NCBI GenBank assembly: GCA_035411425.1 | Contig: DAONSX010000003.1 | Span: 27,534 to 91,533 of the forward strand | Direction: 5' to 3' | From: Bacteroidales bacterium | Lineage (GTDB): Bacteria; Bacteroidota; Bacteroidia; Bacteroidales; TTA-H9 | Length of the DNA: 64,000 nucleotides | Shown: piece after piece, positions 1 to 64,000 of the stretch | Position numbering within the stretch: the stretch's first letter is position 1 | How the letters are laid out: the number at the start of each line of letters is the position of its first letter | Translations under genes and position numbers: made by a program | Notes under the pieces: generated by a model | Databases searched by the model: none | What the model saw: only the letters and a program-made list of their open reading frames with translations | What the model was told of the DNA's origin: nothing

Positions 1-17
1 CGAATTGTCTGTATTAT

Positions 18-2669
18 TTGAACAATTCGGATGAATATCGTCCGATTCCGGCCTTTTATTGGAATAACGCCCAAACTTCGATAAAGTCATTTCGTCTTAA
101 AGATACCTTGCATCTCAAAGAAAAAACCTATTCTCATTTTCTGGCCGAGACATCCTCACAACCTAAAGTAAGTAAAAACGCAAATGGCCAATATTATCAG
201 GTTTCTGGGCAAAGAATCGTATTAATGGGAAAAGAAAATGGTGGGATAAAAGAAATTTGGGTTCATCCTTTTATGGCAATGTACGATTATAAAGTCATTT
301 TACAAGCGCCTTCACCTGCTCTGCCTGTTTATCTGGACAGTTTAATACCCGAGATCACCATTCGACCTGGTTGTATAAAACGACACTATCAACTGCAGAA
401 TAACTCCTTGAATGAAATCATCGTAGCCCATCCCGAAAAGGGCATTGCAACAATTCATTATGAATTCGAAGGGGATGAAAAAACTCATCTGTATATAACT
501 TATCAGAGCAATTTTCGTTTGATGTGGCCCTACAGCGAAAAAGCTTCGAGGATTTTGCGTTACAGCAAGGGAAACAAAAACAGATTTCACATAATTACAG
601 ATTTTACACAGGACTATGTCTGTTTGACAGGTTCACAAAGAATTCCTCATCAAACGAAAGCCGGTCATTTTAATGGCTTCACCTTTGATGAACAGGCAAG
701 AATTATTGGCCATGTTACTGATGAGGCGATAGCATCGTGTTGCTATGACTATTTACTCAAAAGCAAAGATACCCTCGACTTTCTAATTATTGCCGGAAGC
801 GAAGGATTACAGGCAGCCCTCGACAATTTTTCTTCAACAGCAAAAAATTCTGCTCGGTTATCGAGCGAGCACGAAAAAGCGATGAAAAATCTTTACGAAT
901 ATCATCTTCAGATTGAAACACCAGATACACTTTTTAATGAAGCATGGAAATGGTATTTGGCAGGAATAAACAGTTTCTACATAGAAACGCCACAGTTGGG
1001 AAGGTCACTGGTAGCAGGCTTCAATTGGACAGGGACCGGCTGGAATGGAGGCCATCGCATAGATGGAAGACCTGGATATAGTTGGTACTTTGGAAGAGAT
1101 AGCGAATGGTCGGCTTTAGCCATTTTAGACTATGGCGATTTTGAAAAGGCAAAGGATGTCTTAAGCATGTTAAGCGATTATCAAGACCTCAACGGTAAAA
1201 TCTTTCATGAACTAACTACCAGCGGTTTTGTCCATTACGATGCTGCTGATGCCACTCCTTTATATATAGTTCTGGCTTGCCGATATCTTCGCCATACGGG
1301 AGATACGGCTTTTATCCGTTCAATATGGCCTAACTTACTCCAAGCCTATAAATTTTGCAAATCTACCGATACTGATTACGATCATTTGATCGAGAACACC
1401 AATGTTGGACATGGTTGGGTAGAAGGCGGCCCATTATATGGTTCTCATACTTCACTTTATCTGGCTTCGTGCTGGAATGAAGCTCTAATTGCTATGGCTG
1501 AAATGGCATCAGTGATGAACGAGGATAGCCTCGCCCACGAATGCAGCAAGGAAGCTTATATTGTGAACCATCTCTTGAACGATAGCTTTTACGATACGCA
1601 TGAGCAATCGTGGCGTCAGGGTTTGATGAAAGATGGCACTTGGCATAAATTAGAATCGGTCATGCCAGCAGTTCCAGCATTATTTGGTCAAATGAAGGAG
1701 GAGTCTCTCCAAACATTTATTGAGAAAACATTGGGAAATGAATATATTACTAATTATGGCAGCAGAATTTTGAGCAATCTTAGTCCATACTATCATCCCC
1801 ATGCTTATCACGCCGGCTCGGTATGGCCGCTCTTTACCGGATGGCATGCTATGGCAGCTTACAAAGCGAATGCTTTCGAAACTGGATTTAGGCTTATCAT
1901 GGCGAACATGAATATTTTTCGTCATTGGGGCTACGGATATTCAGAGGAGGTATTGAACGGAGATGTATATGAACCTGCAGGTGTATGTCGGCATCAATGC
2001 TGGTCGGAGACAATGGCCATTCAGCCTGTGGCAGAAGGAATGCTGGGCTTCGAACCAAATGCCTTGCAAAATATCCTTCGGATTGCACCAGCATTGCCTC
2101 CCCACTGGAATTCAATCCATATCCATAATCTCCGATTCAAAGAATCGCTCATTCATTTTACTATGCATACCGATGACTTCAAACAAAGCTGGCAATTCAA
2201 TATCCATGGAAATTGTTCGCCCCAAGTTATTTTTGCTCCTTATTTCCCAGTAGGAAGCCGGATAAATTCGATAGCAATAAATGGACAATCGGCTCATTTC
2301 GAAGAGGTTATAAATGAAAGATATACTCAAATTGTAATTTATTTCAAGCTGGATAATTCTACTCGGATAGAAATAAATTATGAACCAGGGATTTCTATTA
2401 TCCCAGAAATTAACTTACCCGAGCCAGGAGACAAAGCAGATGGACTGAGAATCATACAATCTTATATAGTTGATTCGGTTTATGTTATAGAAATTGAAGC
2501 ACCACAAAACACTCAACATACTATTAAAATAAAGACATCAGGCGAAAGGCAGTATTTGATTGACGGTGGGTATTTAAAGAGTTGCAAAGATAGAATTATA
2601 GAAATCGGAGTCAACTTTCAGGATTCCGAAAAACCTTATGTAAGAAAAAAAATCAGGCTTAAGATATAA
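18..2669 (+). CDS. Glycoside hydrolase with an (alpha/alpha)6-barrel, glycogen-debranching / amylo-alpha-1,6-glucosidase-like. The frame is open to the left window edge, so the 5' end may be missing.
   Basis: 883-aa ORF. The core motif GRPGYSWYFGRDSEWSALAILDYGDFEKAKDVL...DATPLYIV is typical of GDE_C/six-hairpin glycosidases. No signal peptide is visible. There are no in-frame stops in nt 3-17, and the ORF-track start is a TTG. Confidence 0.6.
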   Translation: MNNSDEYRPIPAFYWNNAQTSIKSFRLKDTLHLKEKTYSHFLAETSSQPKVSKNANGQYYQVSGQRIVLMGKENGGIKEIWVHPFMAMYDYKVILQAPSPALPVYLDSLIPEITIRPGCIKRHYQLQNNSLNEIIVAHPEKGIATIHYEFEGDEKTHLYITYQSNFRLMWPYSEKASRILRYSKGNKNRFHIITDFTQDYVCLTGSQRIPHQTKAGHFNGFTFDEQARIIGHVTDEAIASCCYDYLLKSKDTLDFLIIAGSEGLQAALDNFSSTAKNSARLSSEHEKAMKNLYEYHLQIETPDTLFNEAWKWYLAGINSFYIETPQLGRSLVAGFNWTGTGWNGGHRIDGRPGYSWYFGRDSEWSALAILDYGDFEKAKDVLSMLSDYQDLNGKIFHELTTSGFVHYDAADATPLYIVLACRYLRHTGDTAFIRSIWPNLLQAYKFCKSTDTDYDHLIENTNVGHGWVEGGPLYGSHTSLYLASCWNEALIAMAEMASVMNEDSLAHECSKEAYIVNHLLNDSFYDTHEQSWRQGLMKDGTWHKLESVMPAVPALFGQMKEESLQTFIEKTLGNEYITNYGSRILSNLSPYYHPHAYHAGSVWPLFTGWHAMAAYKANAFETGFRLIMANMNIFRHWGYGYSEEVLNGDVYEPAGVCRHQCWSETMAIQPVAEGMLGFEPNALQNILRIAPALPPHWNSIHIHNLRFKESLIHFTMHTDDFKQSWQFNIHGNCSPQVIFAPYFPVGSRINSIAINGQSAHFEEVINERYTQIVIYFKLDNSTRIEINYEPGISIIPEINLPEPGDKADGLRIIQSYIVDSVYVIEIEAPQNTQHTIKIKTSGERQYLIDGGYLKSCKDRIIEIGVNFQDSEKPYVRKKIRLKI

Positions 2670-2681
2670 TAGAGACAAAAA

Positions 2682-2710
2682 AGCCGTCCAGTCTTATTGA
2701 TTGGACGGCT
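2682..2710 (-). terminator. Intrinsic terminator hairpin between convergent genes, oriented mainly for the minus-strand susC-susD-susE operon
   Basis: agccgtcca (2682-2690) pairs with tggacggct (2702-2710) across an 11-nt loop. The A-run just upstream on the + strand gives a T-run after the hairpin on the - strand. Confidence 0.55.
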
Positions 2711-2735
2711 AAGCTCAATAATCAAGCTATCGGAA

Positions 2736-3875
2736 TTACTTGATAGAATATGTCATAGTAGCCAGGTCGACCTTAACGGTGTAGGTACCTGCTGTAGGAG
2801 GACAAGGGATAGAAAGTGGGTCAGGTTCACTTTCAGTAGGTCTAAGAACAAGTGGCCCACCAGTTGAAGTTCCAGTTTCATTGGTTCCATACTGTGGAGC
2901 CCATTGTCCGAGAACCTCAATGAATTTCAGCCATTTACCACCACCGCCAAGCTCTATGCTTATCTCGAAGATGCCCGGAGCCAGTTTGGTCATTGGGATA
3001 GCATTATTGTTATCCCAAGCGGCAGGAGTACCATCTCCAAGGATATAAAGCTGTGGAGAAGCTGGAGTAACGGTATAATTCAAATTAGCCGTATCTGCTA
3101 CTATCCGATAGTCACCACTGACATCTGGTGCAGGGATAGCAGGAGGATCGGTAACTGTTTCATCGGGACGATATGACAGAGGTCCTGACTGCCAGGTTCC
3201 CGAGGCATCGGTTCCCCATTGCGGCGCCCAGGCACCCAGACAGGAAATGAATTTGATATACATATCCGTTCCGGTGGTTAAGTTCGCCACGATAGCAAAC
3301 TTTCCTTCGCCTATCCAGCTCATTTCCAATGCTTTCATATTATCCCAACCCACTTCAGTTGCACTACCAAGCAGGTAGATGGGTTTAATATGGATAGCTG
3401 CAGAATAAGGCGTGATTGAAACCTTCACTACATCGGAATAGGTACTCTCGGCACCCGCATTGTTTACGATAAATGAGTTGACCCTAAAAAAGATGTCATG
3501 AGGTACATCGGGTTGCACTCCCAAAATGGTAAGCAAAATGTTATTCAAGCCTCCATAGTTGATGGCAAAGGATACATCTTCTGAGCTAACCATGGTATAA
3601 GGCTTGGGAAAAGTAGCCGAGGTATCCATTTGCAGGATATATTTGGTAGCCGGAAGATTATTTAGATTGTAAACCGTAGGGCTCCAAATTATATTAAAGG
3701 TATTATCCTTTTGAGACTCGAGGAGCACCAACTGACTGCCATTGGCAGGTGTAGAAATCACAGGCTTCTGGGTGAGACTCATATCGAGTACCGGATCTTT
3801 ATCTTCATCGGAGCAAGCCGCAAAAAAGAGGCTGAGTCCCATCAATATCGATAAAAAAGCAACAGGTTTCTTCAT
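2736..3875 (-). CDS. SusE/SusF-like outer-membrane glycan-binding lipoprotein
   Basis: Lipoprotein signal with the lipobox Cys in LSLFFAAC-SDE. Two C-terminal beta-sandwich repeats (YLLGSATEVGWDN...WAPQWGT and LYILGDGTPAAWDNN...WAPQYGT). Lies directly downstream of susD. Confidence 0.75.
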   Translation of the reverse strand: MKKPVAFLSILMGLSLFFAACSDEDKDPVLDMSLTQKPVISTPANGSQLVLLESQKDNTFNIIWSPTVYNLNNLPATKYILQMDTSATFPKPYTMVSSEDVSFAINYGGLNNILLTILGVQPDVPHDIFFRVNSFIVNNAGAESTYSDVVKVSITPYSAAIHIKPIYLLGSATEVGWDNMKALEMSWIGEGKFAIVANLTTGTDMYIKFISCLGAWAPQWGTDASGTWQSGPLSYRPDETVTDPPAIPAPDVSGDYRIVADTANLNYTVTPASPQLYILGDGTPAAWDNNNAIPMTKLAPGIFEISIELGGGGKWLKFIEVLGQWAPQYGTNETGTSTGGPLVLRPTESEPDPLSIPCPPTAGTYTVKVDLATMTYSIK

Positions 3876-3897
3876 ATTACAAAGCTTTTAATGATTC

Positions 3898-6111
3898 TTA
3901 ATATAGATCTGAATTCTGTTTGAGGTTAGGATTGGCTCCTAAGTCGGATGAAGGAATGGGGAAGAGATTGAGATGAGGGGAAGTTTTGGTTCCATCGGGT
4001 ACTTTCCCTTTCCATGGCCATACATACGATCCATCAGTAAACTGACCAAAGCGGATCAAATCGGTACGGCGATGTCCTTCCCAATAGAGTTCACGCGCTC
4101 GCTCATCGAGCATAAAATCCAGTGTTAGTTTACTGGCTGTGATATTTCCACTAGTTTCTCCACCATAAGCACGTGTACGAACTTCATTCACATAATTCAG
4201 AGCATCACTTAAACTGCCATTGGTAGCTCCACGCAACACAGCTTCGGCATACATCAGGTAAACATCGGCAAGACGGAACATGGGGAAATCTGTATCCACA
4301 TAAGTGAGATCACTTCCTGAGGTTCCATTTCGTTTTATGTTTTTCCATTTGGTAACTGCCCAACCATTGGTGAAATCTTCTATATTATTGATTTCGAGTG
4401 ATTGTCCGTCAGTGAAAAACATGGCACGATGATCATAGCTGGTGCGTTCTACAACATAAGTATAATCTGGAATGCCAAGTTTAAGACTAATCATATAAGT
4501 GCCACTTTGGGAAATAGGAATATTATCTCCTCCATAATCGAGTATTCCATCTGCTCCAGTATCACCCAAGTTAATATCCCATGCATTGTTAGCTCTAAAT
4601 TTGAAGCTGCCAGCAGTAAGATCAAGTGTAATGGTCCATAACTTACTTGAAGGATCATAAGTCATCATTTGGTCGGAATCCCAGCCGCCGGGAGTTGCAT
4701 CACCGATAATACCCCAATCGGTTTTCACCACGGTATAAGTTAAGGTATTTAGATCGACATTAATTTTGTAATAACCAGGATCAGCTGCTACTATGTTGGC
4801 ACCATTAGCATCGAGGGTACCATCCGCACCATCATCTCCATAATTTATATCCCAATTGGGGCCTGTTGTAAACTTAAACTCAGTATTGGCATCGGGAAAA
4901 TATAAATAACCTTCGTAAGTATTATCGCTTAGTTTAGAAGCTAAGACAGTTTCAGTATTAGAAGGATCCCATCCTTGATAACTGCCAGGTACATAAATTA
5001 TAGGATAGTCGGCTTTTTTTAGTTTTTTGCCGGGATTAGGTGAAATACGCAAGCTTGAAGTAGCATCAGGATAAAATTTATAGACAAAAGCCTTAGTTGC
5101 ACGTGTGCCACCCCAGCCTCCATTAACACCATACTTCATTGGATCCATTTTTCCACCAATAGCAGCATGTACCAGAAAAGTCGTTCCTCCCCAAGTCTGC
5201 GTTCTCATTCCATCGAAATTGATCGAGAAAATGACCTCGTTGGAACGATCATTATCAGCCATAAAGAGATGTTCATAATTTGGCTCGAGGATATAACCCG
5301 CATCGATGATTTTTTTGGTATAGGTTACTACCTCATCGTAATGTTTCGCGCCAGTATATACTTCAGAGTTGAGGTACAATTTAGCCAAAAGCATCCAAAC
5401 AGCGGCTTTATCGGCGCGTCCATATTCATTTTGGCGAGCATCTATCATCAAAGGTTCTATCTCAAGCAATTCCTTTTCGATGTAATCGAAAAGATCTTTA
5501 CGGCTAATTTGAGGTGGGAAGAATGAGCCTACAGGGTCTTTTTCGGTCACAAAAGGAACTGTCCCAAACATATCGAGAGCATGATAATAGCTCAAAGCAC
5601 GCATAAACCGGGCTTCAGCACGATAATGTTCGATATCGGTACGAAGGCTGCCAGTAACATTGCGTTCATCGAGTTTAGCATCGGTTGTTTCTCTGATAAA
5701 TTCATTACAAAGAGAAATTTGATAGAATATACGATAGTAGAAGGCGGAGATAAAAACATCGCCGGCACCCCATGTCTGCCAATGGAAATCCTTTATTGTC
5801 TGGTCGTTCCATCCAATAATGGCTTCATCGGTAGTGAGTTCCTGGTGATACCAATACCCACGCAGATATTGGCCAAATCCTTCGTCAATACCACTAATAT
5901 CGGGCATGCCCGAAGGGCCCTGTTGACCGGAGACAGCCAAGCCGGCATAAATTTTAGCAAGAATCTGCTTGTAGGCTTTAGGATTTTCATATACCTGGGC
6001 TGAAGTAACAACATCCTTGTCAATTGGAACTGTATCGAGGTCCTTGGTGCAGGAGGCCAAAACAAAGCTCATACCTGCAAAAATTAAAAAGAATTTACTG
6101 AACTTATTCAT
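3898..6111 (-). CDS. susD: SusD/RagB-family nutrient-binding lipoprotein, unusually long at 737 aa, carrying an internal pair of SusE/F-like beta-sandwich modules
   Basis: Lipobox FVLASC. Canonical SusD regions are present (YRAEARFMRALSYYHALDMFG, FPMFRLADVYLMYAEA, RARELYWEGHRRTDLIRF). An about 200-aa insert at aa ~350-556 has the duplicated pattern FKF..NWDIN.GD.GADG.LD..G.NI. Confidence 0.9.
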   Translation of the reverse strand: MNKFSKFFLIFAGMSFVLASCTKDLDTVPIDKDVVTSAQVYENPKAYKQILAKIYAGLAVSGQQGPSGMPDISGIDEGFGQYLRGYWYHQELTTDEAIIGWNDQTIKDFHWQTWGAGDVFISAFYYRIFYQISLCNEFIRETTDAKLDERNVTGSLRTDIEHYRAEARFMRALSYYHALDMFGTVPFVTEKDPVGSFFPPQISRKDLFDYIEKELLEIEPLMIDARQNEYGRADKAAVWMLLAKLYLNSEVYTGAKHYDEVVTYTKKIIDAGYILEPNYEHLFMADNDRSNEVIFSINFDGMRTQTWGGTTFLVHAAIGGKMDPMKYGVNGGWGGTRATKAFVYKFYPDATSSLRISPNPGKKLKKADYPIIYVPGSYQGWDPSNTETVLASKLSDNTYEGYLYFPDANTEFKFTTGPNWDINYGDDGADGTLDANGANIVAADPGYYKINVDLNTLTYTVVKTDWGIIGDATPGGWDSDQMMTYDPSSKLWTITLDLTAGSFKFRANNAWDINLGDTGADGILDYGGDNIPISQSGTYMISLKLGIPDYTYVVERTSYDHRAMFFTDGQSLEINNIEDFTNGWAVTKWKNIKRNGTSGSDLTYVDTDFPMFRLADVYLMYAEAVLRGATNGSLSDALNYVNEVRTRAYGGETSGNITASKLTLDFMLDERARELYWEGHRRTDLIRFGQFTDGSYVWPWKGKVPDGTKTSPHLNLFPIPSSDLGANPNLKQNSDLY

Positions 6112-6131
6112 ATTAGCTGTTTTTTTATCGG

Positions 6132-9125
6132 TTAAAATATTAAATTAAGACCCAGAACGAATACCCTGGTACGAGGATACATGCTATAGTCGATCCCGCT
6201 GAATATTTCAGGATCGAGACCTTTGTAATTGGTAATGGTAAACACGTTATTTACCGTAGCCGAAAGACGCAGTTTAGCGCTGCTGTTGAACAATTTATCG
6301 AAAGTATAGCCTATGGCTAAATTATCCAATTTGAAGAAGGAAGCATTTTTGATGTAATAATCGGAGAGATATTGAGGAACTTTAAAGCCTGTTTCGGCAA
6401 CATCGGCACTTACATTGGCCAGATAAGGTCCCTCGGGGCGGTATAGACGTTCATAGGTAGAATTATTAGAGCTGAAGTTATCATATACATAGTTGCCTAT
6501 ATTAGCCCGACCGCTAAATATGAAATCCCAGTTCTTGTATTGCATACGGCTGTTGATGCCCAGATAGACATCGGCTGCAGGTTTTTTATAATGATATCTA
6601 TCATCATCGTTGATTTTTCCATCTTTATTGCGGTCAACATAAAGCCCTTCGATGGGTTTTCCATTGGCATCGTAAACCTGTTCATAAACGAAGAAACTGT
6701 TAGAAGGGTAACCTACCGAATGAATTTGGATGGTATTGCCAACGCCACCTGCAATGGTACCTACAAGTACTCCTAAATAGTTAGGATCGTCACTTGCTGT
6801 TAGTTTGGTAATTTTATTTTTGTTATAGGTAGCATTGACACCCAAATCCCAGTAGAAATCTGGACCAACAAAAGGTTTCCCATTGATGGCAAACTCCACT
6901 CCTTTATTTTCGAGGTCGCCTATATTGGTGGTGATGTAGTTGGAAAGATTAGAACCTGCCGGCACAGGAATGAAGTTGATAAGATCTTTGGTTTTTCTCC
7001 AATAAACATCCAGCGAACCATAGATTCTATCGTTAAGGAAACCATAATCGAGTCCGATATTGGTAGTTGTGGTTTCTTCCCATTTGATATTCGGGTCATA
7101 ACCTTCGGGACGCAAGGTGATCAACGTATCTGTCCCCAGAATGTAAGAAGCTGTAGCCCAAGAACTCGTGTAACGAGGTAAATATGGATAGTCATCATTG
7201 GTAATGTTTTGTTGACCTGTGATACCCCAACCCAAACGAAGCTTCAATTGGGATAGGGTTTTCATATTTTTCATCCAAGGTTCATCCATGATTCTCCAGG
7301 CTAAGGCAACCGAAGGGAACAATCCCCAGCGATTATCCTTCGAAAATCTCGAAGAACCATCATCACGCAACGTAAAGGTAAGTAGGTACCTATCGAACAA
7401 GGAATAATTGAACCTCGTAAAGAAAGAAACCAAATAAAATTCACTTTTATTTGAACTTGTATCGAAAATTCTCTTTTGGATAAAGAAAGGTCCATTCAAA
7501 TCGTTGGTCGTTGAATTCGTATCCTCACGATAGAAATGCTGCCATGAATAACCACCCATGACATCGAATTTGCTAAATATGGTGGGAACTTCTTTGACGT
7601 AATTTAAAGTAAAATCGAGCAGTTCATTACGTTTTTCCTGAGTATATTGTGTGTTAGTGCCACCTCCATATTGAGGGTCGAAAGCAAAAGCGGCATTTCC
7701 TGGGACATAAACTGTTCCATTGGTTTTAGAATAATCGAGACCAAGGTTAAGGTTAGCTCTCAATTCAGGAAGGAAGGGCATTTTATAATCGAACTGGGCG
7801 TTTCCTAAGAATCGGCTCACATCAGCATTATCGTGTTTTTGTTCAAGCAGTGCCACTGGATTATCGGTCGCTTGATCCACAGGATTTCCATTGGCTTGAA
7901 GCCAGGTCCAGTATCCACCATAAGCGTTCGAGTCGTGAACTGGTTTGGTGGGATCCATCTGAATGGCCGACCCAATAGCATCTTCATTGGCAAAACGCTG
8001 GTCGATGAACATTCCCTTTCCGTTGAGGTTAATTTTTAGGTTGTCATCGAAAAGAGAAGGATTAAGGTTGAGTCCAAAGGTCGTTCTTTGCATATTGTCG
8101 GTCTTAAGAATGCCATCATAATTGGCATAGCCCACGGAAGCACGATAGGGCAATGCGCCAATGGCACCTGTTGCACTTACCGTATGATCGTGCGCAAATG
8201 ATGAACGGTAAATTTCCTCTTGCCAATCGGTATTGGCATCTCCCAGCAAAGCAAGAACTTCAGGTCTGTTGGCATAGCGTTCATTGATGATGCTCCTGAA
8301 TTGATCACCATCAAAAACTTCACGTTTTTTAGGGATGGTGTAGAGGGAAAAACCTCCGTTATATTCGAATTGAGGAGCTTTTTTGCCAGGAGCTAAAGTA
8401 CCTTTCTTGGTAGTAATGATTATAACTCCATTGGATGCACGATTACCATAGATAGCTGCTGCCGAAGCATCCTTCAGGATGGTAAAGGTTTCGATGTCGT
8501 TAGGATTGATGGTACTCAATGGATCGCGTGTTCCATAAATGGAAGTATTGTCAATAGGCACACCATCGATAACAAAAAGAGGATCGTTGCTTGCCGACAA
8601 TGAAGAACCTCCACGGATACGGATAGTAGCTCCAGCACCTGGCGCACCACTATTGGTAACAATCTGCACACCGGCCGTTTTACCAGCCATCAATTCAATT
8701 GGGTTGGTAATACTTCCACGGTTAAAATCCTGCGTTGTCACTGCAGTAATCGAACCCGTAGCATCTCCTTTTTTCACCTGTCCATATCCTATAACCAATA
8801 TCTGGCTAAGACTGGTGATGGTTGGAGATAGAGCTACATTAAGGGTTTGTGAGGTTTCAATCACAAACTCCTGAGTTTGATAGCCTACAAATGAAAAAGC
8901 AAGAGTAGATCCCTTAGGTACGGTAATACTGTAATTACCGTTGATGTCAGTAACTGTACCTGTAGTAGTGTTTTTCACTACAATGGTAACTCCTGGTAGC
9001 GTGGTTCCATCAGAAGCATCCGTTACTTTCCCCTTTACTGTAAGCTGCTGCGCAAACGAAGGCAGAGCAACAGCCGCAAAAAAGAAAAGAAACAGTACCT
9101 TCAGTAAGTTAGCATGTTTCATCAT
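6132..9125 (-). CDS. susC: SusC/RagA-family TonB-dependent outer-membrane transporter
   Basis: Signal peptide, then a CarboxypepD_reg-like N-terminus (KGKVTDASDGTTLPGVTIVVKNTTTGTVTDINGNYSI), a plug region (IRIRGGSSLSASNDPLFVIDGVP), a long beta-barrel, and a terminal LGLNLIF. Confidence 0.95.
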   Translation of the reverse strand: MMKHANLLKVLFLFFFAAVALPSFAQQLTVKGKVTDASDGTTLPGVTIVVKNTTTGTVTDINGNYSITVPKGSTLAFSFVGYQTQEFVIETSQTLNVALSPTITSLSQILVIGYGQVKKGDATGSITAVTTQDFNRGSITNPIELMAGKTAGVQIVTNSGAPGAGATIRIRGGSSLSASNDPLFVIDGVPIDNTSIYGTRDPLSTINPNDIETFTILKDASAAAIYGNRASNGVIIITTKKGTLAPGKKAPQFEYNGGFSLYTIPKKREVFDGDQFRSIINERYANRPEVLALLGDANTDWQEEIYRSSFAHDHTVSATGAIGALPYRASVGYANYDGILKTDNMQRTTFGLNLNPSLFDDNLKINLNGKGMFIDQRFANEDAIGSAIQMDPTKPVHDSNAYGGYWTWLQANGNPVDQATDNPVALLEQKHDNADVSRFLGNAQFDYKMPFLPELRANLNLGLDYSKTNGTVYVPGNAAFAFDPQYGGGTNTQYTQEKRNELLDFTLNYVKEVPTIFSKFDVMGGYSWQHFYREDTNSTTNDLNGPFFIQKRIFDTSSNKSEFYLVSFFTRFNYSLFDRYLLTFTLRDDGSSRFSKDNRWGLFPSVALAWRIMDEPWMKNMKTLSQLKLRLGWGITGQQNITNDDYPYLPRYTSSWATASYILGTDTLITLRPEGYDPNIKWEETTTTNIGLDYGFLNDRIYGSLDVYWRKTKDLINFIPVPAGSNLSNYITTNIGDLENKGVEFAINGKPFVGPDFYWDLGVNATYNKNKITKLTASDDPNYLGVLVGTIAGGVGNTIQIHSVGYPSNSFFVYEQVYDANGKPIEGLYVDRNKDGKINDDDRYHYKKPAADVYLGINSRMQYKNWDFIFSGRANIGNYVYDNFSSNNSTYERLYRPEGPYLANVSADVAETGFKVPQYLSDYYIKNASFFKLDNLAIGYTFDKLFNSSAKLRLSATVNNVFTITNYKGLDPEIFSGIDYSMYPRTRVFVLGLNLIF

Positions 9126-9321
9126 ACATCTGGTTTTAGTTATGGTTTAACATTAAATGATTTGGTTAACACCTCTTTTCAGAATATTCTTTCATTTTCG
9201 ATGAAAAAACTACTGAAAACAGATGGTTCGATTTTAACTTTTTCCCGAACCAAATATACAACTTTTTTCGTTTTCAATTGCAAATATGTTTCACTGATTT
9301 TGAGATTTTTGAGTTTTTTTT

Positions 9322-9349
9322 TGCGAAAACGATTTCGCAAACGTTTGCG
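9322..9349. promoter_or_regulatory. Two overlapping LacI-family operator palindromes in the susC/lacI divergent intergenic region
   Basis: CGCAAACGTTTGCG (9336-9349) is a perfect 14-bp palindrome with the central CG typical of LacI/PurR/CcpA-type boxes. TGCGAAAACGATTTCGCA (9322-9339) is palindromic at 16 of 18 positions. Confidence 0.7.
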
Positions 9350-9453
9350 CTTGAAAAATTATTGAATTATTTTCGTTGGCCGCGTATAAATCGTTCGATA
9401 AATCATCGAAGGAAGCGGCATAAAATTATTAAGCAATTAAAAGTCAGGGTATT

Positions 9454-10461
9454 ATGCAAAATAAAGTTACTATCAAAGATATAGCCAAAACATTGGGAGT
9501 TTCTATATCAACGGTATCCAGGGCACTGAAAGATCATCCCGATATCAGTGAATCGACTAGAAATCTCATTAAGAATTTTGCGCAGGAAATCAACTATCGC
9601 CCTAATGTTTTGGCTTTGAGTCTCAGGCGACAAAAAAGCAATACCATTGGACTGATCATTCCCGAAATCGTTCATCATTTTTTTTCATCGGTGATTAGTG
9701 GCATGGAAGACCTCAGCTATCGTGAAGGATACAATATCATTATTTGCCAATCGACAGAAAATCAGTTTCGAGAAGCTACAGCACTTCAAACTTTGATTGA
9801 TCACAGGGTGGATGGAATATTGGTTTCACTGAGCAAATCCACACAAAATTTTTCTCAATTCAAGAAGGCACAGGAAGAAGGTTTCCCCATGGTATTTTTC
9901 GATAGAATTTGCGAAAGTATAGAAACCGATCGAGTAGTCATGGATGATCTAGAAGGAGGTCGCTTGGCAACCGAATACCTGATCAATAAAGGCTGCCAAA
10001 ATATACTTCATCTGGCGGCATCGCCCATTTTACTGATTGGACGTAACCGCCGCGATGGATACCTCCAAGCATTGAAAGATCACAATATCCCAATCAAAGA
10101 AGAACTTATCCTGAAATGTGATACTCAGGAAGAAGTTTCAACCCTTAGAAACCATCTTTATGAACTTTTACCGCAAATTGATGGGGTTTTTGCGGTAAAT
10201 GACAGTACTGCCATCGCCATGATTCAAATACTGAAAAAAAAAGGCTATCGAATTCCTCAAGATATTAAAGTAGTAGGTTTTGGCGATGGACCTAATGCTA
10301 CTATAGTAGAACCCGCCCTCACCACAATAGAACAAAAAGGTTACGACATGGGCCGTGAATCCGTAAGACTGCTCCTGCAGCGCCTCAACAATCCATCGGC
10401 TTCCATCAGTTATCAAACCCGTGTTTTCCCTCCTACACTCAAGATCAGAGAGTCTGCCTGA
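9454..10461 (+). CDS. LacI-family transcriptional regulator
   Basis: N-terminal HTH VTIKDIAKTLGVSISTVSRALK, followed by a periplasmic-binding-protein-like sugar-binding core. 335 aa. Confidence 0.92.
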   Translation: MQNKVTIKDIAKTLGVSISTVSRALKDHPDISESTRNLIKNFAQEINYRPNVLALSLRRQKSNTIGLIIPEIVHHFFSSVISGMEDLSYREGYNIIICQSTENQFREATALQTLIDHRVDGILVSLSKSTQNFSQFKKAQEEGFPMVFFDRICESIETDRVVMDDLEGGRLATEYLINKGCQNILHLAASPILLIGRNRRDGYLQALKDHNIPIKEELILKCDTQEEVSTLRNHLYELLPQIDGVFAVNDSTAIAMIQILKKKGYRIPQDIKVVGFGDGPNATIVEPALTTIEQKGYDMGRESVRLLLQRLNNPSASISYQTRVFPPTLKIRESA

Positions 10462-10933
10462 TGAATTCTTTGCGCCCATAATTCTCGACAGAATAGCCCC
10501 TTAAAAATAAAACAAAACAATGAATAAAAGACTGAATATGAAATAATTAAGCAAGATGAATCATTAGAGCTTGCATTCTATCATTTCATAGAACGAAGGA
10601 TTTGTGATAAAATCAATGGAAGGTGGATGCCTGAAAAATTTCTTTTTTTTACCTATGATTTCTCACATAAATTGTTCATTCAACCATTATTGAAAATTTC
10701 TACATAAAAAAATTCTTGTTTTCTTTGAAAAAAGTGATTTTTATGTATACCTTTGTTAATAAATATCAAACCTGATTCAAAAACCATTCTATTGTATTCT
10801 TTCAGTTTAACATCTTATAAATTACTTTGTGATTTCTCATGTATTACATCTATCTTACATCATTCATAATTAAAAGTCATCGAACCACATTTTTAAAATC
10901 AACCTTAAGTTTAATCCAAAATCCTTAACAACT

Positions 10934-12193
10934 ATGAAACATTTATTTCCTTTGCTCAGTTTAGTTTTACTTGTTAGCTTATTCAACATAGGCTGCAGTA
11001 AAGATGAAGATGAAGAATTACCCAAAGATCTGGTAGTTAATTACACTGCCAGTTTTACCGACGTAGCTTCTACACTGCAAGATTTTATCATGAAAGCACA
11101 AGTGTATGAAAGTTCTAATTTTGAATCATTAACTGCCGATCAAGGCAAGAAGATCATCAACGATTACATTACAGCTGGTGAAAATTTCATCAAGAGTGTG
11201 GATGATTATGAAAAATACAAGATTGGCACCAAAAATTCTTCCCCATGGTTAAAGAATTCGATGGATTCACCCTGTAGCATGTACGATGCTATCCCTGATG
11301 TGGGGAATGGAATATCACCAGGATTCGTAAAAAGTGTTGGTGATTTGATAGCTGACACAAAAGGCGATGTAAAAAAGATTGAGAAAAAATTTAACGATGG
11401 CGAGATAAGTGAAGAAGTTTTTACGGCGGCTCTCGATTCGTTAAAGAAAATAAAAACATTGAAGGCAGCGAATTTTGGGATGAGCTCCATTATTGGAGCT
11501 GGAACATCGGGTTTAACAGGGGCAGCTATTTTTAGTGTAGGGGGAATCGGTATGGCCATGTCTGCGCCTGCCCTGCTGGGAGTAACAGCCGCAGGAGTTG
11601 TTGTTGGTACGGGATATTATTTGATATCCAATTGGTGGTCAGGAATTAAGAAAAATGGACAGGATGACAAATTAGGCGAGATTGTAGTGGCTTCAGGAAA
11701 AATTGGGGATCCTATTCCTACAACTATGCTCAGTAATGGCGCCAGTCTAACTGTTGCTATTTCAGGTTACGCTCCGGTTTATATTCCAGCATTCATCCTA
11801 CCTTCGCAAGGAATAAAGAAAACCCTCGAAATTACTCCGATTAAATTAGAAGACGCCACTCCTACAACAAAGGTAGAAGTATGCACCCTAGAAGAAGAAT
11901 TTACATCTGAAAACTGTGAAGATGTACTTTATGTTACTGCCACACCCTCACCTATCGACCCAGGCCCAGGCGAAGGCGTTACAGTAACTGCCACCATTTT
12001 CCCTCCCATAGCAGGATGCCAAATTTCATTCAGTATTGTTGGAACAGATGGATACACTAAAAGCGAAACGCATGAAACCGATGCTAACGGAAAAGCATCT
12101 TTCTTCATCCCTGGTGGCGCCGAAGGAGTTTTTGATATCGTGACCATTACTACTTCGAATGGCCATACTTATACTGTAACTTATACATTTTAA
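10934..12193 (+). CDS. Hypothetical lipoprotein with an internal glycine-zipper hydrophobic hairpin and a C-terminal Ig-like domain
   Basis: Signal peptide plus lipobox (LFNIGC-SKDEDEE). Gly/Ala-rich hydrophobic segment GMSSIIGAGTSGLTGAAIFSVGGIGMAMSAPALLGVTAAGVVVGTGYYLISNWW. C-terminal beta-rich region VTVTATIFPP...GKASFFIPGGAEG. I recognise no family. Confidence 0.6.
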   Translation: MKHLFPLLSLVLLVSLFNIGCSKDEDEELPKDLVVNYTASFTDVASTLQDFIMKAQVYESSNFESLTADQGKKIINDYITAGENFIKSVDDYEKYKIGTKNSSPWLKNSMDSPCSMYDAIPDVGNGISPGFVKSVGDLIADTKGDVKKIEKKFNDGEISEEVFTAALDSLKKIKTLKAANFGMSSIIGAGTSGLTGAAIFSVGGIGMAMSAPALLGVTAAGVVVGTGYYLISNWWSGIKKNGQDDKLGEIVVASGKIGDPIPTTMLSNGASLTVAISGYAPVYIPAFILPSQGIKKTLEITPIKLEDATPTTKVEVCTLEEEFTSENCEDVLYVTATPSPIDPGPGEGVTVTATIFPPIAGCQISFSIVGTDGYTKSETHETDANGKASFFIPGGAEGVFDIVTITTSNGHTYTVTYTF

Positions 12194-12215
12194 AATTATC
12201 TAATTGTCTTATTAT

Positions 12216-12245
12216 AAAAAAGCCTTCGTTGCCGAAGGCTTTTTT
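12216..12245 (+). terminator. Rho-independent terminator
   Basis: agccttcg (12221-12228) pairs with cgaaggct (12233-12240) across the loop ttgc. It is flanked by an A-run and a T-run (tttttatt). Confidence 0.75.
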
Positions 12246-12277
12246 ATTGCCTTGTTCACTTGTTCAATTATTTAACT

Positions 12278-12285
12278 TATATTTG
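12278..12285 (+). promoter_or_regulatory. Bacteroidota-type -7 promoter box (TAnnTTTG)
   Basis: TATATTTG lies 7 nt upstream of the ATG at 12293. It falls inside the ORF-track TTG extension (12260), which argues for the shorter start. Confidence 0.45.
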
Positions 12286-12292
12286 TTTCTCT

Positions 12293-15200
12293 ATGAAAAC
12301 AAGGCATTTATTAAGAAAGACATTTATTATTGGGCTGGTGGTTTTTAGTCTTCCCAGATTATATTCCCAAAATGGCTTCACTGAGAATAAAGGACAATGG
12401 GATTCTAACGTTCTCTTCTTCTTGCAACCCCAAGCAGATGTCGCAGTATTTATTGAAGCAGGTGCCATAACCTTCAATATTCAACTATTACGGCATGACG
12501 AAACACCAAATTTTGAAAATATTAGCGCTAAAACTAATCACGAAGGTGTTAAAGGACATGCATTTCGAATTATTTTCGAAGATGCTGATTTTTCAAATAT
12601 CACTGCTTTAAGACCAAAACCCGAACTACTCAATTATTTTCTTGGAAAAAATCCCGAAAAATGGAGTACCGGTGTAAAAATCTTTAATGAATTATACATC
12701 TATGATGCATACAAGAATATAGACCTTAAAATTATTTCCGATATTGGAGGTATTAAATACGAATTCATCATTCATCGAGGAGGGCGGGTCAAAGATATTG
12801 CCATTCGGTATGATGGATTGGAGAATATATCATTGAGCAATGGCCAACTTATTTTGAGTACATCATTGGGAGAAATTATCGAAGAAGCTCCGAAAGTCAT
12901 AGTTGAAGACAAAGGAAGCACATTTGTGACTGGGTGTCAATATCAACTCGAAGCCAACAGGATAAAATTTCATTTAGATCCATCATTCCTCAACTCTGAC
13001 AAAATTGTTATTGATCCCCGTTTGGTATTTTCCACGTATTCAGGAAGCGAGGCCGACAATTGGGGTTTTACTGGTACTTACGACGAGGCAGGGAATGTAT
13101 ATTCCGGAGGAATTGTTTTCAATATTGGATATCCAGTAAGTTTAGGAGCTTATCAACAAAGTTTTGGTGGTGGGTGCGACATAGGCATTATCAAATACGA
13201 TTCTACGGGAACAAATCGCATCTATGCTACTTATTTGGGTGGACTTTATGCCGATCTGCCGCATAGTTTAATCGTCAATACATCCAACGAACTGGTTATT
13301 TTTGGTACCACTGGTTCGCCCAACTTTCCAGTTACGCCATCGGCTTACGATACAAGTTTCAACGGAGGGGATGCTGTTAATTATGCATCTTTAAATTTTC
13401 CTTTAGGCTCCGATATTTTTATTGCTAAATTCAGTGAAGACGGCTCACAATTAATAGCTTCTACTTTTATAGGAGGCAGCGAAAACGATGGCTTAAATTT
13501 TCGCTCACGCTATGCATCCATGCTTATGACAGGCAACGATACTTTATACTATAATTATGGAGATGGTGCCCGTGGCGAAGTAATCACCGATCCGCAAGAT
13601 AACATTTATATTGGCTCCACCACATTTTCGAACGATTTTCCGATAACTGCCGCAACTTTTCAACCCTCTTATAAAGGGAAACAGGAAGGTGTGGTATGTA
13701 AATTTGACAGGACATTGAGCTATTTGAACTGGAGCAGTTATTTAGGCGGATCGAACGATGAAGGTATATTTTCCATCGATATCAACTCTTATGGCGATTT
13801 ATACGTTACTGGTGGCACCACCAGCAGCGATTTCCCCGTAACATCTGGAGCCTATCGAACCCAATTTAATGGAGGAAGTGCCGATGCGTTTATTTCGTGC
13901 ATTTCGGCTAATGGAGTAAATTTAAAGGGATCGACCTTTTGGGGATCGCTATCTTATGATCAGGGATATTTTGTGCGTATCGGGCCCGATGATGAAGTAT
14001 ATGTATTCGGGCAAACTAAAGCCTCTGATTCGTCCATGATGATCGATGCCCTTTATGGCCAGCCAAACAGTGGACAATTCATATCGAAATTTTCACCTCT
14101 ACTCGATGAACTGAGATGGAGTACAGTAGTTGGAAAAGGCGATGGCCAACCCAATATTTCTCCAACGGCATTTATGGTCGATGTATGTGGGAGGATTTAT
14201 TATTCGGGATGGGGAAGAATATGGGGTAACAGTTATGTAAATGGTAACTGGTATTTATGGGGTACCCCTTTTGGAACTCACGGCCTTGCGGTTACTCCCG
14301 ATGCTGTTCAACCCATCACCGATGGACAAGATTTTTATATAGCCATATTATCATCCGAAGCGGCAGGATTAGATTATGCTACTTTTTTTGGAGAACAGCA
14401 CTATTCGGGTTGTTCATTCAGTGGTCATGATCATGTGGATGGAGGCACAAGCCGCTTCGATCCGAGAGGAAACATCGTTCAATCGGTTTGTGCCTCATGC
14501 GGAGGCTGTCAGCAATTCCCAACTTATCCCAATCCTGGTGCATGGTCGAATACAAACCATTCAACCAACTGCAACAATGCCATATTTAAGATTCATTTGA
14601 AAAGTGATATTGCCACAGCCAATTTCATCATCCCTCAAAGTGGTTGCGCTCCATACGAAGTTCAATTCCAAAATACCAGCGTTGGTTTGTCTTTTTTGTG
14701 GGATTTTGGAGATACGATCTCGGGAGCCGCCAATTACTCCAGTTTGAAAAATCCATCTCATACTTATCACCAAGCCGGATTATACACTATTACCCTCATA
14801 AGCTTTTTACCAGGCAGTTGCAATTCATCGGATACGATTCAGAAAAACTTGCTTATTCTAAACGATACTACAATGTGGCTCGATAGCTTGGTGATTTGCC
14901 CGAATAATTCTGTTCAGATTGGAATTTCTCCTTCCCCAGATACGAATGTATGCTATCAATGGATTCCTGATACTTGCCTCAGTAACCCTGCTATTTCCAA
15001 TCCTTTCGCATTCCCGCAAACTACCACAACTTACATGTGCTTGGTTACACATCCCGGATGCACCGATACCCTCCTTCAAACCCTCACAGTGATTCCATTC
15101 ATTATTTCGGCAGGCGAAGATACCGTAAGTTGTTCCAAATGGTTTACCCTACAAGGTTCATCGGAAAGTGCAGGTACTCTATTCCATTGGTCATCTTTAA

Positions 15201-17887
15201 AAAATTTTCTCGATACATTGAACTTATCTCCCTTTGATAGCACTGCTTTCATCGATCTAACCAGCTACTCAGGAAATACATTTTATCTAAAAGCTTATAA
15301 TTCAATTGGATGTGAATCTATCGATAGTGTAAAAGTAATTTATGGAGGGACAAGCATTTCGACCAGTTCAGACCGTTTAGCTTGCTATAACGACACTTTA
15401 CATCTACATGCCTATAATTTATATCCTAACAATATATTAACATGGGCATGGCAACCCGAAGCCTATATTCTTACAGGCGCTCACAGTCCGGACCCCATAG
15501 TCAAGCCCGATACAAGCACATGGTTCTTTGTGAGTGCCTCATCTCTCTATGATTGCCAAACTACGGATAGTATTTATATTCAGGTTAGCCATATATTGGC
15601 CGACTTATCCGTCCATCCGACAAACTGTTACGATACTTGCGACGGATGGGCAAAAGTTAATCCTTCAGGTGGATTTTCTCCTTATTCGATTTTATTTAGC
15701 AATGGAATAGAAGATTCCGTTGCTGCAAATCTTTGCTCAGGACAATATTGGGTAAGCATTATAGATTCTATTGGTTGTGACACCTTAATAGAATTTCGAA
15801 TCGATTCCCCTTCGCCATTTTTCATAAATTACGAACTACAGCATGTAAGCTGTCATGGCGATTCCACTGGTTTTATTCATCTAACCGTAATGGGAGCAAC
15901 TCCTCCCTATGAAGTGTTGTGGTCGAATGGAGATAGTGGACTTTACCTCAATAATCTACCTGCAGGCATATACACAGCCCAAATATTCGATGCCAATCAA
16001 TGTGATACTCTATTGAACTTTTCCATTCAACAGCCCGAAGCCTTTGGCGTTGAAGCCGAGATCAATCAAGTCAGTTGTTTTGGATATTCTGACGGTAGCA
16101 TCCATTTACAAATCAGTGGGGGAATTTCACCCTATTCGGTTATTTGGAATAATGGCATGCAAGGAGCATCGATCAATGGATTACATGCAGGTACATACAC
16201 AGCTTTATTGACCGACAGCCTTCAATGTGATACATCCATGACATTCATCCTTACCGAACCGCCTCCTTTCTTTATTCAAGCCATTGTCGTGCCGGTAAGC
16301 TGCCCGGGATACCACGACGGGAGCGTCGAACTTCTATTGCAAGGAGGCAGTCAACCATATTTCATACATTGGGTTACAGGAGATACTTCTCATCATCTCG
16401 AGAACCTTCCGGTCGGATTTTATTCCGTTCGGATAATAGATGCTCATCAATGTATTTTCGATACGGGTTTCATCATCGATGAGCCAGTACCGTTTTCCAT
16501 AATAGCCGAAATTACACCCGTAACTTGCAAAGGATATGCTGATGGTAGCATAATGATCGAAGCGAGTGGAGGTAACCCGCCATATACTTTGACATGGTCG
16601 AATGGTGCAACGGGAAATTTTTTGTCAAATCTAACTGGTGGCTTTTACACTTTAACCCTTTTCGACGCTCATTCATGTGATACCACTATCACATTCCTTG
16701 TTCCCGAGGCTCACCAACCTCTAAATGTATCCTATTCGAGTTATCAGCCTTCCTGTTGGGGTTATCAGGATGGGGCTTATAAAATTTTACCAGAAGGCGG
16801 AATGCCTCCCTACAGCATTTTTTGGGGAATGGATGAAATATCAGACAGCATAGGCAACTTACCCGCTGGAATTTATTCATTCGAAATTTCCGATGCCTAT
16901 AAATGCAGGGTCAATATCACGGATACTCTTTCCTCCCCTACTCCCTTCATGATTCAATCCATTATTCATCATCCCAGCTGTGCATTTGGGGTTCCTGACG
17001 GAAGCATTCAACTTCTCGTCTCAGGAGGCACACCCTCTTATTATTTTCATTGGTCAACCGGTGAACAAACTTCCTTACTGCAATATATTCCTGCTGGAAC
17101 TTATGAGGTAGATCTAATCGACTCTCATCAATGCGACACCAACCTTTCTTTCACTCTATTAGCTCCGTCGGATTTTCAAATCATAAAAAAAATTTCTCAC
17201 TGTTCCTGTTTCGGAAACAATGATGGAAGCATAGCAATAGAAATTGCAGGAAACCAGTCCGACTATCAAATACTTTGGGGAGACGGCAGTAATGAAAACA
17301 TCAGGCATAACTTCTATGCCGGAATTTATCCTTTTCGGGTATCCGATAAAAACGATTGTACAAAGTATGATACTGCTGTGATAGAACAACCCGAGGCCAT
17401 CGAAGTCATCAAGAGAGTTACACCCGTAGGATGCGAGAGTGATTCGGACGGGAAAATAGAACTGAGCATTGGAGGAGGCAGCCCGCCTTTCACAGTGATT
17501 TGGCTGGAAGGTTTTCAAGGGGAAATGTTGTATGAACTTCCCAAAGGAATTTATACCTTTCAAATCATTGATAACAACAATTGCTTAGTAAAGGACACAG
17601 TCATAGTGTGGCAGAAAGATTGCTGCATCGATATTCCCAATGTAATTACCCCTAACAGCGATGGTTTTAATGATAAATTTGTAATTAAAGGCATCGAAAA
17701 CTTCCCCAGTAATGAATTGATTATATACAACCGCTGGGGTAAAGAAATCATTCAGTTCAAAGGTTATAAAAATGAGTGGGATGGGAGGAATGCAAATGGT
17801 GAGCAGGTGGCCGAGGGGGTTTATTATTACGTTTTGCATCTTACTGGCGGCCGTTATTTTCAGGGATCTATCACTGTAATACGATAA
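12293..17887 (+). CDS. Giant T9SS-sorted cell-surface adhesin: SBBP beta-propeller repeats, a PKD domain, 9 SprB-like repeats and a type-B (gliding-motility-associated) C-terminal sorting domain
   Basis: Signal peptide MKTRHLLRKTFIIGLVVFSLPRLYSQ. SBBP-type repeats (SSDFPVTSGAYRTQFNGGSADAFIS). PKD motif (FLWDFGDT...HTYHQAGLYTITL). Repeats with the pattern C.G..DGSI.....GG.PPY...W. CTD IPNVITPNSDGFNDKFVIKGIE...YNRWG...WDGR...GVYYYV. Confidence 0.9.
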   Translation: MKTRHLLRKTFIIGLVVFSLPRLYSQNGFTENKGQWDSNVLFFLQPQADVAVFIEAGAITFNIQLLRHDETPNFENISAKTNHEGVKGHAFRIIFEDADFSNITALRPKPELLNYFLGKNPEKWSTGVKIFNELYIYDAYKNIDLKIISDIGGIKYEFIIHRGGRVKDIAIRYDGLENISLSNGQLILSTSLGEIIEEAPKVIVEDKGSTFVTGCQYQLEANRIKFHLDPSFLNSDKIVIDPRLVFSTYSGSEADNWGFTGTYDEAGNVYSGGIVFNIGYPVSLGAYQQSFGGGCDIGIIKYDSTGTNRIYATYLGGLYADLPHSLIVNTSNELVIFGTTGSPNFPVTPSAYDTSFNGGDAVNYASLNFPLGSDIFIAKFSEDGSQLIASTFIGGSENDGLNFRSRYASMLMTGNDTLYYNYGDGARGEVITDPQDNIYIGSTTFSNDFPITAATFQPSYKGKQEGVVCKFDRTLSYLNWSSYLGGSNDEGIFSIDINSYGDLYVTGGTTSSDFPVTSGAYRTQFNGGSADAFISCISANGVNLKGSTFWGSLSYDQGYFVRIGPDDEVYVFGQTKASDSSMMIDALYGQPNSGQFISKFSPLLDELRWSTVVGKGDGQPNISPTAFMVDVCGRIYYSGWGRIWGNSYVNGNWYLWGTPFGTHGLAVTPDAVQPITDGQDFYIAILSSEAAGLDYATFFGEQHYSGCSFSGHDHVDGGTSRFDPRGNIVQSVCASCGGCQQFPTYPNPGAWSNTNHSTNCNNAIFKIHLKSDIATANFIIPQSGCAPYEVQFQNTSVGLSFLWDFGDTISGAANYSSLKNPSHTYHQAGLYTITLISFLPGSCNSSDTIQKNLLILNDTTMWLDSLVICPNNSVQIGISPSPDTNVCYQWIPDTCLSNPAISNPFAFPQTTTTYMCLVTHPGCTDTLLQTLTVIPFIISAGEDTVSCSKWFTLQGSSESAGTLFHWSSLKNFLDTLNLSPFDSTAFIDLTSYSGNTFYLKAYNSIGCESIDSVKVIYGGTSISTSSDRLACYNDTLHLHAYNLYPNNILTWAWQPEAYILTGAHSPDPIVKPDTSTWFFVSASSLYDCQTTDSIYIQVSHILADLSVHPTNCYDTCDGWAKVNPSGGFSPYSILFSNGIEDSVAANLCSGQYWVSIIDSIGCDTLIEFRIDSPSPFFINYELQHVSCHGDSTGFIHLTVMGATPPYEVLWSNGDSGLYLNNLPAGIYTAQIFDANQCDTLLNFSIQQPEAFGVEAEINQVSCFGYSDGSIHLQISGGISPYSVIWNNGMQGASINGLHAGTYTALLTDSLQCDTSMTFILTEPPPFFIQAIVVPVSCPGYHDGSVELLLQGGSQPYFIHWVTGDTSHHLENLPVGFYSVRIIDAHQCIFDTGFIIDEPVPFSIIAEITPVTCKGYADGSIMIEASGGNPPYTLTWSNGATGNFLSNLTGGFYTLTLFDAHSCDTTITFLVPEAHQPLNVSYSSYQPSCWGYQDGAYKILPEGGMPPYSIFWGMDEISDSIGNLPAGIYSFEISDAYKCRVNITDTLSSPTPFMIQSIIHHPSCAFGVPDGSIQLLVSGGTPSYYFHWSTGEQTSLLQYIPAGTYEVDLIDSHQCDTNLSFTLLAPSDFQIIKKISHCSCFGNNDGSIAIEIAGNQSDYQILWGDGSNENIRHNFYAGIYPFRVSDKNDCTKYDTAVIEQPEAIEVIKRVTPVGCESDSDGKIELSIGGGSPPFTVIWLEGFQGEMLYELPKGIYTFQIIDNNNCLVKDTVIVWQKDCCIDIPNVITPNSDGFNDKFVIKGIENFPSNELIIYNRWGKEIIQFKGYKNEWDGRNANGEQVAEGVYYYVLHLTGGRYFQGSITVIR
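15600..17610 (+). repeat. Nine tandem, diverged coding repeats of about 225 nt (75 aa), SprB-like, inside the adhesin gene
   Basis: Each unit has a conserved Cys...DG(S/W)I...GG.(S/P)PY...W..G......L..G.Y......D...C pattern. The units are readable in the translation from HPTNCYDTCDGWAKV to TPVGCESDSDGKIEL. Confidence 0.8.
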
Positions 17888-18050
17888 AGCAAGCGGATTG
17901 TGGCTTTGGCCGAGCAGAGCGAAGCTCGCAGCGAGGTCACCAAAATAAATAATTCTGGAATTATCATTAGAATTCTTATCCTTTATGACAAATTTGGACA
18001 ATCTTTCCTCTCGAAATAAAAAAGTGATTCTCATATAAAATTTTATTTCT

Positions 18051-18058
18051 TAATTTTG
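18051..18058 (+). promoter_or_regulatory. Bacteroidota-type -7 promoter box (TAnnTTTG)
   Basis: TAATTTTG lies 44 nt upstream of the ATG at 18103. Confidence 0.4.
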
Positions 18059-18102
18059 TTGCAGTATTCATTTGACTTATAAACCCTAAAATTCAAAATA
18101 TT

Positions 18103-19023
18103 ATGAAAAAAATATTAGTTGCAACCGAAAAACCCTTTGCAAAAGAAGCAATAGCAGCGATTCGCAAGGTTGTTGAAGATGCCGGATACACACTGGCTCT
18201 CCTCGAGAAATATACTTCGAAGACTGAGTTGTGCAATTCGATAGCTGATGCTGATGCCTTAATCATTCGCAGCGATATTGTCGACAAAGAAGTTGTTGAA
18301 GCTGCAAAGAATTTAAAAATTGTAGTTCGTGCCGGGGCTGGCTATGATAATATTGATCTGGAAGCCTGCACAAAACATGGGATAGTTGCTATGAATACTC
18401 CAGGACAAAACTCGAATGCAGTAGCCGAGCTGGCATTTGGTATGATGTTGTATATGGCTCGGGGAGGTTTTGACGGAGGAACCGGCACCGAGCTGCGTGG
18501 AAAGACCCTTGGGATTCACGGATATGGGAATGTGGGAAGATACATAGGTAAAATCGCTTTAGGCTTTGGAATGAAAACCTATGCTTTCCGACGTACCTCT
18601 ATGGACGAAATCATAAAAGCAGAAGGAATCATTCCCTTATCAAAAGCTGAAGACATTTACAAAAACTGTCAGTATGTTACCCTTCATATCCCGGCCAACG
18701 AGCAAACAAAAAAATCAATCAATTATGATTTGCTATCGCTAATGCCAAAAGGAGCCACTTTAGTTAACACAGCCCGCAAAGAAATCATCGACGAAGAAAG
18801 CCTTTTGAAAATGTTTGCCGAAAGGCCAGATTTCAAGTACCTAAGTGATATTGAGCCCGCCTGCAAGGCTGAGATCATCGAGAAATACTCCAAACGTTAC
18901 TTTTTTACTCCAAAAAAGATGGGTGCTCAAACCCTCGAAGCCAACAATAATGCAGGCATAGCCGCTGCTCAACAAATTATCGATTTCTTCGAAAAGGGTG
19001 ACGTTCGCTTTAAGGTAAATTGA
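18103..19023 (+). CDS. serA: D-3-phosphoglycerate dehydrogenase / D-isomer-specific 2-hydroxyacid dehydrogenase
   Basis: 306 aa with the NAD-binding motif GIHGYGNVGRYIG and a catalytic-domain layout typical of the short Bacteroidota SerA. It is followed, after an inserted gene, by DUF1015, its usual neighbour. Confidence 0.75.
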   Translation: MKKILVATEKPFAKEAIAAIRKVVEDAGYTLALLEKYTSKTELCNSIADADALIIRSDIVDKEVVEAAKNLKIVVRAGAGYDNIDLEACTKHGIVAMNTPGQNSNAVAELAFGMMLYMARGGFDGGTGTELRGKTLGIHGYGNVGRYIGKIALGFGMKTYAFRRTSMDEIIKAEGIIPLSKAEDIYKNCQYVTLHIPANEQTKKSINYDLLSLMPKGATLVNTARKEIIDEESLLKMFAERPDFKYLSDIEPACKAEIIEKYSKRYFFTPKKMGAQTLEANNNAGIAAAQQIIDFFEKGDVRFKVN

Positions 19024-19301
19024 TCCATTCCTTCATTACATCATAACAAAACTAAAGCCGTTCTTTGAAATTGGGTAAAGGTATTCCCCGTATTTTACGG
19101 ATGAAAGTTCTATAAATCCTTTCAAATCTGCATCATTTACTACCGAAAGGTTTTGATACAATAAAACAGAACTCTCATAAGAAAGTGCCTTTAATCATAT
19201 AACGACAACATGAATTGAAATCCTGAAGCCAAAGGTTTGGAATCAGGAAGTTATCCTCGACAGTATTTCATAGTATTCACTTCATTTAAGAATTTACACC
19301 A

Positions 19302-19721
19302 ATGACAGTTTTTAGGTTTCAAGATTTGAGAGTTTATCAAAAAACGCTGGAGTTCGCAGAGTGGGCTTCACGGATTGCCGAAGGACATTCATCCAATGGG
19401 CAAGGGCAAATCATCAGCAACAAGCTACTTGATTCGGCAGTGGGTATAGTTTTTTGCATAGCCGAGGGTTCGGCTTCGCCCCGACCTGTTTTCATCGAAC
19501 AATTGAAAAAGGCAAAGTCTCATGTGAGAGAATGTATCGTTATGTCGCAACTCATGTTATCTCTTAAACTGCTAAATGAACGCAATTACGAGTATTGTCA
19601 TTCTACACTTTCTGAAATCATTAGAATGATAGGAGGACTCATTGCATCCTTGAGCAAGGAACAGGCTGATGCACCCCGAGATGATCGAGGGAACGAACAT
19701 AAAAACAAAGACACCTTATAA
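19302..19721 (+). CDS. Four-helix-bundle protein (23S rRNA IVS protein / Avd-like family)
   Basis: The N-terminus FRFQDLRVYQKTLEFAEW matches the characteristic F.DL.V(W/Y)QKA start of this family. 139 aa and predicted helical. Confidence 0.65.
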   Translation: MTVFRFQDLRVYQKTLEFAEWASRIAEGHSSNGQGQIISNKLLDSAVGIVFCIAEGSASPRPVFIEQLKKAKSHVRECIVMSQLMLSLKLLNERNYEYCHSTLSEIIRMIGGLIASLSKEQADAPRDDRGNEHKNKDTL

Positions 19722-19759
19722 ATTCCAACTTTGATTTACTCGCTAAACTTTACACACTT

Positions 19760-21007
19760 ATGGCTATTTTAAAACCATTCAAAGGACTTAGACCTCCAAA
19801 AGAAATCGCACATCTTGTAGCTGCGCGACCTTACGATGTACTCAATTCAAATGAAGCTCGTGAGGAAGCCAGAGGAAACCCTTATTCTTTGCTGCATATC
19901 ACAAAACCGGAGATCGACCTGCCCATGGGCACCGATGAACATGCACCGGAAGTATATCAAAAAGCCTCTGAAAACTTCCGCATGTTCAGGCAAAAAGACT
20001 GGCTTGTGCCCGACGAGAGGGATCTTCTATACATCTATGCTCAAACCATGGACGGTCGTACACAATATGGAATTGTGGGATGCGCCGCCGTTGACGATTA
20101 CTTCAATGGCGTTATCAAACGGCACGAACTCACACGAAAAGACAAGGAAGAAGACCGAATGAAACACGTAATGATCACGAATGCTAATCTCGAACCCGTC
20201 TTCTTTACTTATCCTGCCGTAAATGAAATAGATAAAATCGTAGACAAAATCGTAAAATCAACCGAGCCAGTTTACGATTTTATTGCCCCCGATGGAATTG
20301 GACATCATTTTTGGCTTATCGAAAGCGACGAAACTATTCAAGAAATAGTTCGGCTTTTTGCCAAAATTCCGAATACCTACGTCGCCGATGGGCACCACCG
20401 TACGGCTGCTGCTGCTCTCGTTGGAGCCGAAAAAAGAAAAATGAATCCCAATCATAGAGGCGACGAAGAATATAACTTCTTCATGGCAGTTCATTTCCCC
20501 GACAATCAACTGAGAATCATCGACTACAACCGAGTAGTAAAAGATTTGAACGGTTTGTCGAAAGAAGAATTCATTGAAAAAATCAAACAACATTTTGTAA
20601 TTGCCGAGAAAGGCCAGCAACCTTACAAACCTTTTCACCTTCATGAATTCAGCATGTATCTCGACGGAACATGGTATTCCTTAGAAGCCCTCGGACATAC
20701 TTACAATGAGAATGATCCAATCGAAGTTCTCGACGTAACCATTCTAAGCCGCTATGTTCTCGACGAAATCTTAGGAATCAAGGATCTGCGTACCGATAAA
20801 CGCATCGACTTTGTGGGAGGCATCAGAGGAATGCAGGAATTGAGCCGGCGGGTCGACAGCGGTGAAATGGCCGTCGCTTTTGCCTTATATCCCGTTACGC
20901 TAAAACAACTTATTGCTATAGCCGATTCAGGTAAGATTATGCCTCCAAAAACTACCTGGTTCGAACCTAAATTACGCTCAGGCCTCGTAGTTCATCTGCT
21001 CGACTGA
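19760..21007 (+). CDS. DUF1015 domain-containing protein
   Basis: N-terminus MAILKPFKGLRP...VAARPYDV and internal YVADGHHRTAAA are hallmark DUF1015 motifs. 415 aa. Confidence 0.85.
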   Translation: MAILKPFKGLRPPKEIAHLVAARPYDVLNSNEAREEARGNPYSLLHITKPEIDLPMGTDEHAPEVYQKASENFRMFRQKDWLVPDERDLLYIYAQTMDGRTQYGIVGCAAVDDYFNGVIKRHELTRKDKEEDRMKHVMITNANLEPVFFTYPAVNEIDKIVDKIVKSTEPVYDFIAPDGIGHHFWLIESDETIQEIVRLFAKIPNTYVADGHHRTAAAALVGAEKRKMNPNHRGDEEYNFFMAVHFPDNQLRIIDYNRVVKDLNGLSKEEFIEKIKQHFVIAEKGQQPYKPFHLHEFSMYLDGTWYSLEALGHTYNENDPIEVLDVTILSRYVLDEILGIKDLRTDKRIDFVGGIRGMQELSRRVDSGEMAVAFALYPVTLKQLIAIADSGKIMPPKTTWFEPKLRSGLVVHLLD

Positions 21008-21074
21008 TTTTTAGCAGAAATCCTTGCTCATTATCCTAATTTATAAGTAACTCATTCGATCTTATAATACAACT

Positions 21075-21115
21075 AATAGAGTCCTAACCCTCCAGTATGG
21101 GCTCTATTTTTTATT
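21075..21115 (+). terminator. Rho-independent terminator
   Basis: 10-bp stem aatagagtcc / ggggctctatt-type pairing (21075-21084 with 21099-21108, one G-U pair), a 14-nt loop, then ttttatt. Confidence 0.6.
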
Positions 21116-21295
21116 CTTATTCATTATCCCTCCTCGATTCTTTATGGTTATTTTTATGAATGGAATATGAACCTTTCAAACGTTGTATTGTTAATTCATT
21201 AACAAAAGAAAATCATCAATATTTCTTTTAATTTTCAGTAAAAAGAATCAGAAATCAATTAATTTTAGATTTCAATTTTAAAAACAGGAGGAAAT

Positions 21296-22048
21296 ATGAA
21301 CAGATTATCGGATAAAGTAGCCATAATAACGGGAGCTGCCAGAGGCATGGGCAAAGAAGAAGCCAAGTTATTTGCCAAAGAAGGAGCCAAGGTAGTTGTG
21401 GCCGACATCATTGAAAATGAAGCCATAGAAGTAGCCAAAGAAATCGCCGAGAATGGGGGCGAAGCCATGGCATGTAAACTCGACGTTTCCAATGCAAAAA
21501 ACTGGGAACGAATGGTAGAGGAGATAAGCAATAAATGGGGCAAGATTGATATTCTTGTCAACAATGCAGGAATCCTTAGCCTGGCAGGCGTTGAAGAGGC
21601 TACTGAAGAACAATGGGACAAGGTAATGGCCGTCAATGCCAAAGGCAATTTCCTGGGAGTAAAGTATGTATTGCCTGTCATGAAAAAAGCTCAAAAAGGC
21701 TCTATTATCAATATTTCATCTATTTATGGGCTGATTGGTTCTGGAGCTGCTGCAGCTTACCATGCTTCGAAAGGAGCAGTTCGGTTATTTACCAAAACTA
21801 TTGCCGCCGAATTAGCCAAATACAACATCCGTGTGAATTCCATTCATCCGGGAGTGATTAGAACAGCCATGACCGATGAATTACTGAAGGACCCGGCAAA
21901 TACCAAGAATCTTCTCGGAACCACCATATTAGGAAGGCCTGCAGAAGCTATCGAAGTAGCTTATGGCGCCTTATTCCTCGCTTCAGATGAATCATCTTAC
22001 ATGACCGGCTCTGAATTGGTAATCGACGGTGGTTACACCGCTCTGTAA
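21296..22048 (+). CDS. Short-chain dehydrogenase/reductase (SDR) family oxidoreductase
   Basis: TGAARGMGKEEA cofactor-binding motif, NNAG, and the catalytic YHASKGA. 250 aa. AGGAGG precedes the ATG. Confidence 0.9.
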   Translation: MNRLSDKVAIITGAARGMGKEEAKLFAKEGAKVVVADIIENEAIEVAKEIAENGGEAMACKLDVSNAKNWERMVEEISNKWGKIDILVNNAGILSLAGVEEATEEQWDKVMAVNAKGNFLGVKYVLPVMKKAQKGSIINISSIYGLIGSGAAAAYHASKGAVRLFTKTIAAELAKYNIRVNSIHPGVIRTAMTDELLKDPANTKNLLGTTILGRPAEAIEVAYGALFLASDESSYMTGSELVIDGGYTAL

Positions 22049-22353
22049 AATTTAGGGGCAATGAGAAAGTTATGCTCTACAACTCTCATATTGCCCGTTC
22101 CACCTAATCGATGCAATAACCTCAGGATGGCAGTGTCTGTCTACTAATCTGGCCGATTCGTTTCAATCAATCTAGATGGAATTTCGAACCCCTGGGTAAA
22201 TGTCATACTTCTAATATACAGGCCTAAAAATACCATCTTTCAGAAATCCGCACACTTCTTTTTAAAAACAGATAAACCGTTTGTCGAAATAGTTAGCAGT
22301 TGATTTCCTATATCGACAAATGGCAAAACATAGGAATACGAACCAAAATCAAA

Positions 22354-22368
22354 AGGTTTTGAAAACCT
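22354..22368 (-). terminator. Weak hairpin plus T-run downstream of the parA-parB-DUF5683 operon
   Basis: On the minus strand aggtt/aacct pair, followed by tttgatttt. The stem is short and AT-rich. Confidence 0.3.
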
Positions 22369-22378
22369 GATTTCTGTT

Positions 22379-22963
22379 TTATCGCAGAGGAATTTTGTAA
22401 GTAAATCCGAAAGAAGGAGAAATAAAGGGAGAACTATTGGCAATAGGAGGAGAAGGCGCAATAAGGCCCATGCTCAAATTTTCAGAAATATCGAAAGATG
22501 AAAGGTGAGCATCTACACTAGCATCTACGGCATTTAAAATATAGATGAATCCGGCGATAATGTAACTGAGTTCCATGTTTCGACGGTAATAATCTCTTTG
22601 AACGCGTAGCTGATCGGCAGTATATTTCACCGCATAATCGTTGGGTGGGTCGCCTGTAAGGTTGTTAATCTTGAAGTTATAGGCATCTTTAAACTTGTGA
22701 TATTCATCTCCATTGATGATGGCAAAATATCCGGTTGCTGCAAAGCCAGTGTATATGATGGGAATTTTCCAGTACTTATGATTATAAGCCTGTCCCATAC
22801 CCGGTAAAACCAACGATAATATGGTAGCCGTTCGGGGAGAGCGTGATGGTCGAACTCGAACAACAGTATCCTGCTGGGCTGAGCATATAGAAGGGAATAA
22901 AAACAAAATACAAAGGAAGAGAATTACATTTCTGAATCCTGCCATAGAAAGAAAGTTTGGCAT
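22379..22963 (-). CDS. DUF5683 domain-containing membrane protein
   Basis: Signal peptide, then LSLVLPGMGQAYNHKYWKIPIIY. It sits immediately after parB, as is usual in Bacteroidota. Confidence 0.75.
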   Translation of the reverse strand: MPNFLSMAGFRNVILFLCILFLFPSICSAQQDTVVRVRPSRSPRTATILSLVLPGMGQAYNHKYWKIPIIYTGFAATGYFAIINGDEYHKFKDAYNFKINNLTGDPPNDYAVKYTADQLRVQRDYYRRNMELSYIIAGFIYILNAVDASVDAHLSSFDISENLSMGLIAPSPPIANSSPFISPSFGFTYKIPLR

Positions 22964-22967
22964 GGAG

Positions 22968-23873
22968 TTACTGCAGGAGCGAAACGATTTTCCGAAACTC
23001 CTCGTCGTTGTCGAATCGGATGATGATTTGTCCCTTGCCTTTAGCGTTACGGTTTATTTGAACCTCAGATCCAAACTTTTCGGCAAGATGGTCTTTGACA
23101 GATCGATATGAATCGGGCAGGACAGGTTTTTCGTTGGGTAATTTTTTAATTTCCGTTTCCTGACTTACCTGGGCTTTTTTCAAATCGCGCACCCATTGTT
23201 CAACCTGGCGGACAGAAAGGTCGTGATCGATAATTTCTTTCAGAATTATCAATTGATCTTCGATATCTTCGACGTTGATGATTGCCCGAGCGTGTCCCAT
23301 GCTGATTTGGACATCGCGAATGGCTATTTGAACCTCGGGAGGAAGTTTTAACAGGCGGGTATAATTAACGACCGTGGAGCGGTTTTGACCTACCTTGCTG
23401 GCCACATCATTGACAGGAATTCCCACTTCTTCGATGAGTCGCTGATAGCTCATGGCTATTTCCAGTGGGTTCAGGTCGTCGCGATGAATATTTTCCACGA
23501 GTGCCATTTCGAGCATTTCCTCGTCATTGGCAATACGGATGTAAGCAGGTATCTTTTCGAGGCCAGCCATCTTAGAAGCTCTAAGCCTGCGCTCGCCTGT
23601 AATCAATTGATACTTATCGTATCCCATTTTTCTGACGGTAATGGGTTGAATGATGCCCTGCTGGTGAATGGATTCGGCCAATTCGTTCAAAGAGGCTTCT
23701 TCGAATTCAGATCTTGGTTGAAAAGGATTAGCTTCGATTTTATCAATTTCGATTTCGGCTATGGCTCCTGCCACAAATTCTCCCGAAATATCTCTCGAAG
23801 TAATATCGGTTTCGGGACTCTGCAATATTGCGCTCAGCCCTCGCCCCAAGGCCGATTTCTTATTAGTTGTCAT
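22968..23873 (-). CDS. parB: Chromosome partitioning protein ParB (Spo0J)
   Basis: LGRGLSAIL, the ParB box QPRSEF...IIQPITVRK...YQLITGERRLRASKMAG, and an HTH region. Overlaps the end of parA by 11 nt. Confidence 0.95.
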   Translation of the reverse strand: MTTNKKSALGRGLSAILQSPETDITSRDISGEFVAGAIAEIEIDKIEANPFQPRSEFEEASLNELAESIHQQGIIQPITVRKMGYDKYQLITGERRLRASKMAGLEKIPAYIRIANDEEMLEMALVENIHRDDLNPLEIAMSYQRLIEEVGIPVNDVASKVGQNRSTVVNYTRLLKLPPEVQIAIRDVQISMGHARAIINVEDIEDQLIILKEIIDHDLSVRQVEQWVRDLKKAQVSQETEIKKLPNEKPVLPDSYRSVKDHLAEKFGSEVQINRNAKGKGQIIIRFDNDEEFRKIVSLLQ

Positions 23874-24678
23874 GGAAATTCAAGTTATTTTGATTTAATG
23901 GGGAATGTTTGGTAAGGTTATTTTTCTGCAGAATTTCTCTGGCCAGATTCAGATGGTTTGCAGTTCCAACGCAATCGGCATCAAACATGATGATTGACTG
24001 GCCGAAACTGGGAGCTTCGCTCAAGCGTGTATTTCTATTGATGATGGTGTCGAAGACCATGGTTTGAAAGTGCATCTTTACTTCTTCGACAACCTGCCGA
24101 GCAAGCCTCAAACGGCCATCATACATGGTAAGCAATATCCCTTCAATGTCGAGATTGGTGTTAAGGCGCGATTGAACGATTTTTATGGTATTCAGAAGCT
24201 TTCCGAGGCCCTCGAGGGCAAAATATTCGCATTGAACCGGGATAATGACCGAATCGGCAGCTACCAATGCATTCACCGTAATCAAACCCAGCGAAGGAGA
24301 ACAATCGATAAAGATAAAGTCATAAGAATCTTTAATGGGAGACAGAACTTTCCGCATCATTTTTTCTCTGTTGGGCAGGTTGATCATTTCGATTTCTGCA
24401 CCCACCAGATCGATATGTGCAGGGATGAGATCGAGATTGGGGGTTTCGGTTGTCAAAATGATCTTAGCCGCATCGATATCGCCAATAATGCATTCGTATA
24501 TGCTAGAAGTAATATTACGAGGATCGAAACCAAGGCCAGAGGTGGCATTTGCCTGAGGGTCAGCATCTACCAATAAAGTTTTGAATTCCAATACGGCCAG
24601 GCTGGCTCCCAGATTGATCGCCGTCGTCGTTTTGCCTACACCACCTTTTTGGTTCGCAATTGCGATAATTTTACCCAT
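23863..24678 (-). CDS. parA: Chromosome partitioning ATPase ParA (Soj)
   Basis: Deviant Walker A KIIAIANQKGGVGKTTTAINL, then DADPQANATSGLG and IPVQCEYFALEGL. Confidence 0.95.
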   Translation of the reverse strand: MGKIIAIANQKGGVGKTTTAINLGASLAVLEFKTLLVDADPQANATSGLGFDPRNITSSIYECIIGDIDAAKIILTTETPNLDLIPAHIDLVGAEIEMINLPNREKMMRKVLSPIKDSYDFIFIDCSPSLGLITVNALVAADSVIIPVQCEYFALEGLGKLLNTIKIVQSRLNTNLDIEGILLTMYDGRLRLARQVVEEVKMHFQTMVFDTIINRNTRLSEAPSFGQSIIMFDADCVGTANHLNLAREILQKNNLTKHSPLNQNNLNFHDN

Positions 24679-24722
24679 AAAAATATATTCGAGAAATGGA
24701 ACTTTCCATCAGCAAAATTAAA

Positions 24723-24730
24723 CAAATATA
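24723..24730 (-). promoter_or_regulatory. Bacteroidota-type -7 promoter box (TAnnTTTG) for parA
   Basis: The minus strand reads TATATTTG, 44 nt upstream of the parA ATG at 24678. Confidence 0.4.
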
Positions 24731-24807
24731 TGTCTGCTTTACCTAAAATTAGGCTATCCTATCGGCTGATTCAATGTAACAAACTGATTGATAATTTATT
24801 TACTTGT

Positions 24808-25140
24808 TCAGGGGGAATCTTTTGAGCCGAAAGCATTCGGTGGAGAAGGGAAATTCGAAATGTCAGGATGTCGTTTGAGATAATCCTTCAGAAATTTCTC
24901 CACTTCCCGAAAAGAATTCATGAAATTATCCATATCTTCGGAAAATACGATAACCCTATTGCGCTCATAATAAAACTTGCCATTGCGGTTGTTGAACTTG
25001 CGTTTGCTCTCGGTCAAAGTCAAAACAAGATTGTTTTCGCTGGATTTTACATCGAGGTAATATCGTCTATTCCTTGCTATGATGGTTCTTGAAAATAAAT
25101 CTAAGTAACCTTTGTTTGTTTTTTCTCTTTCATTCATCAT
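24808..25140 (-). CDS. DUF3276 / PUR-alpha-like nucleic-acid-binding protein
   Basis: 110 aa. The motif RRYYLDVKSSENNLVLTLTESKRKF...FYYERNRVIVFSEDMDNF is typical of DUF3276. Confidence 0.7.
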   Translation of the reverse strand: MMNEREKTNKGYLDLFSRTIIARNRRYYLDVKSSENNLVLTLTESKRKFNNRNGKFYYERNRVIVFSEDMDNFMNSFREVEKFLKDYLKRHPDISNFPSPPNAFGSKDSP

Positions 25141-25280
25141 TTTAATTACTTATAATTTTAATGAGACAAAAATAGTGGGATGAATCCCGACATGCAAAAT
25201 TTTCCATTAAAAATTTAGATTAAGATTTAGAAACAGAAATTCCGAGGTTCTCGATTGTTGTGAGCCACTTGATAATGATG

Positions 25281-25288
25281 TATTTTTG
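25281..25288 (+). promoter_or_regulatory. Bacteroidota-type -7 promoter box (TAnnTTTG)
   Basis: TATTTTTG lies 29 nt upstream of the nusB ATG at 25318. Confidence 0.45.
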
Positions 25289-25317
25289 CAGCCGTAAAAA
25301 AATGCTCCTTCTCAAAC

Positions 25318-26442
25318 ATGCTTACACGACGTCATCTTAGAATCAAGGTTTTGCAAGCTTTATATGCCTATTTCCAGTCTGATAATCATGAGATAGACCT
25401 TGCTGAGAAGCAATTATTCAGCAGCATCCAGCATATTTACGATCTTGCTATTTATCAAATTTCTTTCTTATTGAATTTATCGAGATTTGCTGAAGAACGT
25501 CTGGAAGATGCCAAATTAAAATTCAGACCCAATGAGGAAGATTTGAACCCCAATACTCGTTTTATCGAAAATGCTTTCTTAAAAAAACTCGAGAGCAATC
25601 AGAGCCTGATGAAGCATATTCAGAAGATAAAAATTTCATGGACAGAGTATGAAGATGTTACCAGAAGAATTTACAAAACCTTGAGATCGTCGAAAGAATA
25701 TCAGGAATATATGGCAAAATCTCAAATCAGTTTTCGTGAGGATAAAGATTTCATTGTTCATATATTTAATCGGTTGATTGTTTCTGATATTGGATTGCAA
25801 GCCATTTTCGAAGAAAAGAACATTTTCTGGACCAATGATATCCACGAAGAGACCATTTTACTCAACAAAGAAATTCTGGCTTCGGAAAATTCCGATCATC
25901 TGGCCGATAGAGAAATACTTCTGAAAATTTATCGTAAGGAAGGGAATGAAAACGAGGACATTGAGGTGGTATGCCATGAACAAAGTATTTACGAAGCCAA
26001 TGATTATTCCATAGCTGCATGGCTTGCCAATCGCATTCTAAATCATTTAAAAGAGAAATTGGACGAATCGGCTCCGCTTCCACCCTTGCTGAAAACTTCT
26101 GACATTACCGAGGAAAACGACAGGGAGTTCCTGTTGGGTCTTTTTCGAAAAACAATTCTTCATGATGAAGATTACGATGAATATATTAGTGAAAAGATTA
26201 TCAACTGGGATCTCGAACGAATTGCCATCATGGATGCCATAATATTGAAAATGGCTATTACCGAAATCCTCGAATTCCCCTATATTCCAATCAAGGTGAG
26301 TATGAACGAATACATTGAACTGGCAAAAATCTACAGTACACCTCGCAGCAGCCAGTTTATCAATGGGATGCTCGATAAGATCGTCGATTCGCTGAAGGAA
26401 AAGAATCTGATAAAAAAATCAGGCCGGGGACTTTTGGAGTAA
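25318..26442 (+). CDS. nusB: Transcription antitermination factor NusB (long Bacteroidota form)
   Basis: N-terminal RRHLRIKVLQALYAY and a C-terminal NusB core WDLERIAIMDAIILKMAITEIL...P..V..NEYIELAK.YS...S..FINGMLDKI. Confidence 0.85.
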   Translation: MLTRRHLRIKVLQALYAYFQSDNHEIDLAEKQLFSSIQHIYDLAIYQISFLLNLSRFAEERLEDAKLKFRPNEEDLNPNTRFIENAFLKKLESNQSLMKHIQKIKISWTEYEDVTRRIYKTLRSSKEYQEYMAKSQISFREDKDFIVHIFNRLIVSDIGLQAIFEEKNIFWTNDIHEETILLNKEILASENSDHLADREILLKIYRKEGNENEDIEVVCHEQSIYEANDYSIAAWLANRILNHLKEKLDESAPLPPLLKTSDITEENDREFLLGLFRKTILHDEDYDEYISEKIINWDLERIAIMDAIILKMAITEILEFPYIPIKVSMNEYIELAKIYSTPRSSQFINGMLDKIVDSLKEKNLIKKSGRGLLE

Positions 26443-26458
26443 ACCTTCAGGAGGCCTT

Positions 26459-27094
26459 CTACTTTCGACCGAAATCGGCTGGATTTTCTCCCCATTGTTC
26501 GGTATCCCATTTCAAGATTTGGTTATCCCATTCGTTGTTTTGCAGCCAATTTTCGGCGCGTATTATAAGCTCGAACAAATATTTATTGTTTTCATTTTCA
26601 GTCAATTTAGTTTTAGCTTTTCGATTCTTTATCCATTGCATGGCATTGCGGGAATCGGAGTAAATGGGCAGGTTCAAACCCTTCTTCTTGCACATTGCCA
26701 AGGCATGAACAATAGCAAGGAACTCCCCAATATTATTGGTTCCATCCTTGAAAGGCCCTTGATGGAAAAGCTGTCTCCGGCTTGCAGTATCCACACCTTG
26801 GTATTCGAGAAGCCCCGGATTACCCGAACAAGCCGCATCGACACAAATGCTCGGTAAAATAATCTCAGAGCTGACAATTTCTTTATGATCTTCGTCCTCT
26901 CGAGATGGCTCACTCGGTTTGATATATTTTTCGGGGGATTGGGCGAATGCCTCTCTGGCAGATTCCTCATCATAAAAACCCTTGTAAAATGCTCCTTGAA
27001 AACCTTTCACTCTTTCCAGGCATTCTTCCCAGGAATCCACAACTCCTGGCTGCGTTCCCCTCCAGATTACATAATATTTATATTTCTTCTTCAT
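26459..27094 (-). CDS. rnhA: Ribonuclease HI with an N-terminal hybrid-binding (RNase H1 N-terminal / viroplasmin-like) domain
   Basis: N-terminal YYVIWRGTQPGVVDSWEECLERVKGFQGAFYKGF. The RNase H core includes VDAACSGNPG..EY and TNNIGEFLAIVHAL. Confidence 0.85.
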   Translation of the reverse strand: MKKKYKYYVIWRGTQPGVVDSWEECLERVKGFQGAFYKGFYDEESAREAFAQSPEKYIKPSEPSREDEDHKEIVSSEIILPSICVDAACSGNPGLLEYQGVDTASRRQLFHQGPFKDGTNNIGEFLAIVHALAMCKKKGLNLPIYSDSRNAMQWIKNRKAKTKLTENENNKYLFELIIRAENWLQNNEWDNQILKWDTEQWGENPADFGRK

Positions 27095-27475
27095 TCTATC
27101 GTATTATGAACTTAAAACATTAAAAAAACAGCTTATTCATCACTTCATTAGGTACAAATATTTCGTTATTACCGAAAAACAAACGAAACCCTTTCACCAC
27201 TTTCAATAAAAGGCATTCGAAAGTAACATAACTGGTTATCATTTCATATTGAATACAAAATTAGGACAATCTCATCGAAAAATAACGAAATGTTCCGAGG
27301 GAAGAATTATACCCACATATTTTTATTAAAAAATTCGACAGATCTGTTATCTCGATACACCCCGATGGAGTACTTGACGATCGATGGATAATAGGTGGCC
27401 AAACAGGGCTGAGCTTGTCGAAGCCCGTATCGTTGCCATAATAAATCAATTTCGTGTGCTCTGCTATTTTGGTTT

Positions 27476-27529
27476 CTTTCTCTTTCTCTTTCTCTTTCTC
27501 TTTCTCTTTCTCTTTCTCTTTCTCTTTCT
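27476..27529. repeat. Perfect hexanucleotide microsatellite (CTTTCT)x9 within a 118-nt G-free polypyrimidine tract (27473-27590)
   Basis: Counted directly: nine uninterrupted CTTTCT units. The + strand has no G between 27473 and 27590. Located in the 705-nt divergent intergenic region. Confidence 0.95.
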
Positions 27530-27763
27530 CTATCCCCTTCCCTATCCCTATCTCACTTTTTCCTATTTTTTCTTTTTATCTAAAATTCAAGGATAGAATG
27601 AATTCTTTTTATTATATTTTATTGTAATCCAAATTATTACATCATATTATTCTATTGACCGTTGTCAGAATCTCCACACTAATAATAAATTTGAGTTAAA
27701 CCTTGTGATAGAAGGAAATTTCGAAAGGATAAAGATGACTCTGGTTGGTTGTTATGTTCTGAC

Positions 27764-27771
27764 TAATTTTG
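27764..27771 (+). promoter_or_regulatory. Bacteroidota-type -7 promoter box (TAnnTTTG)
   Basis: TAATTTTG lies 28 nt upstream of the ATG at 27800. Confidence 0.45.
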
Positions 27772-27799
27772 CACCATAATCAATAAATCTCAAGAAAGA

Positions 27800-28285
27800 A
27801 TGATATCAATTGATTCTGTTAAGCTTATCGAAACCATGCTGGCTCCGGGTATTATGATTTCGGCCTGTGGACTACTTTTATTAGGCATTCACAATAAATA
27901 CAGCATTGTAGTAAATCGCATCCGGGTACTCGAAGAAGAAAAGCGAAGCCTCATTCCTGGTTTTGTGGAAAAAACCCTGAATATATACCAAAGCAAGCGT
28001 TTAGAATCCATTCAGTCGCAAATTGTTCGTTTCGAATACAGAGTGAAACTCATTCGCAATGTAGTGTTTTTTTACACCTTGTCAGTAGCCTTGTTTGTAC
28101 TGAGTTCATTGAGCATTGGGTTGAGCTATATTATCGAGAGCAGATGGGCTGAATCCTTTTCTATGGCTTTCTTCCTGGCAGGTATGATTAGCGTATTGAT
28201 AGGAATTATTTTTGCTGCCCGTGAAGTATGGAAGGGATATGAAATTGTTCAGATAGAAGTGCAGGAAAGTAGAATTCCGGAATAA
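27800..28285 (+). CDS. DUF2721-like small membrane protein
   Basis: 161 aa with an N-terminal TM segment (LAPGIMISACGLLLLGI), a charged amphipathic middle and two C-terminal TM segments. The DUF2721 assignment is from memory of that layout. Confidence 0.55.
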   Translation: MISIDSVKLIETMLAPGIMISACGLLLLGIHNKYSIVVNRIRVLEEEKRSLIPGFVEKTLNIYQSKRLESIQSQIVRFEYRVKLIRNVVFFYTLSVALFVLSSLSIGLSYIIESRWAESFSMAFFLAGMISVLIGIIFAAREVWKGYEIVQIEVQESRIPE

Positions 28286-28293
28286 ACCCAAAA

Positions 28294-29634
28294 ATGGAAC
28301 AACAAGATACAATCATACACAATGGGCTTCTTTTGACAATGGATAGAGAAGCTCGGATTTTGCCCCATCACAGCATTAGAATTATCGACGGAATTATCCA
28401 AGAAATTCTTCCAGTCGAAAGTTCGAAAGATGATCATGGTATTCGAGTAATCAATGCTTCGGGCAGTTTGGTAATGCCTGGATTCATCAATTGTCATACT
28501 CATGCAGCCATGACTCTTTTGCGTGGTTTTGCCGACGACAAGCCTTTGCATGAATGGTTGAGCGATTATATCTGGCCAGCCGAAGCCGTATTCATGAATC
28601 GTGAAAATATTGCTCTGGGAACAAGGCTGGCAATCCTCGAAATGATAGCCTCCGGAACGGTAATGTTTTCCGATATGTATTTCTTCGAGGACGAAGTAGC
28701 CAGAGCTTGTGAAGAAGCAGGTATGCGTGTTTTATTAGGTGAAGGATTATTGGGTAACCACACCCCGCATTTTACCACTCCTTATCAGGGAATCGATTTT
28801 ACTGAAACACTGGCCGAACAATATAAGAATCATTCACTCATCGAGGTAGCCTATGCACCTCACGCTGTTTACACCTGTCCAAGAGAAATTCTGAGCGAAG
28901 TCGCTCTGCGTTCAGAAAAGAATCATTTACCGGTACATATTCATCTGGCCGAAACCGCCGAAGAAGTCGAAAACTGCATTGCATCGACGGGGAAACATCC
29001 TGTGGATTATCTCGATGAAATAGGTTTGCTCGATCAAAGGTTAATCGCTGCACATGTTGTCCACGTCGAAGAAGAACATTTGAAACTTCTGACTCACAAG
29101 GGAGTTCGTATTGCACACAATCCCTCGAGCAACCTGAAACTAAACTCAGGCTTCCCTCCTATTCACAAACAAATACAATATAAAATTCCTTTAGGACTGG
29201 GCACCGATGGAGCTGGTTCGAACAATAATCTTAGCATCCCGGTCGAAATGCGTCATACTGCGCTGGTAGACCGGTTGCTCCATCAAAACCGCGAATCAGA
29301 CCAGGCATTCCAAATCGTTAAAATGGCTACTATTGGAGGAGCCAAAGTTTTAGGAGCCGACCAGATTACAGGATCGTTAGAAGCTGGCAAGGCAGCCGAT
29401 TTGATTATCATACCACTCGATAAACCCCATCTTCAGCCCATCTACAACATTTATTCTACACTTGTTTTTAGCTTGCATTCATCCGATATCGATACCGTGA
29501 TGATCAACGGTAAAATTGTGATGAAAGATCGAAAAATTCTCACGCTCGACGAGGAATCACTGTTAAAAGACTTAAAGAGGGTAGCAGGAGACATCAGGGA
29601 AAAATTCAAAATGAAGAACCACCTCGCATATTGA
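28294..29634 (+). CDS. mtaD: Amidohydrolase, 5-methylthioadenosine/S-adenosylhomocysteine deaminase-like
   Basis: Metal-binding INCHTHAAMTLLRGFADD..L.EWL, then HLAET and GTDGAGSNN. 446 aa. Confidence 0.8.
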   Translation: MEQQDTIIHNGLLLTMDREARILPHHSIRIIDGIIQEILPVESSKDDHGIRVINASGSLVMPGFINCHTHAAMTLLRGFADDKPLHEWLSDYIWPAEAVFMNRENIALGTRLAILEMIASGTVMFSDMYFFEDEVARACEEAGMRVLLGEGLLGNHTPHFTTPYQGIDFTETLAEQYKNHSLIEVAYAPHAVYTCPREILSEVALRSEKNHLPVHIHLAETAEEVENCIASTGKHPVDYLDEIGLLDQRLIAAHVVHVEEEHLKLLTHKGVRIAHNPSSNLKLNSGFPPIHKQIQYKIPLGLGTDGAGSNNNLSIPVEMRHTALVDRLLHQNRESDQAFQIVKMATIGGAKVLGADQITGSLEAGKAADLIIIPLDKPHLQPIYNIYSTLVFSLHSSDIDTVMINGKIVMKDRKILTLDEESLLKDLKRVAGDIREKFKMKNHLAY

Positions 29635-29639
29635 AATAA

Positions 29640-30935
29640 ATGGAATCGAAGGGTATAAAGATTTATACTTTAGGATGTTATAAGAATCAGGTAGATAGTG
29701 AAAAACTTGCTGGCAAGATAGAATCGGCAGGAATAAATGCAATGCATACTGATAAGTTCGAAGGGAATACATTGATTATCAATACATGTGGATTTATTAA
29801 AGATGCAAAGGAGGAATCCATAGAGGTCATCATGCAGGCCATAGAGGCTAAAAAGAGAGGCAGGATTGGGCGAATCGTCGTTATGGGTTGCCTGTCGGAG
29901 CGCTACAAAAAGGAGCTACGGGAAGAAATTCCCGAAGTGGATGCATGGTTTGGTGTGGAATCCATTGAACAGATCATACAATGGCTCAATTTGCCTGAAT
30001 ATCGAGAAAGAAGAATTATTCGCAAATTAGCCAATCCCCCGCACTATGCCTATCTGAAAATAGCGGAAGGTTGCAGCCGGAGATGTTCATTTTGTGCCAT
30101 TCCAAATATTCGTGGCTCACATCGTTCGCGCCCCATCGACGAAATCATGGAAGAAGCCGAAGGGCTCGCCTCAAAGGGAGTTAAAGAAATTATCCTGATC
30201 TCTCAAGATCTCACTTCGTATGGAATCGATCTATATAAAAAGCAGATGATTACTCAACTGGTGAAGCATCTGAGCGAAAGCAATCTCTTCCCGTGGATCA
30301 GGCTTCATTATCTTTTCCCGACCTCTTTTCCAGAAGACCTCTTGCATTTAATGGCAACAAAAGACAACATCTGTCCTTATATCGATATCCCCCTGCAACA
30401 TATTTCAGAAAGGATCCTGAAATCCATGCATAGAGGAATTGATAAGGCTTCTACTATGGCTCTGATCGAAAAATTCAGAACTCTCGTGCCTCATGCCGCA
30501 CTTCGTTCGACATTCATCGTTGGATATCCTGGCGAAACCGAAAAAGAATTCGACGAACTTTTAAACTTTATTAATGAAGTCAGATTCGAACGCCTGGGTG
30601 TTTTCACCTATTCGGAAGAGGAAGGAACACCGGCAGCCCTCCTGAAAGATGATGTGAACGAATTTACTAAAAAACGGCGAGCAGAATTACTCATGGAAAT
30701 TCAATCGGAAATCAGTTTCGAAAAAAATGAATCACTTATCGGAAAAACCATGAAGGTGCTTATTGATAGAAAAGAAGAAAAATATTTCATAGGACGTACA
30801 ATTTATGATTCTCCCGAGGTGGATAATGAAGTGATAATAGATGCTACGCATACATCACTACAAGTCGGCCAATTCTATCCGATAATCATCGAAAAAGCCG
30901 ATCTTTACGAAACTTTTGGAAAACCCTATAAATGA
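29640..30935 (+). CDS. rimO: Ribosomal protein S12 methylthiotransferase RimO
   Basis: MTTase N-terminal domain (TLGCYKNQVDSE), radical-SAM motif EGCSRRCSFCAIP, and a C-terminal TRAM domain. Confidence 0.9.
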   Translation: MESKGIKIYTLGCYKNQVDSEKLAGKIESAGINAMHTDKFEGNTLIINTCGFIKDAKEESIEVIMQAIEAKKRGRIGRIVVMGCLSERYKKELREEIPEVDAWFGVESIEQIIQWLNLPEYRERRIIRKLANPPHYAYLKIAEGCSRRCSFCAIPNIRGSHRSRPIDEIMEEAEGLASKGVKEIILISQDLTSYGIDLYKKQMITQLVKHLSESNLFPWIRLHYLFPTSFPEDLLHLMATKDNICPYIDIPLQHISERILKSMHRGIDKASTMALIEKFRTLVPHAALRSTFIVGYPGETEKEFDELLNFINEVRFERLGVFTYSEEEGTPAALLKDDVNEFTKKRRAELLMEIQSEISFEKNESLIGKTMKVLIDRKEEKYFIGRTIYDSPEVDNEVIIDATHTSLQVGQFYPIIIEKADLYETFGKPYK

Positions 30936-30950
30936 TTAAACCATTGCAAT

Positions 30951-31685
30951 ATGAAACACTTAAGAACTTTTATTTTCATATCAGTAATTTGTCTGAGCAT
31001 GAAACCCGTTTTTGCCCAAACCTACGACTCCATAAAAAACACTCGAGACGATAAAGGCTCAAAGCAAGGGTATTGGGAAGAAAACATCAATCGCCAACTG
31101 GAGAAAGGATGGTACGTCGACAACAAAAGAGAGGGCGTTTGGAGAACTTATTATCCAAAGGGATTTTTACACGAAGTGATCGAATATAAAGATGGGAAGC
31201 GCGGTGGTTTGAGGCTCGAAATAGATAGCCGTGGATATCTGGCAGTGGAAGAATACTTCGAAAATGACCAGCTTCATGGCCGTTCTATCAATTACTCCAT
31301 GGGAGCTCATCCTCGGGTAGAGCAATGGTATAAGAATGGACAGCCCGATGGCTTGAAAAAAATTTACTACGACAACGGCAAAGTGCAGGAAGAATCGAAT
31401 TACAAAAATGGGAAACGTCATGGCATATCACGCTGGTACAATCCCAAGGGGCAGGTGATAGCTGAATTCAACTACTTTGAAGGTGAATTCGATGGTGTGC
31501 AAAAAACTTACAACGATGCAGGAATACTCATAAAGTCGGAAGAATATTCCAAGGGTGTTCTCCATGGAAATTATTCAGAATGGGACGATGCAGGGAACCT
31601 GATTATTTCGGGCCAATACAAGAATGGTGAAAAAGTAGGGAAATGGAAAGAATACAAGGGAGAGAAGGAAGAGGAAAAGGAATAA
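30951..31685 (+). CDS. MORN-repeat-variant (YwqK-like) secreted protein
   Basis: Signal peptide followed by repeated G.W..YY..G......Y..GK..G units. Confidence 0.75.
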   Translation: MKHLRTFIFISVICLSMKPVFAQTYDSIKNTRDDKGSKQGYWEENINRQLEKGWYVDNKREGVWRTYYPKGFLHEVIEYKDGKRGGLRLEIDSRGYLAVEEYFENDQLHGRSINYSMGAHPRVEQWYKNGQPDGLKKIYYDNGKVQEESNYKNGKRHGISRWYNPKGQVIAEFNYFEGEFDGVQKTYNDAGILIKSEEYSKGVLHGNYSEWDDAGNLIISGQYKNGEKVGKWKEYKGEKEEEKE

Positions 31686-31748
31686 AGAATTTTGGCCGCT
31701 TGTGCATGGAGCTCATCATTCATTTTACTCACGTTGTGGCTTGTATTT

Positions 31749-31789
31749 GATGGGTGTGGAGCTCTGCTCCACACCCATCAACTTTTTTA
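31749..31789 (+). terminator. Rho-independent terminator
   Basis: Perfect 14-bp inverted repeat: gatgggtgtggagc (31749-31762) pairs with gctccacacccatc (31766-31779). It is followed by aacttttttat. Confidence 0.8.
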
Positions 31790-32012
31790 TCTTCTCCCAA
31801 AATAAAATACCAACCATTCAAGTTTTATCCCTTCCCCAAAAAATCTACATAGACCAAAATAAATATCGAATTGCCCCCTTCAATCCATCCTCCTGAGTGG
31901 AGGTTACCTATAAACTATCTGCAACGGTCATTCACCTTGCTACACAAAATCCATGATAAATTTAAAAAAATCCAAGCCATGTTTTTGACTCGGATAGATA
32001 CAAAAAGGGGTA

Positions 32013-33260
32013 CTAAAAGCTTCTCACGGTATTATCGTGGCCATATTCACCTCTCTCGAGCTTATCCTTAAGTTTCGAAAATGCCTCTATGGTATAGGAT
32101 ACATCTTCGAGCGTATGGTCAGCGGTGGGAATAAGGCGGACGAGAATCTGCCCTCGGGGAATCACCGGATAAGTTACGATGCTACAGAAAATATCGAACG
32201 ATTCGCGCATATCGTAAATAAGTCCGGTAGCCTCGGATACGCTTCCCGACAAAATAACCGGAGTAACCGGTGATTGAGTATTCCCGATATTGAAACCTGC
32301 ATTCAATAAACCTTTTTGAAGTTCATTTGCAATAAGCCAGAGTTTTTCTCTTAATTCGGGATGAGTACGGATAATTTCGAGTCGTTTCAATGCTCCTATT
32401 ACCATGGCCAGAGGCAATGATTTTGCATAGGTTTGCGAACGCATATTAAAACGGAGATAATCGGTAACCAATTTCGAGCCTGCCACAAATCCCCCAATTC
32501 CAGCCATGGCCTTGGCAAAGGTGCCAAAATAGATATCTATGCCCTCCTGAACTCCCAGATACTGCCCCGTACCAGCCCCTGTTTCTCCCATCGTTCCAAA
32601 ACCATGTGCGTCATCCACCAAAAGTCTGAAAGGGTATTTCTTTTTTAACTCTATAATTTCGCAGAGTTTTCCCAAATCGCCCGACATCCCGTACACTCCT
32701 TCGGTAATCACCAAAATTCCTCCTCTGTTTTCTTCGGCAAGATGAGCCGCCCGCTGAAGTTGTTTTTCGAGATTTTCCATGTGATTATGTGGAAAAACAA
32801 AACGTTTGCCAAGATGTAGTCTTACACCATCTATAATACAGGCATGAGCATCGCTATCGTAAACGATTACATCCTTACGGTCAACCAATGAATCAATCAC
32901 CGAAATCATTCCCTGATAACCATAATTGAGCACAAAAGCGTCTTCTTTTCGAACAAATTCGGCTAATTCCCTTTCCAGTTGTTCGTGATAAATCGTTTGT
33001 CCCGACATCATCCGGGCTCCCATAGGATAAGCCAGACCCCATCTGGCAGCAGCCTCGGCATCCACCTTCCTAACCTCAGGATGATTGGCCAAGGCAAGAT
33101 AATTATTCAAACTCCAGATGATTCTTTCCCTGCCACCAAAAATCATCCGATGACCAATCTCCCCTTCGAGTTTCGGAAACATGTAATATCCAAAAGCATC
33201 CTCTCCATATTGTCCGAGTGGCCCCTTGTTTGTTGCTATTTTCTCGAATATATCTCTCAT
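32013..33260 (-). CDS. PLP-dependent alpha-oxoamine synthase family enzyme (KBL / 8-amino-7-oxononanoate synthase / serine palmitoyltransferase-like)
   Basis: 415 aa with a class I/II aminotransferase fold pattern (DDAHGFGTMGETGAG, GTFAKAMAGIGGF carrying the PLP lysine). Substrate cannot be assigned by eye. Confidence 0.8.
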   Translation of the reverse strand: MRDIFEKIATNKGPLGQYGEDAFGYYMFPKLEGEIGHRMIFGGRERIIWSLNNYLALANHPEVRKVDAEAAARWGLAYPMGARMMSGQTIYHEQLERELAEFVRKEDAFVLNYGYQGMISVIDSLVDRKDVIVYDSDAHACIIDGVRLHLGKRFVFPHNHMENLEKQLQRAAHLAEENRGGILVITEGVYGMSGDLGKLCEIIELKKKYPFRLLVDDAHGFGTMGETGAGTGQYLGVQEGIDIYFGTFAKAMAGIGGFVAGSKLVTDYLRFNMRSQTYAKSLPLAMVIGALKRLEIIRTHPELREKLWLIANELQKGLLNAGFNIGNTQSPVTPVILSGSVSEATGLIYDMRESFDIFCSIVTYPVIPRGQILVRLIPTADHTLEDVSYTIEAFSKLKDKLERGEYGHDNTVRSF

Positions 33261-33284
33261 ATAAGTTTATCTCTTAAAAATTGG

Positions 33285-33292
33285 CAAAACTA
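33285..33292 (-). promoter_or_regulatory. Bacteroidota-type -7 promoter box (TAnnTTTG)
   Basis: The minus strand reads TAGTTTTG, 24 nt upstream of the ATG at 33260. Confidence 0.4.
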
Positions 33293-33513
33293 TGGTTTAA
33301 TTGCCATTTTTCAAAAATCCAAAATCCTTATTCATTGAATTTGATTATCAATTAATCGATTAAACCCATATTGTGGATTAATAACTTCAAAAGAATATGG
33401 CCGAATGGGTGAAGCCCGTTACGAGGCCATTGAAAATTTAGTTGAAAATTTCTTTATGAGCAAGATACTCTAAAATATCTAATAGAAACAACAATTCATA
33501 ATACGATTTTTCA

Positions 33514-33521
33514 TACCTTTG
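33514..33521 (+). promoter_or_regulatory. Bacteroidota-type -7 promoter box only 4 nt from the bamD ATG (leaderless-type arrangement)
   Basis: TACCTTTG-cacc-ATG, with the ATG at 33526. Confidence 0.45.
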
Positions 33522-33525
33522 CACC

Positions 33526-34329
33526 ATGCAAAAGAACGCTTACCTGATTAGCTTTATCTTGCTGACTGTCATTATATTAACAGGTTGTTCGAAGTATCAA
33601 AAAATATATAAAAGTACGGATAACGACCTGAAATATGAAGCAGCCATTGCATTTTACGAGAAAAAGGATTATTACAGAGCTTTGCAGCTATTCGACCAAA
33701 TCATACCAGCTTTCAGAGGTACCGAAAGAGAGGAAAAAATCTCGTATTACTATGCCTATGCTTATTATTATCAAAAAGATTATATTCTGGCCGGATATTA
33801 TTTCAAACGTTTTGCCGATACCTACCCTACGAGCCGGTATAATGAGGAATGCTTGTTCATGACGGCTTATTGTTCATATTTGAACTCTCCCCCCTATTAT
33901 CTTGACCAGACAAGCACAGTGGATGCCATACGCGATTTTCAGGTTTTCATCAACCGCTATCCCACTAGCAGTCGAGTTCCCAGGGCCAATGAATTAATAG
34001 ACCAGCTCAGGTTGAAACTCGAAGAAAAATATTACAGAATTTCTCTATTATATTTACAAATGGAGGAATATAAAGCCGCCATAGTTTCGTTTCAAAACCT
34101 GATGAAAGATTATCCCGATACGAAATTCAGAGAAGAGGCCATGTACTATATTGTTGAAGCATGGTATAAATATGCCGAAAAAAGTATACCCGAAAAACGT
34201 ATCGAACGACATCAGGCAGCCATTGATGCATTTAACGATTTCAAGGCTCAGTATCCCGAAAGTAGATATTTACAAAATGCACAGAATTTGATCAAAAATT
34301 CGTTTAAAATAGCAAAAATCAAAATTTGA
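33526..34329 (+). CDS. bamD: Outer membrane protein assembly factor BamD (TPR lipoprotein)
   Basis: Lipobox LTGC-SKYQ and TPR-like repeats (YEAAIAFYEKKDYYRALQLF). The bamD-rpoZ-coaBC gene order is conserved. Confidence 0.85.
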   Translation: MQKNAYLISFILLTVIILTGCSKYQKIYKSTDNDLKYEAAIAFYEKKDYYRALQLFDQIIPAFRGTEREEKISYYYAYAYYYQKDYILAGYYFKRFADTYPTSRYNEECLFMTAYCSYLNSPPYYLDQTSTVDAIRDFQVFINRYPTSSRVPRANELIDQLRLKLEEKYYRISLLYLQMEEYKAAIVSFQNLMKDYPDTKFREEAMYYIVEAWYKYAEKSIPEKRIERHQAAIDAFNDFKAQYPESRYLQNAQNLIKNSFKIAKIKI

Positions 34330-34353
34330 ATTTATAATTCTTTAAATTTCTTT

Positions 34354-34686
34354 ATGTTACATAAATATAAGAGGCTACATGCCGATACCACCGCCGTTAC
34401 TCGTCGTATTAATGATTTTGATGCACAAACGGGTAATATCTACGAAACGGTCGCCATTCTGGCCAAACGTGCCAACCAGATCAGCAACGAATTGAAGGAA
34501 GCATTGGATGCCGAACTAAAAGCTTTTCAAACTACAAGCGAAACCCTCGACGAAGTATATGAAAATAAAGACCAGATTGAGGTTTCGTGCAAGTATGAAC
34601 AAATGCCAAAGCCTACTTTATTAGCCATTGCCGAATATCTCAACGGCAAACTTTATTGGCGTAATCCTGTCAAAGAAATCCAATAA
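34354..34686 (+). CDS. rpoZ: DNA-directed RNA polymerase subunit omega
   Basis: 110 aa. NIYETVAILAKRANQISNELK resembles the omega core helix. Positioned between bamD and coaBC. Confidence 0.7.
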   Translation: MLHKYKRLHADTTAVTRRINDFDAQTGNIYETVAILAKRANQISNELKEALDAELKAFQTTSETLDEVYENKDQIEVSCKYEQMPKPTLLAIAEYLNGKLYWRNPVKEIQ

Positions 34687-34695
34687 TAGAGCCTA

Positions 34696-35898
34696 ATGCT
34701 CGAAGGGAAAAATATTCTGATTGGCATCACGGGTAGCATTGCCGCTTACAAAATCCCTTTTCTTATCCGGTTATTGATCAAGAAGGGTGCGTGTGTTCAG
34801 GCAATTCTTACCCCGACAGCCTGCAATTTCGTTACACCTTTAACGATATCTACTCTCTCGAGGCGTCGAGCCATAGTAGATATGTTCGAAAAAGAATCTG
34901 GCGAATGGAATAGCCATGTAGAATTGGGTAATTGGGCCGATTTGATGTTGATTGCTCCCACGTCTGCCAACACGATTTCGAAAATGGCTTCAGGACAGGC
35001 CGACAACTTGCTACTTTGTACTTTTATGGCAGCTCGTTGCCCCGTATTCTTCGCACCGGCAATGGACGTCGACATGTATCAGCATCCATCTACACAAGCC
35101 AATATCAGAAAACTTCAGGAAATCGGATTGCATCTTATTGCTCCACAAACAGGAGAACTTGCCAGCGGCCTGACGGGAACCGGACGACTCGAAGAGCCCG
35201 AAGTAATAATTTCTGTCCTCGACGATTTCTTTAAAAAAAAAACCACACTAAAGGATAGAAAAGTCCTGATTACTGCAGGTCCCACTCGAGAACCCATAGA
35301 TCCGGTGCGATATATCAGCAATCATTCTTCGGGTTTAATGGGTTTCGCTTTGGCTGAAAAAGCCGCGGAAATGGGTGCCAAAGTAACTTTGATTAGTGGT
35401 CCGGTAAAATTGGAAACAACCCATCCAGAGATTCGACGCATAAATGTCGAAACTGCCCAGCAAATGGCAGAAACCACCCTACATTACTTTTCTGAATCCA
35501 ACATCATTATAATGGCTGCTGCCATCTCCGATTTTTCTCCAGTTGAACCCTCCCCTGAGAAAATCAAGAAACATGAGCAGGAAACACTGGTTTTGAATTT
35601 GAAACCTACAATGGATATTCTTGCCGAAATGGGCCGCCGAAAAAAGAATGATCAGATCCTAGTGGGGTTTGCTCTCGAAACAAACAACGAAAAAGACAAT
35701 GCCCTCTTCAAACTAAGAAATAAAAATGCCGATATCATCGTTTTGAACTCGACACGCGACAAAGGGGCAACCTTTGGGTTTGCCACCAATCGTGTAACTA
35801 TCTTTCATAAAAATGGTGATAGGGCACAATCAGAACTTCTACCCAAAACAGAAATTGCTCAAATGATTCTCGATTTTATCATTCAACATCATTTTTAA
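34696..35898 (+). CDS. coaBC: Bifunctional phosphopantothenoylcysteine decarboxylase / phosphopantothenate-cysteine ligase
   Basis: Flavoprotein N-terminus ILIGITGSIAAYK...PAMDVDMY..P. The CoaB half includes ITAGPTREPIDPVRYISNHSSG and AAAISDF. Confidence 0.95.
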   Translation: MLEGKNILIGITGSIAAYKIPFLIRLLIKKGACVQAILTPTACNFVTPLTISTLSRRRAIVDMFEKESGEWNSHVELGNWADLMLIAPTSANTISKMASGQADNLLLCTFMAARCPVFFAPAMDVDMYQHPSTQANIRKLQEIGLHLIAPQTGELASGLTGTGRLEEPEVIISVLDDFFKKKTTLKDRKVLITAGPTREPIDPVRYISNHSSGLMGFALAEKAAEMGAKVTLISGPVKLETTHPEIRRINVETAQQMAETTLHYFSESNIIIMAAAISDFSPVEPSPEKIKKHEQETLVLNLKPTMDILAEMGRRKKNDQILVGFALETNNEKDNALFKLRNKNADIIVLNSTRDKGATFGFATNRVTIFHKNGDRAQSELLPKTEIAQMILDFIIQHHF

Positions 35899-35903
35899 AA
35901 CTA

Positions 35904-36809
35904 TTGCGTCAAATGCGTCGTTTTGGAATTTTTATCGGCATTTTACTTTTATCCATTGCTTCAATTGGTCAGGAGCTCGATTGCCAGATTTCTGTCTCGA
36001 CACGTCAGGTAGAAGGCACCGACCGTCAGGTCTATAACACCTTGCAAACGGCTTTGTTCGAATTCATGAACAACAAACGATGGACCAACTATCAATTTAA
36101 ATTGGAGGAACGTATCGAATGCACCATGCTCATTCAAATCTCTGAAAGGCTGTCTGTAGATGAATTCAAAGGAACCATGAATGTGGTTCTCCGCAGGCCA
36201 GTATATAAAAGCAGTTACAATTCCATATTACTCAATCATGTAGATAAAGATATTCAATTCAATTATGTCGAATTCGAACCTCTTGATTTTCAGGAAAGTG
36301 CCATTACTTCGAATCTAACGGCTATATTGGCTTATTACGCCTACATCCTTATTGGTCTCGATTTCGATTCGTTTTCGTTATATGGAGGAACCCCTTTTTA
36401 TGAAAAAGCTCAGACCATTGTCAACATGGCCCAGAACCTTCCACAAAAAGGATGGAAATCGTTCGAAAGCATGCGCAATCGTTATTGGCTGGCAGAGAAT
36501 TTCAACAATACAAGTTATAATAAAATTAGGCAGTTCATTTATCAATATCACCGTCAGGGACTCGACTTGATGGCCGAAAATGTGGATCAGGGCAGAACGA
36601 ATATTATCGAGAGCCTCGAACTTATGCGTCAGGCTTACCGCGATAAACCCAATTCTTTCCTCTTGCAATTAATCCTAGATGCCAAGCGTGACGAATTTAT
36701 CAATATATTGACCGGAGCTCCCGATCAGGATAAGGTGAAAGCAGTCAATCTTCTCAAAGAAATCGACCCTGCCAATTCTACAAAATACCAAACTGTCCTC
36801 ACAAAATAA
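35904..36809 (+). CDS. DUF4835 family protein (sometimes annotated as the T9SS-associated PorD)
   Basis: Signal peptide. 301 aa. The position between coaBC and recN is conserved in Bacteroidota. The family is recalled from synteny and sequence feel, not from a search. Confidence 0.6.
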   Translation: MRQMRRFGIFIGILLLSIASIGQELDCQISVSTRQVEGTDRQVYNTLQTALFEFMNNKRWTNYQFKLEERIECTMLIQISERLSVDEFKGTMNVVLRRPVYKSSYNSILLNHVDKDIQFNYVEFEPLDFQESAITSNLTAILAYYAYILIGLDFDSFSLYGGTPFYEKAQTIVNMAQNLPQKGWKSFESMRNRYWLAENFNNTSYNKIRQFIYQYHRQGLDLMAENVDQGRTNIIESLELMRQAYRDKPNSFLLQLILDAKRDEFINILTGAPDQDKVKAVNLLKEIDPANSTKYQTVLTK

Positions 36810-36843
36810 TCTTGCCACAATTCGAATTTCAAAATGCTATTCG

Positions 36844-36851
36844 TAATTTTG
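36844..36851 (+). promoter_or_regulatory. Bacteroidota-type -7 promoter box (TAnnTTTG)
   Basis: TAATTTTG lies 19 nt upstream of the recN ATG at 36871. Confidence 0.45.
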
Positions 36852-36870
36852 AACAATTAGGAATAACACT

Positions 36871-38523
36871 ATGCTTTGCAGGCTGAGCGTCAAAAATTAT
36901 GCTTTAATCGAAGAACTCGAGTTCGAACCCGGGCCGGGATTCAATATTATTACAGGCGAAACCGGTGCAGGAAAATCTATCTTACTCGGAGCTCTGGGGC
37001 TTATTCTTGGAAATAGGGCCGATATGCAGGCATTACGCGATAACTCACAAAAATGTATTGTGGAAGGCACTTTCAAAGTAAACCTCGAACCCGTAAATCG
37101 ATTCCTTTACGAAAACAATCTGGATGTTTGCGATGAGCTCATCATGAGAAGGGAAATCCTGCCAGGAGGAAAATCACGGGCCTTCGTCAACGATACACCC
37201 GTTAATCTCAATGCATTGAAAATTATTGGAGATATGTTGGTCGACATTCATTCACAGCATGAAAACCTCCTGGTAAATGAAGCCCAATTCCAGCTTGCCG
37301 TTCTCGACGACTTTGCCCGTAATAAAGAAATCCTATCGAGTTATTATGCCCAATATCTGGATTATCGCAATAAAACCACCAAACTGGAGTTACTCAGCGA
37401 ACAAGAAGCAAAATCGATGGCCGAACAGGATTTTATTCACTTCCAGCTCGATGAACTTCATGAAGCCCATATCGAACCAGGAGAACAAGCTAAGATCGAA
37501 AACGAACTCTCTTTACTCACACATGCAGAAGAAATTAAAACTCGACTGTCAGAAATGATTCAAATTCTGGATGACGAGGATTCGGGCGTAATTCCTGCAC
37601 TTGCCAGCCAATTTTCGAACCTGAACAGCCTTATTCGTTTCGATGAAGCTCTCAAAGAGATAGAATCGAGATACACAAGCTGTTTCTATGAACTCAAGGA
37701 CATATTGCAGGAATTGATTAAATATGCCGACACTATACATTACACACCCGATAGGATAGCGGCTCTCAGTCAGCGCCTCGATATTCTTTTCCGCCTGCAG
37801 CAAAAGCATCGCGTAAAAGATGCCGACGAGCTGATCGAAGTAAAAGAACATTTCATCGAAAAACTGAATTCCTATGCTTCGTTGAATGAACAGATAGAAT
37901 CGCTTCAACAAGAAATTATCTGGATAGAAGGAGAACTCGAAGAAAAAGCCAATCGATTATCAGACAGAAGGAAGGCTGCTATACAGCCCATTCAGCATCA
38001 ATTGAAAGAATCACTCTCAGAGCTGGGAATGCCCGATGCCAGCATTGAAGTAGTTTTAGAATCCACAACCGATTTTATCGAAACCGGGAAAAACAGAGTA
38101 AATTTTCTATTTAGTGCCAATGTGGGGCAAGAACCTCGAAGCATCTCTAAGGTTGCCTCGGGAGGAGAGATTTCGCGATTGATGCTGGCTATCAAATCAT
38201 TGATTTCGAATAAAACCATGATTCCGGTTCTCATTTTCGATGAAATCGACGCCGGAGTTTCGGGTGGAATAGCAGCCAAAGCAGGCAGGCTGATGAAACA
38301 AATGGCCAGAAATATGCAAATCATTGCCATTACACATATACCACAAATTGCGGCACTGGGAGACAACCATTTTCTGGTATCCAAAAAAATAAATAAAGGC
38401 ACCACCCAGAGCATTATCGAACGACTTTCAACCGAAGGAAGAATCAGAGAACTGGCCGGGATGCTTAGTAATCACGAAATTACTCAAGAGGCCATAGCGG
38501 CTGCTAAACAATTGTTGAAGTGA
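36871..38523 (+). CDS. recN: DNA repair protein RecN
   Basis: Walker A ITGETGAGKSILLGAL, a long coiled-coil middle, and a C-terminal ASGGEISRLMLAIK...LIFDEIDAGVSG. Confidence 0.95.
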   Translation: MLCRLSVKNYALIEELEFEPGPGFNIITGETGAGKSILLGALGLILGNRADMQALRDNSQKCIVEGTFKVNLEPVNRFLYENNLDVCDELIMRREILPGGKSRAFVNDTPVNLNALKIIGDMLVDIHSQHENLLVNEAQFQLAVLDDFARNKEILSSYYAQYLDYRNKTTKLELLSEQEAKSMAEQDFIHFQLDELHEAHIEPGEQAKIENELSLLTHAEEIKTRLSEMIQILDDEDSGVIPALASQFSNLNSLIRFDEALKEIESRYTSCFYELKDILQELIKYADTIHYTPDRIAALSQRLDILFRLQQKHRVKDADELIEVKEHFIEKLNSYASLNEQIESLQQEIIWIEGELEEKANRLSDRRKAAIQPIQHQLKESLSELGMPDASIEVVLESTTDFIETGKNRVNFLFSANVGQEPRSISKVASGGEISRLMLAIKSLISNKTMIPVLIFDEIDAGVSGGIAAKAGRLMKQMARNMQIIAITHIPQIAALGDNHFLVSKKINKGTTQSIIERLSTEGRIRELAGMLSNHEITQEAIAAAKQLLK

Positions 38524-38562
38524 TTTTGTTTGAAAATTTTAAACGAAATACATCGATCAAGT

Positions 38563-39393
38563 ATGTCGTATAATTTACTAAAAGGAAAGAAAGGTATTAT
38601 TTTCGGCGCACTCGACCATAAGAGTATTGCATGGAAAGTTGCCGAAAAGGCCTACGAAGAAGGTGCACGCATCGTGCTCACCAACACTCCCGCTGCTATT
38701 CGTTTTGGAGAAATCGAACAATTGGCCGAAAAAACTCAGAGCATTGTCATTCCAGCCGATGCTACCAATGTCAATGACATTGAAAACGTCTATCTTCAAG
38801 GAATGGAATTTTTAGACGGGAAAATCGATTTTCTTCTGCATTCGATTGGAATGTCGATGAATGTGAGAAAAAATAGACCCTACGATGACGTGGATTACGA
38901 CTATTTCTTGAAAACACTCGACATTTCTGCCTTATCGTTCCACAAAATCGTTCAAGTGGCCAAGAAATTGGATGCCATCGAAGAATGGGGCAGCATAGTA
39001 GCCTTATCATACATTGCCGCTCAACGGACGCTCTTTCGATACAATGATATGGCCGACGCAAAGGCTACCCTCGAATCGATTGCCCGAAGCTTTGGATATA
39101 TTTACGGACGAGAAAAAAAAGTAAGGATCAATACGGTTTCGCAATCACCTACACTTACAACCGCTGGAAGCGGTGTAAAAGGAATTGACGATTTGTACGA
39201 CTTTACCGACAGAATGTCTCCATTGGGAAATGCCTCCGCCGAAGAATGTGCCGCTTACATCATCACCCTTTTCTCTGACCTCACGCGAAAGGTAACCATG
39301 CAAAATCTATTTCATGACGGGGGTTTTTCGAGCATGGGAATGAGTGCCCGCGCCATGACCATGTATTGCCATAGCCTTAACCCTGAAGAATGA
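38563..39393 (+). CDS. fabI: Enoyl-[acyl-carrier-protein] reductase (NADH) FabI
   Basis: LKGKKGIIFGALDHKSIAWKVAE..GA is the FabI-type nucleotide-binding start. An SDR-like core follows. The ATG at 38563 is preferred over the ORF-track TTG at 38530. Confidence 0.8.
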   Translation: MSYNLLKGKKGIIFGALDHKSIAWKVAEKAYEEGARIVLTNTPAAIRFGEIEQLAEKTQSIVIPADATNVNDIENVYLQGMEFLDGKIDFLLHSIGMSMNVRKNRPYDDVDYDYFLKTLDISALSFHKIVQVAKKLDAIEEWGSIVALSYIAAQRTLFRYNDMADAKATLESIARSFGYIYGREKKVRINTVSQSPTLTTAGSGVKGIDDLYDFTDRMSPLGNASAEECAAYIITLFSDLTRKVTMQNLFHDGGFSSMGMSARAMTMYCHSLNPEE

Positions 39394-39465
39394 ACATGTG
39401 AACCCGACGAAGAAACCTGATACGAGAATTTTTTCTAAATTTTGATAAGCATCAGAATGAATTGC

Positions 39466-41052
39466 TTAGGAGGTTCCGGGATGCTGGATATCAAGTACCT
39501 TTTTTATGCCTAATTTTCGTATCTTGGAATCCAGAGTTTTTGGATTTATACCTAAAAGCCGAGCTGCACCATCTTCACCACTCACCTTCCCGTTGGTCAA
39601 ACGAAGAGCCTCTAAAATATGCTCTATCTCAACTTCTTTGAGGGTCTTCATTGTTTTTCTGAGTTTTTCGACTTGAAACAGAGAGGGCGATGTTTTGAAA
39701 TCACTAAAATTCAATATATCACCTGTAGTCAAAATAACTGCCTTTTGAATGATATGCTTAAGTTCACGAACATTCCCCGGCCATTGATAGTTCATGAGTT
39801 TTTGCATGTCCATTTCACTTATCTTTAGGTAGGGCTTACCCAACACCCCCCCATAATATTCGATGAAATAATGGATAAGGGCCGGAATATCTTCTACACG
39901 CTCCCTCAAAGGAGGGATATAAATCGGAAATGCATTCAAACGGAAATAAAGATCGCTGCGAAATCTTCCGGCTTTTATTTCTTCTTCGAGCTTACGATTA
40001 CTGGCTGCCACAATCCTCACATCAACATGTATAGTTTGTGTGCCGCCTATTCGTTCTATATCCTTCTCCTGAAGAACTCTGAGAAGTTTTGCCTGTAATT
40101 CGAAAGGCATGTCACCTATTTCATCTAAAAAAATGGTACCCCCATTGGCCAGTTCGAATTTTCCGATCCGACGCTCGGAGGCTCCCGTAAAACTCCCCTT
40201 CTCATGTCCAAAAAGCTCCGATTCGATAAGGTTGGGTGGCAAAGCCGCACAATTCACCATTACCAACGGACCCTTATTCCGTGAGGAACTGCAATGTATG
40301 GCTTTTGCAATAAGCTCTTTCCCCACACCGGTTTCCCCTTCCAATAATACCGTGGAATCCGTTGGAGCTACCTGCCTGACCTTATACAATACTTGCTTCA
40401 TTTGCTGGCTCTCCGCCACTAAGTCCTCTTTGCCAAACTTAAATTGCCATTCCTTTAATGAGGCTTTCTTTTCGTTCTCTAACTGAGCTCTTAATTGCTG
40501 ACATTGCTCGAACGAAAAATAATTCTCAATAATCAATCTTATTTGAGGTAATAAACATTCCAACACCATTGTTTCTTCTTCGCTAAATGCATCGGCCGAT
40601 TTGCTGCCTAATGATAATATCATCTTACGCGATTCTTCCGGGTTCAAAGCCATAAAAACTACCGATCGAATATTTAAGTTGCGGATTTCCCGATAAAGAC
40701 TGTCCGAACCAATGAGTGCCAGAAATTTTTCACTGCTCAGGCGAAATAGAGACGGGCTCCCCTTGCTAAAATATTCCCTTTTGGGTGGTAAAATTTTGAA
40801 GCTGTCAGGTAAATGTATAAACCGAAAAGAATCATCTTCCAATTTTATAAAAGTTGCTTCGATAATAACATCTAAGCTGGCATTGAGAATGGCAAAATTA
40901 AAAATATCGAATTTTACCAGCTTGTGTAATTCCCTGCTCAAATGCAGGAAGATATCAGGATGGTTTATTACCTCGAGAAGATGTTTTACAAAGTCAACCT
41001 GAAGCTGGCTTATCTGCTTCAATTTTTCGATTTCATTATCGTAAATCTTCAT
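39466..41052 (-). CDS. Sigma-54-dependent transcriptional activator (bacterial enhancer-binding protein) with a GAF-like N-terminal sensory region and no receiver domain
   Basis: AAA+ core with Walker [16 protein letters not shown], the sigma-54 contact loop [15 protein letters not shown] (a GAFTGA variant), and RVIAASNR-type sensor [12 protein letters not shown]-terminal Fis-type [24 protein letters not shown]. Confidence 0.92.
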
Positions 41053-41413
41053 GACAAAGCCCTTTCAAGATTTTCAAATCCAACGAAAAAGCAAAGATGA
41101 TCATTCGTAAGATAAAAAGCAATACAAAGGGATGAAACTTGGCTGTGGAAATGTCGAATCGATAATGATAAGGAAAATTCCGAAGCCTGATAAGTTCAAG
41201 GGACGGAATCCAATGTTGAAGCATACACTTGGCTTCGCCGGCCGTATTATGAAGACCGCACTTCTGGTAAATGGCTTCGAAAAATGGTATTAATCCGAGA
41301 AAGCAAGAGTGAATTAGAACCAAATAACTGTTTTTCGGGCAAAAAGCTCGATGTTCATCCATAATAATGGCATTGGCTTCATGAATAGGAAATAAACTCT
41401 CTATGGCATTCAT
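41036..41413 (-). CDS. Hypothetical 125-aa protein, possibly co-transcribed and translationally coupled with the sigma-54 activator
   Basis: The ORF overlaps the activator start by 17 nt and is preceded by a TAnnTTTG box 30 nt upstream. It contains 5 Cys and several His. No family recognised, so it could be non-coding leader. Confidence 0.35.
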
Positions 41414-41443
41414 AAAAAGGGGAATTTCTGAAATTTAAGAATG

Positions 41444-41451
41444 CAAAAATA
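41444..41451 (-). promoter_or_regulatory. Bacteroidota-type -7 promoter box (TAnnTTTG) for the 125-aa ORF / activator operon
   Basis: The minus strand reads TATTTTTG, 30 nt upstream of the ATG at 41413. Confidence 0.4.
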
Positions 41452-41456
41452 GGAAA

Positions 41457-41472
41457 TTCTTAATATTAAGAA
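41457..41472. promoter_or_regulatory. Perfect 16-bp palindrome, candidate upstream activating sequence (EBP binding site)
   Basis: TTCTTAATATTAAGAA equals its own reverse complement. Its centre lies about 84 nt upstream of the -24 GG of the sigma-54-type promoter. Confidence 0.4.
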
Positions 41473-41546
41473 AAATAATATTTCGGGGAAAATTATATTC
41501 CATTGAAAATCAATATAAAACAAAAGGAAAAAAATTTTTGGCACTA

Positions 41547-41561
41547 TGGCTTTAATTTTGC
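41547..41561 (+). promoter_or_regulatory. Sigma-54 (-24/-12) type promoter
   Basis: TGGCtttaattTTGCt: the GG (41548-49) and GC (41560-61) have the canonical spacing of TGGCAC-N5-TTGC. About 130 nt upstream of the ATG at 41694 and next to a divergent sigma-54 activator gene. Confidence 0.6.
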
Positions 41562-41693
41562 TATTCTTCACAGTCAATTTAAAAAACAAAAATCCTTTCG
41601 TCTTTACGACATGAATTTTTCCAAAAAAAGTTGTCCGAAGATGCGGGAAAAAACCTTAAAAACCAATTCATAAATTTAAAAAAACCCAAGTGT

Positions 41694-42212
41694 ATGAAAA
41701 AGTTAGGATTATTTACTGCAGGCCTTTTCGTAATGGTCTTTGCCGCTCAAAATGTGAACGCCCAATCAGGTGCACAGGCAAGTGCAAGCGCTAATGCAAC
41801 AGCAACTGTGGTCTCGGTTGTCACCGTTGCCAAATCAGCAGACCTTGATTTTGGTACCTTTGCCAGTGGATTAACAGCGGGTACCGTATCAATGGAAACA
41901 AATGGGGACAGATATAAAACAGGAGGTGTTGTCCTCTTACCTACGGATGTGGGTAACCCTGCAACCTTTACTGCGTATGGACCAGCTACTGAACATTATT
42001 TTATAACTTTACCTGACGATGATGATGTTACCCTTACTTTATCAGGTGGTACTGAGACGATGGACATTAGTGGATTTATTCATAATGCTTCTGGAATTTT
42101 TGGTGCCGGCGGTTCTGAATCATTCAATGTAGGAGGAGTATTAAATGTTCATGCACTTCAAGCTGCAGGACTATATACCGGAACTTTCGATGTAATCGTT
42201 ACCCTGCAATAA
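41694..42212 (+). CDS. Secreted DUF4402-like (spore-coat-U/Csu-like) putative major fimbrial subunit
   Basis: Signal peptide MKKLGLFTAGLFVMVFAAQNVNA. The mature N-terminus is Ala/Ser-rich followed by an alternating strand TATVVSVVTVA. The DLDFGTF...GTVSM..NGDR..TGGV motif matches the DUF4402 pattern. The ATG at 41694 is preferred over the TTG at 41631. Confidence 0.6.
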   Translation: MKKLGLFTAGLFVMVFAAQNVNAQSGAQASASANATATVVSVVTVAKSADLDFGTFASGLTAGTVSMETNGDRYKTGGVVLLPTDVGNPATFTAYGPATEHYFITLPDDDDVTLTLSGGTETMDISGFIHNASGIFGAGGSESFNVGGVLNVHALQAAGLYTGTFDVIVTLQ

Positions 42213-42231
42213 TGAAATCAACTTCTTAGTA

Positions 42232-42264
42232 AAGGGGCGGCCTAAAGCTGCCCTTTTAATTTTT
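42232..42264 (+). terminator. Hairpin plus T-run directly after the first subunit gene (candidate intra-operon attenuator)
   Basis: Stem 42232-42241 pairs with 42247-42256 (10 bp, two G-U pairs) across the loop ctaaa, followed by taattttt. It lies between the stop at 42212 and the chaperone start at 42277. Confidence 0.45.
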
Positions 42265-42276
42265 AAAAACGAACGA

Positions 42277-43158
42277 ATGCACAAGGGAAAACTTATAAAA
42301 ACAAGACTGCAACACAGGGGAAGGGCTTATGGTGTTAAAGGGGGATGGTTTTTCGTTATTTTACTTTTAGTGTGTCCATTTTTAGGGATAGCGCAGGGCG
42401 ATTTGCTCATTACTCCACGGCGGGTGGTGTTGGAAGGAAACAAGAAAACAGAAGAGATAGCGGTAGCCAATGTAGGGCAAGATACGGCATTCTATAATAT
42501 TTCACTGATAGAATTCCACATGCATGAAGATGGGCGTATGGAACAGATTACCGAACCCATGTCCGGGCAGAAGTTTGCTACGCCAATGTTGCGTTTTTTC
42601 CCGCGTTCCATCAAGCTTGCGCCTCAGGAATCACAAGTTATACGAATACAGGTAAGGCGGCTTCCCAATATGGAAGAAGGCGAATATCGTTCGCACCTTT
42701 ATTTCAGGGCTGTACCCAAATCGAGGCCAGAAGGCGAAAAAACCGAAGAAACCGACACTACTTCTCTCAAAATAAGGCTCATCCCTATCTATGGCATCTC
42801 CATTCCAGTTATCGTACGCATCGGTAATTTGTCGGCTACTTTAACCATCAGTGATTTAAGCCTCGAGCAGCAGGAAGGGCAAACCACGCGGCTTAAGATG
42901 ACATTGAACCGCCAGGGCACGCAATCGGTTTATGGCAATGTTACGGTAGATTATGTTGCTCCCGGAAAAGAACCCGTAAGAGTAAGCCTGGTAAAAGGGG
43001 TTGCCGTTTACACGCCCAATACTTTACGCTATTTTTCGATGCCTTTGACACTTCCCGAAGGGTTTAGTTGGGATAAAGGAAAACTTGTAATACGTTTTAC
43101 CGATGCAAACGAAGCAAAACCTTATATCTTCGACGAAAAAGAATTGGTATTGCCTTGA
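42277..43158 (+). CDS. PapD-like periplasmic fimbrial chaperone
   Basis: Signal-like segment WFFVILLLVCPFLGIAQG. LLITPRRVVLEGN..TEEIAVANVG....YNISL and LRFFPRSIKLAPQESQVIRIQVRRLP..EEGEYRSHLYF.AVP follow the pili-assembly-chaperone N-domain pattern. Confidence 0.6.
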   Translation: MHKGKLIKTRLQHRGRAYGVKGGWFFVILLLVCPFLGIAQGDLLITPRRVVLEGNKKTEEIAVANVGQDTAFYNISLIEFHMHEDGRMEQITEPMSGQKFATPMLRFFPRSIKLAPQESQVIRIQVRRLPNMEEGEYRSHLYFRAVPKSRPEGEKTEETDTTSLKIRLIPIYGISIPVIVRIGNLSATLTISDLSLEQQEGQTTRLKMTLNRQGTQSVYGNVTVDYVAPGKEPVRVSLVKGVAVYTPNTLRYFSMPLTLPEGFSWDKGKLVIRFTDANEAKPYIFDEKELVLP

Positions 43159-43240
43159 AAAACTTCACTTGATAAATTTTTGTATCGTAGAGGTAAATAT
43201 AAAAATAATCAAATAAGATGATGAGAAGAAAAAGAATAAA

Positions 43241-43741
43241 ATGCCCAAGGATATGCGGAGAGTAAAGATTTTCATTGGTCTTATTTTTTTTTCATTTTCT
43301 CTTTATGCCCAAAGGACCAGCGAATTAAAGGTTCATGTAAGTCAAGAATTATCATTCGGTTCATTTTATAGTGGACGTAGTGGTGGAACTATTACTATTT
43401 CTCCAGATGGCAATCGATGGGTCACGGGTGAAATTATCTTATTAGTCAATTCGAGTGGATGTCCTGCTTTATTAGAAATTGAAGCACCTCCTAACCGTAC
43501 CATTCATGTTGAATTTCCCGTTTCTGCAGAAATAAAGCAGGCAGGGGGTCAGCAAAACCTTACTATCAATAATTTTACCACCGATAAACTCAACAATAGT
43601 TTATTAACTTCCTCCAGAGACCTTCCTTACGGAAATCAGGTTAGGGTCGGGGCAACGCTTACAGTACCAGGCTCAGTCACCCTTTCTTCCGGAAATTATA
43701 TTGGCAATTTCAGAATAAATGTAGTATGTATTCAGGAATAG
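43241..43741 (+). CDS. Second DUF4402-like putative fimbrial subunit (minor or tip)
   Basis: Signal peptide ending SLYAQ. ELSFGSFYSGRSGGTITISPDGNRWVTGEIILL parallels the motif in the first subunit. Confidence 0.55.
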   Translation: MPKDMRRVKIFIGLIFFSFSLYAQRTSELKVHVSQELSFGSFYSGRSGGTITISPDGNRWVTGEIILLVNSSGCPALLEIEAPPNRTIHVEFPVSAEIKQAGGQQNLTINNFTTDKLNNSLLTSSRDLPYGNQVRVGATLTVPGSVTLSSGNYIGNFRINVVCIQE

Positions 43742-43747
43742 ATTAAT

Positions 43748-46678
43748 GTGCATAACAACAAATCCTTCTTTTGCTACCTTCATTTCTTATTGGGAAAAGC
43801 CATACATCAATTTCCTATCCTGTGGATTTTATGGCTAGCATTTTTTATTTCGAATCCTCTCAAAATAAATTGTCAAAACAATCAAAGCGAAGAACTACCA
43901 GCGATAGAAGAAATTCCTGTCAGCATACGGATAGAAAGTGTAGGGGCAGGTATGATGAATTCCCTCTATGAGTATGAATCGGAGAAGCTGTTTTTGCCCG
44001 TATTAGAATTATTCCGATTTCTTCAGATAAAGGCAGAACCTTCGGTTACACTCGATTCTATCAGCGGTTTCATAGGAAAAGAGGAGTACCGCTATCTTAT
44101 TGATAACCATTACAAAAAGATCTTTTTCAGGGGGAAAGATTTTTCCATAGCTGAAAATCAGTCGATGAATACGGGAGACGATCTTTACATAGATTCTCGT
44201 CTTTTTGGTGAAATATTCGGTTTGCATTGCAAGTTCAACTTTCGCAATCTTTCTGTTACGATAAAACCCGATTTCGAATTGCCTGTCATAAGGAAAATGA
44301 GGATCGAACAATTCAGAAAGAACATCAAACAGTTAAGAGGTGAGGTAGAAGCAGATACTACTTTAAAGCACCAGCATGAGCTTTGGAAATTCGGTATGAT
44401 GGATTGGGCTGCCACTTCGACACAAAGCACCGACAGCAAAACCAGCAGCCAGTTTTGGTTAAGAACCGGTGCCGAAGCATTATATGGCGAAACCAATTTG
44501 CAGCTTTATTATTCCTCGCTTAATGAATTTACGAACCGCAACTTACAATACTACTGGCGATGGGTGGACAACCAGAATAAAGTCATTCGCCAGGTAAGAG
44601 CAGGCAGAATATCTCCTATGTCTATTTCTTCCATCTATAATCCTATAACAGGCATCAGCATTACCAATGCTTCGACCTTATATCGTCGTTCTTTTGGAGA
44701 ATACACTATTTCCGACTACACCGAGCCAGGCTGGACTGTCGAACTTTACGTAAACAATGTGATTGTAGATTATCAAATTGCCGATGCTTCAGGGTTTTAC
44801 AAATTCAATATTCCTTTGGTATATGGAGCTTCGGAGGTGATGCTGAAATTTTATGGGCCTTATGGTGAAGAACGCATTCAGCGTATATTCCTAAATGTTC
44901 CTTTTAGCTTCCTACCGCCAGGTGAGCTGGAATATACTGTGAATTCTGGTCTTGTTCTCGATGACAAGAACTCACATTTTGAAAGAGCCGATGTAAAATA
45001 TGGCGTCAAACGTTATCTGACCATTGGGGGTGGTTTCGAATATCTGTCTTCTATCGTTTCGGGCAAGGAAATACCTTTTATAAATGCATCCGTTGCGCCA
45101 GTCCGGAATTTACTCATTAGCAGTGAATATGCCAAAGGAGTACAAACCAAATTGTTGGCAAATTACAGGCTTGTATCGGGTTCATCGTTCGAGCTAAAAT
45201 ATACTCATTATGTTCCCGGGCAGCAAGCCGTGCGGGTAAGCTATCTGGAGGATTGGCAAGCCACTCTTTCGATGCCGGTTCGTTTCCCAAAATTCAGTGC
45301 TTATTCTCGTCTATCGTATAGGCGAAATGTATATAAAACAACTACTTACAACATTGCCAGTATTACACTTTCGTCATATATAAAAAAACTGAATGCCAGT
45401 ATAAGTGCGTATGCCAATTGGATGGATGGAGACGATCCATTCATTTATGCAAATATCGGACTCGGTTTGCCTCAATGGAAAGGATTTACCTCCCGCGTAC
45501 AATCGCAAATCAATTTTAGCGACAATAGGGTTATTTCTCTCAGAGCCGAAATAGAGAAACGGATATTGCGGCAGGGATACCTTTCCCTAATGGGCGAGGA
45601 AAATTTCCAATCGAAATATCGTGCAATTAGCCTTTCTTTTCGATGGACTGTTCCTTTTTCGCAGGTAAATTTAGCTACTCGCTTGTCGAACAACGAATTT
45701 ATGATTACCGAAGGAGCTCAGGGCAGTTTTGCCTTTGGAAGCGGGAAAGGCTATGTGCATGCCGAAGATCGTCCTTCCGTAGGAATGGGAGGATTATCCA
45801 TCATTTCTTTTATAGACCTCAATCACAATTACAAAAGAGACAGTGGCGAACGCTTGGTTAAGGGGCTTGCCATGCGCATCAATGGCGGTCGTGTCATACA
45901 GGGGGAAAAAGATTCTATTATCCGTGTGGTGGGTTTAATTCCCTATACCGACTATATCCTTACCATAGACGAAAAAAGTCTCGAAGAGATTTCTTATCGT
46001 ATTGCGCATAAAGTCATTCGCATTTATGCCGAGCCTAATCAATTCAAAAAAATAGAGATTCCTGTACTGCCCATGGGAGAAATAAACGGCTGGGTATTGA
46101 GGAAAGACGGTACCGGCCAAAGAGGCGAAGGACACATCATCATCGATATTTATTCGTCCATAGGGAAAAAGATAGCTTCTACGATTACCGAAAGAGATGG
46201 CGCATTTAGTTATCTTGGCTTACCTCCTGGCCATTACATAGCCCGCTTAGATTCGGCTCAAGTGGCAAAACTTGGCATAGTGTCATCTCCTTCCGAAATA
46301 CCTTTCGAAATCAAACCCGACGTTCTGGGCGATGTGGTTTACGATTTGAACTTTTTCGTCGAAAGACCTCCAACAGAGGACAAAAAAATTACCGAAACCC
46401 CAAAAGACACTCTAAAAGTTACAGAAATAAGAATACCGCTTGTTCAAGAGTTTTACACTCTTCAAACGGGGGCTTTCAAACATAAGCATAATGCCGAACA
46501 ACTTTCCGAAACCCTGAAAAGAACCTTTGAATTACCTGTCTGGATAAAATATGAAAACAAACTTTACAAAGTAAGAATAGGCAGATTTTCCGACTATATC
46601 GAAGCAAAAAACTTTCGAAGTATGCTAAGAGAAAAAGGATTCGACGCTTTCATCATCGAAAAAAAGAGCAATAACTGA
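43748..46678 (+). CDS. Usher-like outer-membrane protein with C-terminal CarboxypepD_reg-like and SPOR (peptidoglycan-binding) domains
   Basis: 976 aa and beta-rich. The segment WTVELYVNNVIVDYQIADASGFYKFNIPLVYGASEVMLKFYGPYGEE resembles the conserved usher motif (V.V..NG......V..G.F.I......G....V.....G.E). The C-terminus YTLQTGAFKHKHNAEQL...YKVRIGRFSDYIEAKNFRSMLREKGFDAFII is a SPOR domain. The GTG start is uncertain. Confidence 0.55.
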   Translation: MHNNKSFFCYLHFLLGKAIHQFPILWILWLAFFISNPLKINCQNNQSEELPAIEEIPVSIRIESVGAGMMNSLYEYESEKLFLPVLELFRFLQIKAEPSVTLDSISGFIGKEEYRYLIDNHYKKIFFRGKDFSIAENQSMNTGDDLYIDSRLFGEIFGLHCKFNFRNLSVTIKPDFELPVIRKMRIEQFRKNIKQLRGEVEADTTLKHQHELWKFGMMDWAATSTQSTDSKTSSQFWLRTGAEALYGETNLQLYYSSLNEFTNRNLQYYWRWVDNQNKVIRQVRAGRISPMSISSIYNPITGISITNASTLYRRSFGEYTISDYTEPGWTVELYVNNVIVDYQIADASGFYKFNIPLVYGASEVMLKFYGPYGEERIQRIFLNVPFSFLPPGELEYTVNSGLVLDDKNSHFERADVKYGVKRYLTIGGGFEYLSSIVSGKEIPFINASVAPVRNLLISSEYAKGVQTKLLANYRLVSGSSFELKYTHYVPGQQAVRVSYLEDWQATLSMPVRFPKFSAYSRLSYRRNVYKTTTYNIASITLSSYIKKLNASISAYANWMDGDDPFIYANIGLGLPQWKGFTSRVQSQINFSDNRVISLRAEIEKRILRQGYLSLMGEENFQSKYRAISLSFRWTVPFSQVNLATRLSNNEFMITEGAQGSFAFGSGKGYVHAEDRPSVGMGGLSIISFIDLNHNYKRDSGERLVKGLAMRINGGRVIQGEKDSIIRVVGLIPYTDYILTIDEKSLEEISYRIAHKVIRIYAEPNQFKKIEIPVLPMGEINGWVLRKDGTGQRGEGHIIIDIYSSIGKKIASTITERDGAFSYLGLPPGHYIARLDSAQVAKLGIVSSPSEIPFEIKPDVLGDVVYDLNFFVERPPTEDKKITETPKDTLKVTEIRIPLVQEFYTLQTGAFKHKHNAEQLSETLKRTFELPVWIKYENKLYKVRIGRFSDYIEAKNFRSMLREKGFDAFIIEKKSNN

Positions 46679-47011
46679 CATTATGGCTTTTATCACAAAA
46701 AATAGTTCGAGTATAGTATCTGAATGGAAATCAATATGGAAAAGAAGTTCAACGGGAATACTACGAATCTGGCACAAATTTGGAGGCGGTAAGAGCGAAA
46801 TATCAAAAAGTGAAAGTTTTTCGGCACCAATCTGGATGAAAAGAAATTCGTAACGTGTTTCTTTCATCAGTTACAGCAGAAGAATATTTCAAAAAATGGT
46901 TCAGGAATGATGAATCAAGATATCAGCAGAAGCCTGCAAGTTTTTCTGCAATAATTGGGGTTGAAAGACAGAAATTAAAGAATTAATAACTAACTAAAAC
47001 AAGAAAAAGCT

Positions 47012-47674
47012 ATGAAAAACAAAAGGGTGGTCTTAGCAGCATTGTTGATGATTACGATGGTTGCTTTTTCGGTACAAACGAAAGCACAAAAGGGTTATTC
47101 ATTCAATGTAAACGCTATGGTTCAAAATTCATGGTTGTTTAATTCGGATGACAGTGATATGGATAATTTTTCCCAGAAAGCTTATATCCATCCAGCTTTA
47201 AGCATAGGTGCGGGATACAACTTTACCGAAAAGTTAGGAATGGGATTAGACGTAATGTATTCGTTTCAGGGACGCAAACAGGAAGTAGGTGGAGTGGAAA
47301 CGCGTATAAAACTCGATTACGTCAAAATTCCTCTGTATTTCCATTTCAACACTAATCCTGCTCAGAAGTGGATGTTCAGCCTAAATGTGGGGCCTCAATT
47401 CAATATTCTGACCACTGCCAAGTATCTCGATGCCAATGACAACGAAATGGACATCAAGCATCATTACGAAAATTTGACTTTTGGTGGTTTTATTGGAGCT
47501 GGGGGAGAATATCAAATTAATTCCAAATTCAATGTATTTGGCATGGTGAGATTCGATTATGATTTTACCAATCCGGAAAATAAGGATGCATTGGGATACA
47601 ATCCCGATCGAGCTAATTCGCATAACTCCACTTTAGGTCTGCAAGTAGGGTTACGTTATAAATTAGGTGAATAA
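47012..47674 (+). CDS. Porin-family small outer-membrane beta-barrel protein (OMP_b-brl_2-like)
   Basis: Signal peptide ending TKAQKG, alternating beta-strand pattern, 220 aa, and the terminal strand LGLQVGLRYKLGE. Confidence 0.75.
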   Translation: MKNKRVVLAALLMITMVAFSVQTKAQKGYSFNVNAMVQNSWLFNSDDSDMDNFSQKAYIHPALSIGAGYNFTEKLGMGLDVMYSFQGRKQEVGGVETRIKLDYVKIPLYFHFNTNPAQKWMFSLNVGPQFNILTTAKYLDANDNEMDIKHHYENLTFGGFIGAGGEYQINSKFNVFGMVRFDYDFTNPENKDALGYNPDRANSHNSTLGLQVGLRYKLGE

Positions 47675-47757
47675 GGAATTAATTGCCTATAAATTCACCG
47701 GTTCTGCTTCCGGTACATATAAAAAGCAGGCTTCTGTGAGTGTTTTGGTTGATTATG

Positions 47758-47778
47758 CGGCCCGCCTTCGGCGGGCCG
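47758..47778. terminator. GC-rich hairpin between convergent genes (putative bidirectional terminator)
   Basis: cggcccgcc (47758-47766) pairs with ggcgggccg (47770-47778) across the loop ttc. The flanking T-runs are weak. Confidence 0.45.
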
Positions 47779-47842
47779 AAAACTTTTCGAAACTCTAAAA
47801 AATCAGAAAGTAAAATCCTACCATACTCACTAAACAAAAAAT

Positions 47843-48268
47843 TTAATCCTTGGGATAGGGAGGCAATTCGGACTGGAATTCGATTTTTCCTGCAGCATAA
47901 TCGAGTTTCATTATTATAGTCGAATTGCCATTGGTGAGCACAATAAAATCAGCCTTCAGGGTATAATTATACAGAGTTACCTGTTCGAACACTTTTTCGG
48001 TCAAGGCTATCTCAGGGGACTTGCATTCAACCAACATCCAGGGACGCCTGTTCTTGTCGAAAACCACCAGATCGCTGCGATAAGTTTTACGCTGTATGAC
48101 GATTGAAATTTCTATTCCAATACGACCTCGTGGATAAGCACAATCTTCGACCAAAAAATGAGCAAACCATTGTCGCACCCTTTCTTCAGGGGTCAATTCA
48201 ACATACCGGCCACGAAATTCATCGAAGATCTCCTCTCGGCCGTCGATTGTGCGCGTCATTATTTTCAT
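47843..48268 (-). CDS. Type I restriction enzyme HsdR N-terminal domain-like protein (stand-alone PD-(D/E)XK-type fold)
   Basis: 141 aa. RVRQWFAHFLVED..YP......EISI......YRSDLVVFDKNRRPWMLVECKSP matches the HSDR_N_2-type motif. No hsdM or hsdS is nearby. Confidence 0.7.
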   Translation of the reverse strand: MKIMTRTIDGREEIFDEFRGRYVELTPEERVRQWFAHFLVEDCAYPRGRIGIEISIVIQRKTYRSDLVVFDKNRRPWMLVECKSPEIALTEKVFEQVTLYNYTLKADFIVLTNGNSTIIMKLDYAAGKIEFQSELPPYPKD

Positions 48269-48586
48269 GAGCTTTACAAATTTCGTTAAAATTCATTCCC
48301 CATCAATAAAAAATCCATCATAACCAGGGACAGGAAATCCTATATTCGGTGGCCAGGTGGATCGTCAGAGCGTATCGAGGCCGCTTGCATTTCGAAGTTT
48401 TCGACGGATAATCCCGATTTATTCGACAATCGAAAAAATCAGACAGAGAGTTCGTTCGATTTCTTCAAAACCGAATACAAAAAGATGCAAAGGAAATGCA
48501 ATTCAACCGAAATTCATTGCCAGACATTAATTAATGACGAATTTTCAGGAAATGAGAAAATTGAAAAGTACTAAATAAAAATGGCC

Positions 48587-48594
48587 TAATTTTG
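48587..48594 (+). promoter_or_regulatory. Bacteroidota-type -7 promoter box (TAnnTTTG)
   Basis: TAATTTTG lies 34 nt upstream of the ATG at 48629. Confidence 0.45.
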
Positions 48595-48628
48595 CTTTGG
48601 ACTGAGGATCATCATAAATCTTTCAAGG

Positions 48629-49408
48629 ATGAAAACGAAAGAAGAAATAGTAAAGAACTGGCTTCCAAGATATACAGGGGTTCCTCTGGAGGATTTCGGA
48701 AAATACATTTTACTCACCAATTTCATGGATTATCTGAATTTATTCTCCAGCATCATGGGAGTGAAAGTAAGGGGATTAGATCGGACCATGCCAGTTGCCT
48801 GTGCAGGTGATATCAGCATGATCAATTTCAGGATGGGGAGTGCCAATGCCGCTACCATTATGGATTTACTAAGTTCGATACAGCCCAAAGCGGTGTTATT
48901 TTTGGGCAAATGTGGAGGATTGAAGAAGAAAAACAATATTGGTGATCTTATTCTTCCTATTGCAGCCTTACGCGGAGAAGGCACTTCGAACGATTACATG
49001 CCTGAAATGGTACCTGCCCTGCCAGCTTTTGCACTTCAAAAGGCCATTTCGACTACCATACGTGATTATGGAAAAGATTACTGGACGGGTACGGTTTATA
49101 CTACCAACCGCAGAGTGTGGGAACATGACGAGGAATTCAAGTTTTTCCTCCGTAAAACACGTTGTATGGCTATCGATATGGAAACCGCCACACTTTTCGT
49201 CACGGGCTTTGCCAATCATATTTCTACAGGCGCCTTACTTTTGGTATCCGATCAACCCATGATTCCCGATGGAGTGAAAACCGAAGAAAAAGACCGGGAA
49301 GTTTCTCTTCATTTTACCGAACTTCACCTTCGCATTGGGATAGATTCACTACGCCAGCTCATCAATAATGGTCTCACGGTGAAACATCTGATCTTCGACC
49401 TCGAATAA
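48629..49408 (+). CDS. AMP nucleosidase-like / PNP_UDP_1 family nucleoside phosphorylase-fold enzyme
   Basis: 259 aa. FLGKCGGL...GD.ILP and MAIDMETATLF are nucleoside-phosphorylase-fold motifs. The size matches the short Bacteroidota AMP nucleosidase. Confidence 0.7.
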   Translation: MKTKEEIVKNWLPRYTGVPLEDFGKYILLTNFMDYLNLFSSIMGVKVRGLDRTMPVACAGDISMINFRMGSANAATIMDLLSSIQPKAVLFLGKCGGLKKKNNIGDLILPIAALRGEGTSNDYMPEMVPALPAFALQKAISTTIRDYGKDYWTGTVYTTNRRVWEHDEEFKFFLRKTRCMAIDMETATLFVTGFANHISTGALLLVSDQPMIPDGVKTEEKDREVSLHFTELHLRIGIDSLRQLINNGLTVKHLIFDLE

Positions 49409-49432
49409 ATTCTCCCCGATTTTCTATTCAAA

Positions 49433-50446
49433 ATGACTTTTGAACAAATCTATACCGATTTAAAAAACAAGATTTATAAACCCCTTTATCTATTTTACGG
49501 GGATGAATCCTTTTACATCGATTTTCTGACCGACTACATGACAGGGAATATTCTCAAGGAAGAAGAAAAAGATTTCAATCTTTCGGTATTCTATGGTTTA
49601 AATACTACTGGTTCGTCAATCGTAGACAGGGCTCGCCGTTATCCAACCATGGCCGATTACAACCTCGTTATTGTGCGAGAAGCGCAGCAATTACGCTCGG
49701 AACTGGACCAGCTAAGCCAGTATGCCCTTCATCCAAGCTCTTCTACAATTTTGACAGTTGCCTTGAAATTGCAATCCAGCAGGAAACATGAATTGTTGAA
49801 AGATTTCAAAAAAGCCGTCGATAAATTCGGAGTATCCTTTGAATCGAAAAAACTTTACGATGATAAGATTCCACAATGGATTCGAAAATATCTGAGTGCC
49901 AGGGGTTATACTATTACAGATCATGCCTGCCAGATGATGGCCGACGACCTTGGCAACGACTTGAGCTTAATCGTTAACGAATGCGCCAAACTCATCATCA
50001 ATCTGCCCAAAGGGTCAAATATAACCCCCGAGATTATCGAAAAATACATTGGCATTAGCAAGGATTTCAATCCCTTCGAATTATGCAGGACTATTTCACA
50101 ACGCAACAAATTCGGCACTGCTCAAATCGTTCTTTATTTTGCCAGCAATCCAAAAGAAAATCCTCCTATAAAAATCAGTACAGTTTTATTTAATTATTTC
50201 CAAAAATTATGGATTTATCATCAATTAAATGATAAAAAAGCCTCAGTAGCTGCTCCTATCCTGGGAGTAAATCCTTTTTTCGTGAAAGAATATGCTGCAG
50301 CCGCGCGAAATTTCAATCTCCCTCAATGCAGTCAGGTTTTGCAACTTATAAGCGAATATGATTTGAAATTCAAGGGTGTAGATATCGATCAGGCTGATCC
50401 GGTGGAAATGATGAAGGAAATGATCTATAAGATTCTATCGGTTTAA
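49433..50446 (+). CDS. holA: DNA polymerase III subunit delta
   Basis: 337 aa. N-terminal PLYLFYGDESFYID is the typical HolA start (Y...G.E.f). Helical C-terminal domains follow. Confidence 0.85.
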   Translation: MTFEQIYTDLKNKIYKPLYLFYGDESFYIDFLTDYMTGNILKEEEKDFNLSVFYGLNTTGSSIVDRARRYPTMADYNLVIVREAQQLRSELDQLSQYALHPSSSTILTVALKLQSSRKHELLKDFKKAVDKFGVSFESKKLYDDKIPQWIRKYLSARGYTITDHACQMMADDLGNDLSLIVNECAKLIINLPKGSNITPEIIEKYIGISKDFNPFELCRTISQRNKFGTAQIVLYFASNPKENPPIKISTVLFNYFQKLWIYHQLNDKKASVAAPILGVNPFFVKEYAAAARNFNLPQCSQVLQLISEYDLKFKGVDIDQADPVEMMKEMIYKILSV

Positions 50447-53400
50447 TTGGCAGAGGTAGAGATATTCAGAGATTCTTCCTGAATGATTTTACGTTTTTTC
50501 CTGAACAGTTCGGCCAGATTATTAAAATCTTTTCTGTAAAACAGTCCAATGCCTTGGGTATAAGGGGCCGAAACGGTAAGTAATTCAGTAGTATTGGATC
50601 GGTTGAAGGCTCTGAGACGAAGTTTACCATCGCGTGTGAGCATTACTTCTACATTGATATCACCCACCACATTGCTTGTTTTGTTTGCATTTTGCATTCC
50701 CACCACGCCCAAATTCCCGTCGATAGTTACACGTTGATCAAAAAGTTGGGTGCTTAGGGCAAGTTCGAGTTCCTGAGCCGAAATAGCATCGCCAGGCCGA
50801 TAATTTATCCCGATATCGAAATCTTGACTAATTTGAGACAATAGATTGCTGATTTGATTCGAAAGCATCTGGAACGAAGAGATTCCCAAGCTATTTCCAA
50901 ATGATTTATTGGTAACTGCGAAGCTAAAATTATTCAACACCAGAAGGGATACGAACTGTTGAGTCATAACCATCTGATTGGTAGTATCGAGTTTGGCATA
51001 AACGGCTCGTTCGATGTCAGGATCGATTTTTGGAAATTGAATGCTGAAGGTGATAAAAGGATTCAACAGCTTATTTTGAAGATGTATAATGGTTTTTACA
51101 GGTATTCGAGCCGAAGTGACGGTAGAATCGAGGTCTAATCCCAATCCACTAAGGGTAGTACGCGTGGTAAATGAAGCTCTTAAATTTATTTGAGCATCCA
51201 ACGGATCGCCAGAAAAATGTATGGTCGAACCCTTCTCGATTTCGAGCATTCGGCTGAGGATATTTTGCAGATTAAACAGGAATGAACCTGATTGAATTTC
51301 ATATTGGCCATTGATATTGAGATCGCCTCTCGAATTTACTTCTAACGTAATCATACCTTCGCCCGTCCCCTCTATGGTTCCGGCATCTTGTGGAAGGCTT
51401 ACTTTTATCCTGGCCTGAGGAGTTAGTGTCAATACCGAAAAAACATTGAAACCAGAAACATTCAAATTGGTACGTTCCACCTTCTTCAACTTCAAAGTAT
51501 CTTCGGGTTGTTTAAAATATAAGAAACTCGAAGAACGAACATCCACCGTCGACGACAATGGCACGTAAATATTGCTTCCCTTCTCGGTAATGGCATTGGC
51601 TTCGATATTCAAGTTATTTATAGAACCCGAAACGCGAATTTGACCCGAAATAAAGGCAATTCCATTCACATATTTGTTTTGTTGAGGCTCGGCATTGAAC
51701 AAAATGAAATTTTCAGGTTGCAATCGAATATCCAAATACATATCCTGGAAATTCTTATGGGCAATATATCCATCACAAAAAGCAACATTCCCCAACGAAT
51801 CATTTATTTTCAGTTTGTTGAAAATTATTCTCGAAGGTTCGACTATAATTTCATCCGAAAAAGAATAGGTAGTATTGAAAAATTTCGGACGAATCTTGGC
51901 ACGAATAAACTTCAACTTTCCATGAATTTCAGGACTTTTAACTGAGCCTTCGAGTTCGATATTCGAGCTTAGAAAACCTTCGAGTTCAGCGATAGCAATG
52001 TTTAGAAAAGGTTGAATGGGCTTCAGATTGAAATTTTCCATTTTCAGTTTGATGTCGAAATTCTGTTTTGGATCTGAAGGATAATAATATCCGGATAAAT
52101 CGATGGGATGAGATTGAAATTTATTGTTAACCAGAGTTGATTTAGCCTTTACAAAGAGGGCTTTCGATTTTGTATTCCACAAGGAAGTGAGTTCCATAAA
52201 ACCCAGATTTTGTTGATTGACAGCCAGATGATCGATTCGCATCTCGGCCTGAATCAAAGGTTTGTTATCTTCCTGATGAAGCTGGATGTGTCCTTGAAGC
52301 AAGCCTCCTATTTGTAAACCAAAGGGCTGCAAAAAGAAGTCGGCATGAGAAAGACTGAAATTATGGAATTGTGCATTAAGCATTTTAGTGCTATCGGAGC
52401 TGTAGGCTCCATCGATGTATAAACTCTCGTTTTCTGAAGTGATCTCGAGTCGATGGATATCGATTTCCTGTTTCCGAAAGATTATTTTATTGTCGGGTTG
52501 AATTACGTAGATATTATCATCTAAATTGAACGAAGATTCTATGAATTGCATAAAAATTTCAGGATAATTCGAAAACGACAGGTAACCTTTCAGGTTTCCA
52601 TAATTGGATGAATCTTCGGGTAAGAGGCCCCATTTCATATTGTATCGGATACTATCGTATGCAATATTGGCAGTAAGGTCAAATTTATCGAGGCCAAAAT
52701 ACAAGATACTATCCTTCTTCATTTCTACAAAATTTACTTTTCTAATATTGGTTTCCAATGTAATAGCATCTTGAAAGGATTGGCTGCGCAAGGAAAGATT
52801 ATTCATCTTGACGCCGTAAACGCTCAAGGTATCGGTTTGTGCTTCGAGGCTTAAAATCCGGTCTTTAGTGTCGAATTGTCCTTTGATGCGGCTATTATTC
52901 GCAACTTTTAGCCATGGCAGGAATAGTGCGGTCAATTCGTTCAGCTTTTTTATTCTTATATCATAGACGAAATTCTGGCCTGTGGTGTCGCTAAGGGTTT
53001 GACCCAAATTATGAAATGAATTCAAATAATTATTAAAAAATAACGAAAATGAATATCCTAATTGGGCAAATTGAATTTCTCCTCTCACACTGGCATCGAA
53101 GAATGGAGAAAGGAGGCTCAAAGTACGTTCACCAGTCGGAGTAAGTAACGTATTTAAAAAAATGCGATTGGCCGAATAATCTTTCCCTTTTTCGGTATAA
53201 TTCACTTCGGTTAAATCTATAGAACCTTCCAGATTGTCGAGGTGTGAGCCCAAGAAATTTGCCCTGAGCTCGAAATTTAGTTCACATAACGAATCGCCGC
53301 GATCGATCATTCCAAGATTTTGCAAATACGCATGCGAAACCCCTGCAGTAAAGTTATATTCGGGTATATCTTCGCTCAAGTCGATCGACCCATCGAAATT

Positions 53401-54867
53401 GAGATTCAAGTTGGGATCATCGATGTTGATTTCACCCTGAAATTGCTTTTTGGATAGTTCTCCACGCACGGTCAGATTTTTATAAGGATAACGATTGAAT
53501 TCGAATTTTTGAACCATAACATTCAATCTTACATTTGCGCTATCGAGACTGAAACCCTTGCCCTCGACATCTCCAGCCATACTTACCGCCCCTATTAATT
53601 GCGGAACTTCTAAAATCCTTCCCAGATCAAAATTATCTGTCGCCAAATTTCCACGGTATTCATATTGACCATTTGGAAGTGCCATTAGTTTCAAATCAGT
53701 AATCAACACACCAACTCCCGTTGTAAATCTTGCATTTGCCACAAAATCGTTGTAAAATCCCAAAAATTCGCCCGAAATACTTACAAATCCCAATTCATAA
53801 ATCTGCTTTGGCAGATGAATCTTTTCTTTCAATCGAAAATTCCCAGGTAAGGTAAAATTATTGACATCTTTCATATCGGCATATAATTGCCTAGCTTTTA
53901 ACACGATAAAAGTTTCTTCGATGTCGGGCATTCCCGTCATTTGCAAATCACCCTTAAAAATGGTTTTTTCCCCTGTTCTTATCGTTAAGGCTTCGCCTCG
54001 CATATCAGGTACTTTCCCAAAAACTTTACCCTTTACCAAGATGTTCTGATTCATTCCTTCCAGAGAAACTGCAAAAGGCGAAAAATCTATAAAATTAAGC
54101 CTCGAATCCTGAAATTCAGTTTGAATATACATACGATCGACAAAATGATTATAATCATCGAAATCATTGTATTCAAAGGTAAGTTTCATGTTTACATCAC
54201 TGTAAGGAGTCTTGAATTTAAAATCATCGATGATTAAATGCTGCGACGATACAGTAAATTTTCCTTGCAGGTGTTCGAATTTTAAGCCCGATCGTTCTTC
54301 AGCTTGCAGTTCTTTGACTCTAAAAGTCATCGAATCTCCGGTAAAAATATAAGAAAATGCTTCCAGATTTATTCCATTTATTTCAATAAAGGCATAATCC
54401 ATTCCTTTTTCACGTTTACCGCATTTATTCTGGTCTTGATACATAAAATGGCTATTCTGGAATTCAAATCTTCGTACGATGATCTTCAAATCACCTACTC
54501 CAAATTTTCGAGGCTGCTCGTGCTTTGGTTTTCCTGAAGAGAATTTGCCAAACACATGGGTAATATTTAATTTTTTATCCCCATAATATTTTACCAGATT
54601 TACTTCTGCATTTTCGGCTTTTACTGAATTGAAAAACAGAATTTTTTGGTGAGGCTGTATCATATTGATATTCACTGAAAGCCTCTCGGCTCTTATTAAA
54701 ACAGTTCCACAGGAATCTTCCATATAAACATCACGCAAAACAATACCTGACAAAGGATGCAGATACATACCCCCAATCCCCACCTTAACACTCAAAACTT
54801 GAGACAATTTACCCGCAACCTTTTCCCCTAAGGCAGTCTGAACACCGGGATGCAACATGATTGCCAT
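50443..54867 (-). CDS. tamB: Translocation and assembly module TamB-like protein (DUF490 C-terminus). The true start is probably upstream, near 54933.
   Basis: 1474 aa of beta-rich repetitive protein. The C-terminus LSTQLFDQRVTIDGNLGV...GDINVEV.LTRDGKLRLRAFNRSN is TamB/DUF490-like. The expected N-terminal membrane anchor is encoded in frame upstream of the first ATG. Confidence 0.85.
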   Translation of the reverse strand: MAIMLHPGVQTALGEKVAGKLSQVLSVKVGIGGMYLHPLSGIVLRDVYMEDSCGTVLIRAERLSVNINMIQPHQKILFFNSVKAENAEVNLVKYYGDKKLNITHVFGKFSSGKPKHEQPRKFGVGDLKIIVRRFEFQNSHFMYQDQNKCGKREKGMDYAFIEINGINLEAFSYIFTGDSMTFRVKELQAEERSGLKFEHLQGKFTVSSQHLIIDDFKFKTPYSDVNMKLTFEYNDFDDYNHFVDRMYIQTEFQDSRLNFIDFSPFAVSLEGMNQNILVKGKVFGKVPDMRGEALTIRTGEKTIFKGDLQMTGMPDIEETFIVLKARQLYADMKDVNNFTLPGNFRLKEKIHLPKQIYELGFVSISGEFLGFYNDFVANARFTTGVGVLITDLKLMALPNGQYEYRGNLATDNFDLGRILEVPQLIGAVSMAGDVEGKGFSLDSANVRLNVMVQKFEFNRYPYKNLTVRGELSKKQFQGEINIDDPNLNLNFDGSIDLSEDIPEYNFTAGVSHAYLQNLGMIDRGDSLCELNFELRANFLGSHLDNLEGSIDLTEVNYTEKGKDYSANRIFLNTLLTPTGERTLSLLSPFFDASVRGEIQFAQLGYSFSLFFNNYLNSFHNLGQTLSDTTGQNFVYDIRIKKLNELTALFLPWLKVANNSRIKGQFDTKDRILSLEAQTDTLSVYGVKMNNLSLRSQSFQDAITLETNIRKVNFVEMKKDSILYFGLDKFDLTANIAYDSIRYNMKWGLLPEDSSNYGNLKGYLSFSNYPEIFMQFIESSFNLDDNIYVIQPDNKIIFRKQEIDIHRLEITSENESLYIDGAYSSDSTKMLNAQFHNFSLSHADFFLQPFGLQIGGLLQGHIQLHQEDNKPLIQAEMRIDHLAVNQQNLGFMELTSLWNTKSKALFVKAKSTLVNNKFQSHPIDLSGYYYPSDPKQNFDIKLKMENFNLKPIQPFLNIAIAELEGFLSSNIELEGSVKSPEIHGKLKFIRAKIRPKFFNTTYSFSDEIIVEPSRIIFNKLKINDSLGNVAFCDGYIAHKNFQDMYLDIRLQPENFILFNAEPQQNKYVNGIAFISGQIRVSGSINNLNIEANAITEKGSNIYVPLSSTVDVRSSSFLYFKQPEDTLKLKKVERTNLNVSGFNVFSVLTLTPQARIKVSLPQDAGTIEGTGEGMITLEVNSRGDLNINGQYEIQSGSFLFNLQNILSRMLEIEKGSTIHFSGDPLDAQINLRASFTTRTTLSGLGLDLDSTVTSARIPVKTIIHLQNKLLNPFITFSIQFPKIDPDIERAVYAKLDTTNQMVMTQQFVSLLVLNNFSFAVTNKSFGNSLGISSFQMLSNQISNLLSQISQDFDIGINYRPGDAISAQELELALSTQLFDQRVTIDGNLGVVGMQNANKTSNVVGDINVEVMLTRDGKLRLRAFNRSNTTELLTVSAPYTQGIGLFYRKDFNNLAELFRKKRKIIQEESLNISTSAN

Positions 54868-54951
54868 ACCCGAAGAAATAACAATTGTTATCCCGACGAC
54901 AAAATAGAATAATATTTTTATTAACTTCTTAATAAGCCAAAATTTTGAATT

Positions 54952-55554
54952 CTAAGTAAAAATAACCTTCCATATTCCATTTTCTTCCTGCTTGATGATA
55001 TAATTATCGCGCACGAAACGGTAAATAATGAATGACAGAAAAAATATAAAAAAACGTGATACACATTGAGCAAGAGTAATAAAGGGCATTAAGCCAATAT
55101 TCAATTTCCAGATGAAAACCGTACGAATAAAAAGAAAAGCATTGATGATGCCAAGAAGTAAAAGTGCCTGCCTGTTCCATCTAAGCACTGGACCAAGTAA
55201 GAATAAATTGAGGATATTGAAAAAATTTGTACCTAAAAACCAGATTATTGTAATCCATAAAGGAAATTCGATAATGCCATAAATCTTCATCATGGGAAAT
55301 TGCTGCATCAGACTGATGAAACAACTGACTATCACAAAGAGAATCAAGAAAATGATGCCCACTCTCAGGCGATTACGAATTCGAAATGGAGGTGTAAACG
55401 AAATCTCTTTGGCTATGTACTTAATCCATCGGTAATCATTGGAGATTTCCACTTCCAGAGTCTCGATCAGATGGTCGAATACTTGTTGTTTTGTCCATCC
55501 TTGTTTTAACCCTCGTCTGATGGTTTTCCTTAAATTGTACTTTTTCTTTGCCAT
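54952..55554 (-). CDS. Hypothetical multi-pass membrane protein
   Basis: Starts MAKKKYNLRK and has about 4 hydrophobic helices. A TAnnTTTG box 4 nt upstream of this ATG argues against the longer ORF-track start at 55629. Confidence 0.6.
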   Translation of the reverse strand: MAKKKYNLRKTIRRGLKQGWTKQQVFDHLIETLEVEISNDYRWIKYIAKEISFTPPFRIRNRLRVGIIFLILFVIVSCFISLMQQFPMMKIYGIIEFPLWITIIWFLGTNFFNILNLFLLGPVLRWNRQALLLLGIINAFLFIRTVFIWKLNIGLMPFITLAQCVSRFFIFFLSFIIYRFVRDNYIIKQEENGIWKVIFT

Positions 55555-55558
55555 AAGG

Positions 55559-55566
55559 CAAAAATA
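55559..55566 (-). promoter_or_regulatory. Bacteroidota-type -7 promoter box 4 nt from the ATG (leaderless-type arrangement)
   Basis: The minus strand reads TATTTTTG-cctt-ATG, with the ATG at 55554. Confidence 0.4.
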
Positions 55567-55797
55567 ATGCATGTTGCAATTATTTTTGCTTTTGATTGCA
55601 CAACAATTAAAAAAACACTGTAGTTTCAAAAAAAAAGAATGATTTCCATTAGCTTATAAAGCTAAAATATTTAGATTCCGAAGATAAGTTCGAATAATTT
55701 TTATGTTTTTTACGTCGTACAGTTTTTCAACATAGAATTCTTACGAGACAAGCCAAAACTCGACAAAATGATTTTGCGGGGAGGGAATGGGAGAAAA

Positions 55798-56652
55798 TCA
55801 GTGAGGGAATGGCAATCGAAGTGAATGAGATTTGAAGCTAAGTGAGGCTTTCAATTTGAACAGCAGGTCATTGCCCAGTAGGCCATCAATAGGAGGCAAG
55901 TCCAATTTGGAATATAATGAATTAATATGTTCGAGATCGATAAGCAGCATTTCGTAATTCGTCATTTTTACCGGGCCAATGCAAAGTTCAGGGATCAGAG
56001 CAGCACCAAAGTTTTGAGCATCATTAGCAATCCCAGCGGAGGGCTGGTCGGTTCGCTCGAGCTGGCTGGCTTCATAAGGATAGAACTGTTTGAAAAGGTT
56101 TAAATCGAAAATGGTTGAAGAAGCTCCGGTATCGATTAGCATATTTGCCTTTTGTTTTCGAACCTTCAGTGTAACCATCAGATGTTCGCTGTCGGGCATA
56201 ATGCTGAGAATTTGCATTGGTTTTTTTTCTTTTTTGAGTTCGATAGTTTTCTTTTTGTAATTCAATTTTGCCTTTAGCTTAACCAGCAGGTCGCAGCCAA
56301 GTACTCCATGAATTGGATCATTGAAATACCGGGAATAAATTTGGTTGAGAGGTGAGAGATCGAGGAGTGTAGCCTGATATTTCGAAATTTTTCGTTTTTC
56401 TATTTCGAAATCGGAAACTTTCAGTAAAAAGGGTTCCAGCTCATTGCCGAGGCCCATAGCCATCATGGGGGACTCTTTCAGTTGAAATTCCGGTAAAAAA
56501 CATGAGATTCTCGCTTTGTCGAAAACCGAATGAGAGGCTCCAGAATCGATGATCCAATGAGCGGGCATACCATTTACTTTTACAGCGATAGCAATATGAT
56601 AACCTTGTTCGAGGATTTTAAAAATCTGGAAAGGGATTTCGATTCGTTTCAT
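55798..56652 (-). CDS. Tandem (two-domain) retropepsin-like aspartic protease
   Basis: Two homologous halves, each with its own catalytic and dimer-interface motifs: IIDSGASHSVF...HGVLGCDLL and LIDTGASSTIF...DGLLGNDLL. No signal peptide. Confidence 0.75.
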   Translation of the reverse strand: MKRIEIPFQIFKILEQGYHIAIAVKVNGMPAHWIIDSGASHSVFDKARISCFLPEFQLKESPMMAMGLGNELEPFLLKVSDFEIEKRKISKYQATLLDLSPLNQIYSRYFNDPIHGVLGCDLLVKLKAKLNYKKKTIELKKEKKPMQILSIMPDSEHLMVTLKVRKQKANMLIDTGASSTIFDLNLFKQFYPYEASQLERTDQPSAGIANDAQNFGAALIPELCIGPVKMTNYEMLLIDLEHINSLYSKLDLPPIDGLLGNDLLFKLKASLSFKSHSLRLPFPH

Positions 56653-56661
56653 GATAAGGGA

Positions 56662-58326
56662 TTAATAGATGAAGCTGCTGCCGCCCAAGAATTCGCGAAG
56701 AATGCTTGTAGGAGGAATTTCACGGGAAGAAATTGGTTGAAAATAAGAAAGGAATTTCATAAGTCTCAGGGCTTCGGCATGTTCGGGTTCGATTTCGGGA
56801 ATAGTTTTCAGAAGTGGCTCGGCATAAGTTTTCAAAACGGCCAGTTCATAAAGGAGTGCCGAATTGAACATCACATCGGCATTTTCTTGAAAAGGGAAGA
56901 TATTTTTTTCTTCTCCATTCCTAACGCTATCCCAACGTCTTAGGGTTTCGAGGGCAGAATAGCCTCTGAAGCGATAATCGCGTACCATCCTGCGAAAAAG
57001 ACGATTATCGGTAGATGAGATTGGATTTTGAGCATCAATAGAAATTTGGGTAAGAGCCGAAACGAAAATCCCGAATTTACGTGCTGGATCTATGTGGGGA
57101 GTCAAATCAGGGTTCAGTCCATGAATGCCTTCTATAATCAGCACCTGATCGGGCTTCATTTTAAAGGTTCCATTATAATAGGAACGCCTACCGCTATTGA
57201 AATCGAAACGAGGAAGGCGCACTTCGCGTCCAATGAGTAAATCATTGAGGTTTTCGTTAAAAAGATCGATGTCTATTGCCTGGAGACTTTCGAAATCATA
57301 TTCACCTTTTTCGTCCCTTGGAGTGTGCTCTCTATCGACAAAATAATTGTCGATAGAAATTTGAACTGGTTTTAAGCCAAGCACCATTAATTGAATGGAC
57401 AGCCTCTTGCTGAAAGTAGTTTTTCCCGATGAAGAAGGACCAGAAATGAGAACAATCTTTACTTTATCGTACCATCTATAGATTTTATCGGCTATGCGTG
57501 CTATACGTTTTTCGTGCAGGGCTTCCGAAATTTTAATCAAATCGGTATCACGTTTTTCGGAAGTAGCTTTGTTTAAATTGCCAACAAAGGGAACGTCGAG
57601 GATATTTATCCATTTCTTATGTTCACGAAATACCTTGAAAAGTTTGGGTTGATGAGTAACTGCCGGAGGAATTTCGAAATTTTCGGGATCGGGCACGCGT
57701 ATCAGCAAACCCTTATAGTAATGGCGAATATCATAAAGAGTAAGATACCCGGTCGAAGGCACCAGATAACCATAGAAATAATTGATAAAACCATTCAATC
57801 CATATACCGAGGTGTACATTTCGTGTCGTCTTCCAAAGAGTTCGGCCTTATCCATCTGGCCATTCTTCATGAAGAGTTGGGCGGCTTCGGCTGTAAGTAT
57901 CTCCTGGCGGGTAAAAGGTAAATCGGCCGCTACCATTTCGACCATCCTTTCTCTTATCCGTTTTAGTAAATCTTCATTCAGTTCTATGTTTTCTCCTTCC
58001 AGCTCGGCATACCAACCTTTGCTCACGCTATGATCGATACGCAACAAGGCTTGAGGAATAACTTCCTTTACCGCAGCATACAACAGGAAGTAAACTGAAC
58101 GAACATACATGCGGTAACCAATATTATGCGAAAAATCAATAAAATTTACTGTTTTGGGTTTATAAAGATCGAAGCTGAGTTCACGCAATTTATTATTGAC
58201 CAGTGCCCCCAAAATCGGATACTTCAGCTTTACGTTAAACTGGCGAGACACTTCAGCCAGTGTAATCCCTTTGGGAAACTCTCTTCTTTCGTCGCAATTC
58301 TGACAAATAATCTCGATAGTGTTCAT
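56662..58326 (-). CDS. Uridine/nucleoside kinase-family protein with an N-terminal TGS-like domain
   Basis: P-loop ISGPSSSGKTTFSKRL in a PRK/uridine-kinase-like core (LIIEGIHGLNP). The N-terminal approx 60 aa looks TGS-like. 554 aa. Confidence 0.7.
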   Translation of the reverse strand: MNTIEIICQNCDERREFPKGITLAEVSRQFNVKLKYPILGALVNNKLRELSFDLYKPKTVNFIDFSHNIGYRMYVRSVYFLLYAAVKEVIPQALLRIDHSVSKGWYAELEGENIELNEDLLKRIRERMVEMVAADLPFTRQEILTAEAAQLFMKNGQMDKAELFGRRHEMYTSVYGLNGFINYFYGYLVPSTGYLTLYDIRHYYKGLLIRVPDPENFEIPPAVTHQPKLFKVFREHKKWINILDVPFVGNLNKATSEKRDTDLIKISEALHEKRIARIADKIYRWYDKVKIVLISGPSSSGKTTFSKRLSIQLMVLGLKPVQISIDNYFVDREHTPRDEKGEYDFESLQAIDIDLFNENLNDLLIGREVRLPRFDFNSGRRSYYNGTFKMKPDQVLIIEGIHGLNPDLTPHIDPARKFGIFVSALTQISIDAQNPISSTDNRLFRRMVRDYRFRGYSALETLRRWDSVRNGEEKNIFPFQENADVMFNSALLYELAVLKTYAEPLLKTIPEIEPEHAEALRLMKFLSYFQPISSREIPPTSILREFLGGSSFIY

Positions 58327-58336
58327 GATAGATAGA

Positions 58337-61201
58337 TTAAGAAAAAACTTGTTTTAGATAAAAACCGGTGTAACTTTTGGGATTTTGAGCTACCTCTTCG
58401 GGTGTACCTTCGGCCACGATATATCCTCCTTGATCTCCTCCTTCAGGACCTAAATCGATAATATGGTCGGCTACTTTGATAACTTCCATGTTATGTTCGA
58501 TCACGATAATGGTATTGCCTTTGTCGGCTAATTTCTGAAGAACATCCAGTAAAACTCTTACATCTTCGAAATGAAGTCCTGTAGTAGGTTCATCGAGGAT
58601 ATAAAGGGTTTTCCCAGTATCGCGACGCGAAAGTTCGGAAGATAGCTTCACTCGTTGTGCTTCCCCACCCGAAAGAGTAGTCGACGACTGCCCAAGAGTA
58701 ATATAACCCAGTCCCACTTGCTTCAATGTTTGTATTTTGCGAAGAATGGAAGGAACATTGGCAAAAAATTCAACGGCCTGATCGATCGTCATATTAAGGA
58801 CATCGTTGATAGATTTTCCCTTGTATCTGATTTCGAGGGTTTCGCGATTGTATCGTTTCCCTTGGCATACTTCACAGGGAATCGTAACATCAGGTAAAAA
58901 ATTCATTTCTATAACTCTTACACCTGCACCACCACAGGCTTCGCATCGTCCTCCCCTCACGTTGAACGAAAACCTTCCGGGCTTGTAACCTCTCACTTGT
59001 GATTCAGGCAAGCGTGCAAAAAGCTGGCGTATCTCGTCAAAAACCTTGGTGTACGTGGCAGGATTGCTCCGGGGAGTTCGACCTATAGGTGATTGATCGA
59101 TCTGAATGATCTTGTCGATGTTTTTCAAACCTTCGAGACTATCGTATGGTAGAGGTTTTTGCTCGGAACGATAGAGAGCCTGACTGATAACCGGATAAAG
59201 AGTTTCTTCGATAAGGGTAGATTTTCCACTACCCGAAACACCAGTAACGCAAATAAATTTTCCAAGAGGAATCTTCAAATTAATATTTTTCAGATTATTT
59301 CCTCTAGCGCCCTTAAGAATGAGGCTTTGCCCATTACCAAGCCGCCGCTTAGGGGGAACCTCTATTTTTTTCTTTCCACTGAGGTATTGGCAGGTAAGTG
59401 AATTACTTTGGAGCAATTGCTGTGGAGTACCACTTGCCACCACCCATCCTCCCTTCTTTCCAGCTCCCGGACCGAGGTCTACCACATAATCGGCCGATAC
59501 TATCATCTCCTTATCATGTTCGACTACAATAATGGAATTGCCAATATCGCGCAAATTCTTCAAGGCTTTGATGAGGCGATGATTATCTCTCTGGTGCAAA
59601 CCTATGCTAGGTTCGTCAAGTATGTATAAAACACCCGTAAGCTGGCTTCCAATTTGAGTAGCCAGATGAATGCGCTGGCTTTCACCACCCGATAGACTAT
59701 AGGCAGGTCTGTCGCAGGTAAGATAGCCTAAGCCAAGTTCCAGAAGAAACCACAACCGCGACCTTATCTCTCTTATAATTTCCTGACCTATGATGCGATC
59801 ATTCCCCTGAAGCCTTTCGGGTAATTGTCCGAACCAATGATCCAGACTTCCGAGGTCCATCATGGCCAATTCGGCAATATTTTTACCATCTACCTTGAAC
59901 CATAATGATTCCTTCTTCAATCGGCTTCCATTGCACACCGGGCAGGTCACCTTATTCAGGAATTCTCCTACCCACTTACGAATCGAGGCAGTTTCCGATT
60001 CCTGATACTGTCGAATAATAAAATCGACTATACCATCGAACTCAAGGGTATAAGTCTGTATAACTCCACTATCGTATTCCTTTCTGACCTTGAAGCCTCC
60101 GTCGACTCCATAGAGGATAGCATTTAAAGCCTGTTCAGAAAGGTCTTTGATAGGAGTATCGAGATGAAAACCATAGATCTGGCCAATTCCTTCTATCTGC
60201 CTGAAAATCCAATTATCTCTATATTCGGCCAGTGGGGCTATTCCACCCTGACGTGTGGTTTTATTCTTGTCGGGGAAAATCTTTTCCAGATCGATCTCGC
60301 TGATACGGCCAAGCCCGCTACACTTTGGGCATGCTCCATAAATAGAATTAAACGAGAAAGAATTCGGTTCGGGGTCTTCGTAAGCAATTCCAGTGGTCGG
60401 ACACATCAGATTGCGGCTGAGATAGCGCATACTACCATCAGATTCATTGAAAACGATAAGGGTTCCCTTGCCTTGTTTCAATGCAGTTTGAACTGAGGAG
60501 GTCAGACGTTCTTCCGAGCTTCCACCAATTTTTATCCTATCGATGATGAGCTCGATATCATGCGTTTTGTAACGGTCTAACTGACGAATTTCCGATAAAG
60601 ATTTTATATCGCCATCTACCCTAATTCTCGAATATCCCTGTTTGCGTAACGAATCGATGAGTTCGCGGTAATGACCCTTACGCCCTCTAACTAAGGGAGC
60701 AAGAATATCTACCTTGCAATCTTCAAACTCTTTCCGAATAATTTCTATAAGGTTGCTTTCGCTGTATTTGACCATGAGTTCGCCCGTCATATAGGAATAA
60801 GCCTTTGCAATGCGAGCAAATAACAGACGCATGAAATCATAAACCTCGGTAATGGTTCCGACGGTAGAGCGTGGATTAGAACCCGAACTCTTCTGTTCGA
60901 TCGAAATCACCGGACTTAAGCCCACAATCTTATCCACGTCGGGGCGTTCGAGATTGCCAATGAATTGACGGGCGTAAGCCGAAAATGTCTCGAGGTATCT
61001 TCTTTGCCCTTCTGCATAGATGGTATCAAAAGCAAGAGAAGATTTTCCACTGCCGCTCAAACCGGTAATCACCACAAATTTATCTCGGGGAATAATAACG
61101 TCGATATTACGCAAATTATGCACACGGGCACCATAAACCTCCAGATTGTCCTCTTTCTGCAGTAATATGTCTTTCGGTATACCTTCTTCAATCCTTGTCA
61201 T
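58337..61201 (-). CDS. uvrA: Excinuclease ABC subunit UvrA
   Basis: Two ABC ATPase modules ([24 protein letters not shown]), zinc modules ([16 protein letters not shown]), and signature LSGGE twice. 954 aa. Confidence 0.97.
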
Positions 61202-62213
61202 AACTATTATCGGGGACAGATGCTTCTTTATTGACCTCTTCCCTGATCATTTCATCGTAATTTTTATAATTCCCTGTAGGAATCTTAATTCTATATCTCT
61301 TATTCGGTGAAACAATCAAACTGGTGTCTGATATCCATGGATTCAATTCACGCAAAATGCGATAATTAATGCCTTGTTTTTGAGCAAATTCAATAAGATT
61401 GGAGATATCTTCCTTTACTACAATTTCTTTGCTTGGAATTGGCGGATAAAGGTTTTCCTTCTTAAAATAATAACCATACCGCTCGGGATGTTCAAAAATA
61501 AGCTTAAAAGCCAGAATCCGAAAAATATACCTCGAAGTTTCCTGATTCATATACATTTCGTAATAATTCGTAGTTTTCTGCGACTGTACAATACGGTCGA
61601 AACGCCCCATGCCTCCATTGAAGGCAGCCGCAGCTAAAGTCCATGTTCCATATTTTTCGTAGGCCTTTTTTAAAAACTTGCACATGGCTTCGGTAGATTT
61701 CTCCAGATTATATCTTTCATCTACGTACTGGTTGACTTCAAGGCCATATTCCTGAGCAGTGGATTTTATGAATTGCCAATAGCCAGCAGCACCAGCTATC
61801 GAAATATTATGAAGAAAACCACTCTCCGCCAGTATCATGTATTTGAAGTCTTCAGGAATATCGTTCTTCTTTAGAATAGGTTCGATTACAGGGAAATAAC
61901 GATGGGCTCTTTTAAACAACAATAATGACTGCGAATGCCAGTATGTATTCACCGTGAGCTCTCTGTCGAGGCTTTCTCTAACATAGAACAAATTCAGAGG
62001 AACTTCTTCCCCAGCAAATGAAAGTTTTTTCGGAATTGGGACAGGTACGACTTTCATGTCACCTTGTTTTACAAAATCATCCCCAATGATCTCATCGATT
62101 AGAGGCTTTTCTATATGGGCATGTATGATAAATCCTATTATCACGATCAAACCTATAACCACAAGCCATTTTAAAGGCGATTTCCTATCAAAAGAATCAA
62201 GTATCTTATTCAT
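61188..62213 (-). CDS. Membrane-anchored lytic transglycosylase (SLT domain, MltD-like)
   Basis: N-terminal TM segment (WLVVIGLIVIIGFII). SLT catalytic region MILAESGFLHNISIAGAAGYWQF...TA. The 3' end overlaps the uvrA start by 14 nt. The ATG at 62213 is preferred over the TTG at 62219. Confidence 0.8.
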   Translation of the reverse strand: MNKILDSFDRKSPLKWLVVIGLIVIIGFIIHAHIEKPLIDEIIGDDFVKQGDMKVVPVPIPKKLSFAGEEVPLNLFYVRESLDRELTVNTYWHSQSLLLFKRAHRYFPVIEPILKKNDIPEDFKYMILAESGFLHNISIAGAAGYWQFIKSTAQEYGLEVNQYVDERYNLEKSTEAMCKFLKKAYEKYGTWTLAAAAFNGGMGRFDRIVQSQKTTNYYEMYMNQETSRYIFRILAFKLIFEHPERYGYYFKKENLYPPIPSKEIVVKEDISNLIEFAQKQGINYRILRELNPWISDTSLIVSPNKRYRIKIPTGNYKNYDEMIREEVNKEASVPDNSYDKD

Positions 62214-62257
62214 TATCAAGAATCAAAGTAAACCAAAATTGTTTTTACGAAAGCTTG

Positions 62258-62265
62258 CAAAGTTA
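62258..62265 (-). promoter_or_regulatory. Bacteroidota-type -7 promoter box (TAnnTTTG)
   Basis: The minus strand reads TAACTTTG, about 45 nt upstream of the ATG at 62213. Confidence 0.4.
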
Positions 62266-62549
62266 TACAATATCTCCTTTTATGATAAGTAACCAAGTTA
62301 TCTCCCATTTCAGGAGTTCATTATGAATACTAAAACCAGTGATGAAAGCAGGTTACAAAACTCAAATTTCAGGCCAGAGTTTACCGCATGCCGAAATGGC
62401 TTTGAATTCAAAGCTCAAATATGAACCTGCGCTGATGAACAGATCATTCACCGAATAAAGAGCTGAGCATCTTTTTCCATAATTTTTAGGACTTTTCTCT
62501 TTTGCACTTCAGTTGAAAGCACAACAAGAAAACAAATTGCTAAACTGAT

Positions 62550-64000
62550 TTATTTCTTATTCAGTTCCTCTTTCAGAAATTTCACCTTTGCCTCGATAAG
62601 TTTGATTTCCTGTTTGGTTTTATGAATTTTGCGTTCGAATTCCTGACGGAGGATATCGGCATTTTTCGAACTCGCCAAAAAGCCCAGATTGTTTTCCCAG
62701 AGGGTAACATCTTCGGTCATTTTTGCTGCTTTGTTTTGCAGGAAGTTAATTTCTCTGATGATGGTTTTATGTCCATCGGGCAAGTCTTTAATCTGTTCGA
62801 ATCGCAGTTTGTACGACATGGCATCTACCTCGATGGGGCTGATATTGAGGCGGTCGAGTTGTTTATCGATTGCTTTTCTGAAGCTATTTTGCAGGCGTTC
62901 TTTTTCATTCAGGGGTACATATCCTATCTCGACCCATTTACGTTGAAATTCTTTGATTACCCGTAAATTTTCGGCTTTATCGTCGGTATAAGGATATTCT
63001 TCCACCTGTTTGATGAGTTCTTCTTTCAGACGAAGGTTTTCTTTTTCATTTTGATGAATGTTGGAAAAATATTCTTCCTTAGCCTTAAAGAATTGGTCGC
63101 AGGCGGTACGGAAGCGTTTCCAGATTTTTTCAGATTGCTTGCGAGGAACCGGTCCAACCTTTTTCCACTCTTTCTGCAGATTGATCATTTCCTTGGTCGT
63201 ATTTTTCCAATCGGTGCTATCCCTTAAAGCCTCTGCTTGAACACATAAATCGAGCTTCAGGTTGTAATTGTGCAATTGTTGTTCTTTTATCTTGCTAAAG
63301 AACTCACTTTTTTGTTTATAAAACTGGTCGAGAAGCTCTTTGAACTGGTTCCAGATTTGATCGTTCACTTTTCGAGGTGCAGGGCCAACGCTACGCCATA
63401 TCTTGAATAATTCATCGATGGCACGTGTATTTTCCTGCCATTGACGGATAGTCTCCGCAGGTGTTTCGATAATCTCCCTGGCTTTTTCGATCAAGGCCTG
63501 TTTCGATTCATAGTTATTGCGAAGTTCATCCTGTAGTTTATCGTAATATTCTCTTCGTCGGGCATTGATTTTTTCGGTAGCTGCCTTGAATCTTTCCCAT
63601 ATCTCATCTCTTTTTTCACTTGGAACAGGGCCAATCTCACGCCACTGCTCGTGATATTTCTGAAGCTCCTTGAACGACTTCATTACATTAGGCTCCAGTA
63701 AAAGCTCTTCCGCCTTTTCGCAAAGTTCTATCTTGCTTTCCAAATTCTTCTTAAGATCAAGGTCTTTTAATTCTTTGTTGATTTTTACCTTGTCGAAAAA
63801 TTTCTCAACTAAAAAATGATAATTCTGCCAAAGGGTATTAACTTCCGACTTGGGAACCATTCCTATTTGACGCCATTTTTCCTGAAGATTTCTGAATTCA
63901 TCATAAGTCTTCTTCAGTGTTTCTTCAGAATTAATCAAAGCCCTCAATTCATCCAGAATGGCCAGTTTGGCTTCCAAATTCTGCTGCTTCTGCCTTTCCA
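62550..64000 (-). CDS. DUF349 domain-containing protein, 5'-truncated by the right window edge
   Basis: At least 5 repeats of the DUF349 unit (W..IG.VP....D.IW.RF). The frame stays open beyond the ORF-track TTG at 63977 to nt 64000. Confidence 0.85.
   Translation of the reverse strand, partial: ERQKQQNLEAKLAILDELRALINSEETLKKTYDEFRNLQEKWRQIGMVPKSEVNTLWQNYHFLVEKFFDKVKINKELKDLDLKKNLESKIELCEKAEELLLEPNVMKSFKELQKYHEQWREIGPVPSEKRDEIWERFKAATEKINARRREYYDKLQDELRNNYESKQALIEKAREIIETPAETIRQWQENTRAIDELFKIWRSVGPAPRKVNDQIWNQFKELLDQFYKQKSEFFSKIKEQQLHNYNLKLDLCVQAEALRDSTDWKNTTKEMINLQKEWKKVGPVPRKQSEKIWKRFRTACDQFFKAKEEYFSNIHQNEKENLRLKEELIKQVEEYPYTDDKAENLRVIKEFQRKWVEIGYVPLNEKERLQNSFRKAIDKQLDRLNISPIEVDAMSYKLRFEQIKDLPDGHKTIIREINFLQNKAAKMTEDVTLWENNLGFLASSKNADILRQEFERKIHKTKQEIKLIEAKVKFLKEELNKK

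Follow-up and report, generated by a model that had tools for sequence, protein, structure and literature searches.

A SusE-type two-module cassette inserted into a predicted α-glucan-binding SusD lid of environmental Bacteroidota

The usual view of SusD proteins is that of helical lids with a single domain. According to a 2026 review, they have no sequence similarity to carbohydrate-binding modules (PMC13543919). In the Bacteroides thetaiotaomicron SusD (PDB 3CK7-3CKC), the ligand residues are R81, W98, N101, Y296 and W320 (bioRxiv 10.64898/2026.09.16.752182). Elsewhere in the same system, the SusG α-amylase has a binding module, CBM58, inserted in its domain B (PMC11267923). For X25 modules, the binding motif is a platform of conserved tryptophans (PMC9112005). 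Here, we describe a 737-aa SusD-like protein from a Bacteroidales genome, encoded in a window of 64,000 nucleotides, which carries a β-sandwich tandem inside its SusD sequence. We take the protein, with a probability of roughly 70%, to be the lid (SGBP-A) of an α-glucan SusC/SusD importer that has acquired an X25/SusE-type tandem and offers up to three predicted binding sites.

The susD-like gene follows directly after susC, in the same orientation and with 20 bases between them; this gene order, together with the fold and the lipoprotein character of the product, is shared with the B. thetaiotaomicron SusD and with Bacteroides vulgatus 3JYS (Table 1). Unlike the Bacteroides SusD system, the locus has a LacI-type regulator and belongs to environmental Bacteroidota; the same divergent arrangement of the regulator occurs in two homologous loci (L001 and L004). 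The 379-aa SusE-like protein comprises an N-terminal SusE domain followed by two divergent modules, and has BT3088 SGBPdex as its best PDB match (E = 2e-13). The truncated glycoside hydrolase, which is complete in the 94%-identical locus L001 with a length of 1132 aa, matches the archaeal-type glycogen debranching enzyme 7vma in the PDB (E = 2.8e-10). One homologous locus additionally holds a GH65 gene, a HAD-family hydrolase, an MFS transporter and two GH13 genes. As judged from gene content, the genomic context is that of α-glucan utilisation.

Table 1. Coordinates of the features in the window and within the susD-like gene.
Feature	Position	Strand	Details
Glycoside hydrolase, (alpha/alpha)6 domain, cut by the window's left edge	18..2669	+	Pfam MGH1-like_GH, DUF608, GDE_C
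SusE-like surface lipoprotein, 379 aa	2736..3875	-	Pfam SusE and SusF_SusE; lipobox FAAC, then SDEDKD
susD-like gene	3898..6111	-	737-aa lipoprotein with inserted cassette; ORF list and translation
SusD core, C-terminal part (aa 558-737)	3901..4440	-	Alignment to 3jys/3ck7, Pfam
Insert as first delimited (aa 350-556)	4444..5064	-	
Module 2 (aa 465-557), X25/SusE-type β-sandwich	4441..4719	-	Conserved W477, K504, W511; Pfam, model
Module 1 (aa 369-464), X25/SusE-type β-sandwich	4720..5007	-	Conserved W381, K413, W420; Pfam, model
Variable linker out of the SusD body (aa 350-368)	5008..5064	-	Model pLDDT ~67-78
SusD core, N-terminal part (aa 22-347)	5071..6048	-	Alignment to 3ck7
Signal peptide and lipobox L-A-S-C (Cys21), then TKDLD	6049..6111	-	Translation
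susC-like TonB-dependent transporter, 997 aa	6132..9125	-	TIGR04056 779 bits, TIGR04057 SusC/RagA signature, plug and barrel domains
LacI-family regulator, divergent from the susC operon	9454..10461	+	Pfam LacI and Peripla_BP_1

The sequence outside the insert is that of a SusD protein. Pfam assigns SusD_RagB (E = 1.3e-34) and SusD-like_3 (E = 5e-8), the former spanning aa 558-733 on the C-terminal side of the insert, and PDB sequence searches return 3jys (E = 3.7e-106) and the B. thetaiotaomicron SusD (E = 5.7e-87), with the C-terminal core matching residues 318-497 of 3jys and 356-524 of 3ck7. At TM 0.80-0.86 the modelled protein keeps the TPR-based helical SusD fold despite the insert, superposing by Foldseek with 3jys at 0.86 and with the B. 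thetaiotaomicron SusD at 0.80-0.83. A stretch of low pLDDT at aa ~59-78 is equivalent to the flexible T58-D73 loop of the latter. When aligned to 3ck7, residues R84, W101, N102/D103, W307 and W333 fall at the positions of the B. thetaiotaomicron ligand residues, in that order. R84, W101, N102, D103 and W333 are invariant across 63 homologues (alignment A1, whose numbering is one less), as is Cys21; W307, a tryptophan replacing tyrosine, is the majority residue in this alignment and is absent from its invariant and near-invariant lists. The LASC lipobox, with Cys21 at the N-terminus, predicts a lipoprotein. Against the NCBIfam model of SusD (NF033071) the protein scores 443.3 bits in two stretches with the insert between them, under the cutoff of 725, and is thus a relative of the named Bacteroides SusD rather than an equivalog. 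The flanks of the insert accordingly read as a canonical starch-type SusD with its ligand residues retained, and glucan binding is predicted.

Solved SusD sequences align to the protein in two blocks, residues 40-346 and 559-734. Between these blocks lie 14 residues in 3jys and 44 in the B. thetaiotaomicron SusD, as opposed to a β-sandwich tandem of ~205 residues here. Close relatives without the insert, whose sequence at the junction reads KF..DxRAMFF, measure 526-532 aa, and 205 residues of the 737-aa SusD are gapped in them; together with the two-block alignment, this attributes ~205-210 additional residues to one contiguous insert, for which the original prediction had put the extra length at about 150-200 aa. 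The insert occupies a surface loop 17 positions after the site residue W333. Beyond the linker, module 2 directly abuts module 1, each being ~95 aa long. The two repeats align with 25 identities in 52 positions (E = 2e-12), and the repeat motif that had been quoted for them is present in both, as read off the translation. The arrangement resembles that of CBM58 in SusG, a same-system precedent for a starch-binding module placed in a loop of its host domain rather than at an end; the host, however, is a transporter lid instead of a GH13 enzyme, and a tandem of X25 type takes the place of a single CBM58.

Family assignment of the modules was made with the SusE/SusF-type X25 families (PF16411, PF22058) at the Pfam gathering threshold. 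Over the insert, SusF_SusE scores 57.1 bits in two stretches (cutoff 27.5) and X25_BaPul_like 34.1 bits (cutoff 27). Taken separately, module 1 matches SusF_SusE (E = 3.3e-7, 31.2 bits) and X25_BaPul_like (E = 2.9e-6), and module 2 matches SusF_SusE (E = 6.3e-10, 40.0 bits). Neither CBM_20 nor AMPK1_CBM, the glycogen-binding domain of AMP-activated protein kinase, exceeds the Pfam threshold in the insert; only the latter gives any match, with E = 0.13 and a score of 13 bits where 26.8 is required. The AlphaFold model of the insert consists entirely of strands, with a pLDDT of 93.7, a pTM of 0.85 and a pLDDT above 90 in the module 1 region. Its Foldseek matches in the PDB at E <= 0.001 are only 7rpy, 4fch, 4fe9 and 4fem. 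The best of them is Ruminococcus bromii Sca5 X25-2 (E = 2.5e-7, TM 0.34/0.29), and SusE aligns in 225 columns over both modules (TM 0.54/0.51). Amylase starch-binding domains and pullulanase X25 come next in the ranking, and the starch-binding domain of AmyP is a marginal match (E = 0.033).

By sequence, the insert's sole match in the PDB is BT3088 (E = 0.011; 5.6e-6 with a 24-sequence profile), a separate lipoprotein of the dextran utilisome (SGBPdex, PDB 9SJE, 9SJI) with weak and partial similarity. Neither SusE nor SusF is found by this search, with the single sequence or with the 24-sequence profile, so the link to SusE/SusF is drawn from Pfam and Foldseek. On those two lines of evidence the assignment first proposed for the insert holds: it consists of two β-sandwich modules of the SusE/SusF (X25) type. 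A tandem of such modules is shared with SusE and SusF (PDB 4FCH, 4FEM, 4FE9) and with the widespread SusE-like lipoproteins of ~345 aa. Unlike SusE, the insert lacks the N-terminal SusE domain and a lipid anchor of its own and sits in the loop of another protein; in Pfam searches, PF14292 was not matched in the 737-aa SusD and is present in the adjoining 379-aa protein.

Each module of the 737-aa SusD has two tryptophans and one lysine. In a set of 224 modules drawn from both SusD inserts and SusE-like proteins, these W, K and W positions are conserved in 87-91%. The modules are under purifying selection, with dN/dS estimates of 0.065-0.08 compared with 0.029 for the core. Mean pairwise identity is 29.9% in the linker versus 68.7% in the core.

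In R. bromii, the X25 modules of Sca5 X25-2 and Sas20 domain 2 (PDB 7RPY) do not bind alone, and their four tryptophans make up a single platform (PMC9112005). The tandem described here could likewise form one shared clamshell site, with high affinity for long helical α-glucan, instead of two low-affinity sites. It has in common with these proteins the tandem X25 arrangement and the conserved tryptophans, Sca5 X25-2 is its top structural match, and the missing inter-module linker and the pTM suggest that the modules have a defined mutual orientation. Sca5 and Sas20, however, belong to a Gram-positive amylosome scaffoldin system, and the superposition is poor (TM 0.34), SusE being the better match over both modules. 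SusE modules bind independently (PMC9112005), the cassette is homologous to SusE-like cassettes, and variants with one and three modules imply that modules act as units. We therefore regard a shared site as rather unlikely and favour separate sites in the two modules.

The source of the tandem can be traced among SusE-like proteins. Over a stretch of 189 aa, the cassette shares 62% identity with a SusE-like lipoprotein of another genome, in the same module order, and the matched stretch comprises the two C-terminal modules of that protein (aa 156-343). A colinear match at this level over both modules indicates that a SusE-type cassette was inserted whole rather than built by internal duplication. 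Compared module by module, module 1 is 41% identical to SusE-like module 1 and module 2 is 42% identical to SusE-like module 2, while modules 1 and 2 share 28%; module 1 groups with the first, and module 2 with the second, module of SusE-like proteins. A search of representatives returned many proteins of 345-355 aa that contain the whole cassette at 50-58% identity, as one stretch at ~157-350; where the loci were inspected, proteins of such length and layout belong to the SusE-like group. As a test for a single origin of the SusD cassette, a neighbour-joining tree of cassettes places the SusD inserts apart from the SusE-like cassettes, with a bootstrap of just 6/100, and in the per-module tree the first modules of SusD inserts and of SusE-like proteins are intermingled. 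Cassettes of this type are also found appended to GH13 amylases.

The similarity originally noted between the insert and the downstream SusE-like protein proved weak (34% over 62 aa, E = 1e-4), the closer relatives being the SusE-like proteins of other genomes, which excludes a recent derivation of the insert from the SusE-like gene at the same locus. These comparisons identify the tandem as the pair of C-terminal modules of a SusE-like lipoprotein, taken over as a single unit. The central claim of the original prediction, that modules normally found as separate SusE-type proteins had been fused into SusD, is borne out by this colinearity with free-standing SusE-like lipoproteins, to which the cassette is at most 62% identical.

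The inserted-cassette architecture is real, conserved and common in environmental Bacteroidota. Among the best 80 species-level genomic matches, two modules occur in 63, three in 1, one in 1 and none in 14. Clustered at 90% identity, proteins of this architecture make up at least 120 clusters, and the identical 737-aa protein is present on 148 contigs from several sources. The hosts include uncultured Bacteroidales, Prolixibacteraceae, Lentimicrobiaceae, Saprospiraceae/Lewinellaceae and Chitinophagales; one of these hosts, Neolewinella aurantiaca, is in culture. Nothing but its unusual length would suggest that the long open reading frame is an artefact, produced by chimeric assembly or by a gene call that wrongly joined susD to a SusE-like gene. 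The insert is internal, flanked by SusD sequence at both ends and in the same reading frame, and both this recurrence and the purifying selection on the insert make such an origin extremely improbable. It had been allowed at the outset that an insert of this kind might turn out to be common and already characterised. Common it is; in the searchable full-text literature, however, we found no account of a SusD that carries X25/SusE modules as an insert.

On the tree of the SusD core, proteins with and without the insert are interspersed, and a separate clade of insert-less SusDs appears in 0/100 bootstraps. Core identities to the 737-aa SusD overlap, at 60-70% for insert-less and 62-70% for insert-bearing proteins. 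The intermixing rules out a single gain that defines a clade, and because the insert-less SusDs do not form a clade, repeated loss, gain or recombination is needed. A more far-reaching reading, which we offer tentatively and hold to be a real but lesser possibility, is that a mobile SusE-type cassette, swapped between adjacent PUL genes, has a recurrent landing site in the loop after W333, giving closely related transporters lids with 0, 1, 2 or 3 extra predicted α-glucan sites. The modules and the canonical site might then cooperate to feed polymer chains into SusC, as a self-contained lid partly freed from SusE/F.

A separate SusE-like gene is kept in 46 of the 60 informative two-module loci and missing from the other 14, mostly of Saprospiraceae; the insert as a general replacement of SusE is thus ruled out. 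With a separate SusE-like protein at so many of these loci, it is not obvious what the lid would gain from added valency. Some close SusD relatives also do without the insert, an observation that counts against a multivalent lid.

β-Sandwich domains often serve as spacers in PUL lipoproteins. The modules might therefore bind no glycan and act instead as a spacer, as a docking surface that brings, for instance, the surface glycoside hydrolase or the SusE-like protein to the SusCD complex, or as binding-independent tuners of lid opening and of the size of the oligosaccharide imported. The SusE-like protein still encoded at the locus would fit such a role, and a built-in docking element is conceivable given that the accessory proteins of B. 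thetaiotaomicron are loosely tied to SusCD (bioRxiv 10.64898/2026.09.16.752182). The conserved two tryptophans and lysine, however, follow the pattern of a sugar platform rather than that of a protein interface, and the occurrence of the cassette on GH13 amylases is what would be expected of a binding module. Nor did we find SusC indels that track the insert and would point to co-adaptation, with no alignment column differing in gap frequency by more than 0.7. We consider a role of this kind improbable.

We favour, then, an α-glucan lid with additional sites. A multivalent binding lid can reasonably be predicted from the W/K/W conservation, the purifying selection and the α-glucan context. Each module would bind α-1,4-glucan on its two-tryptophan platform, and the modules and the canonical site could together provide up to three sites on the lid. 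With these extra sites the lid would bind polymeric glycogen or starch with greater avidity and retain the polymer at the mouth of the transporter. After cleavage of the polymer by a surface enzyme, an oligosaccharide would move on to the canonical site, followed by closure of the lid. Fusion would fix the stoichiometry at 1:1 and keep the partners in proximity, in contrast to the dynamic association of SusE/F with SusCD in B. thetaiotaomicron.

A large and conserved clade of environmental Bacteroidota has such accessory modules, with predicted starch binding, built into the lid itself. Close relatives with 0, 1, 2 and 3 modules present a natural experiment on valency and proximity in polymer capture, a question that is harder to address in the B. 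thetaiotaomicron model, where SusE/F/G associate dynamically with SusCD. Should the landing-site reading hold, the protein would rank as the first SusD known to have built-in binding modules, and its relatives would form a natural series relating lid valency to glycan capture. Annotation of SusD proteins by length or as single-domain proteins overlooks this predicted binding capacity, and the cassette could be used as an α-glucan marker in predicting PUL substrates in wastewater, sediment and marine Bacteroidota.

The original prediction placed SusE/F-type modules within a SusD-like protein, and positions 4444-5064 encode residues 350-556 of a 737-aa minus-strand product, whose gene begins 20 bases downstream of susC. 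Against PDB sequences, residues 40-346 and 559-734 align with the Bacteroides vulgatus SusD-superfamily protein 3jys (E = 3.7e-106), and residues 48-349 and 560-734 with B. thetaiotaomicron SusD (E = 5.7e-87), the stretch between the aligned blocks measuring 14 residues in the former and 44 in the latter. Relatives lacking the insert are 526-532 aa long and gapped at 205 residues of the window protein; the anticipated single contiguous insert of about 200 aa is thus confirmed. The junction reads KFYPDAT[...]YDHRAMFF in the window protein versus MFDDITG-TDNRAMFF in one insert-less relative.

In its defining features, the protein conforms to the SusD/RagB family. In a whole-protein AlphaFold2 model (63 sequences; mean pLDDT 85.4), the fold of the SusD body matches those of 3jys (TM 0.86) and B. 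thetaiotaomicron SusD (TM 0.80-0.83). Residues R84, W101, N102/D103, W307 and W333 are equivalent to R81, W98, N101, Y296 and W320 of the latter; all are invariant among 63 homologues except W307, which is the consensus residue. A flexible loop is retained where B. thetaiotaomicron SusD has T58-D73. The window SusD resembles the starch-specific SusD type, and its 443 bits fall below the NCBIfam SusD equivalog cutoff of 725.

Features of the window and of homologous loci in other genomes (L numbers; L001 is the 94%-identical locus)
Feature	Location	Strand	Remarks
(alpha/alpha)6 hydrolase	18-2669	+	Cut by left window edge; Pfam MGH1-like_GH, DUF608, GDE_C
Full-length (alpha/alpha)6 hydrolase	L001 13440-16838		1132 aa
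SusE-like lipoprotein	2736-3875	-	Divergent longer module subtype, motif WAPQ[W/Y]G
SusD-like lipoprotein	3898-6111	-	737 aa
Signal peptide and lipobox	SusD N terminus		LASC (Cys21)
Variable linker	aa 350-368		30% mean pairwise identity
Module 1	aa 369-464		Conserved trio W381/K413/W420
Module 2	aa 465-557		Directly after module 1, no linker; conserved trio W477/K504/W511
SusD body resumes	S558
SusC/RagA-type TonB-dependent transporter	6132-9125	-	TIGR04056, 779 bits
Protein pair adjoining LacI regulator	10934-17887	+	Also conserved in L001
ParA/ParB chromosome-partition pair and DUF5683 gene	22379-24678	-
SusF-like proteins, five tandem type-2 modules	L025 13913-15670; L033 10645-12420; L048 11226-12989; L052 11266-13038		585-591 aa
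Lids with altered module number	L062 8965-11526; P0107; P0112; L083 8983-10872

The internal repeats are 48% identical across 52 residues (E = 2e-12), with the originally noted repeat motif readable in both. Pfam SusF_SusE matches the insert twice (57.1 bits; cutoff 27.5), each module alone also exceeding the cutoff, and X25_BaPul_like matches at 34.1 bits (cutoff 27). The insert is built of strands only in the whole-protein model (pLDDT >90), and modelled alone it reaches pLDDT 93.7 and pTM 0.85. A Foldseek search with the insert against the PDB returned, at E <= 0.001, only the R. bromii Sca5 X25-2 tandem, SusE and SusF, two SusE entries aligning over both modules (225-230 columns, TM 0.52-0.54). 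The next matches were an amylase N/F domain, the AmyP starch-binding domain and the pullulanase after which X25 is named; all matches listed are alpha-glucan-binding modules. By profile and fold, both modules are of the SusE/SusF-type X25 kind. The original observation is confirmed and its interpretation supported, glycan binding being predicted.

A module profile made from the insert was scanned across the 84 homologous loci. Module 1 of the SusD insert resembles the first SusE-like module (mean 41%) and module 2 the second (mean 42%), while the two are only 28% alike within SusD and cross pairs 27%, ruling out internal duplication. The window cassette also matches a 344-aa SusE-like lipoprotein of another genome at 62% identity across 189 residues (E = 7e-83); modules normally found in separate lipoproteins, as had been proposed, are here within SusD. 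The aligned part (aa 156-343) is everything beyond the N-terminal SusE domain. This module-wise similarity and the colinear match show that the insert is a SusE-type two-module cassette acquired as one unit, and the absence of the N-terminal SusE domain from the SusD-like protein shows cassette insertion, not whole-gene fusion. A HMMER search with the insert against 1.84 billion representative proteins gave 2792 matches, of which 391 have E below 1e-30. Many of the matched proteins are 345-355 aa long and carry the whole cassette in one stretch (positions ~157-350, 50-58% identity), a layout that is SusE-like in the homologous loci; the remainder include multi-module SusF-like proteins and GH13 amylases.

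The SusE-like lipoprotein encoded in the window, which among PDB entries matches BT3088 of a dextran system best, resembles the adjacent cassette only remotely (34% over 62 aa). This value and its divergent subtype rule out a recent copy of that gene; the predicted sharing of the pattern with this neighbour did not extend to a close match, and held for SusE-like proteins elsewhere. Most of the other loci show one and the same subtype in the SusD insert and in the SusE-like protein beside it. Across L005-L084, same-locus SusD and SusE-like cassettes are 47-50% alike versus 41-42% for cross-locus pairs, a possible sign that the neighbouring genes have undergone gene conversion or repeated transfer between them. 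Trees lack resolution on such exchange, and a single origin of SusD cassettes received 6/100 bootstraps.

The identical protein is public (e.g. HNQ59133.1, from Bacteroidales MAGs), occurs on 148 contigs and bears no annotation beyond "RagB/SusD family nutrient uptake outer membrane protein". Its best 120 clusters (90% identity) in a 5.8-billion-protein collection show 58-94% identity and are mostly 720-745 aa. Scanning one genome per GTDB species gave more than 598 matching loci, of which the closest lies in Bacteroidales bacterium UBA5762 (94% protein, 84% nucleotide identity). Among the best 80, 63 encode two modules, 14 none, one three (Prolixibacteraceae, 853 aa) and one a single type-2 module (Polaribacter MAG, 629 aa), with one interrupted by a contig end. 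Three-module lids (844-853 aa) carry a duplicated second module, and the SusE-like protein after the one-module lid has three modules. The hosts are all environmental, namely uncultured Bacteroidales, Prolixibacteraceae, Lentimicrobiaceae, Chitinophagales, Ca. Sulfidibacterium and Saprospiraceae/Lewinellaceae, among them the cultured Neolewinella aurantiaca. Over 521 core columns, insert-less SusDs are 60-70% and insert-bearing ones 62-70% identical to the window protein, and a clade of insert-less SusDs received 0/100 bootstraps; cassette presence has therefore switched repeatedly.

The genomic context is that of alpha-glucan use. The window locus encodes LacI, SusC, SusD, the SusE-like protein and a large (alpha/alpha)6 hydrolase, its sole enzyme gene, nearest among PDB sequences to the archaeal-type glycogen debranching enzyme 7vma; the hydrolase has a weak DUF4960-like region at its N terminus. 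No GH13 gene occurs in the locus, the next gene in L001 encoding ribosomal protein L19, and as an alpha-glucan locus it is unusually minimal. One homologous locus holds GH65, a HAD-family hydrolase, an MFS transporter, LacI, SusC, an insert-bearing SusD, a SusE-like gene and two GH13. The 585-591-aa SusF-like proteins come from Saprospiraceae and Chitinophagales loci; they replace the usual SusE-like gene beside the insert-bearing SusD in L048 and L052 and accompany it in L025 and L033. Of the LacI-adjoining pair, the 419-aa member has only a weak Big_1 match, and the 1875-aa member has DUF7948, PKD, five SprB repeats and a CHU_C type IX secretion signal. The remaining window genes (RecN-like, UvrA, TamB, sigma-54 activator and others) appear to be ordinary chromosomal housekeeping.

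Purifying selection on the modules is strong (dN/dS 0.065-0.08 versus 0.029 for the core, in relatives of ~84% nucleotide identity). The best-conserved side chains in 224 SusD-insert and SusE-like modules are Trp (GWD), Lys (FKF) and Trp (NWD), and the X25 sugar site is a platform of conserved tryptophans (PMC9112005). Each module is predicted to bind alpha-1,4-glucan; the lid would then have up to three sites, raising avidity for polymer at the transporter mouth. The insert leaves the SusD body 17 residues past W333 and we found no SusC insertion or deletion tracking its presence, so the modules may project away from the SusC interface. In B. thetaiotaomicron, SusE/F/G associate only dynamically with SusCD (bioRxiv 10.64898/2026.09.16.752182), and the stoichiometry and proximity of binding modules depend on them, whereas fusion would fix both in the window SusD.

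Within the same system, the closest precedent is SusG, an amylase into which the starch-binding module CBM58 is inserted (PMC11267923). [quoted passage not shown] Insert-bearing SusDs are widespread and conserved, and apparently uncharacterised, and their natural series of zero to three modules offers a way to test what lid valency does.

Follow-up and report, generated by a model that had tools for sequence, protein, structure and literature searches.

A 280-base intergenic segment of a Bacteroidales genome (41414-41693 of the window, by which we mean the whole 64-kb stretch of DNA analysed; 26% GC) probably serves as the control region of a divergent sigma-54 activator, combining paired dyads, a -24/-12 promoter and an activator that regulates itself. 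What can be read directly from the DNA is a set of motifs in a defined geometry, both conserved in a family of enhancer-binding proteins (EBPs) with the domain order GAF-GAF-AAA+-HTH; binding of the dyads by the EBP, use of the -24/-12 pair by sigma-54 and self-repression of the activator are what we infer from it. The core model, i.e., dyads, -24/-12 promoter and an activator promoter box nested between the dyads, is supported by related loci. The control design is a familiar, textbook one in a bacterial group that is little studied: most of what is known about sigma-54 regulation in Bacteroidota comes from motif scans (e.g., PMC12316311), and our literature search found no paper on the GAF-GAF-AAA+-HTH EBP family of Bacteroidota and Ignavibacteria.

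Paired dyads in the window and in related loci

Every motif listed for this region in an initial annotation was found where it had been placed. Across the 64-kb window the motifs are not enriched, and since their counts are close to those expected, they are weak when taken alone. The arrangement begins with two repeated units next to the activator start codon:

41414-41441 and 41445-41472, no strand: two 28-nt direct repeat units found by repeat search, each ending with a 16-bp dyad
41426-41441, no strand: dyad 1, TTCTGAAATTTAAGAA, the proposed EBP site farther from the sigma-54 promoter; the predicted EBP transcript start falls within it
41457-41472, no strand: dyad 2, TTCTTAATATTAAGAA, a perfect 16-bp palindrome, proposed promoter-proximal EBP site

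The repeat units (repeat families D1 and D2) lie 31 nt apart, start to start, a distance that would place the two dyads on the same side of the helix. Dyad 1 matches TTCTNAANNTTNAGAA exactly, and the two dyads are the only exact matches to it in the window. The window has a single instance of the combined pattern TTCT-N8-AGAA-N15-TTCT-N8-AGAA, namely this one, with 0 mismatches, while 0.12 occurrences would be expected with up to 2 mismatches. Perfect 16-bp palindromes as such are not enriched over the window (2 versus 1.5 in shuffles); in shuffles of 41414-41693, one was present in 310 of 20,000. The dyad centres are 84 nt (dyad 2) and 115 nt (dyad 1) upstream of the promoter GG; the perfection of TTCTTAATATTAAGAA and its distance of 84 nt hold as first described. 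The second site had been placed in a 6+1+6 palindrome, AATTTCtGAAATT, at 41423-41435; this palindrome is present at those positions, but it is unconserved, and we reject it as a functional unit. The second proposed site is instead TTCTGAAATTTAAGAA, the copy of the perfect palindrome inside the 28-nt direct repeat. Both dyads are identical in the strain variants L096 and L098. A third dyad-like copy, TTCATAAATTTAAAAA at 41667-41682, fails at the conserved TTCT/AGAA positions and is taken as chance. By eye, the phasing of A-tracts between the dyads and the promoter is irregular, and we make no claim from it.

We compared 11 related loci, namely 9 from Bacteroidales, one from Hymenobacter and one from an Ignavibacteria metagenome-assembled genome (MAG). 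In all 11, a GAF-GAF-AAA+-HTH sigma-54 activator, 31-63% identical to the window EBP, is preceded by two TTCT-N8-AGAA-type dyads spaced 31-32 nt apart that adjoin the EBP start codon. The alignment of intergenic regions that the initial annotation had proposed as a check thus finds two dyads and a GG-containing -24 element in each of the 11 loci. In addition, the half-site covaries with the recognition helix of the HTH domain (TTCT/AGAA with KTLDS, TCCT/AGGA with KTLEA, and TGCT/AGCA with KTLGS). In the relatives, the divergent target of the module is an outer-membrane protein gene or an RND efflux operon; the window likewise has paired dyads beside the start codon and a divergent, envelope-related target.

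The fimbria-like operon and the ~5.2-kb insert

Downstream of the control region lie the following features, all on the plus strand:

41507..41516, +: left insert edge, marked by one copy of the 10-nt direct repeat AAATCAATAT
41694..42212, +: DUF4402 major subunit with signal peptide and pilin-like fold (Pfam DUF4402, E=1.9e-23)
42230..42258, +: hairpin plus T-run immediately 3' of the major subunit gene, which may act as an attenuator or terminator
42277..43158, +: PapD-like periplasmic chaperone candidate (PapD_N 22.5 bits versus a cut-off of 23; FimC E=0.14)
43241..43741, +: second DUF4402 subunit (Pfam DUF4402, E=1.1e-22)
43748..46678, +: large protein of 976 aa at the usher position, with a C-terminal SPOR domain (E=2.3e-11)
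46728..46737, +: right copy of AAATCAATAT, marking the right insert edge
46770..46785, +: ancestral promoter-like TGGCACAAATTTGGAG of the outer-membrane protein gene, which 5.3 kb now separate from the dyads
47012..47674, +: outer-membrane beta-barrel protein gene (Pfam OMP_b-brl, E=3.4e-14)

We call the target operon fimbria-like on the strength of its DUF4402 matches, the chaperone-usher (CU) pilins that head the fold matches and the borderline PapD_N match. The structure model of the major subunit (pLDDT 88) gave CU pilins (CfaB, Caf1) as its top 7 Foldseek hits against the PDB, with CsuA/B and Fim subunits lower, all of them weak (E 3e-3 to 0.1, TM 0.3-0.44). The 976-aa protein has no Usher family match in Pfam, NCBIfam or PDB sequences; its only matches are to SPOR and, weakly, to SdrD_B. 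No mention of DUF4402 came up in our literature search. The predicted folding of the fimbrial leader (41573-41700) does not surpass that of shuffles (z=-1.4), and an Rfam search of 41300-47100 gave no match. The major subunit is hypervariable between strains, having 78% amino-acid identity to its counterpart in L096 compared to approximately 99.7% identity for the rest of the locus.

To judge from synteny and spacing, the fimbrial cluster is a lineage-specific insert of approximately 5.2 kb between the binding sites and the ancestral promoter of the outer-membrane protein gene. In the closest relatives, L081, L082 and L083, the outer-membrane protein gene is transcribed divergently from the EBP. 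The left copy of AAATCAATAT is at offset 96 from the EBP start, where L081 has AAATACAATAG at equal offset, and the distance from the right copy to TGGCAC is 32 nt, as in L081. The promoter-like TGGCACAAATTTGGAG is an identical 16-mer in L081 and in its near-duplicate L090, where it lies 233 nt before the start codon of the outer-membrane protein gene; the gene itself has 81% DNA identity to that of L081. A 9-nt repeat, TATGGCTTT (41545 and 46682), was weighed as an alternative insert boundary; we decided against it since it is the AAATCAATAT pair that restores the ancestral spacing at either edge. Neither inverted repeats nor mobility genes were found flanking the insert.

Candidate promoter elements facing the operon

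Three overlapping or adjacent elements compete for the role of fimbrial promoter:

41539-41544, +: additional TGGCAC hexamer 82 nt downstream of the dyad-2 start; CTTT stands where its -12 partner would be
41547-41562, +: candidate sigma-54 promoter TGGCTT-TAATT-TTGCT, with GG at 41548-41549 and GC at 41560-41561
41553-41560, +: TAATTTTG, a rival sigma-A type -7 box, an exact TAnnTTTG that overlaps the -12 element

In the candidate sigma-54 promoter, TGGC (41547-41550) and TTGC (41558-41561) are separated by 7 nt, which puts GG and GC 10 nt apart as in the TGGCAC-N5-TTGC core; the match to the consensus is 9 of 11 positions (TGGCtt), and the fimbrial transcript is predicted to start near 41572-41574. 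The initial annotation had taken this pair, with its sigma-54 spacing and its direction toward the fimbrial gene, as the promoter. Two observations argue for that assignment: a plus-strand TGGC-N7-TTGC turned up in just 66 of 200,000 shuffles of 41414-41693 (3.3e-4), and the pair lies at a family-like distance from the dyads. Over the window, TGGC-N7-TTGC occurs 4 times (1.79 expected), the other three matches all being within long ORFs, so that the copy at 41547 is the sole intergenic one in 64 kb. Allowing up to 2 mismatches, the 16-nt sigma-54 consensus is matched 29 times over the window (23.5 expected). The 64-kb window encodes neither an rpoN gene nor an RpoN box.

Among the relatives, the -24 element follows the dyad-2 start by 92-95 nt in the 9 Bacteroidales loci, by 125 nt in Hymenobacter and by 67 nt in the Ignavibacteria MAG. 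The candidate -24 element of the window, at 90 nt, is 2-5 nt nearer than in the Bacteroidales relatives, in which the element reads TGGCAY, or AGGAAY in L094 and L095. The expectation that GG-N10-GC would be conserved in orthologous loci is borne out for loci of the same species, but not across the family, which has no canonical GC at -12: the -12 regions read TTGG, TTGA or TTTA, with CTGA in L104, and GC in none. Since loci with the same fimbrial operon are 99% identical, such loci say little on conservation of the -24/-12 pair. The strain variants L096 and L098 have three substitutions in the promoter core that keep GG and GC, and the -24 element of L096 is further weakened (TGGTtt).

The initial annotation itself had said that a transcript start elsewhere, with a TAnnTTTG box, would refute its promoter assignment, and TAATTTTG is such a box. 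If this box were the fimbrial promoter, sigma-A would transcribe the operon from 41553-41560, TGGC-N7-TTGC would be incidental, and the dyads would only autoregulate the EBP and perhaps activate the 46770-46785 promoter from afar. The box is an exact TAnnTTTG overlapping the -12 element, the sigma-54 match is imperfect, and an inserted cassette need not be wired to the EBP. Moreover, in orthologous Anaerorudis-type DUF4402 clusters (L099, L101 and L105), TAnnTTTG boxes are present, but an EBP, dyads and a sigma-54 core are all absent. However, TAnnTTTG is found by chance in 11% of shuffles of the region on the plus strand (35% on the minus strand), compared to 0.03% for the sigma-54 core, and its number in the window (63) equals the expectation (62.6). 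Given that such a box is cheap by chance, its value rests solely on conserved position in relatives. In L096 and L098, TAATTTTG reads AAATTTTG while GG and GC are kept. In Bacteroides promoters the -7 and -33 elements are usually approximately 19-21 nt apart; no -33 TTTG is found at that distance from TAATTTTG, the nearest TTTG (41537-41540) being 12 nt away. With the sigma-54 core also at the family-typical distance from the dyads, transcription from TAATTTTG appears unlikely.

The further exact TGGCAC, confirmed at 41539-41544, could be the functional -24 element, working with a non-canonical -12 and leaving TGGCTT-N5-TTGC as a decoy or secondary site. It is the exact hexamer of the family promoters, in which the -12 region departs from the canonical form in any case. 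Its distance from dyad 2 (82 nt) falls approximately one helical turn short of 92-95 nt, which keeps it on the same helical face, and tandem TGGCA elements are also present in L082, L083 and L092. We nevertheless consider this quite improbable, because it is followed by GCTTT, which contains no TTG, where the family has TTG(G/A), whereas the 41547 site agrees with the TTTGA class (L094, L095) in 4 of 5 positions and has the canonical TTGC in addition.

For the sigma-54 core at 41547, we propose that the EBP would bind both 16-bp TTCT-N8-AGAA dyads through its C-terminal Fis-type HTH and, while bound there, contact sigma-54 RNA polymerase at TGGCTT-N5-TTGC, approximately 84-115 bp downstream. 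It would then use ATP to open the promoter at 41547-41562, and transcription would proceed from approximately 41573 through a leader of about 120 nt into a four-gene operon encoding, in order, a DUF4402 subunit, the PapD-like chaperone, a DUF4402 subunit and the usher-like protein.

The activator and its relation to known systems

On the minus strand, the activator unit comprises the following:

41444-41451, -: TATTTTTG, the Bacteroidota -7 box (TAnnTTTG) of the ORF125/EBP unit (plus-strand reading CAAAAATA), nested between the dyads
41036..41413, -: ORF125 (125 aa), whose ATG starts the divergent activator unit and which overlaps the EBP start by 17 nt
39466..41052, -: sigma-54 EBP (528 aa) with one GAF-like region, an AAA+ domain with GSFTGA and a Fis-type HTH

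The TATTTTTG box had been proposed as the activator promoter. It is present, 30 nt from the ORF125 ATG and within the 15-nt spacer between the dyads, and its position is conserved in 7 of the 9 Bacteroidales loci: a CAAAnnTA box on the EBP strand occurs at spacer register 3-4 in the window as well as in L081, L086, L087, L093, L094, L095 and L090. No plus-strand CAAA is present in 41465-41485, where the -33 element of this minus-strand promoter would sit. The activator transcript is predicted to start inside dyad 1, at about 41437-41440, with the -7 box in the spacer. Since the box lies between the dyads and the start within one of them, occupied dyads should hinder ORF125/EBP transcription, i.e., exert negative autoregulation. 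The earlier suggestion that EBP occupancy would overlap the activator promoter, and hence that the activator may be autoregulated, is in keeping with this arrangement, which recurs in 7 of 9 Bacteroidales relatives.

The EBP is transcribed divergently from the control region, matches Pfam Sigma54_activat (PF00158, E=1.8e-73) as well as AAA_lid_14 and HTH_8, and contains the GETGVGKE and GSFTGA motifs. It scores under the cut-off of every named NCBIfam equivalog. Its relatives have two N-terminal GAF domains and 691-735 aa; the window EBP is approximately 165 aa shorter at the N-terminus than all of them. With relative P0002 as tblastn query, only residues 173-690 align and residues 1-172 have no match; tblastn with full-length relatives gave nothing for the first GAF domain upstream of 41052. 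In the place of that domain is ORF125, which has no Pfam or NCBIfam match; its first 33 residues can be aligned with the first 33 of the family N-terminus, and a family N-terminal HMM matches it weakly over just 33 residues (E=0.24). Because of its position and this resemblance, ORF125 probably represents what is left, in degenerate form, of the first GAF domain. The split between ORF125 and the EBP is also present in the independent assemblies L084, L096 and L098, and the junction matches the window at 480/480 nt in L085 and 508/509 nt in L089. The initial description of an activator operon thus stands as regards a divergent EBP unit, but needs amending in that the EBP has no recognisable first GAF domain and is preceded by ORF125, and for this reason its regulation or activity may be altered. 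A contig scan with the full-length EBP returned only generic EBPs of other phyla via the AAA+ domain and no true relative, and a metagenome scan with the N-terminal domain alignment gave only 7 loci.

It is very improbable that the module is a decaying remnant with its first GAF lost, its dyads cut off from the outer-membrane protein gene and functionless motifs at 41547: the EBP is shorter than all relatives, ORF125 weakly resembles the family N-terminus, the old promoter is stranded 5.3 kb away, and substitutions between strains are 4-5 times denser in ORF125 and the promoter core than in the flanks, but no catalytic or DNA-binding motif is missing from the 528-aa EBP, an identical EBP sequence is called in two other independently assembled contigs (L084 and L085) within a 90%-identity cluster of 77 member sequences, both dyads are intact, one as a perfect palindrome, and unchanged in L096 and L098, and the 125-codon frame stays open in AT-rich DNA.

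With the region read as a working sigma-54 control region, the uncharacterised activator family gains a proposed binding consensus, TTCTTAAATATAAGAA, in two copies 31 bp apart, and a fixed site-to-promoter geometry, while the nested activator promoter predicts self-repression. The locus would also be a concrete case of a regulatory module re-used upon insertion of a surface-structure operon, and, if true, would tie a variable fimbria of anaerobic Bacteroidales to an envelope-type sigma-54 regulon. More tentatively, it is possible that a ~5.2-kb fimbria-like cassette with a hypervariable major subunit was captured in a conserved envelope regulon, between its binding sites and its sigma-54 promoter, the ancestral target being an outer-membrane protein or RND efflux; this would place a pilus under an activator that has lost its first sensor domain and is perhaps signal-blind or always active. 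The ancestral non-canonical -12 element (TTGG or TTGA in place of TTGC) might also reflect an altered -12 preference of Bacteroidota sigma-54.

The closest parallel in design is pspF-pspA of Escherichia coli, where PspF binds approximately 80-130 bp away from the -24/-12 promoter, at sites overlapping the housekeeping promoter of pspF itself, leading to negative autoregulation. PspF is entirely devoid of a regulatory domain and is under the control of PspA, with IHF helping the DNA to loop. As in pspF-pspA, the window activator is divergent from its sigma-54 target, with two upstream sites that overlap the activator promoter, and, like PspF, the EBP is without a full N-terminal sensor domain. 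In the window, on the other hand, the EBP keeps one GAF-like region, the activator unit has a Bacteroidota TAnnTTTG promoter, the dyads bear no sequence relation to the PspF sites, and the proposed target is fimbria-like. In the xylR (Pr)/xylS (Ps1) region of the TOL plasmid pWW0, XylR sites overlap the divergent activator promoter and bound XylR represses its own synthesis, an overlap that the proposed EBP sites for the sigma-54 promoter in the window share. Differences are that XylR comes from Pseudomonadota, senses through a V4R/XylR-N domain and regulates catabolic genes. The full-length relatives of the EBP have the GAF-GAF-AAA+-HTH order of FhlA, the formate hydrogenlyase activator, which is also the named equivalog with the longest alignment to the window EBP (residues 127-518 versus 296-688 of 692). 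Assignment of the EBP as FhlA was rejected at 348 bits, far under the 830-bit cut-off; in contrast to FhlA, the family has envelope genes (outer-membrane protein, RND efflux, fimbriae) and not hydrogenase as targets, and the window EBP is without the first GAF domain. The target operon itself follows the order of archaic CU pili (Csu of Acinetobacter) and other CU systems (Caf1, CfaB), i.e., subunit, chaperone, subunit and large outer-membrane protein, and CU pilins including CsuA/B are the best, if weak, fold matches of the DUF4402 model (E at least 3e-3, TM 0.3-0.44). It departs from CU operons in that no Usher family match is found here and the large protein has a C-terminal SPOR domain. 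Type IV pilin genes, rather than CU operons, are where sigma-54 control is typically found.

Motifs and repeats of the control region

Direct reading of 41200-41800 recovered every motif that the initial annotation had listed, each at its given position. The left edge of the region is the ATG (41413) of ORF125, a 125-aa ORF just upstream of the gene for the sigma-54 enhancer-binding protein (EBP). Its elements are as follows.

41423-41435: AATTTCtGAAATT
41426-41441: dyad 1, TTCTGAAATTTAAGAA, 16 bp, end of the first repeat unit
41444-41451: CAAAAATA, minus strand reading TATTTTTG
41457-41472: dyad 2, perfect palindrome TTCTTAATATTAAGAA, 16 bp, end of the second repeat unit
41539-41544: extra TGGCAC
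41547-41561, plus strand: sigma-54 core, TGGC (41547-41550), 7 bases, TTGC (41558-41561)

None of the listed motifs is enriched across the whole window: TGGC-N7-TTGC occurs 4 times versus 1.79 expected (the remaining 3 matches all lie within long ORFs), the 16-nt consensus with at most 2 mismatches 29 times versus 23.5, TAnnTTTG 63 times versus 62.6, and 16-bp perfect palindromes twice versus 1.5 in shuffles. Besides TTCTTAATATTAAGAA, the only such palindrome is GCTTTGAATTCAAAGC (62399-62414). When the 26%-GC intergenic region was shuffled, the plus-strand sigma-54 core arose in 66 of 200,000 and the 16-bp palindrome in 310 of 20,000 shuffles; TAnnTTTG arises easily by chance, in 11% of shuffles for the plus and 35% for the minus strand.

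A repeat search revealed a 28-nt unit repeated directly at 41414-41441 and 41445-41472 (start-to-start 31 nt). Exact matches to TTCTNAANNTTNAGAA are confined within the window to the two dyads, and the paired-dyad pattern occurs once, with 0 mismatches (0.12 expected at up to 2 mismatches). The second palindrome of the initial annotation, AATTTCtGAAATT, is dyad 1 read in the wrong register. A one-mismatch dyad-like sequence, TTCTAAATTTTGATAA (39433-39448), just 3' of the EBP stop and before the short-chain dehydrogenase gene, is probably a chance occurrence.

A shortened activator and its putative binding sites

Two genes lie on the activator side.

39466-41052, minus strand: EBP, 528 aa (Sigma54_activat, E=1.8e-73; AAA_lid_14; HTH_8)
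41036-41413: ORF125, 125 aa, 17-nt overlap with the EBP start, no family match

A sigma-54 activator is thus encoded divergently from the region, as had been claimed, but it is reduced to 528 aa with ORF125 upstream. EBP relatives have 691-735 aa and two GAF domains; the window EBP has no recognisable first GAF domain, and its tblastn alignment is restricted to residues 173-690 of P0002, a full-length relative. Residues 1-33 of ORF125 resemble the EBP-family N-terminus (a 24-letter stretch versus MKSIETLLLVNEAIATISDTEELFC), but against an HMM of the EBP family ORF125 reaches only E=0.24. Since the split is also present in the independent assemblies L084, L096 and L098, and the window is matched across the junction by L085 (480/480 nt) and L089 (508/509 nt), it is real and not an assembly error. 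A 1-base deletion within the EBP gene of L089, a single metagenome contig (position ~427, window 40981), is most likely a sequencing error because the window sequence recurs in the other assemblies. Compared with L096, the window shows 7 nucleotide and 5 amino-acid differences in ORF125 and equally many in the EBP, a protein of four times the length. By aligned length, the closest named relative of the EBP is FhlA, at 348 bits far below the cut-off of 830; literature searches found no paper describing this EBP family.

Family loci were taken from contigs encoding EBP relatives (31-63% identity to the window EBP) and from one metagenome scan, and the sequence 5' of every EBP gene was read. Each of the 11 loci has a pair of dyads, spaced by 31-32 nt, that begins 12-39 nt from the EBP start codon. 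Half-site and recognition helix co-vary across three groups, which is the best available evidence and points to the EBP itself as the probable reader of the dyads.

Dyads and HTH recognition helices in the EBP family (group; dyad; helix)
Bacteroidales (9 loci); TTCT-N8-AGAA; KTLDS(R/K)(M/I)RKLG
Hymenobacter (L103); TCCT-N8-AGGA; KTLEARMKKLG
Ignavibacteria MAG (L104); TGCT-N8-AGCA; KTLGSKMRKLG

EBP occupancy of the palindromes had been proposed to overlap the activator's own promoter, and this geometry recurs in the family. The inter-dyad spacer of the window, L081, L090, L086, L087, L093, L094 and L095 contains, at register 3-4, the box CAAAnnTA, which reads TAnnTTTG in the direction of the EBP gene; in L082, L083 and L092 this box is found between dyad 1 and the ATG. 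Such nesting of the -7 box among the activator's own putative binding sites is thus a trait of the family and supports the proposed autoregulation.

The candidate sigma-54 promoter

A GG-containing -24 element is conserved in 11/11 family promoters. Measured from the dyad-2 start, the nine Bacteroidales loci place TGGCAY (AGGAAY for L094 and L095) at 92-95 nt, whilst the element is found at 125 nt in Hymenobacter and at 67 nt in Ignavibacteria. For the window the distance is 90 nt for TGGCTT (41547) and 82 nt for TGGCAC (41539). With the latter as -24 element the -12 positions read GCTTT; because TTG is lacking there, 41547-41562 is favoured. The initial choice of this site, the only one compared with TTGC at -12, therefore seems sound.

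The dyads and the GG are conserved, but GC at -12 is absent from the family (0/11). The five bases that align with (T)TTGC are TTGGA, TTGAA, TTTAA, TTGGT, TTGGG or TTTGA, and ACTGA in L104, so that -12 is TTGG, TTGA or TTTA in most promoters and CTGA in L104. This may reflect a lineage-specific -12 preference of sigma-54; window and family sites both fall inside the spacing TGGCAC-N5-7-TGC allowed in a recent survey (PMC12316311). Most family promoters also have, 5-8 nt further downstream, an A-rich stretch ending in GG.

Alternatively, the promoter could be the plus-strand box TAATTTTG (41553-41560), which matches the Bacteroidota -7 box exactly and overlaps the -12 element, rather than the sigma-54 core. 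Against this, the strain variants L096 and L098 have AAATTTTG here, with GG and GC kept. They differ from the window at 6 positions of the 341-nt aligned region (41380-41720), 3 of them in 41550-41565 (TGGC to TGGT, TAATTTTG to AAATTTTG, and one base just after TTGC). As a single comparison, these changes slightly favour the sigma-54 reading.

The putative fimbrial cluster and its proposed control

The plus strand downstream carries the following.

41694-42212, plus strand: DUF4402 protein (major subunit)
42230-42258: hairpin and T-run after the major subunit gene
42277-43158, plus strand: PapD_N protein, borderline (22.5 bits versus a cut-off of 23)
43241-43741, plus strand: second DUF4402 protein
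43748-46678, plus strand: 976-aa protein, C-terminal SPOR domain only
47012-47674, plus strand: outer-membrane beta-barrel protein (OMP)

For the predicted model of the first DUF4402 protein (pLDDT 88), the best 7 PDB fold matches are to chaperone-usher pilins, namely CfaB and Caf1; CsuA/B and Fim subunits rank lower. These matches are weak (E at least 3e-3, TM 0.3-0.44), so the label "fimbrial subunit" is reasonable but not proven. Family searches gave no usher match among the operon proteins; the 976-aa protein, in the usher position, ends in a peptidoglycan-binding SPOR domain, an unusual feature in an outer-membrane assembly platform. No paper mentioning DUF4402 was found in literature searches. 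Aligned without gaps to window 34694-47708, L096 is collinear and 99.33% identical; of the 87 mismatches, 54 fall within the major subunit gene (window 41716-42150 versus L096 7023-7457), leaving 135/172 amino acids identical (78%). The hypervariability of this surface subunit between near-identical strains suggests diversifying selection or allele replacement.

EBP-side synteny (BamD, RpoZ, CoaBC, DUF4835, RecN, short-chain dehydrogenase) is the same in the closest relatives, L081, L082, L083, L090 and L092, where the gene divergent from the EBP encodes a 220-aa OMP; more distant relatives have RND efflux operons opposite the EBP. Identity to L081 is 81% for the window UAS region (41423-41475) and likewise 81% for its OMP gene (46972-47664), and 5' of the latter, at 46770-46785, the window still has the 16-mer TGGCACAAATTTGGAG that is found in L081 and L090, with no base changed. 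Each copy of a 10-nt direct repeat, AAATCAATAT (41507-41516 and 46728-46737), keeps the exact position of the single ancestral copy in L081 (the left one at offset 96 from the EBP start, the right one 32 nt before TGGCAC). Together, these features indicate that roughly 41517-46737 (~5.2 kb) was inserted, with the candidate sigma-54 promoter 23-45 nt inside; two losses of the cluster in relatives would be less parsimonious. The flanks contain no mobility genes or inverted repeats. Orthologous Anaerorudis-type DUF4402 clusters (L099, L101, L105) have TAnnTTTG boxes and no EBP, dyads or sigma-54 core, so sigma-54 control is not general to DUF4402 clusters; the Anaerorudis-type clusters also encode an additional 691-aa protein.

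The OMP gene retains the ancestral promoter-like TGGCACAAATTTGGAG, now 5.3 kb from the dyads. Its 330 nt upstream (46679-47011) have no plus-strand TAnnTTTG or terminator-like site, and it may depend on fimbrial-operon read-through or long-range activation. Between a sigma-54-type promoter and the OMP gene, L082 (5596-5842), L083 (1357-1626) and L092 (2057-2307; all minus strand) have GC-rich ~230-nt leaders. The three sequences share the long-range pairings GGCUG...CAGCC and GCAGG...CCUGC and may form a structured leader.

The sequence, geometry and conservation of the window region are established; from these we infer that the EBP binds, that transcription depends on sigma-54 and that the activator unit is repressed. 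Seated on the two same-face dyads, EBP oligomers would loop the DNA to sigma-54 holoenzyme at 41547-41562, and their contact would drive open-complex formation. Transcription would start near 41573, giving a ~120-nt leader in which folding analysis found no significant structure; an Rfam search of the window, over 41300-47100, gave no match either. EBP occupancy would also extend over the predicted ORF125/EBP transcript start and the sequences flanking the -7 box, so that ORF125/EBP transcription is proposed to be repressed. The initial interpretation is largely supported, with five corrections (the register of the second site, the -12 element, the split activator, the insert and the rival plus-strand box). 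That an envelope sigma-54 regulon, with an activator minus a sensor domain and a family-wide non-canonical -12 element, captured a hypervariable fimbrial cassette is a more speculative reading that we consider less likely than not. The control region itself is of a familiar type in an uncharacterised EBP family, and its proposed control logic matches that of pspF-pspA and xylR-xylS.
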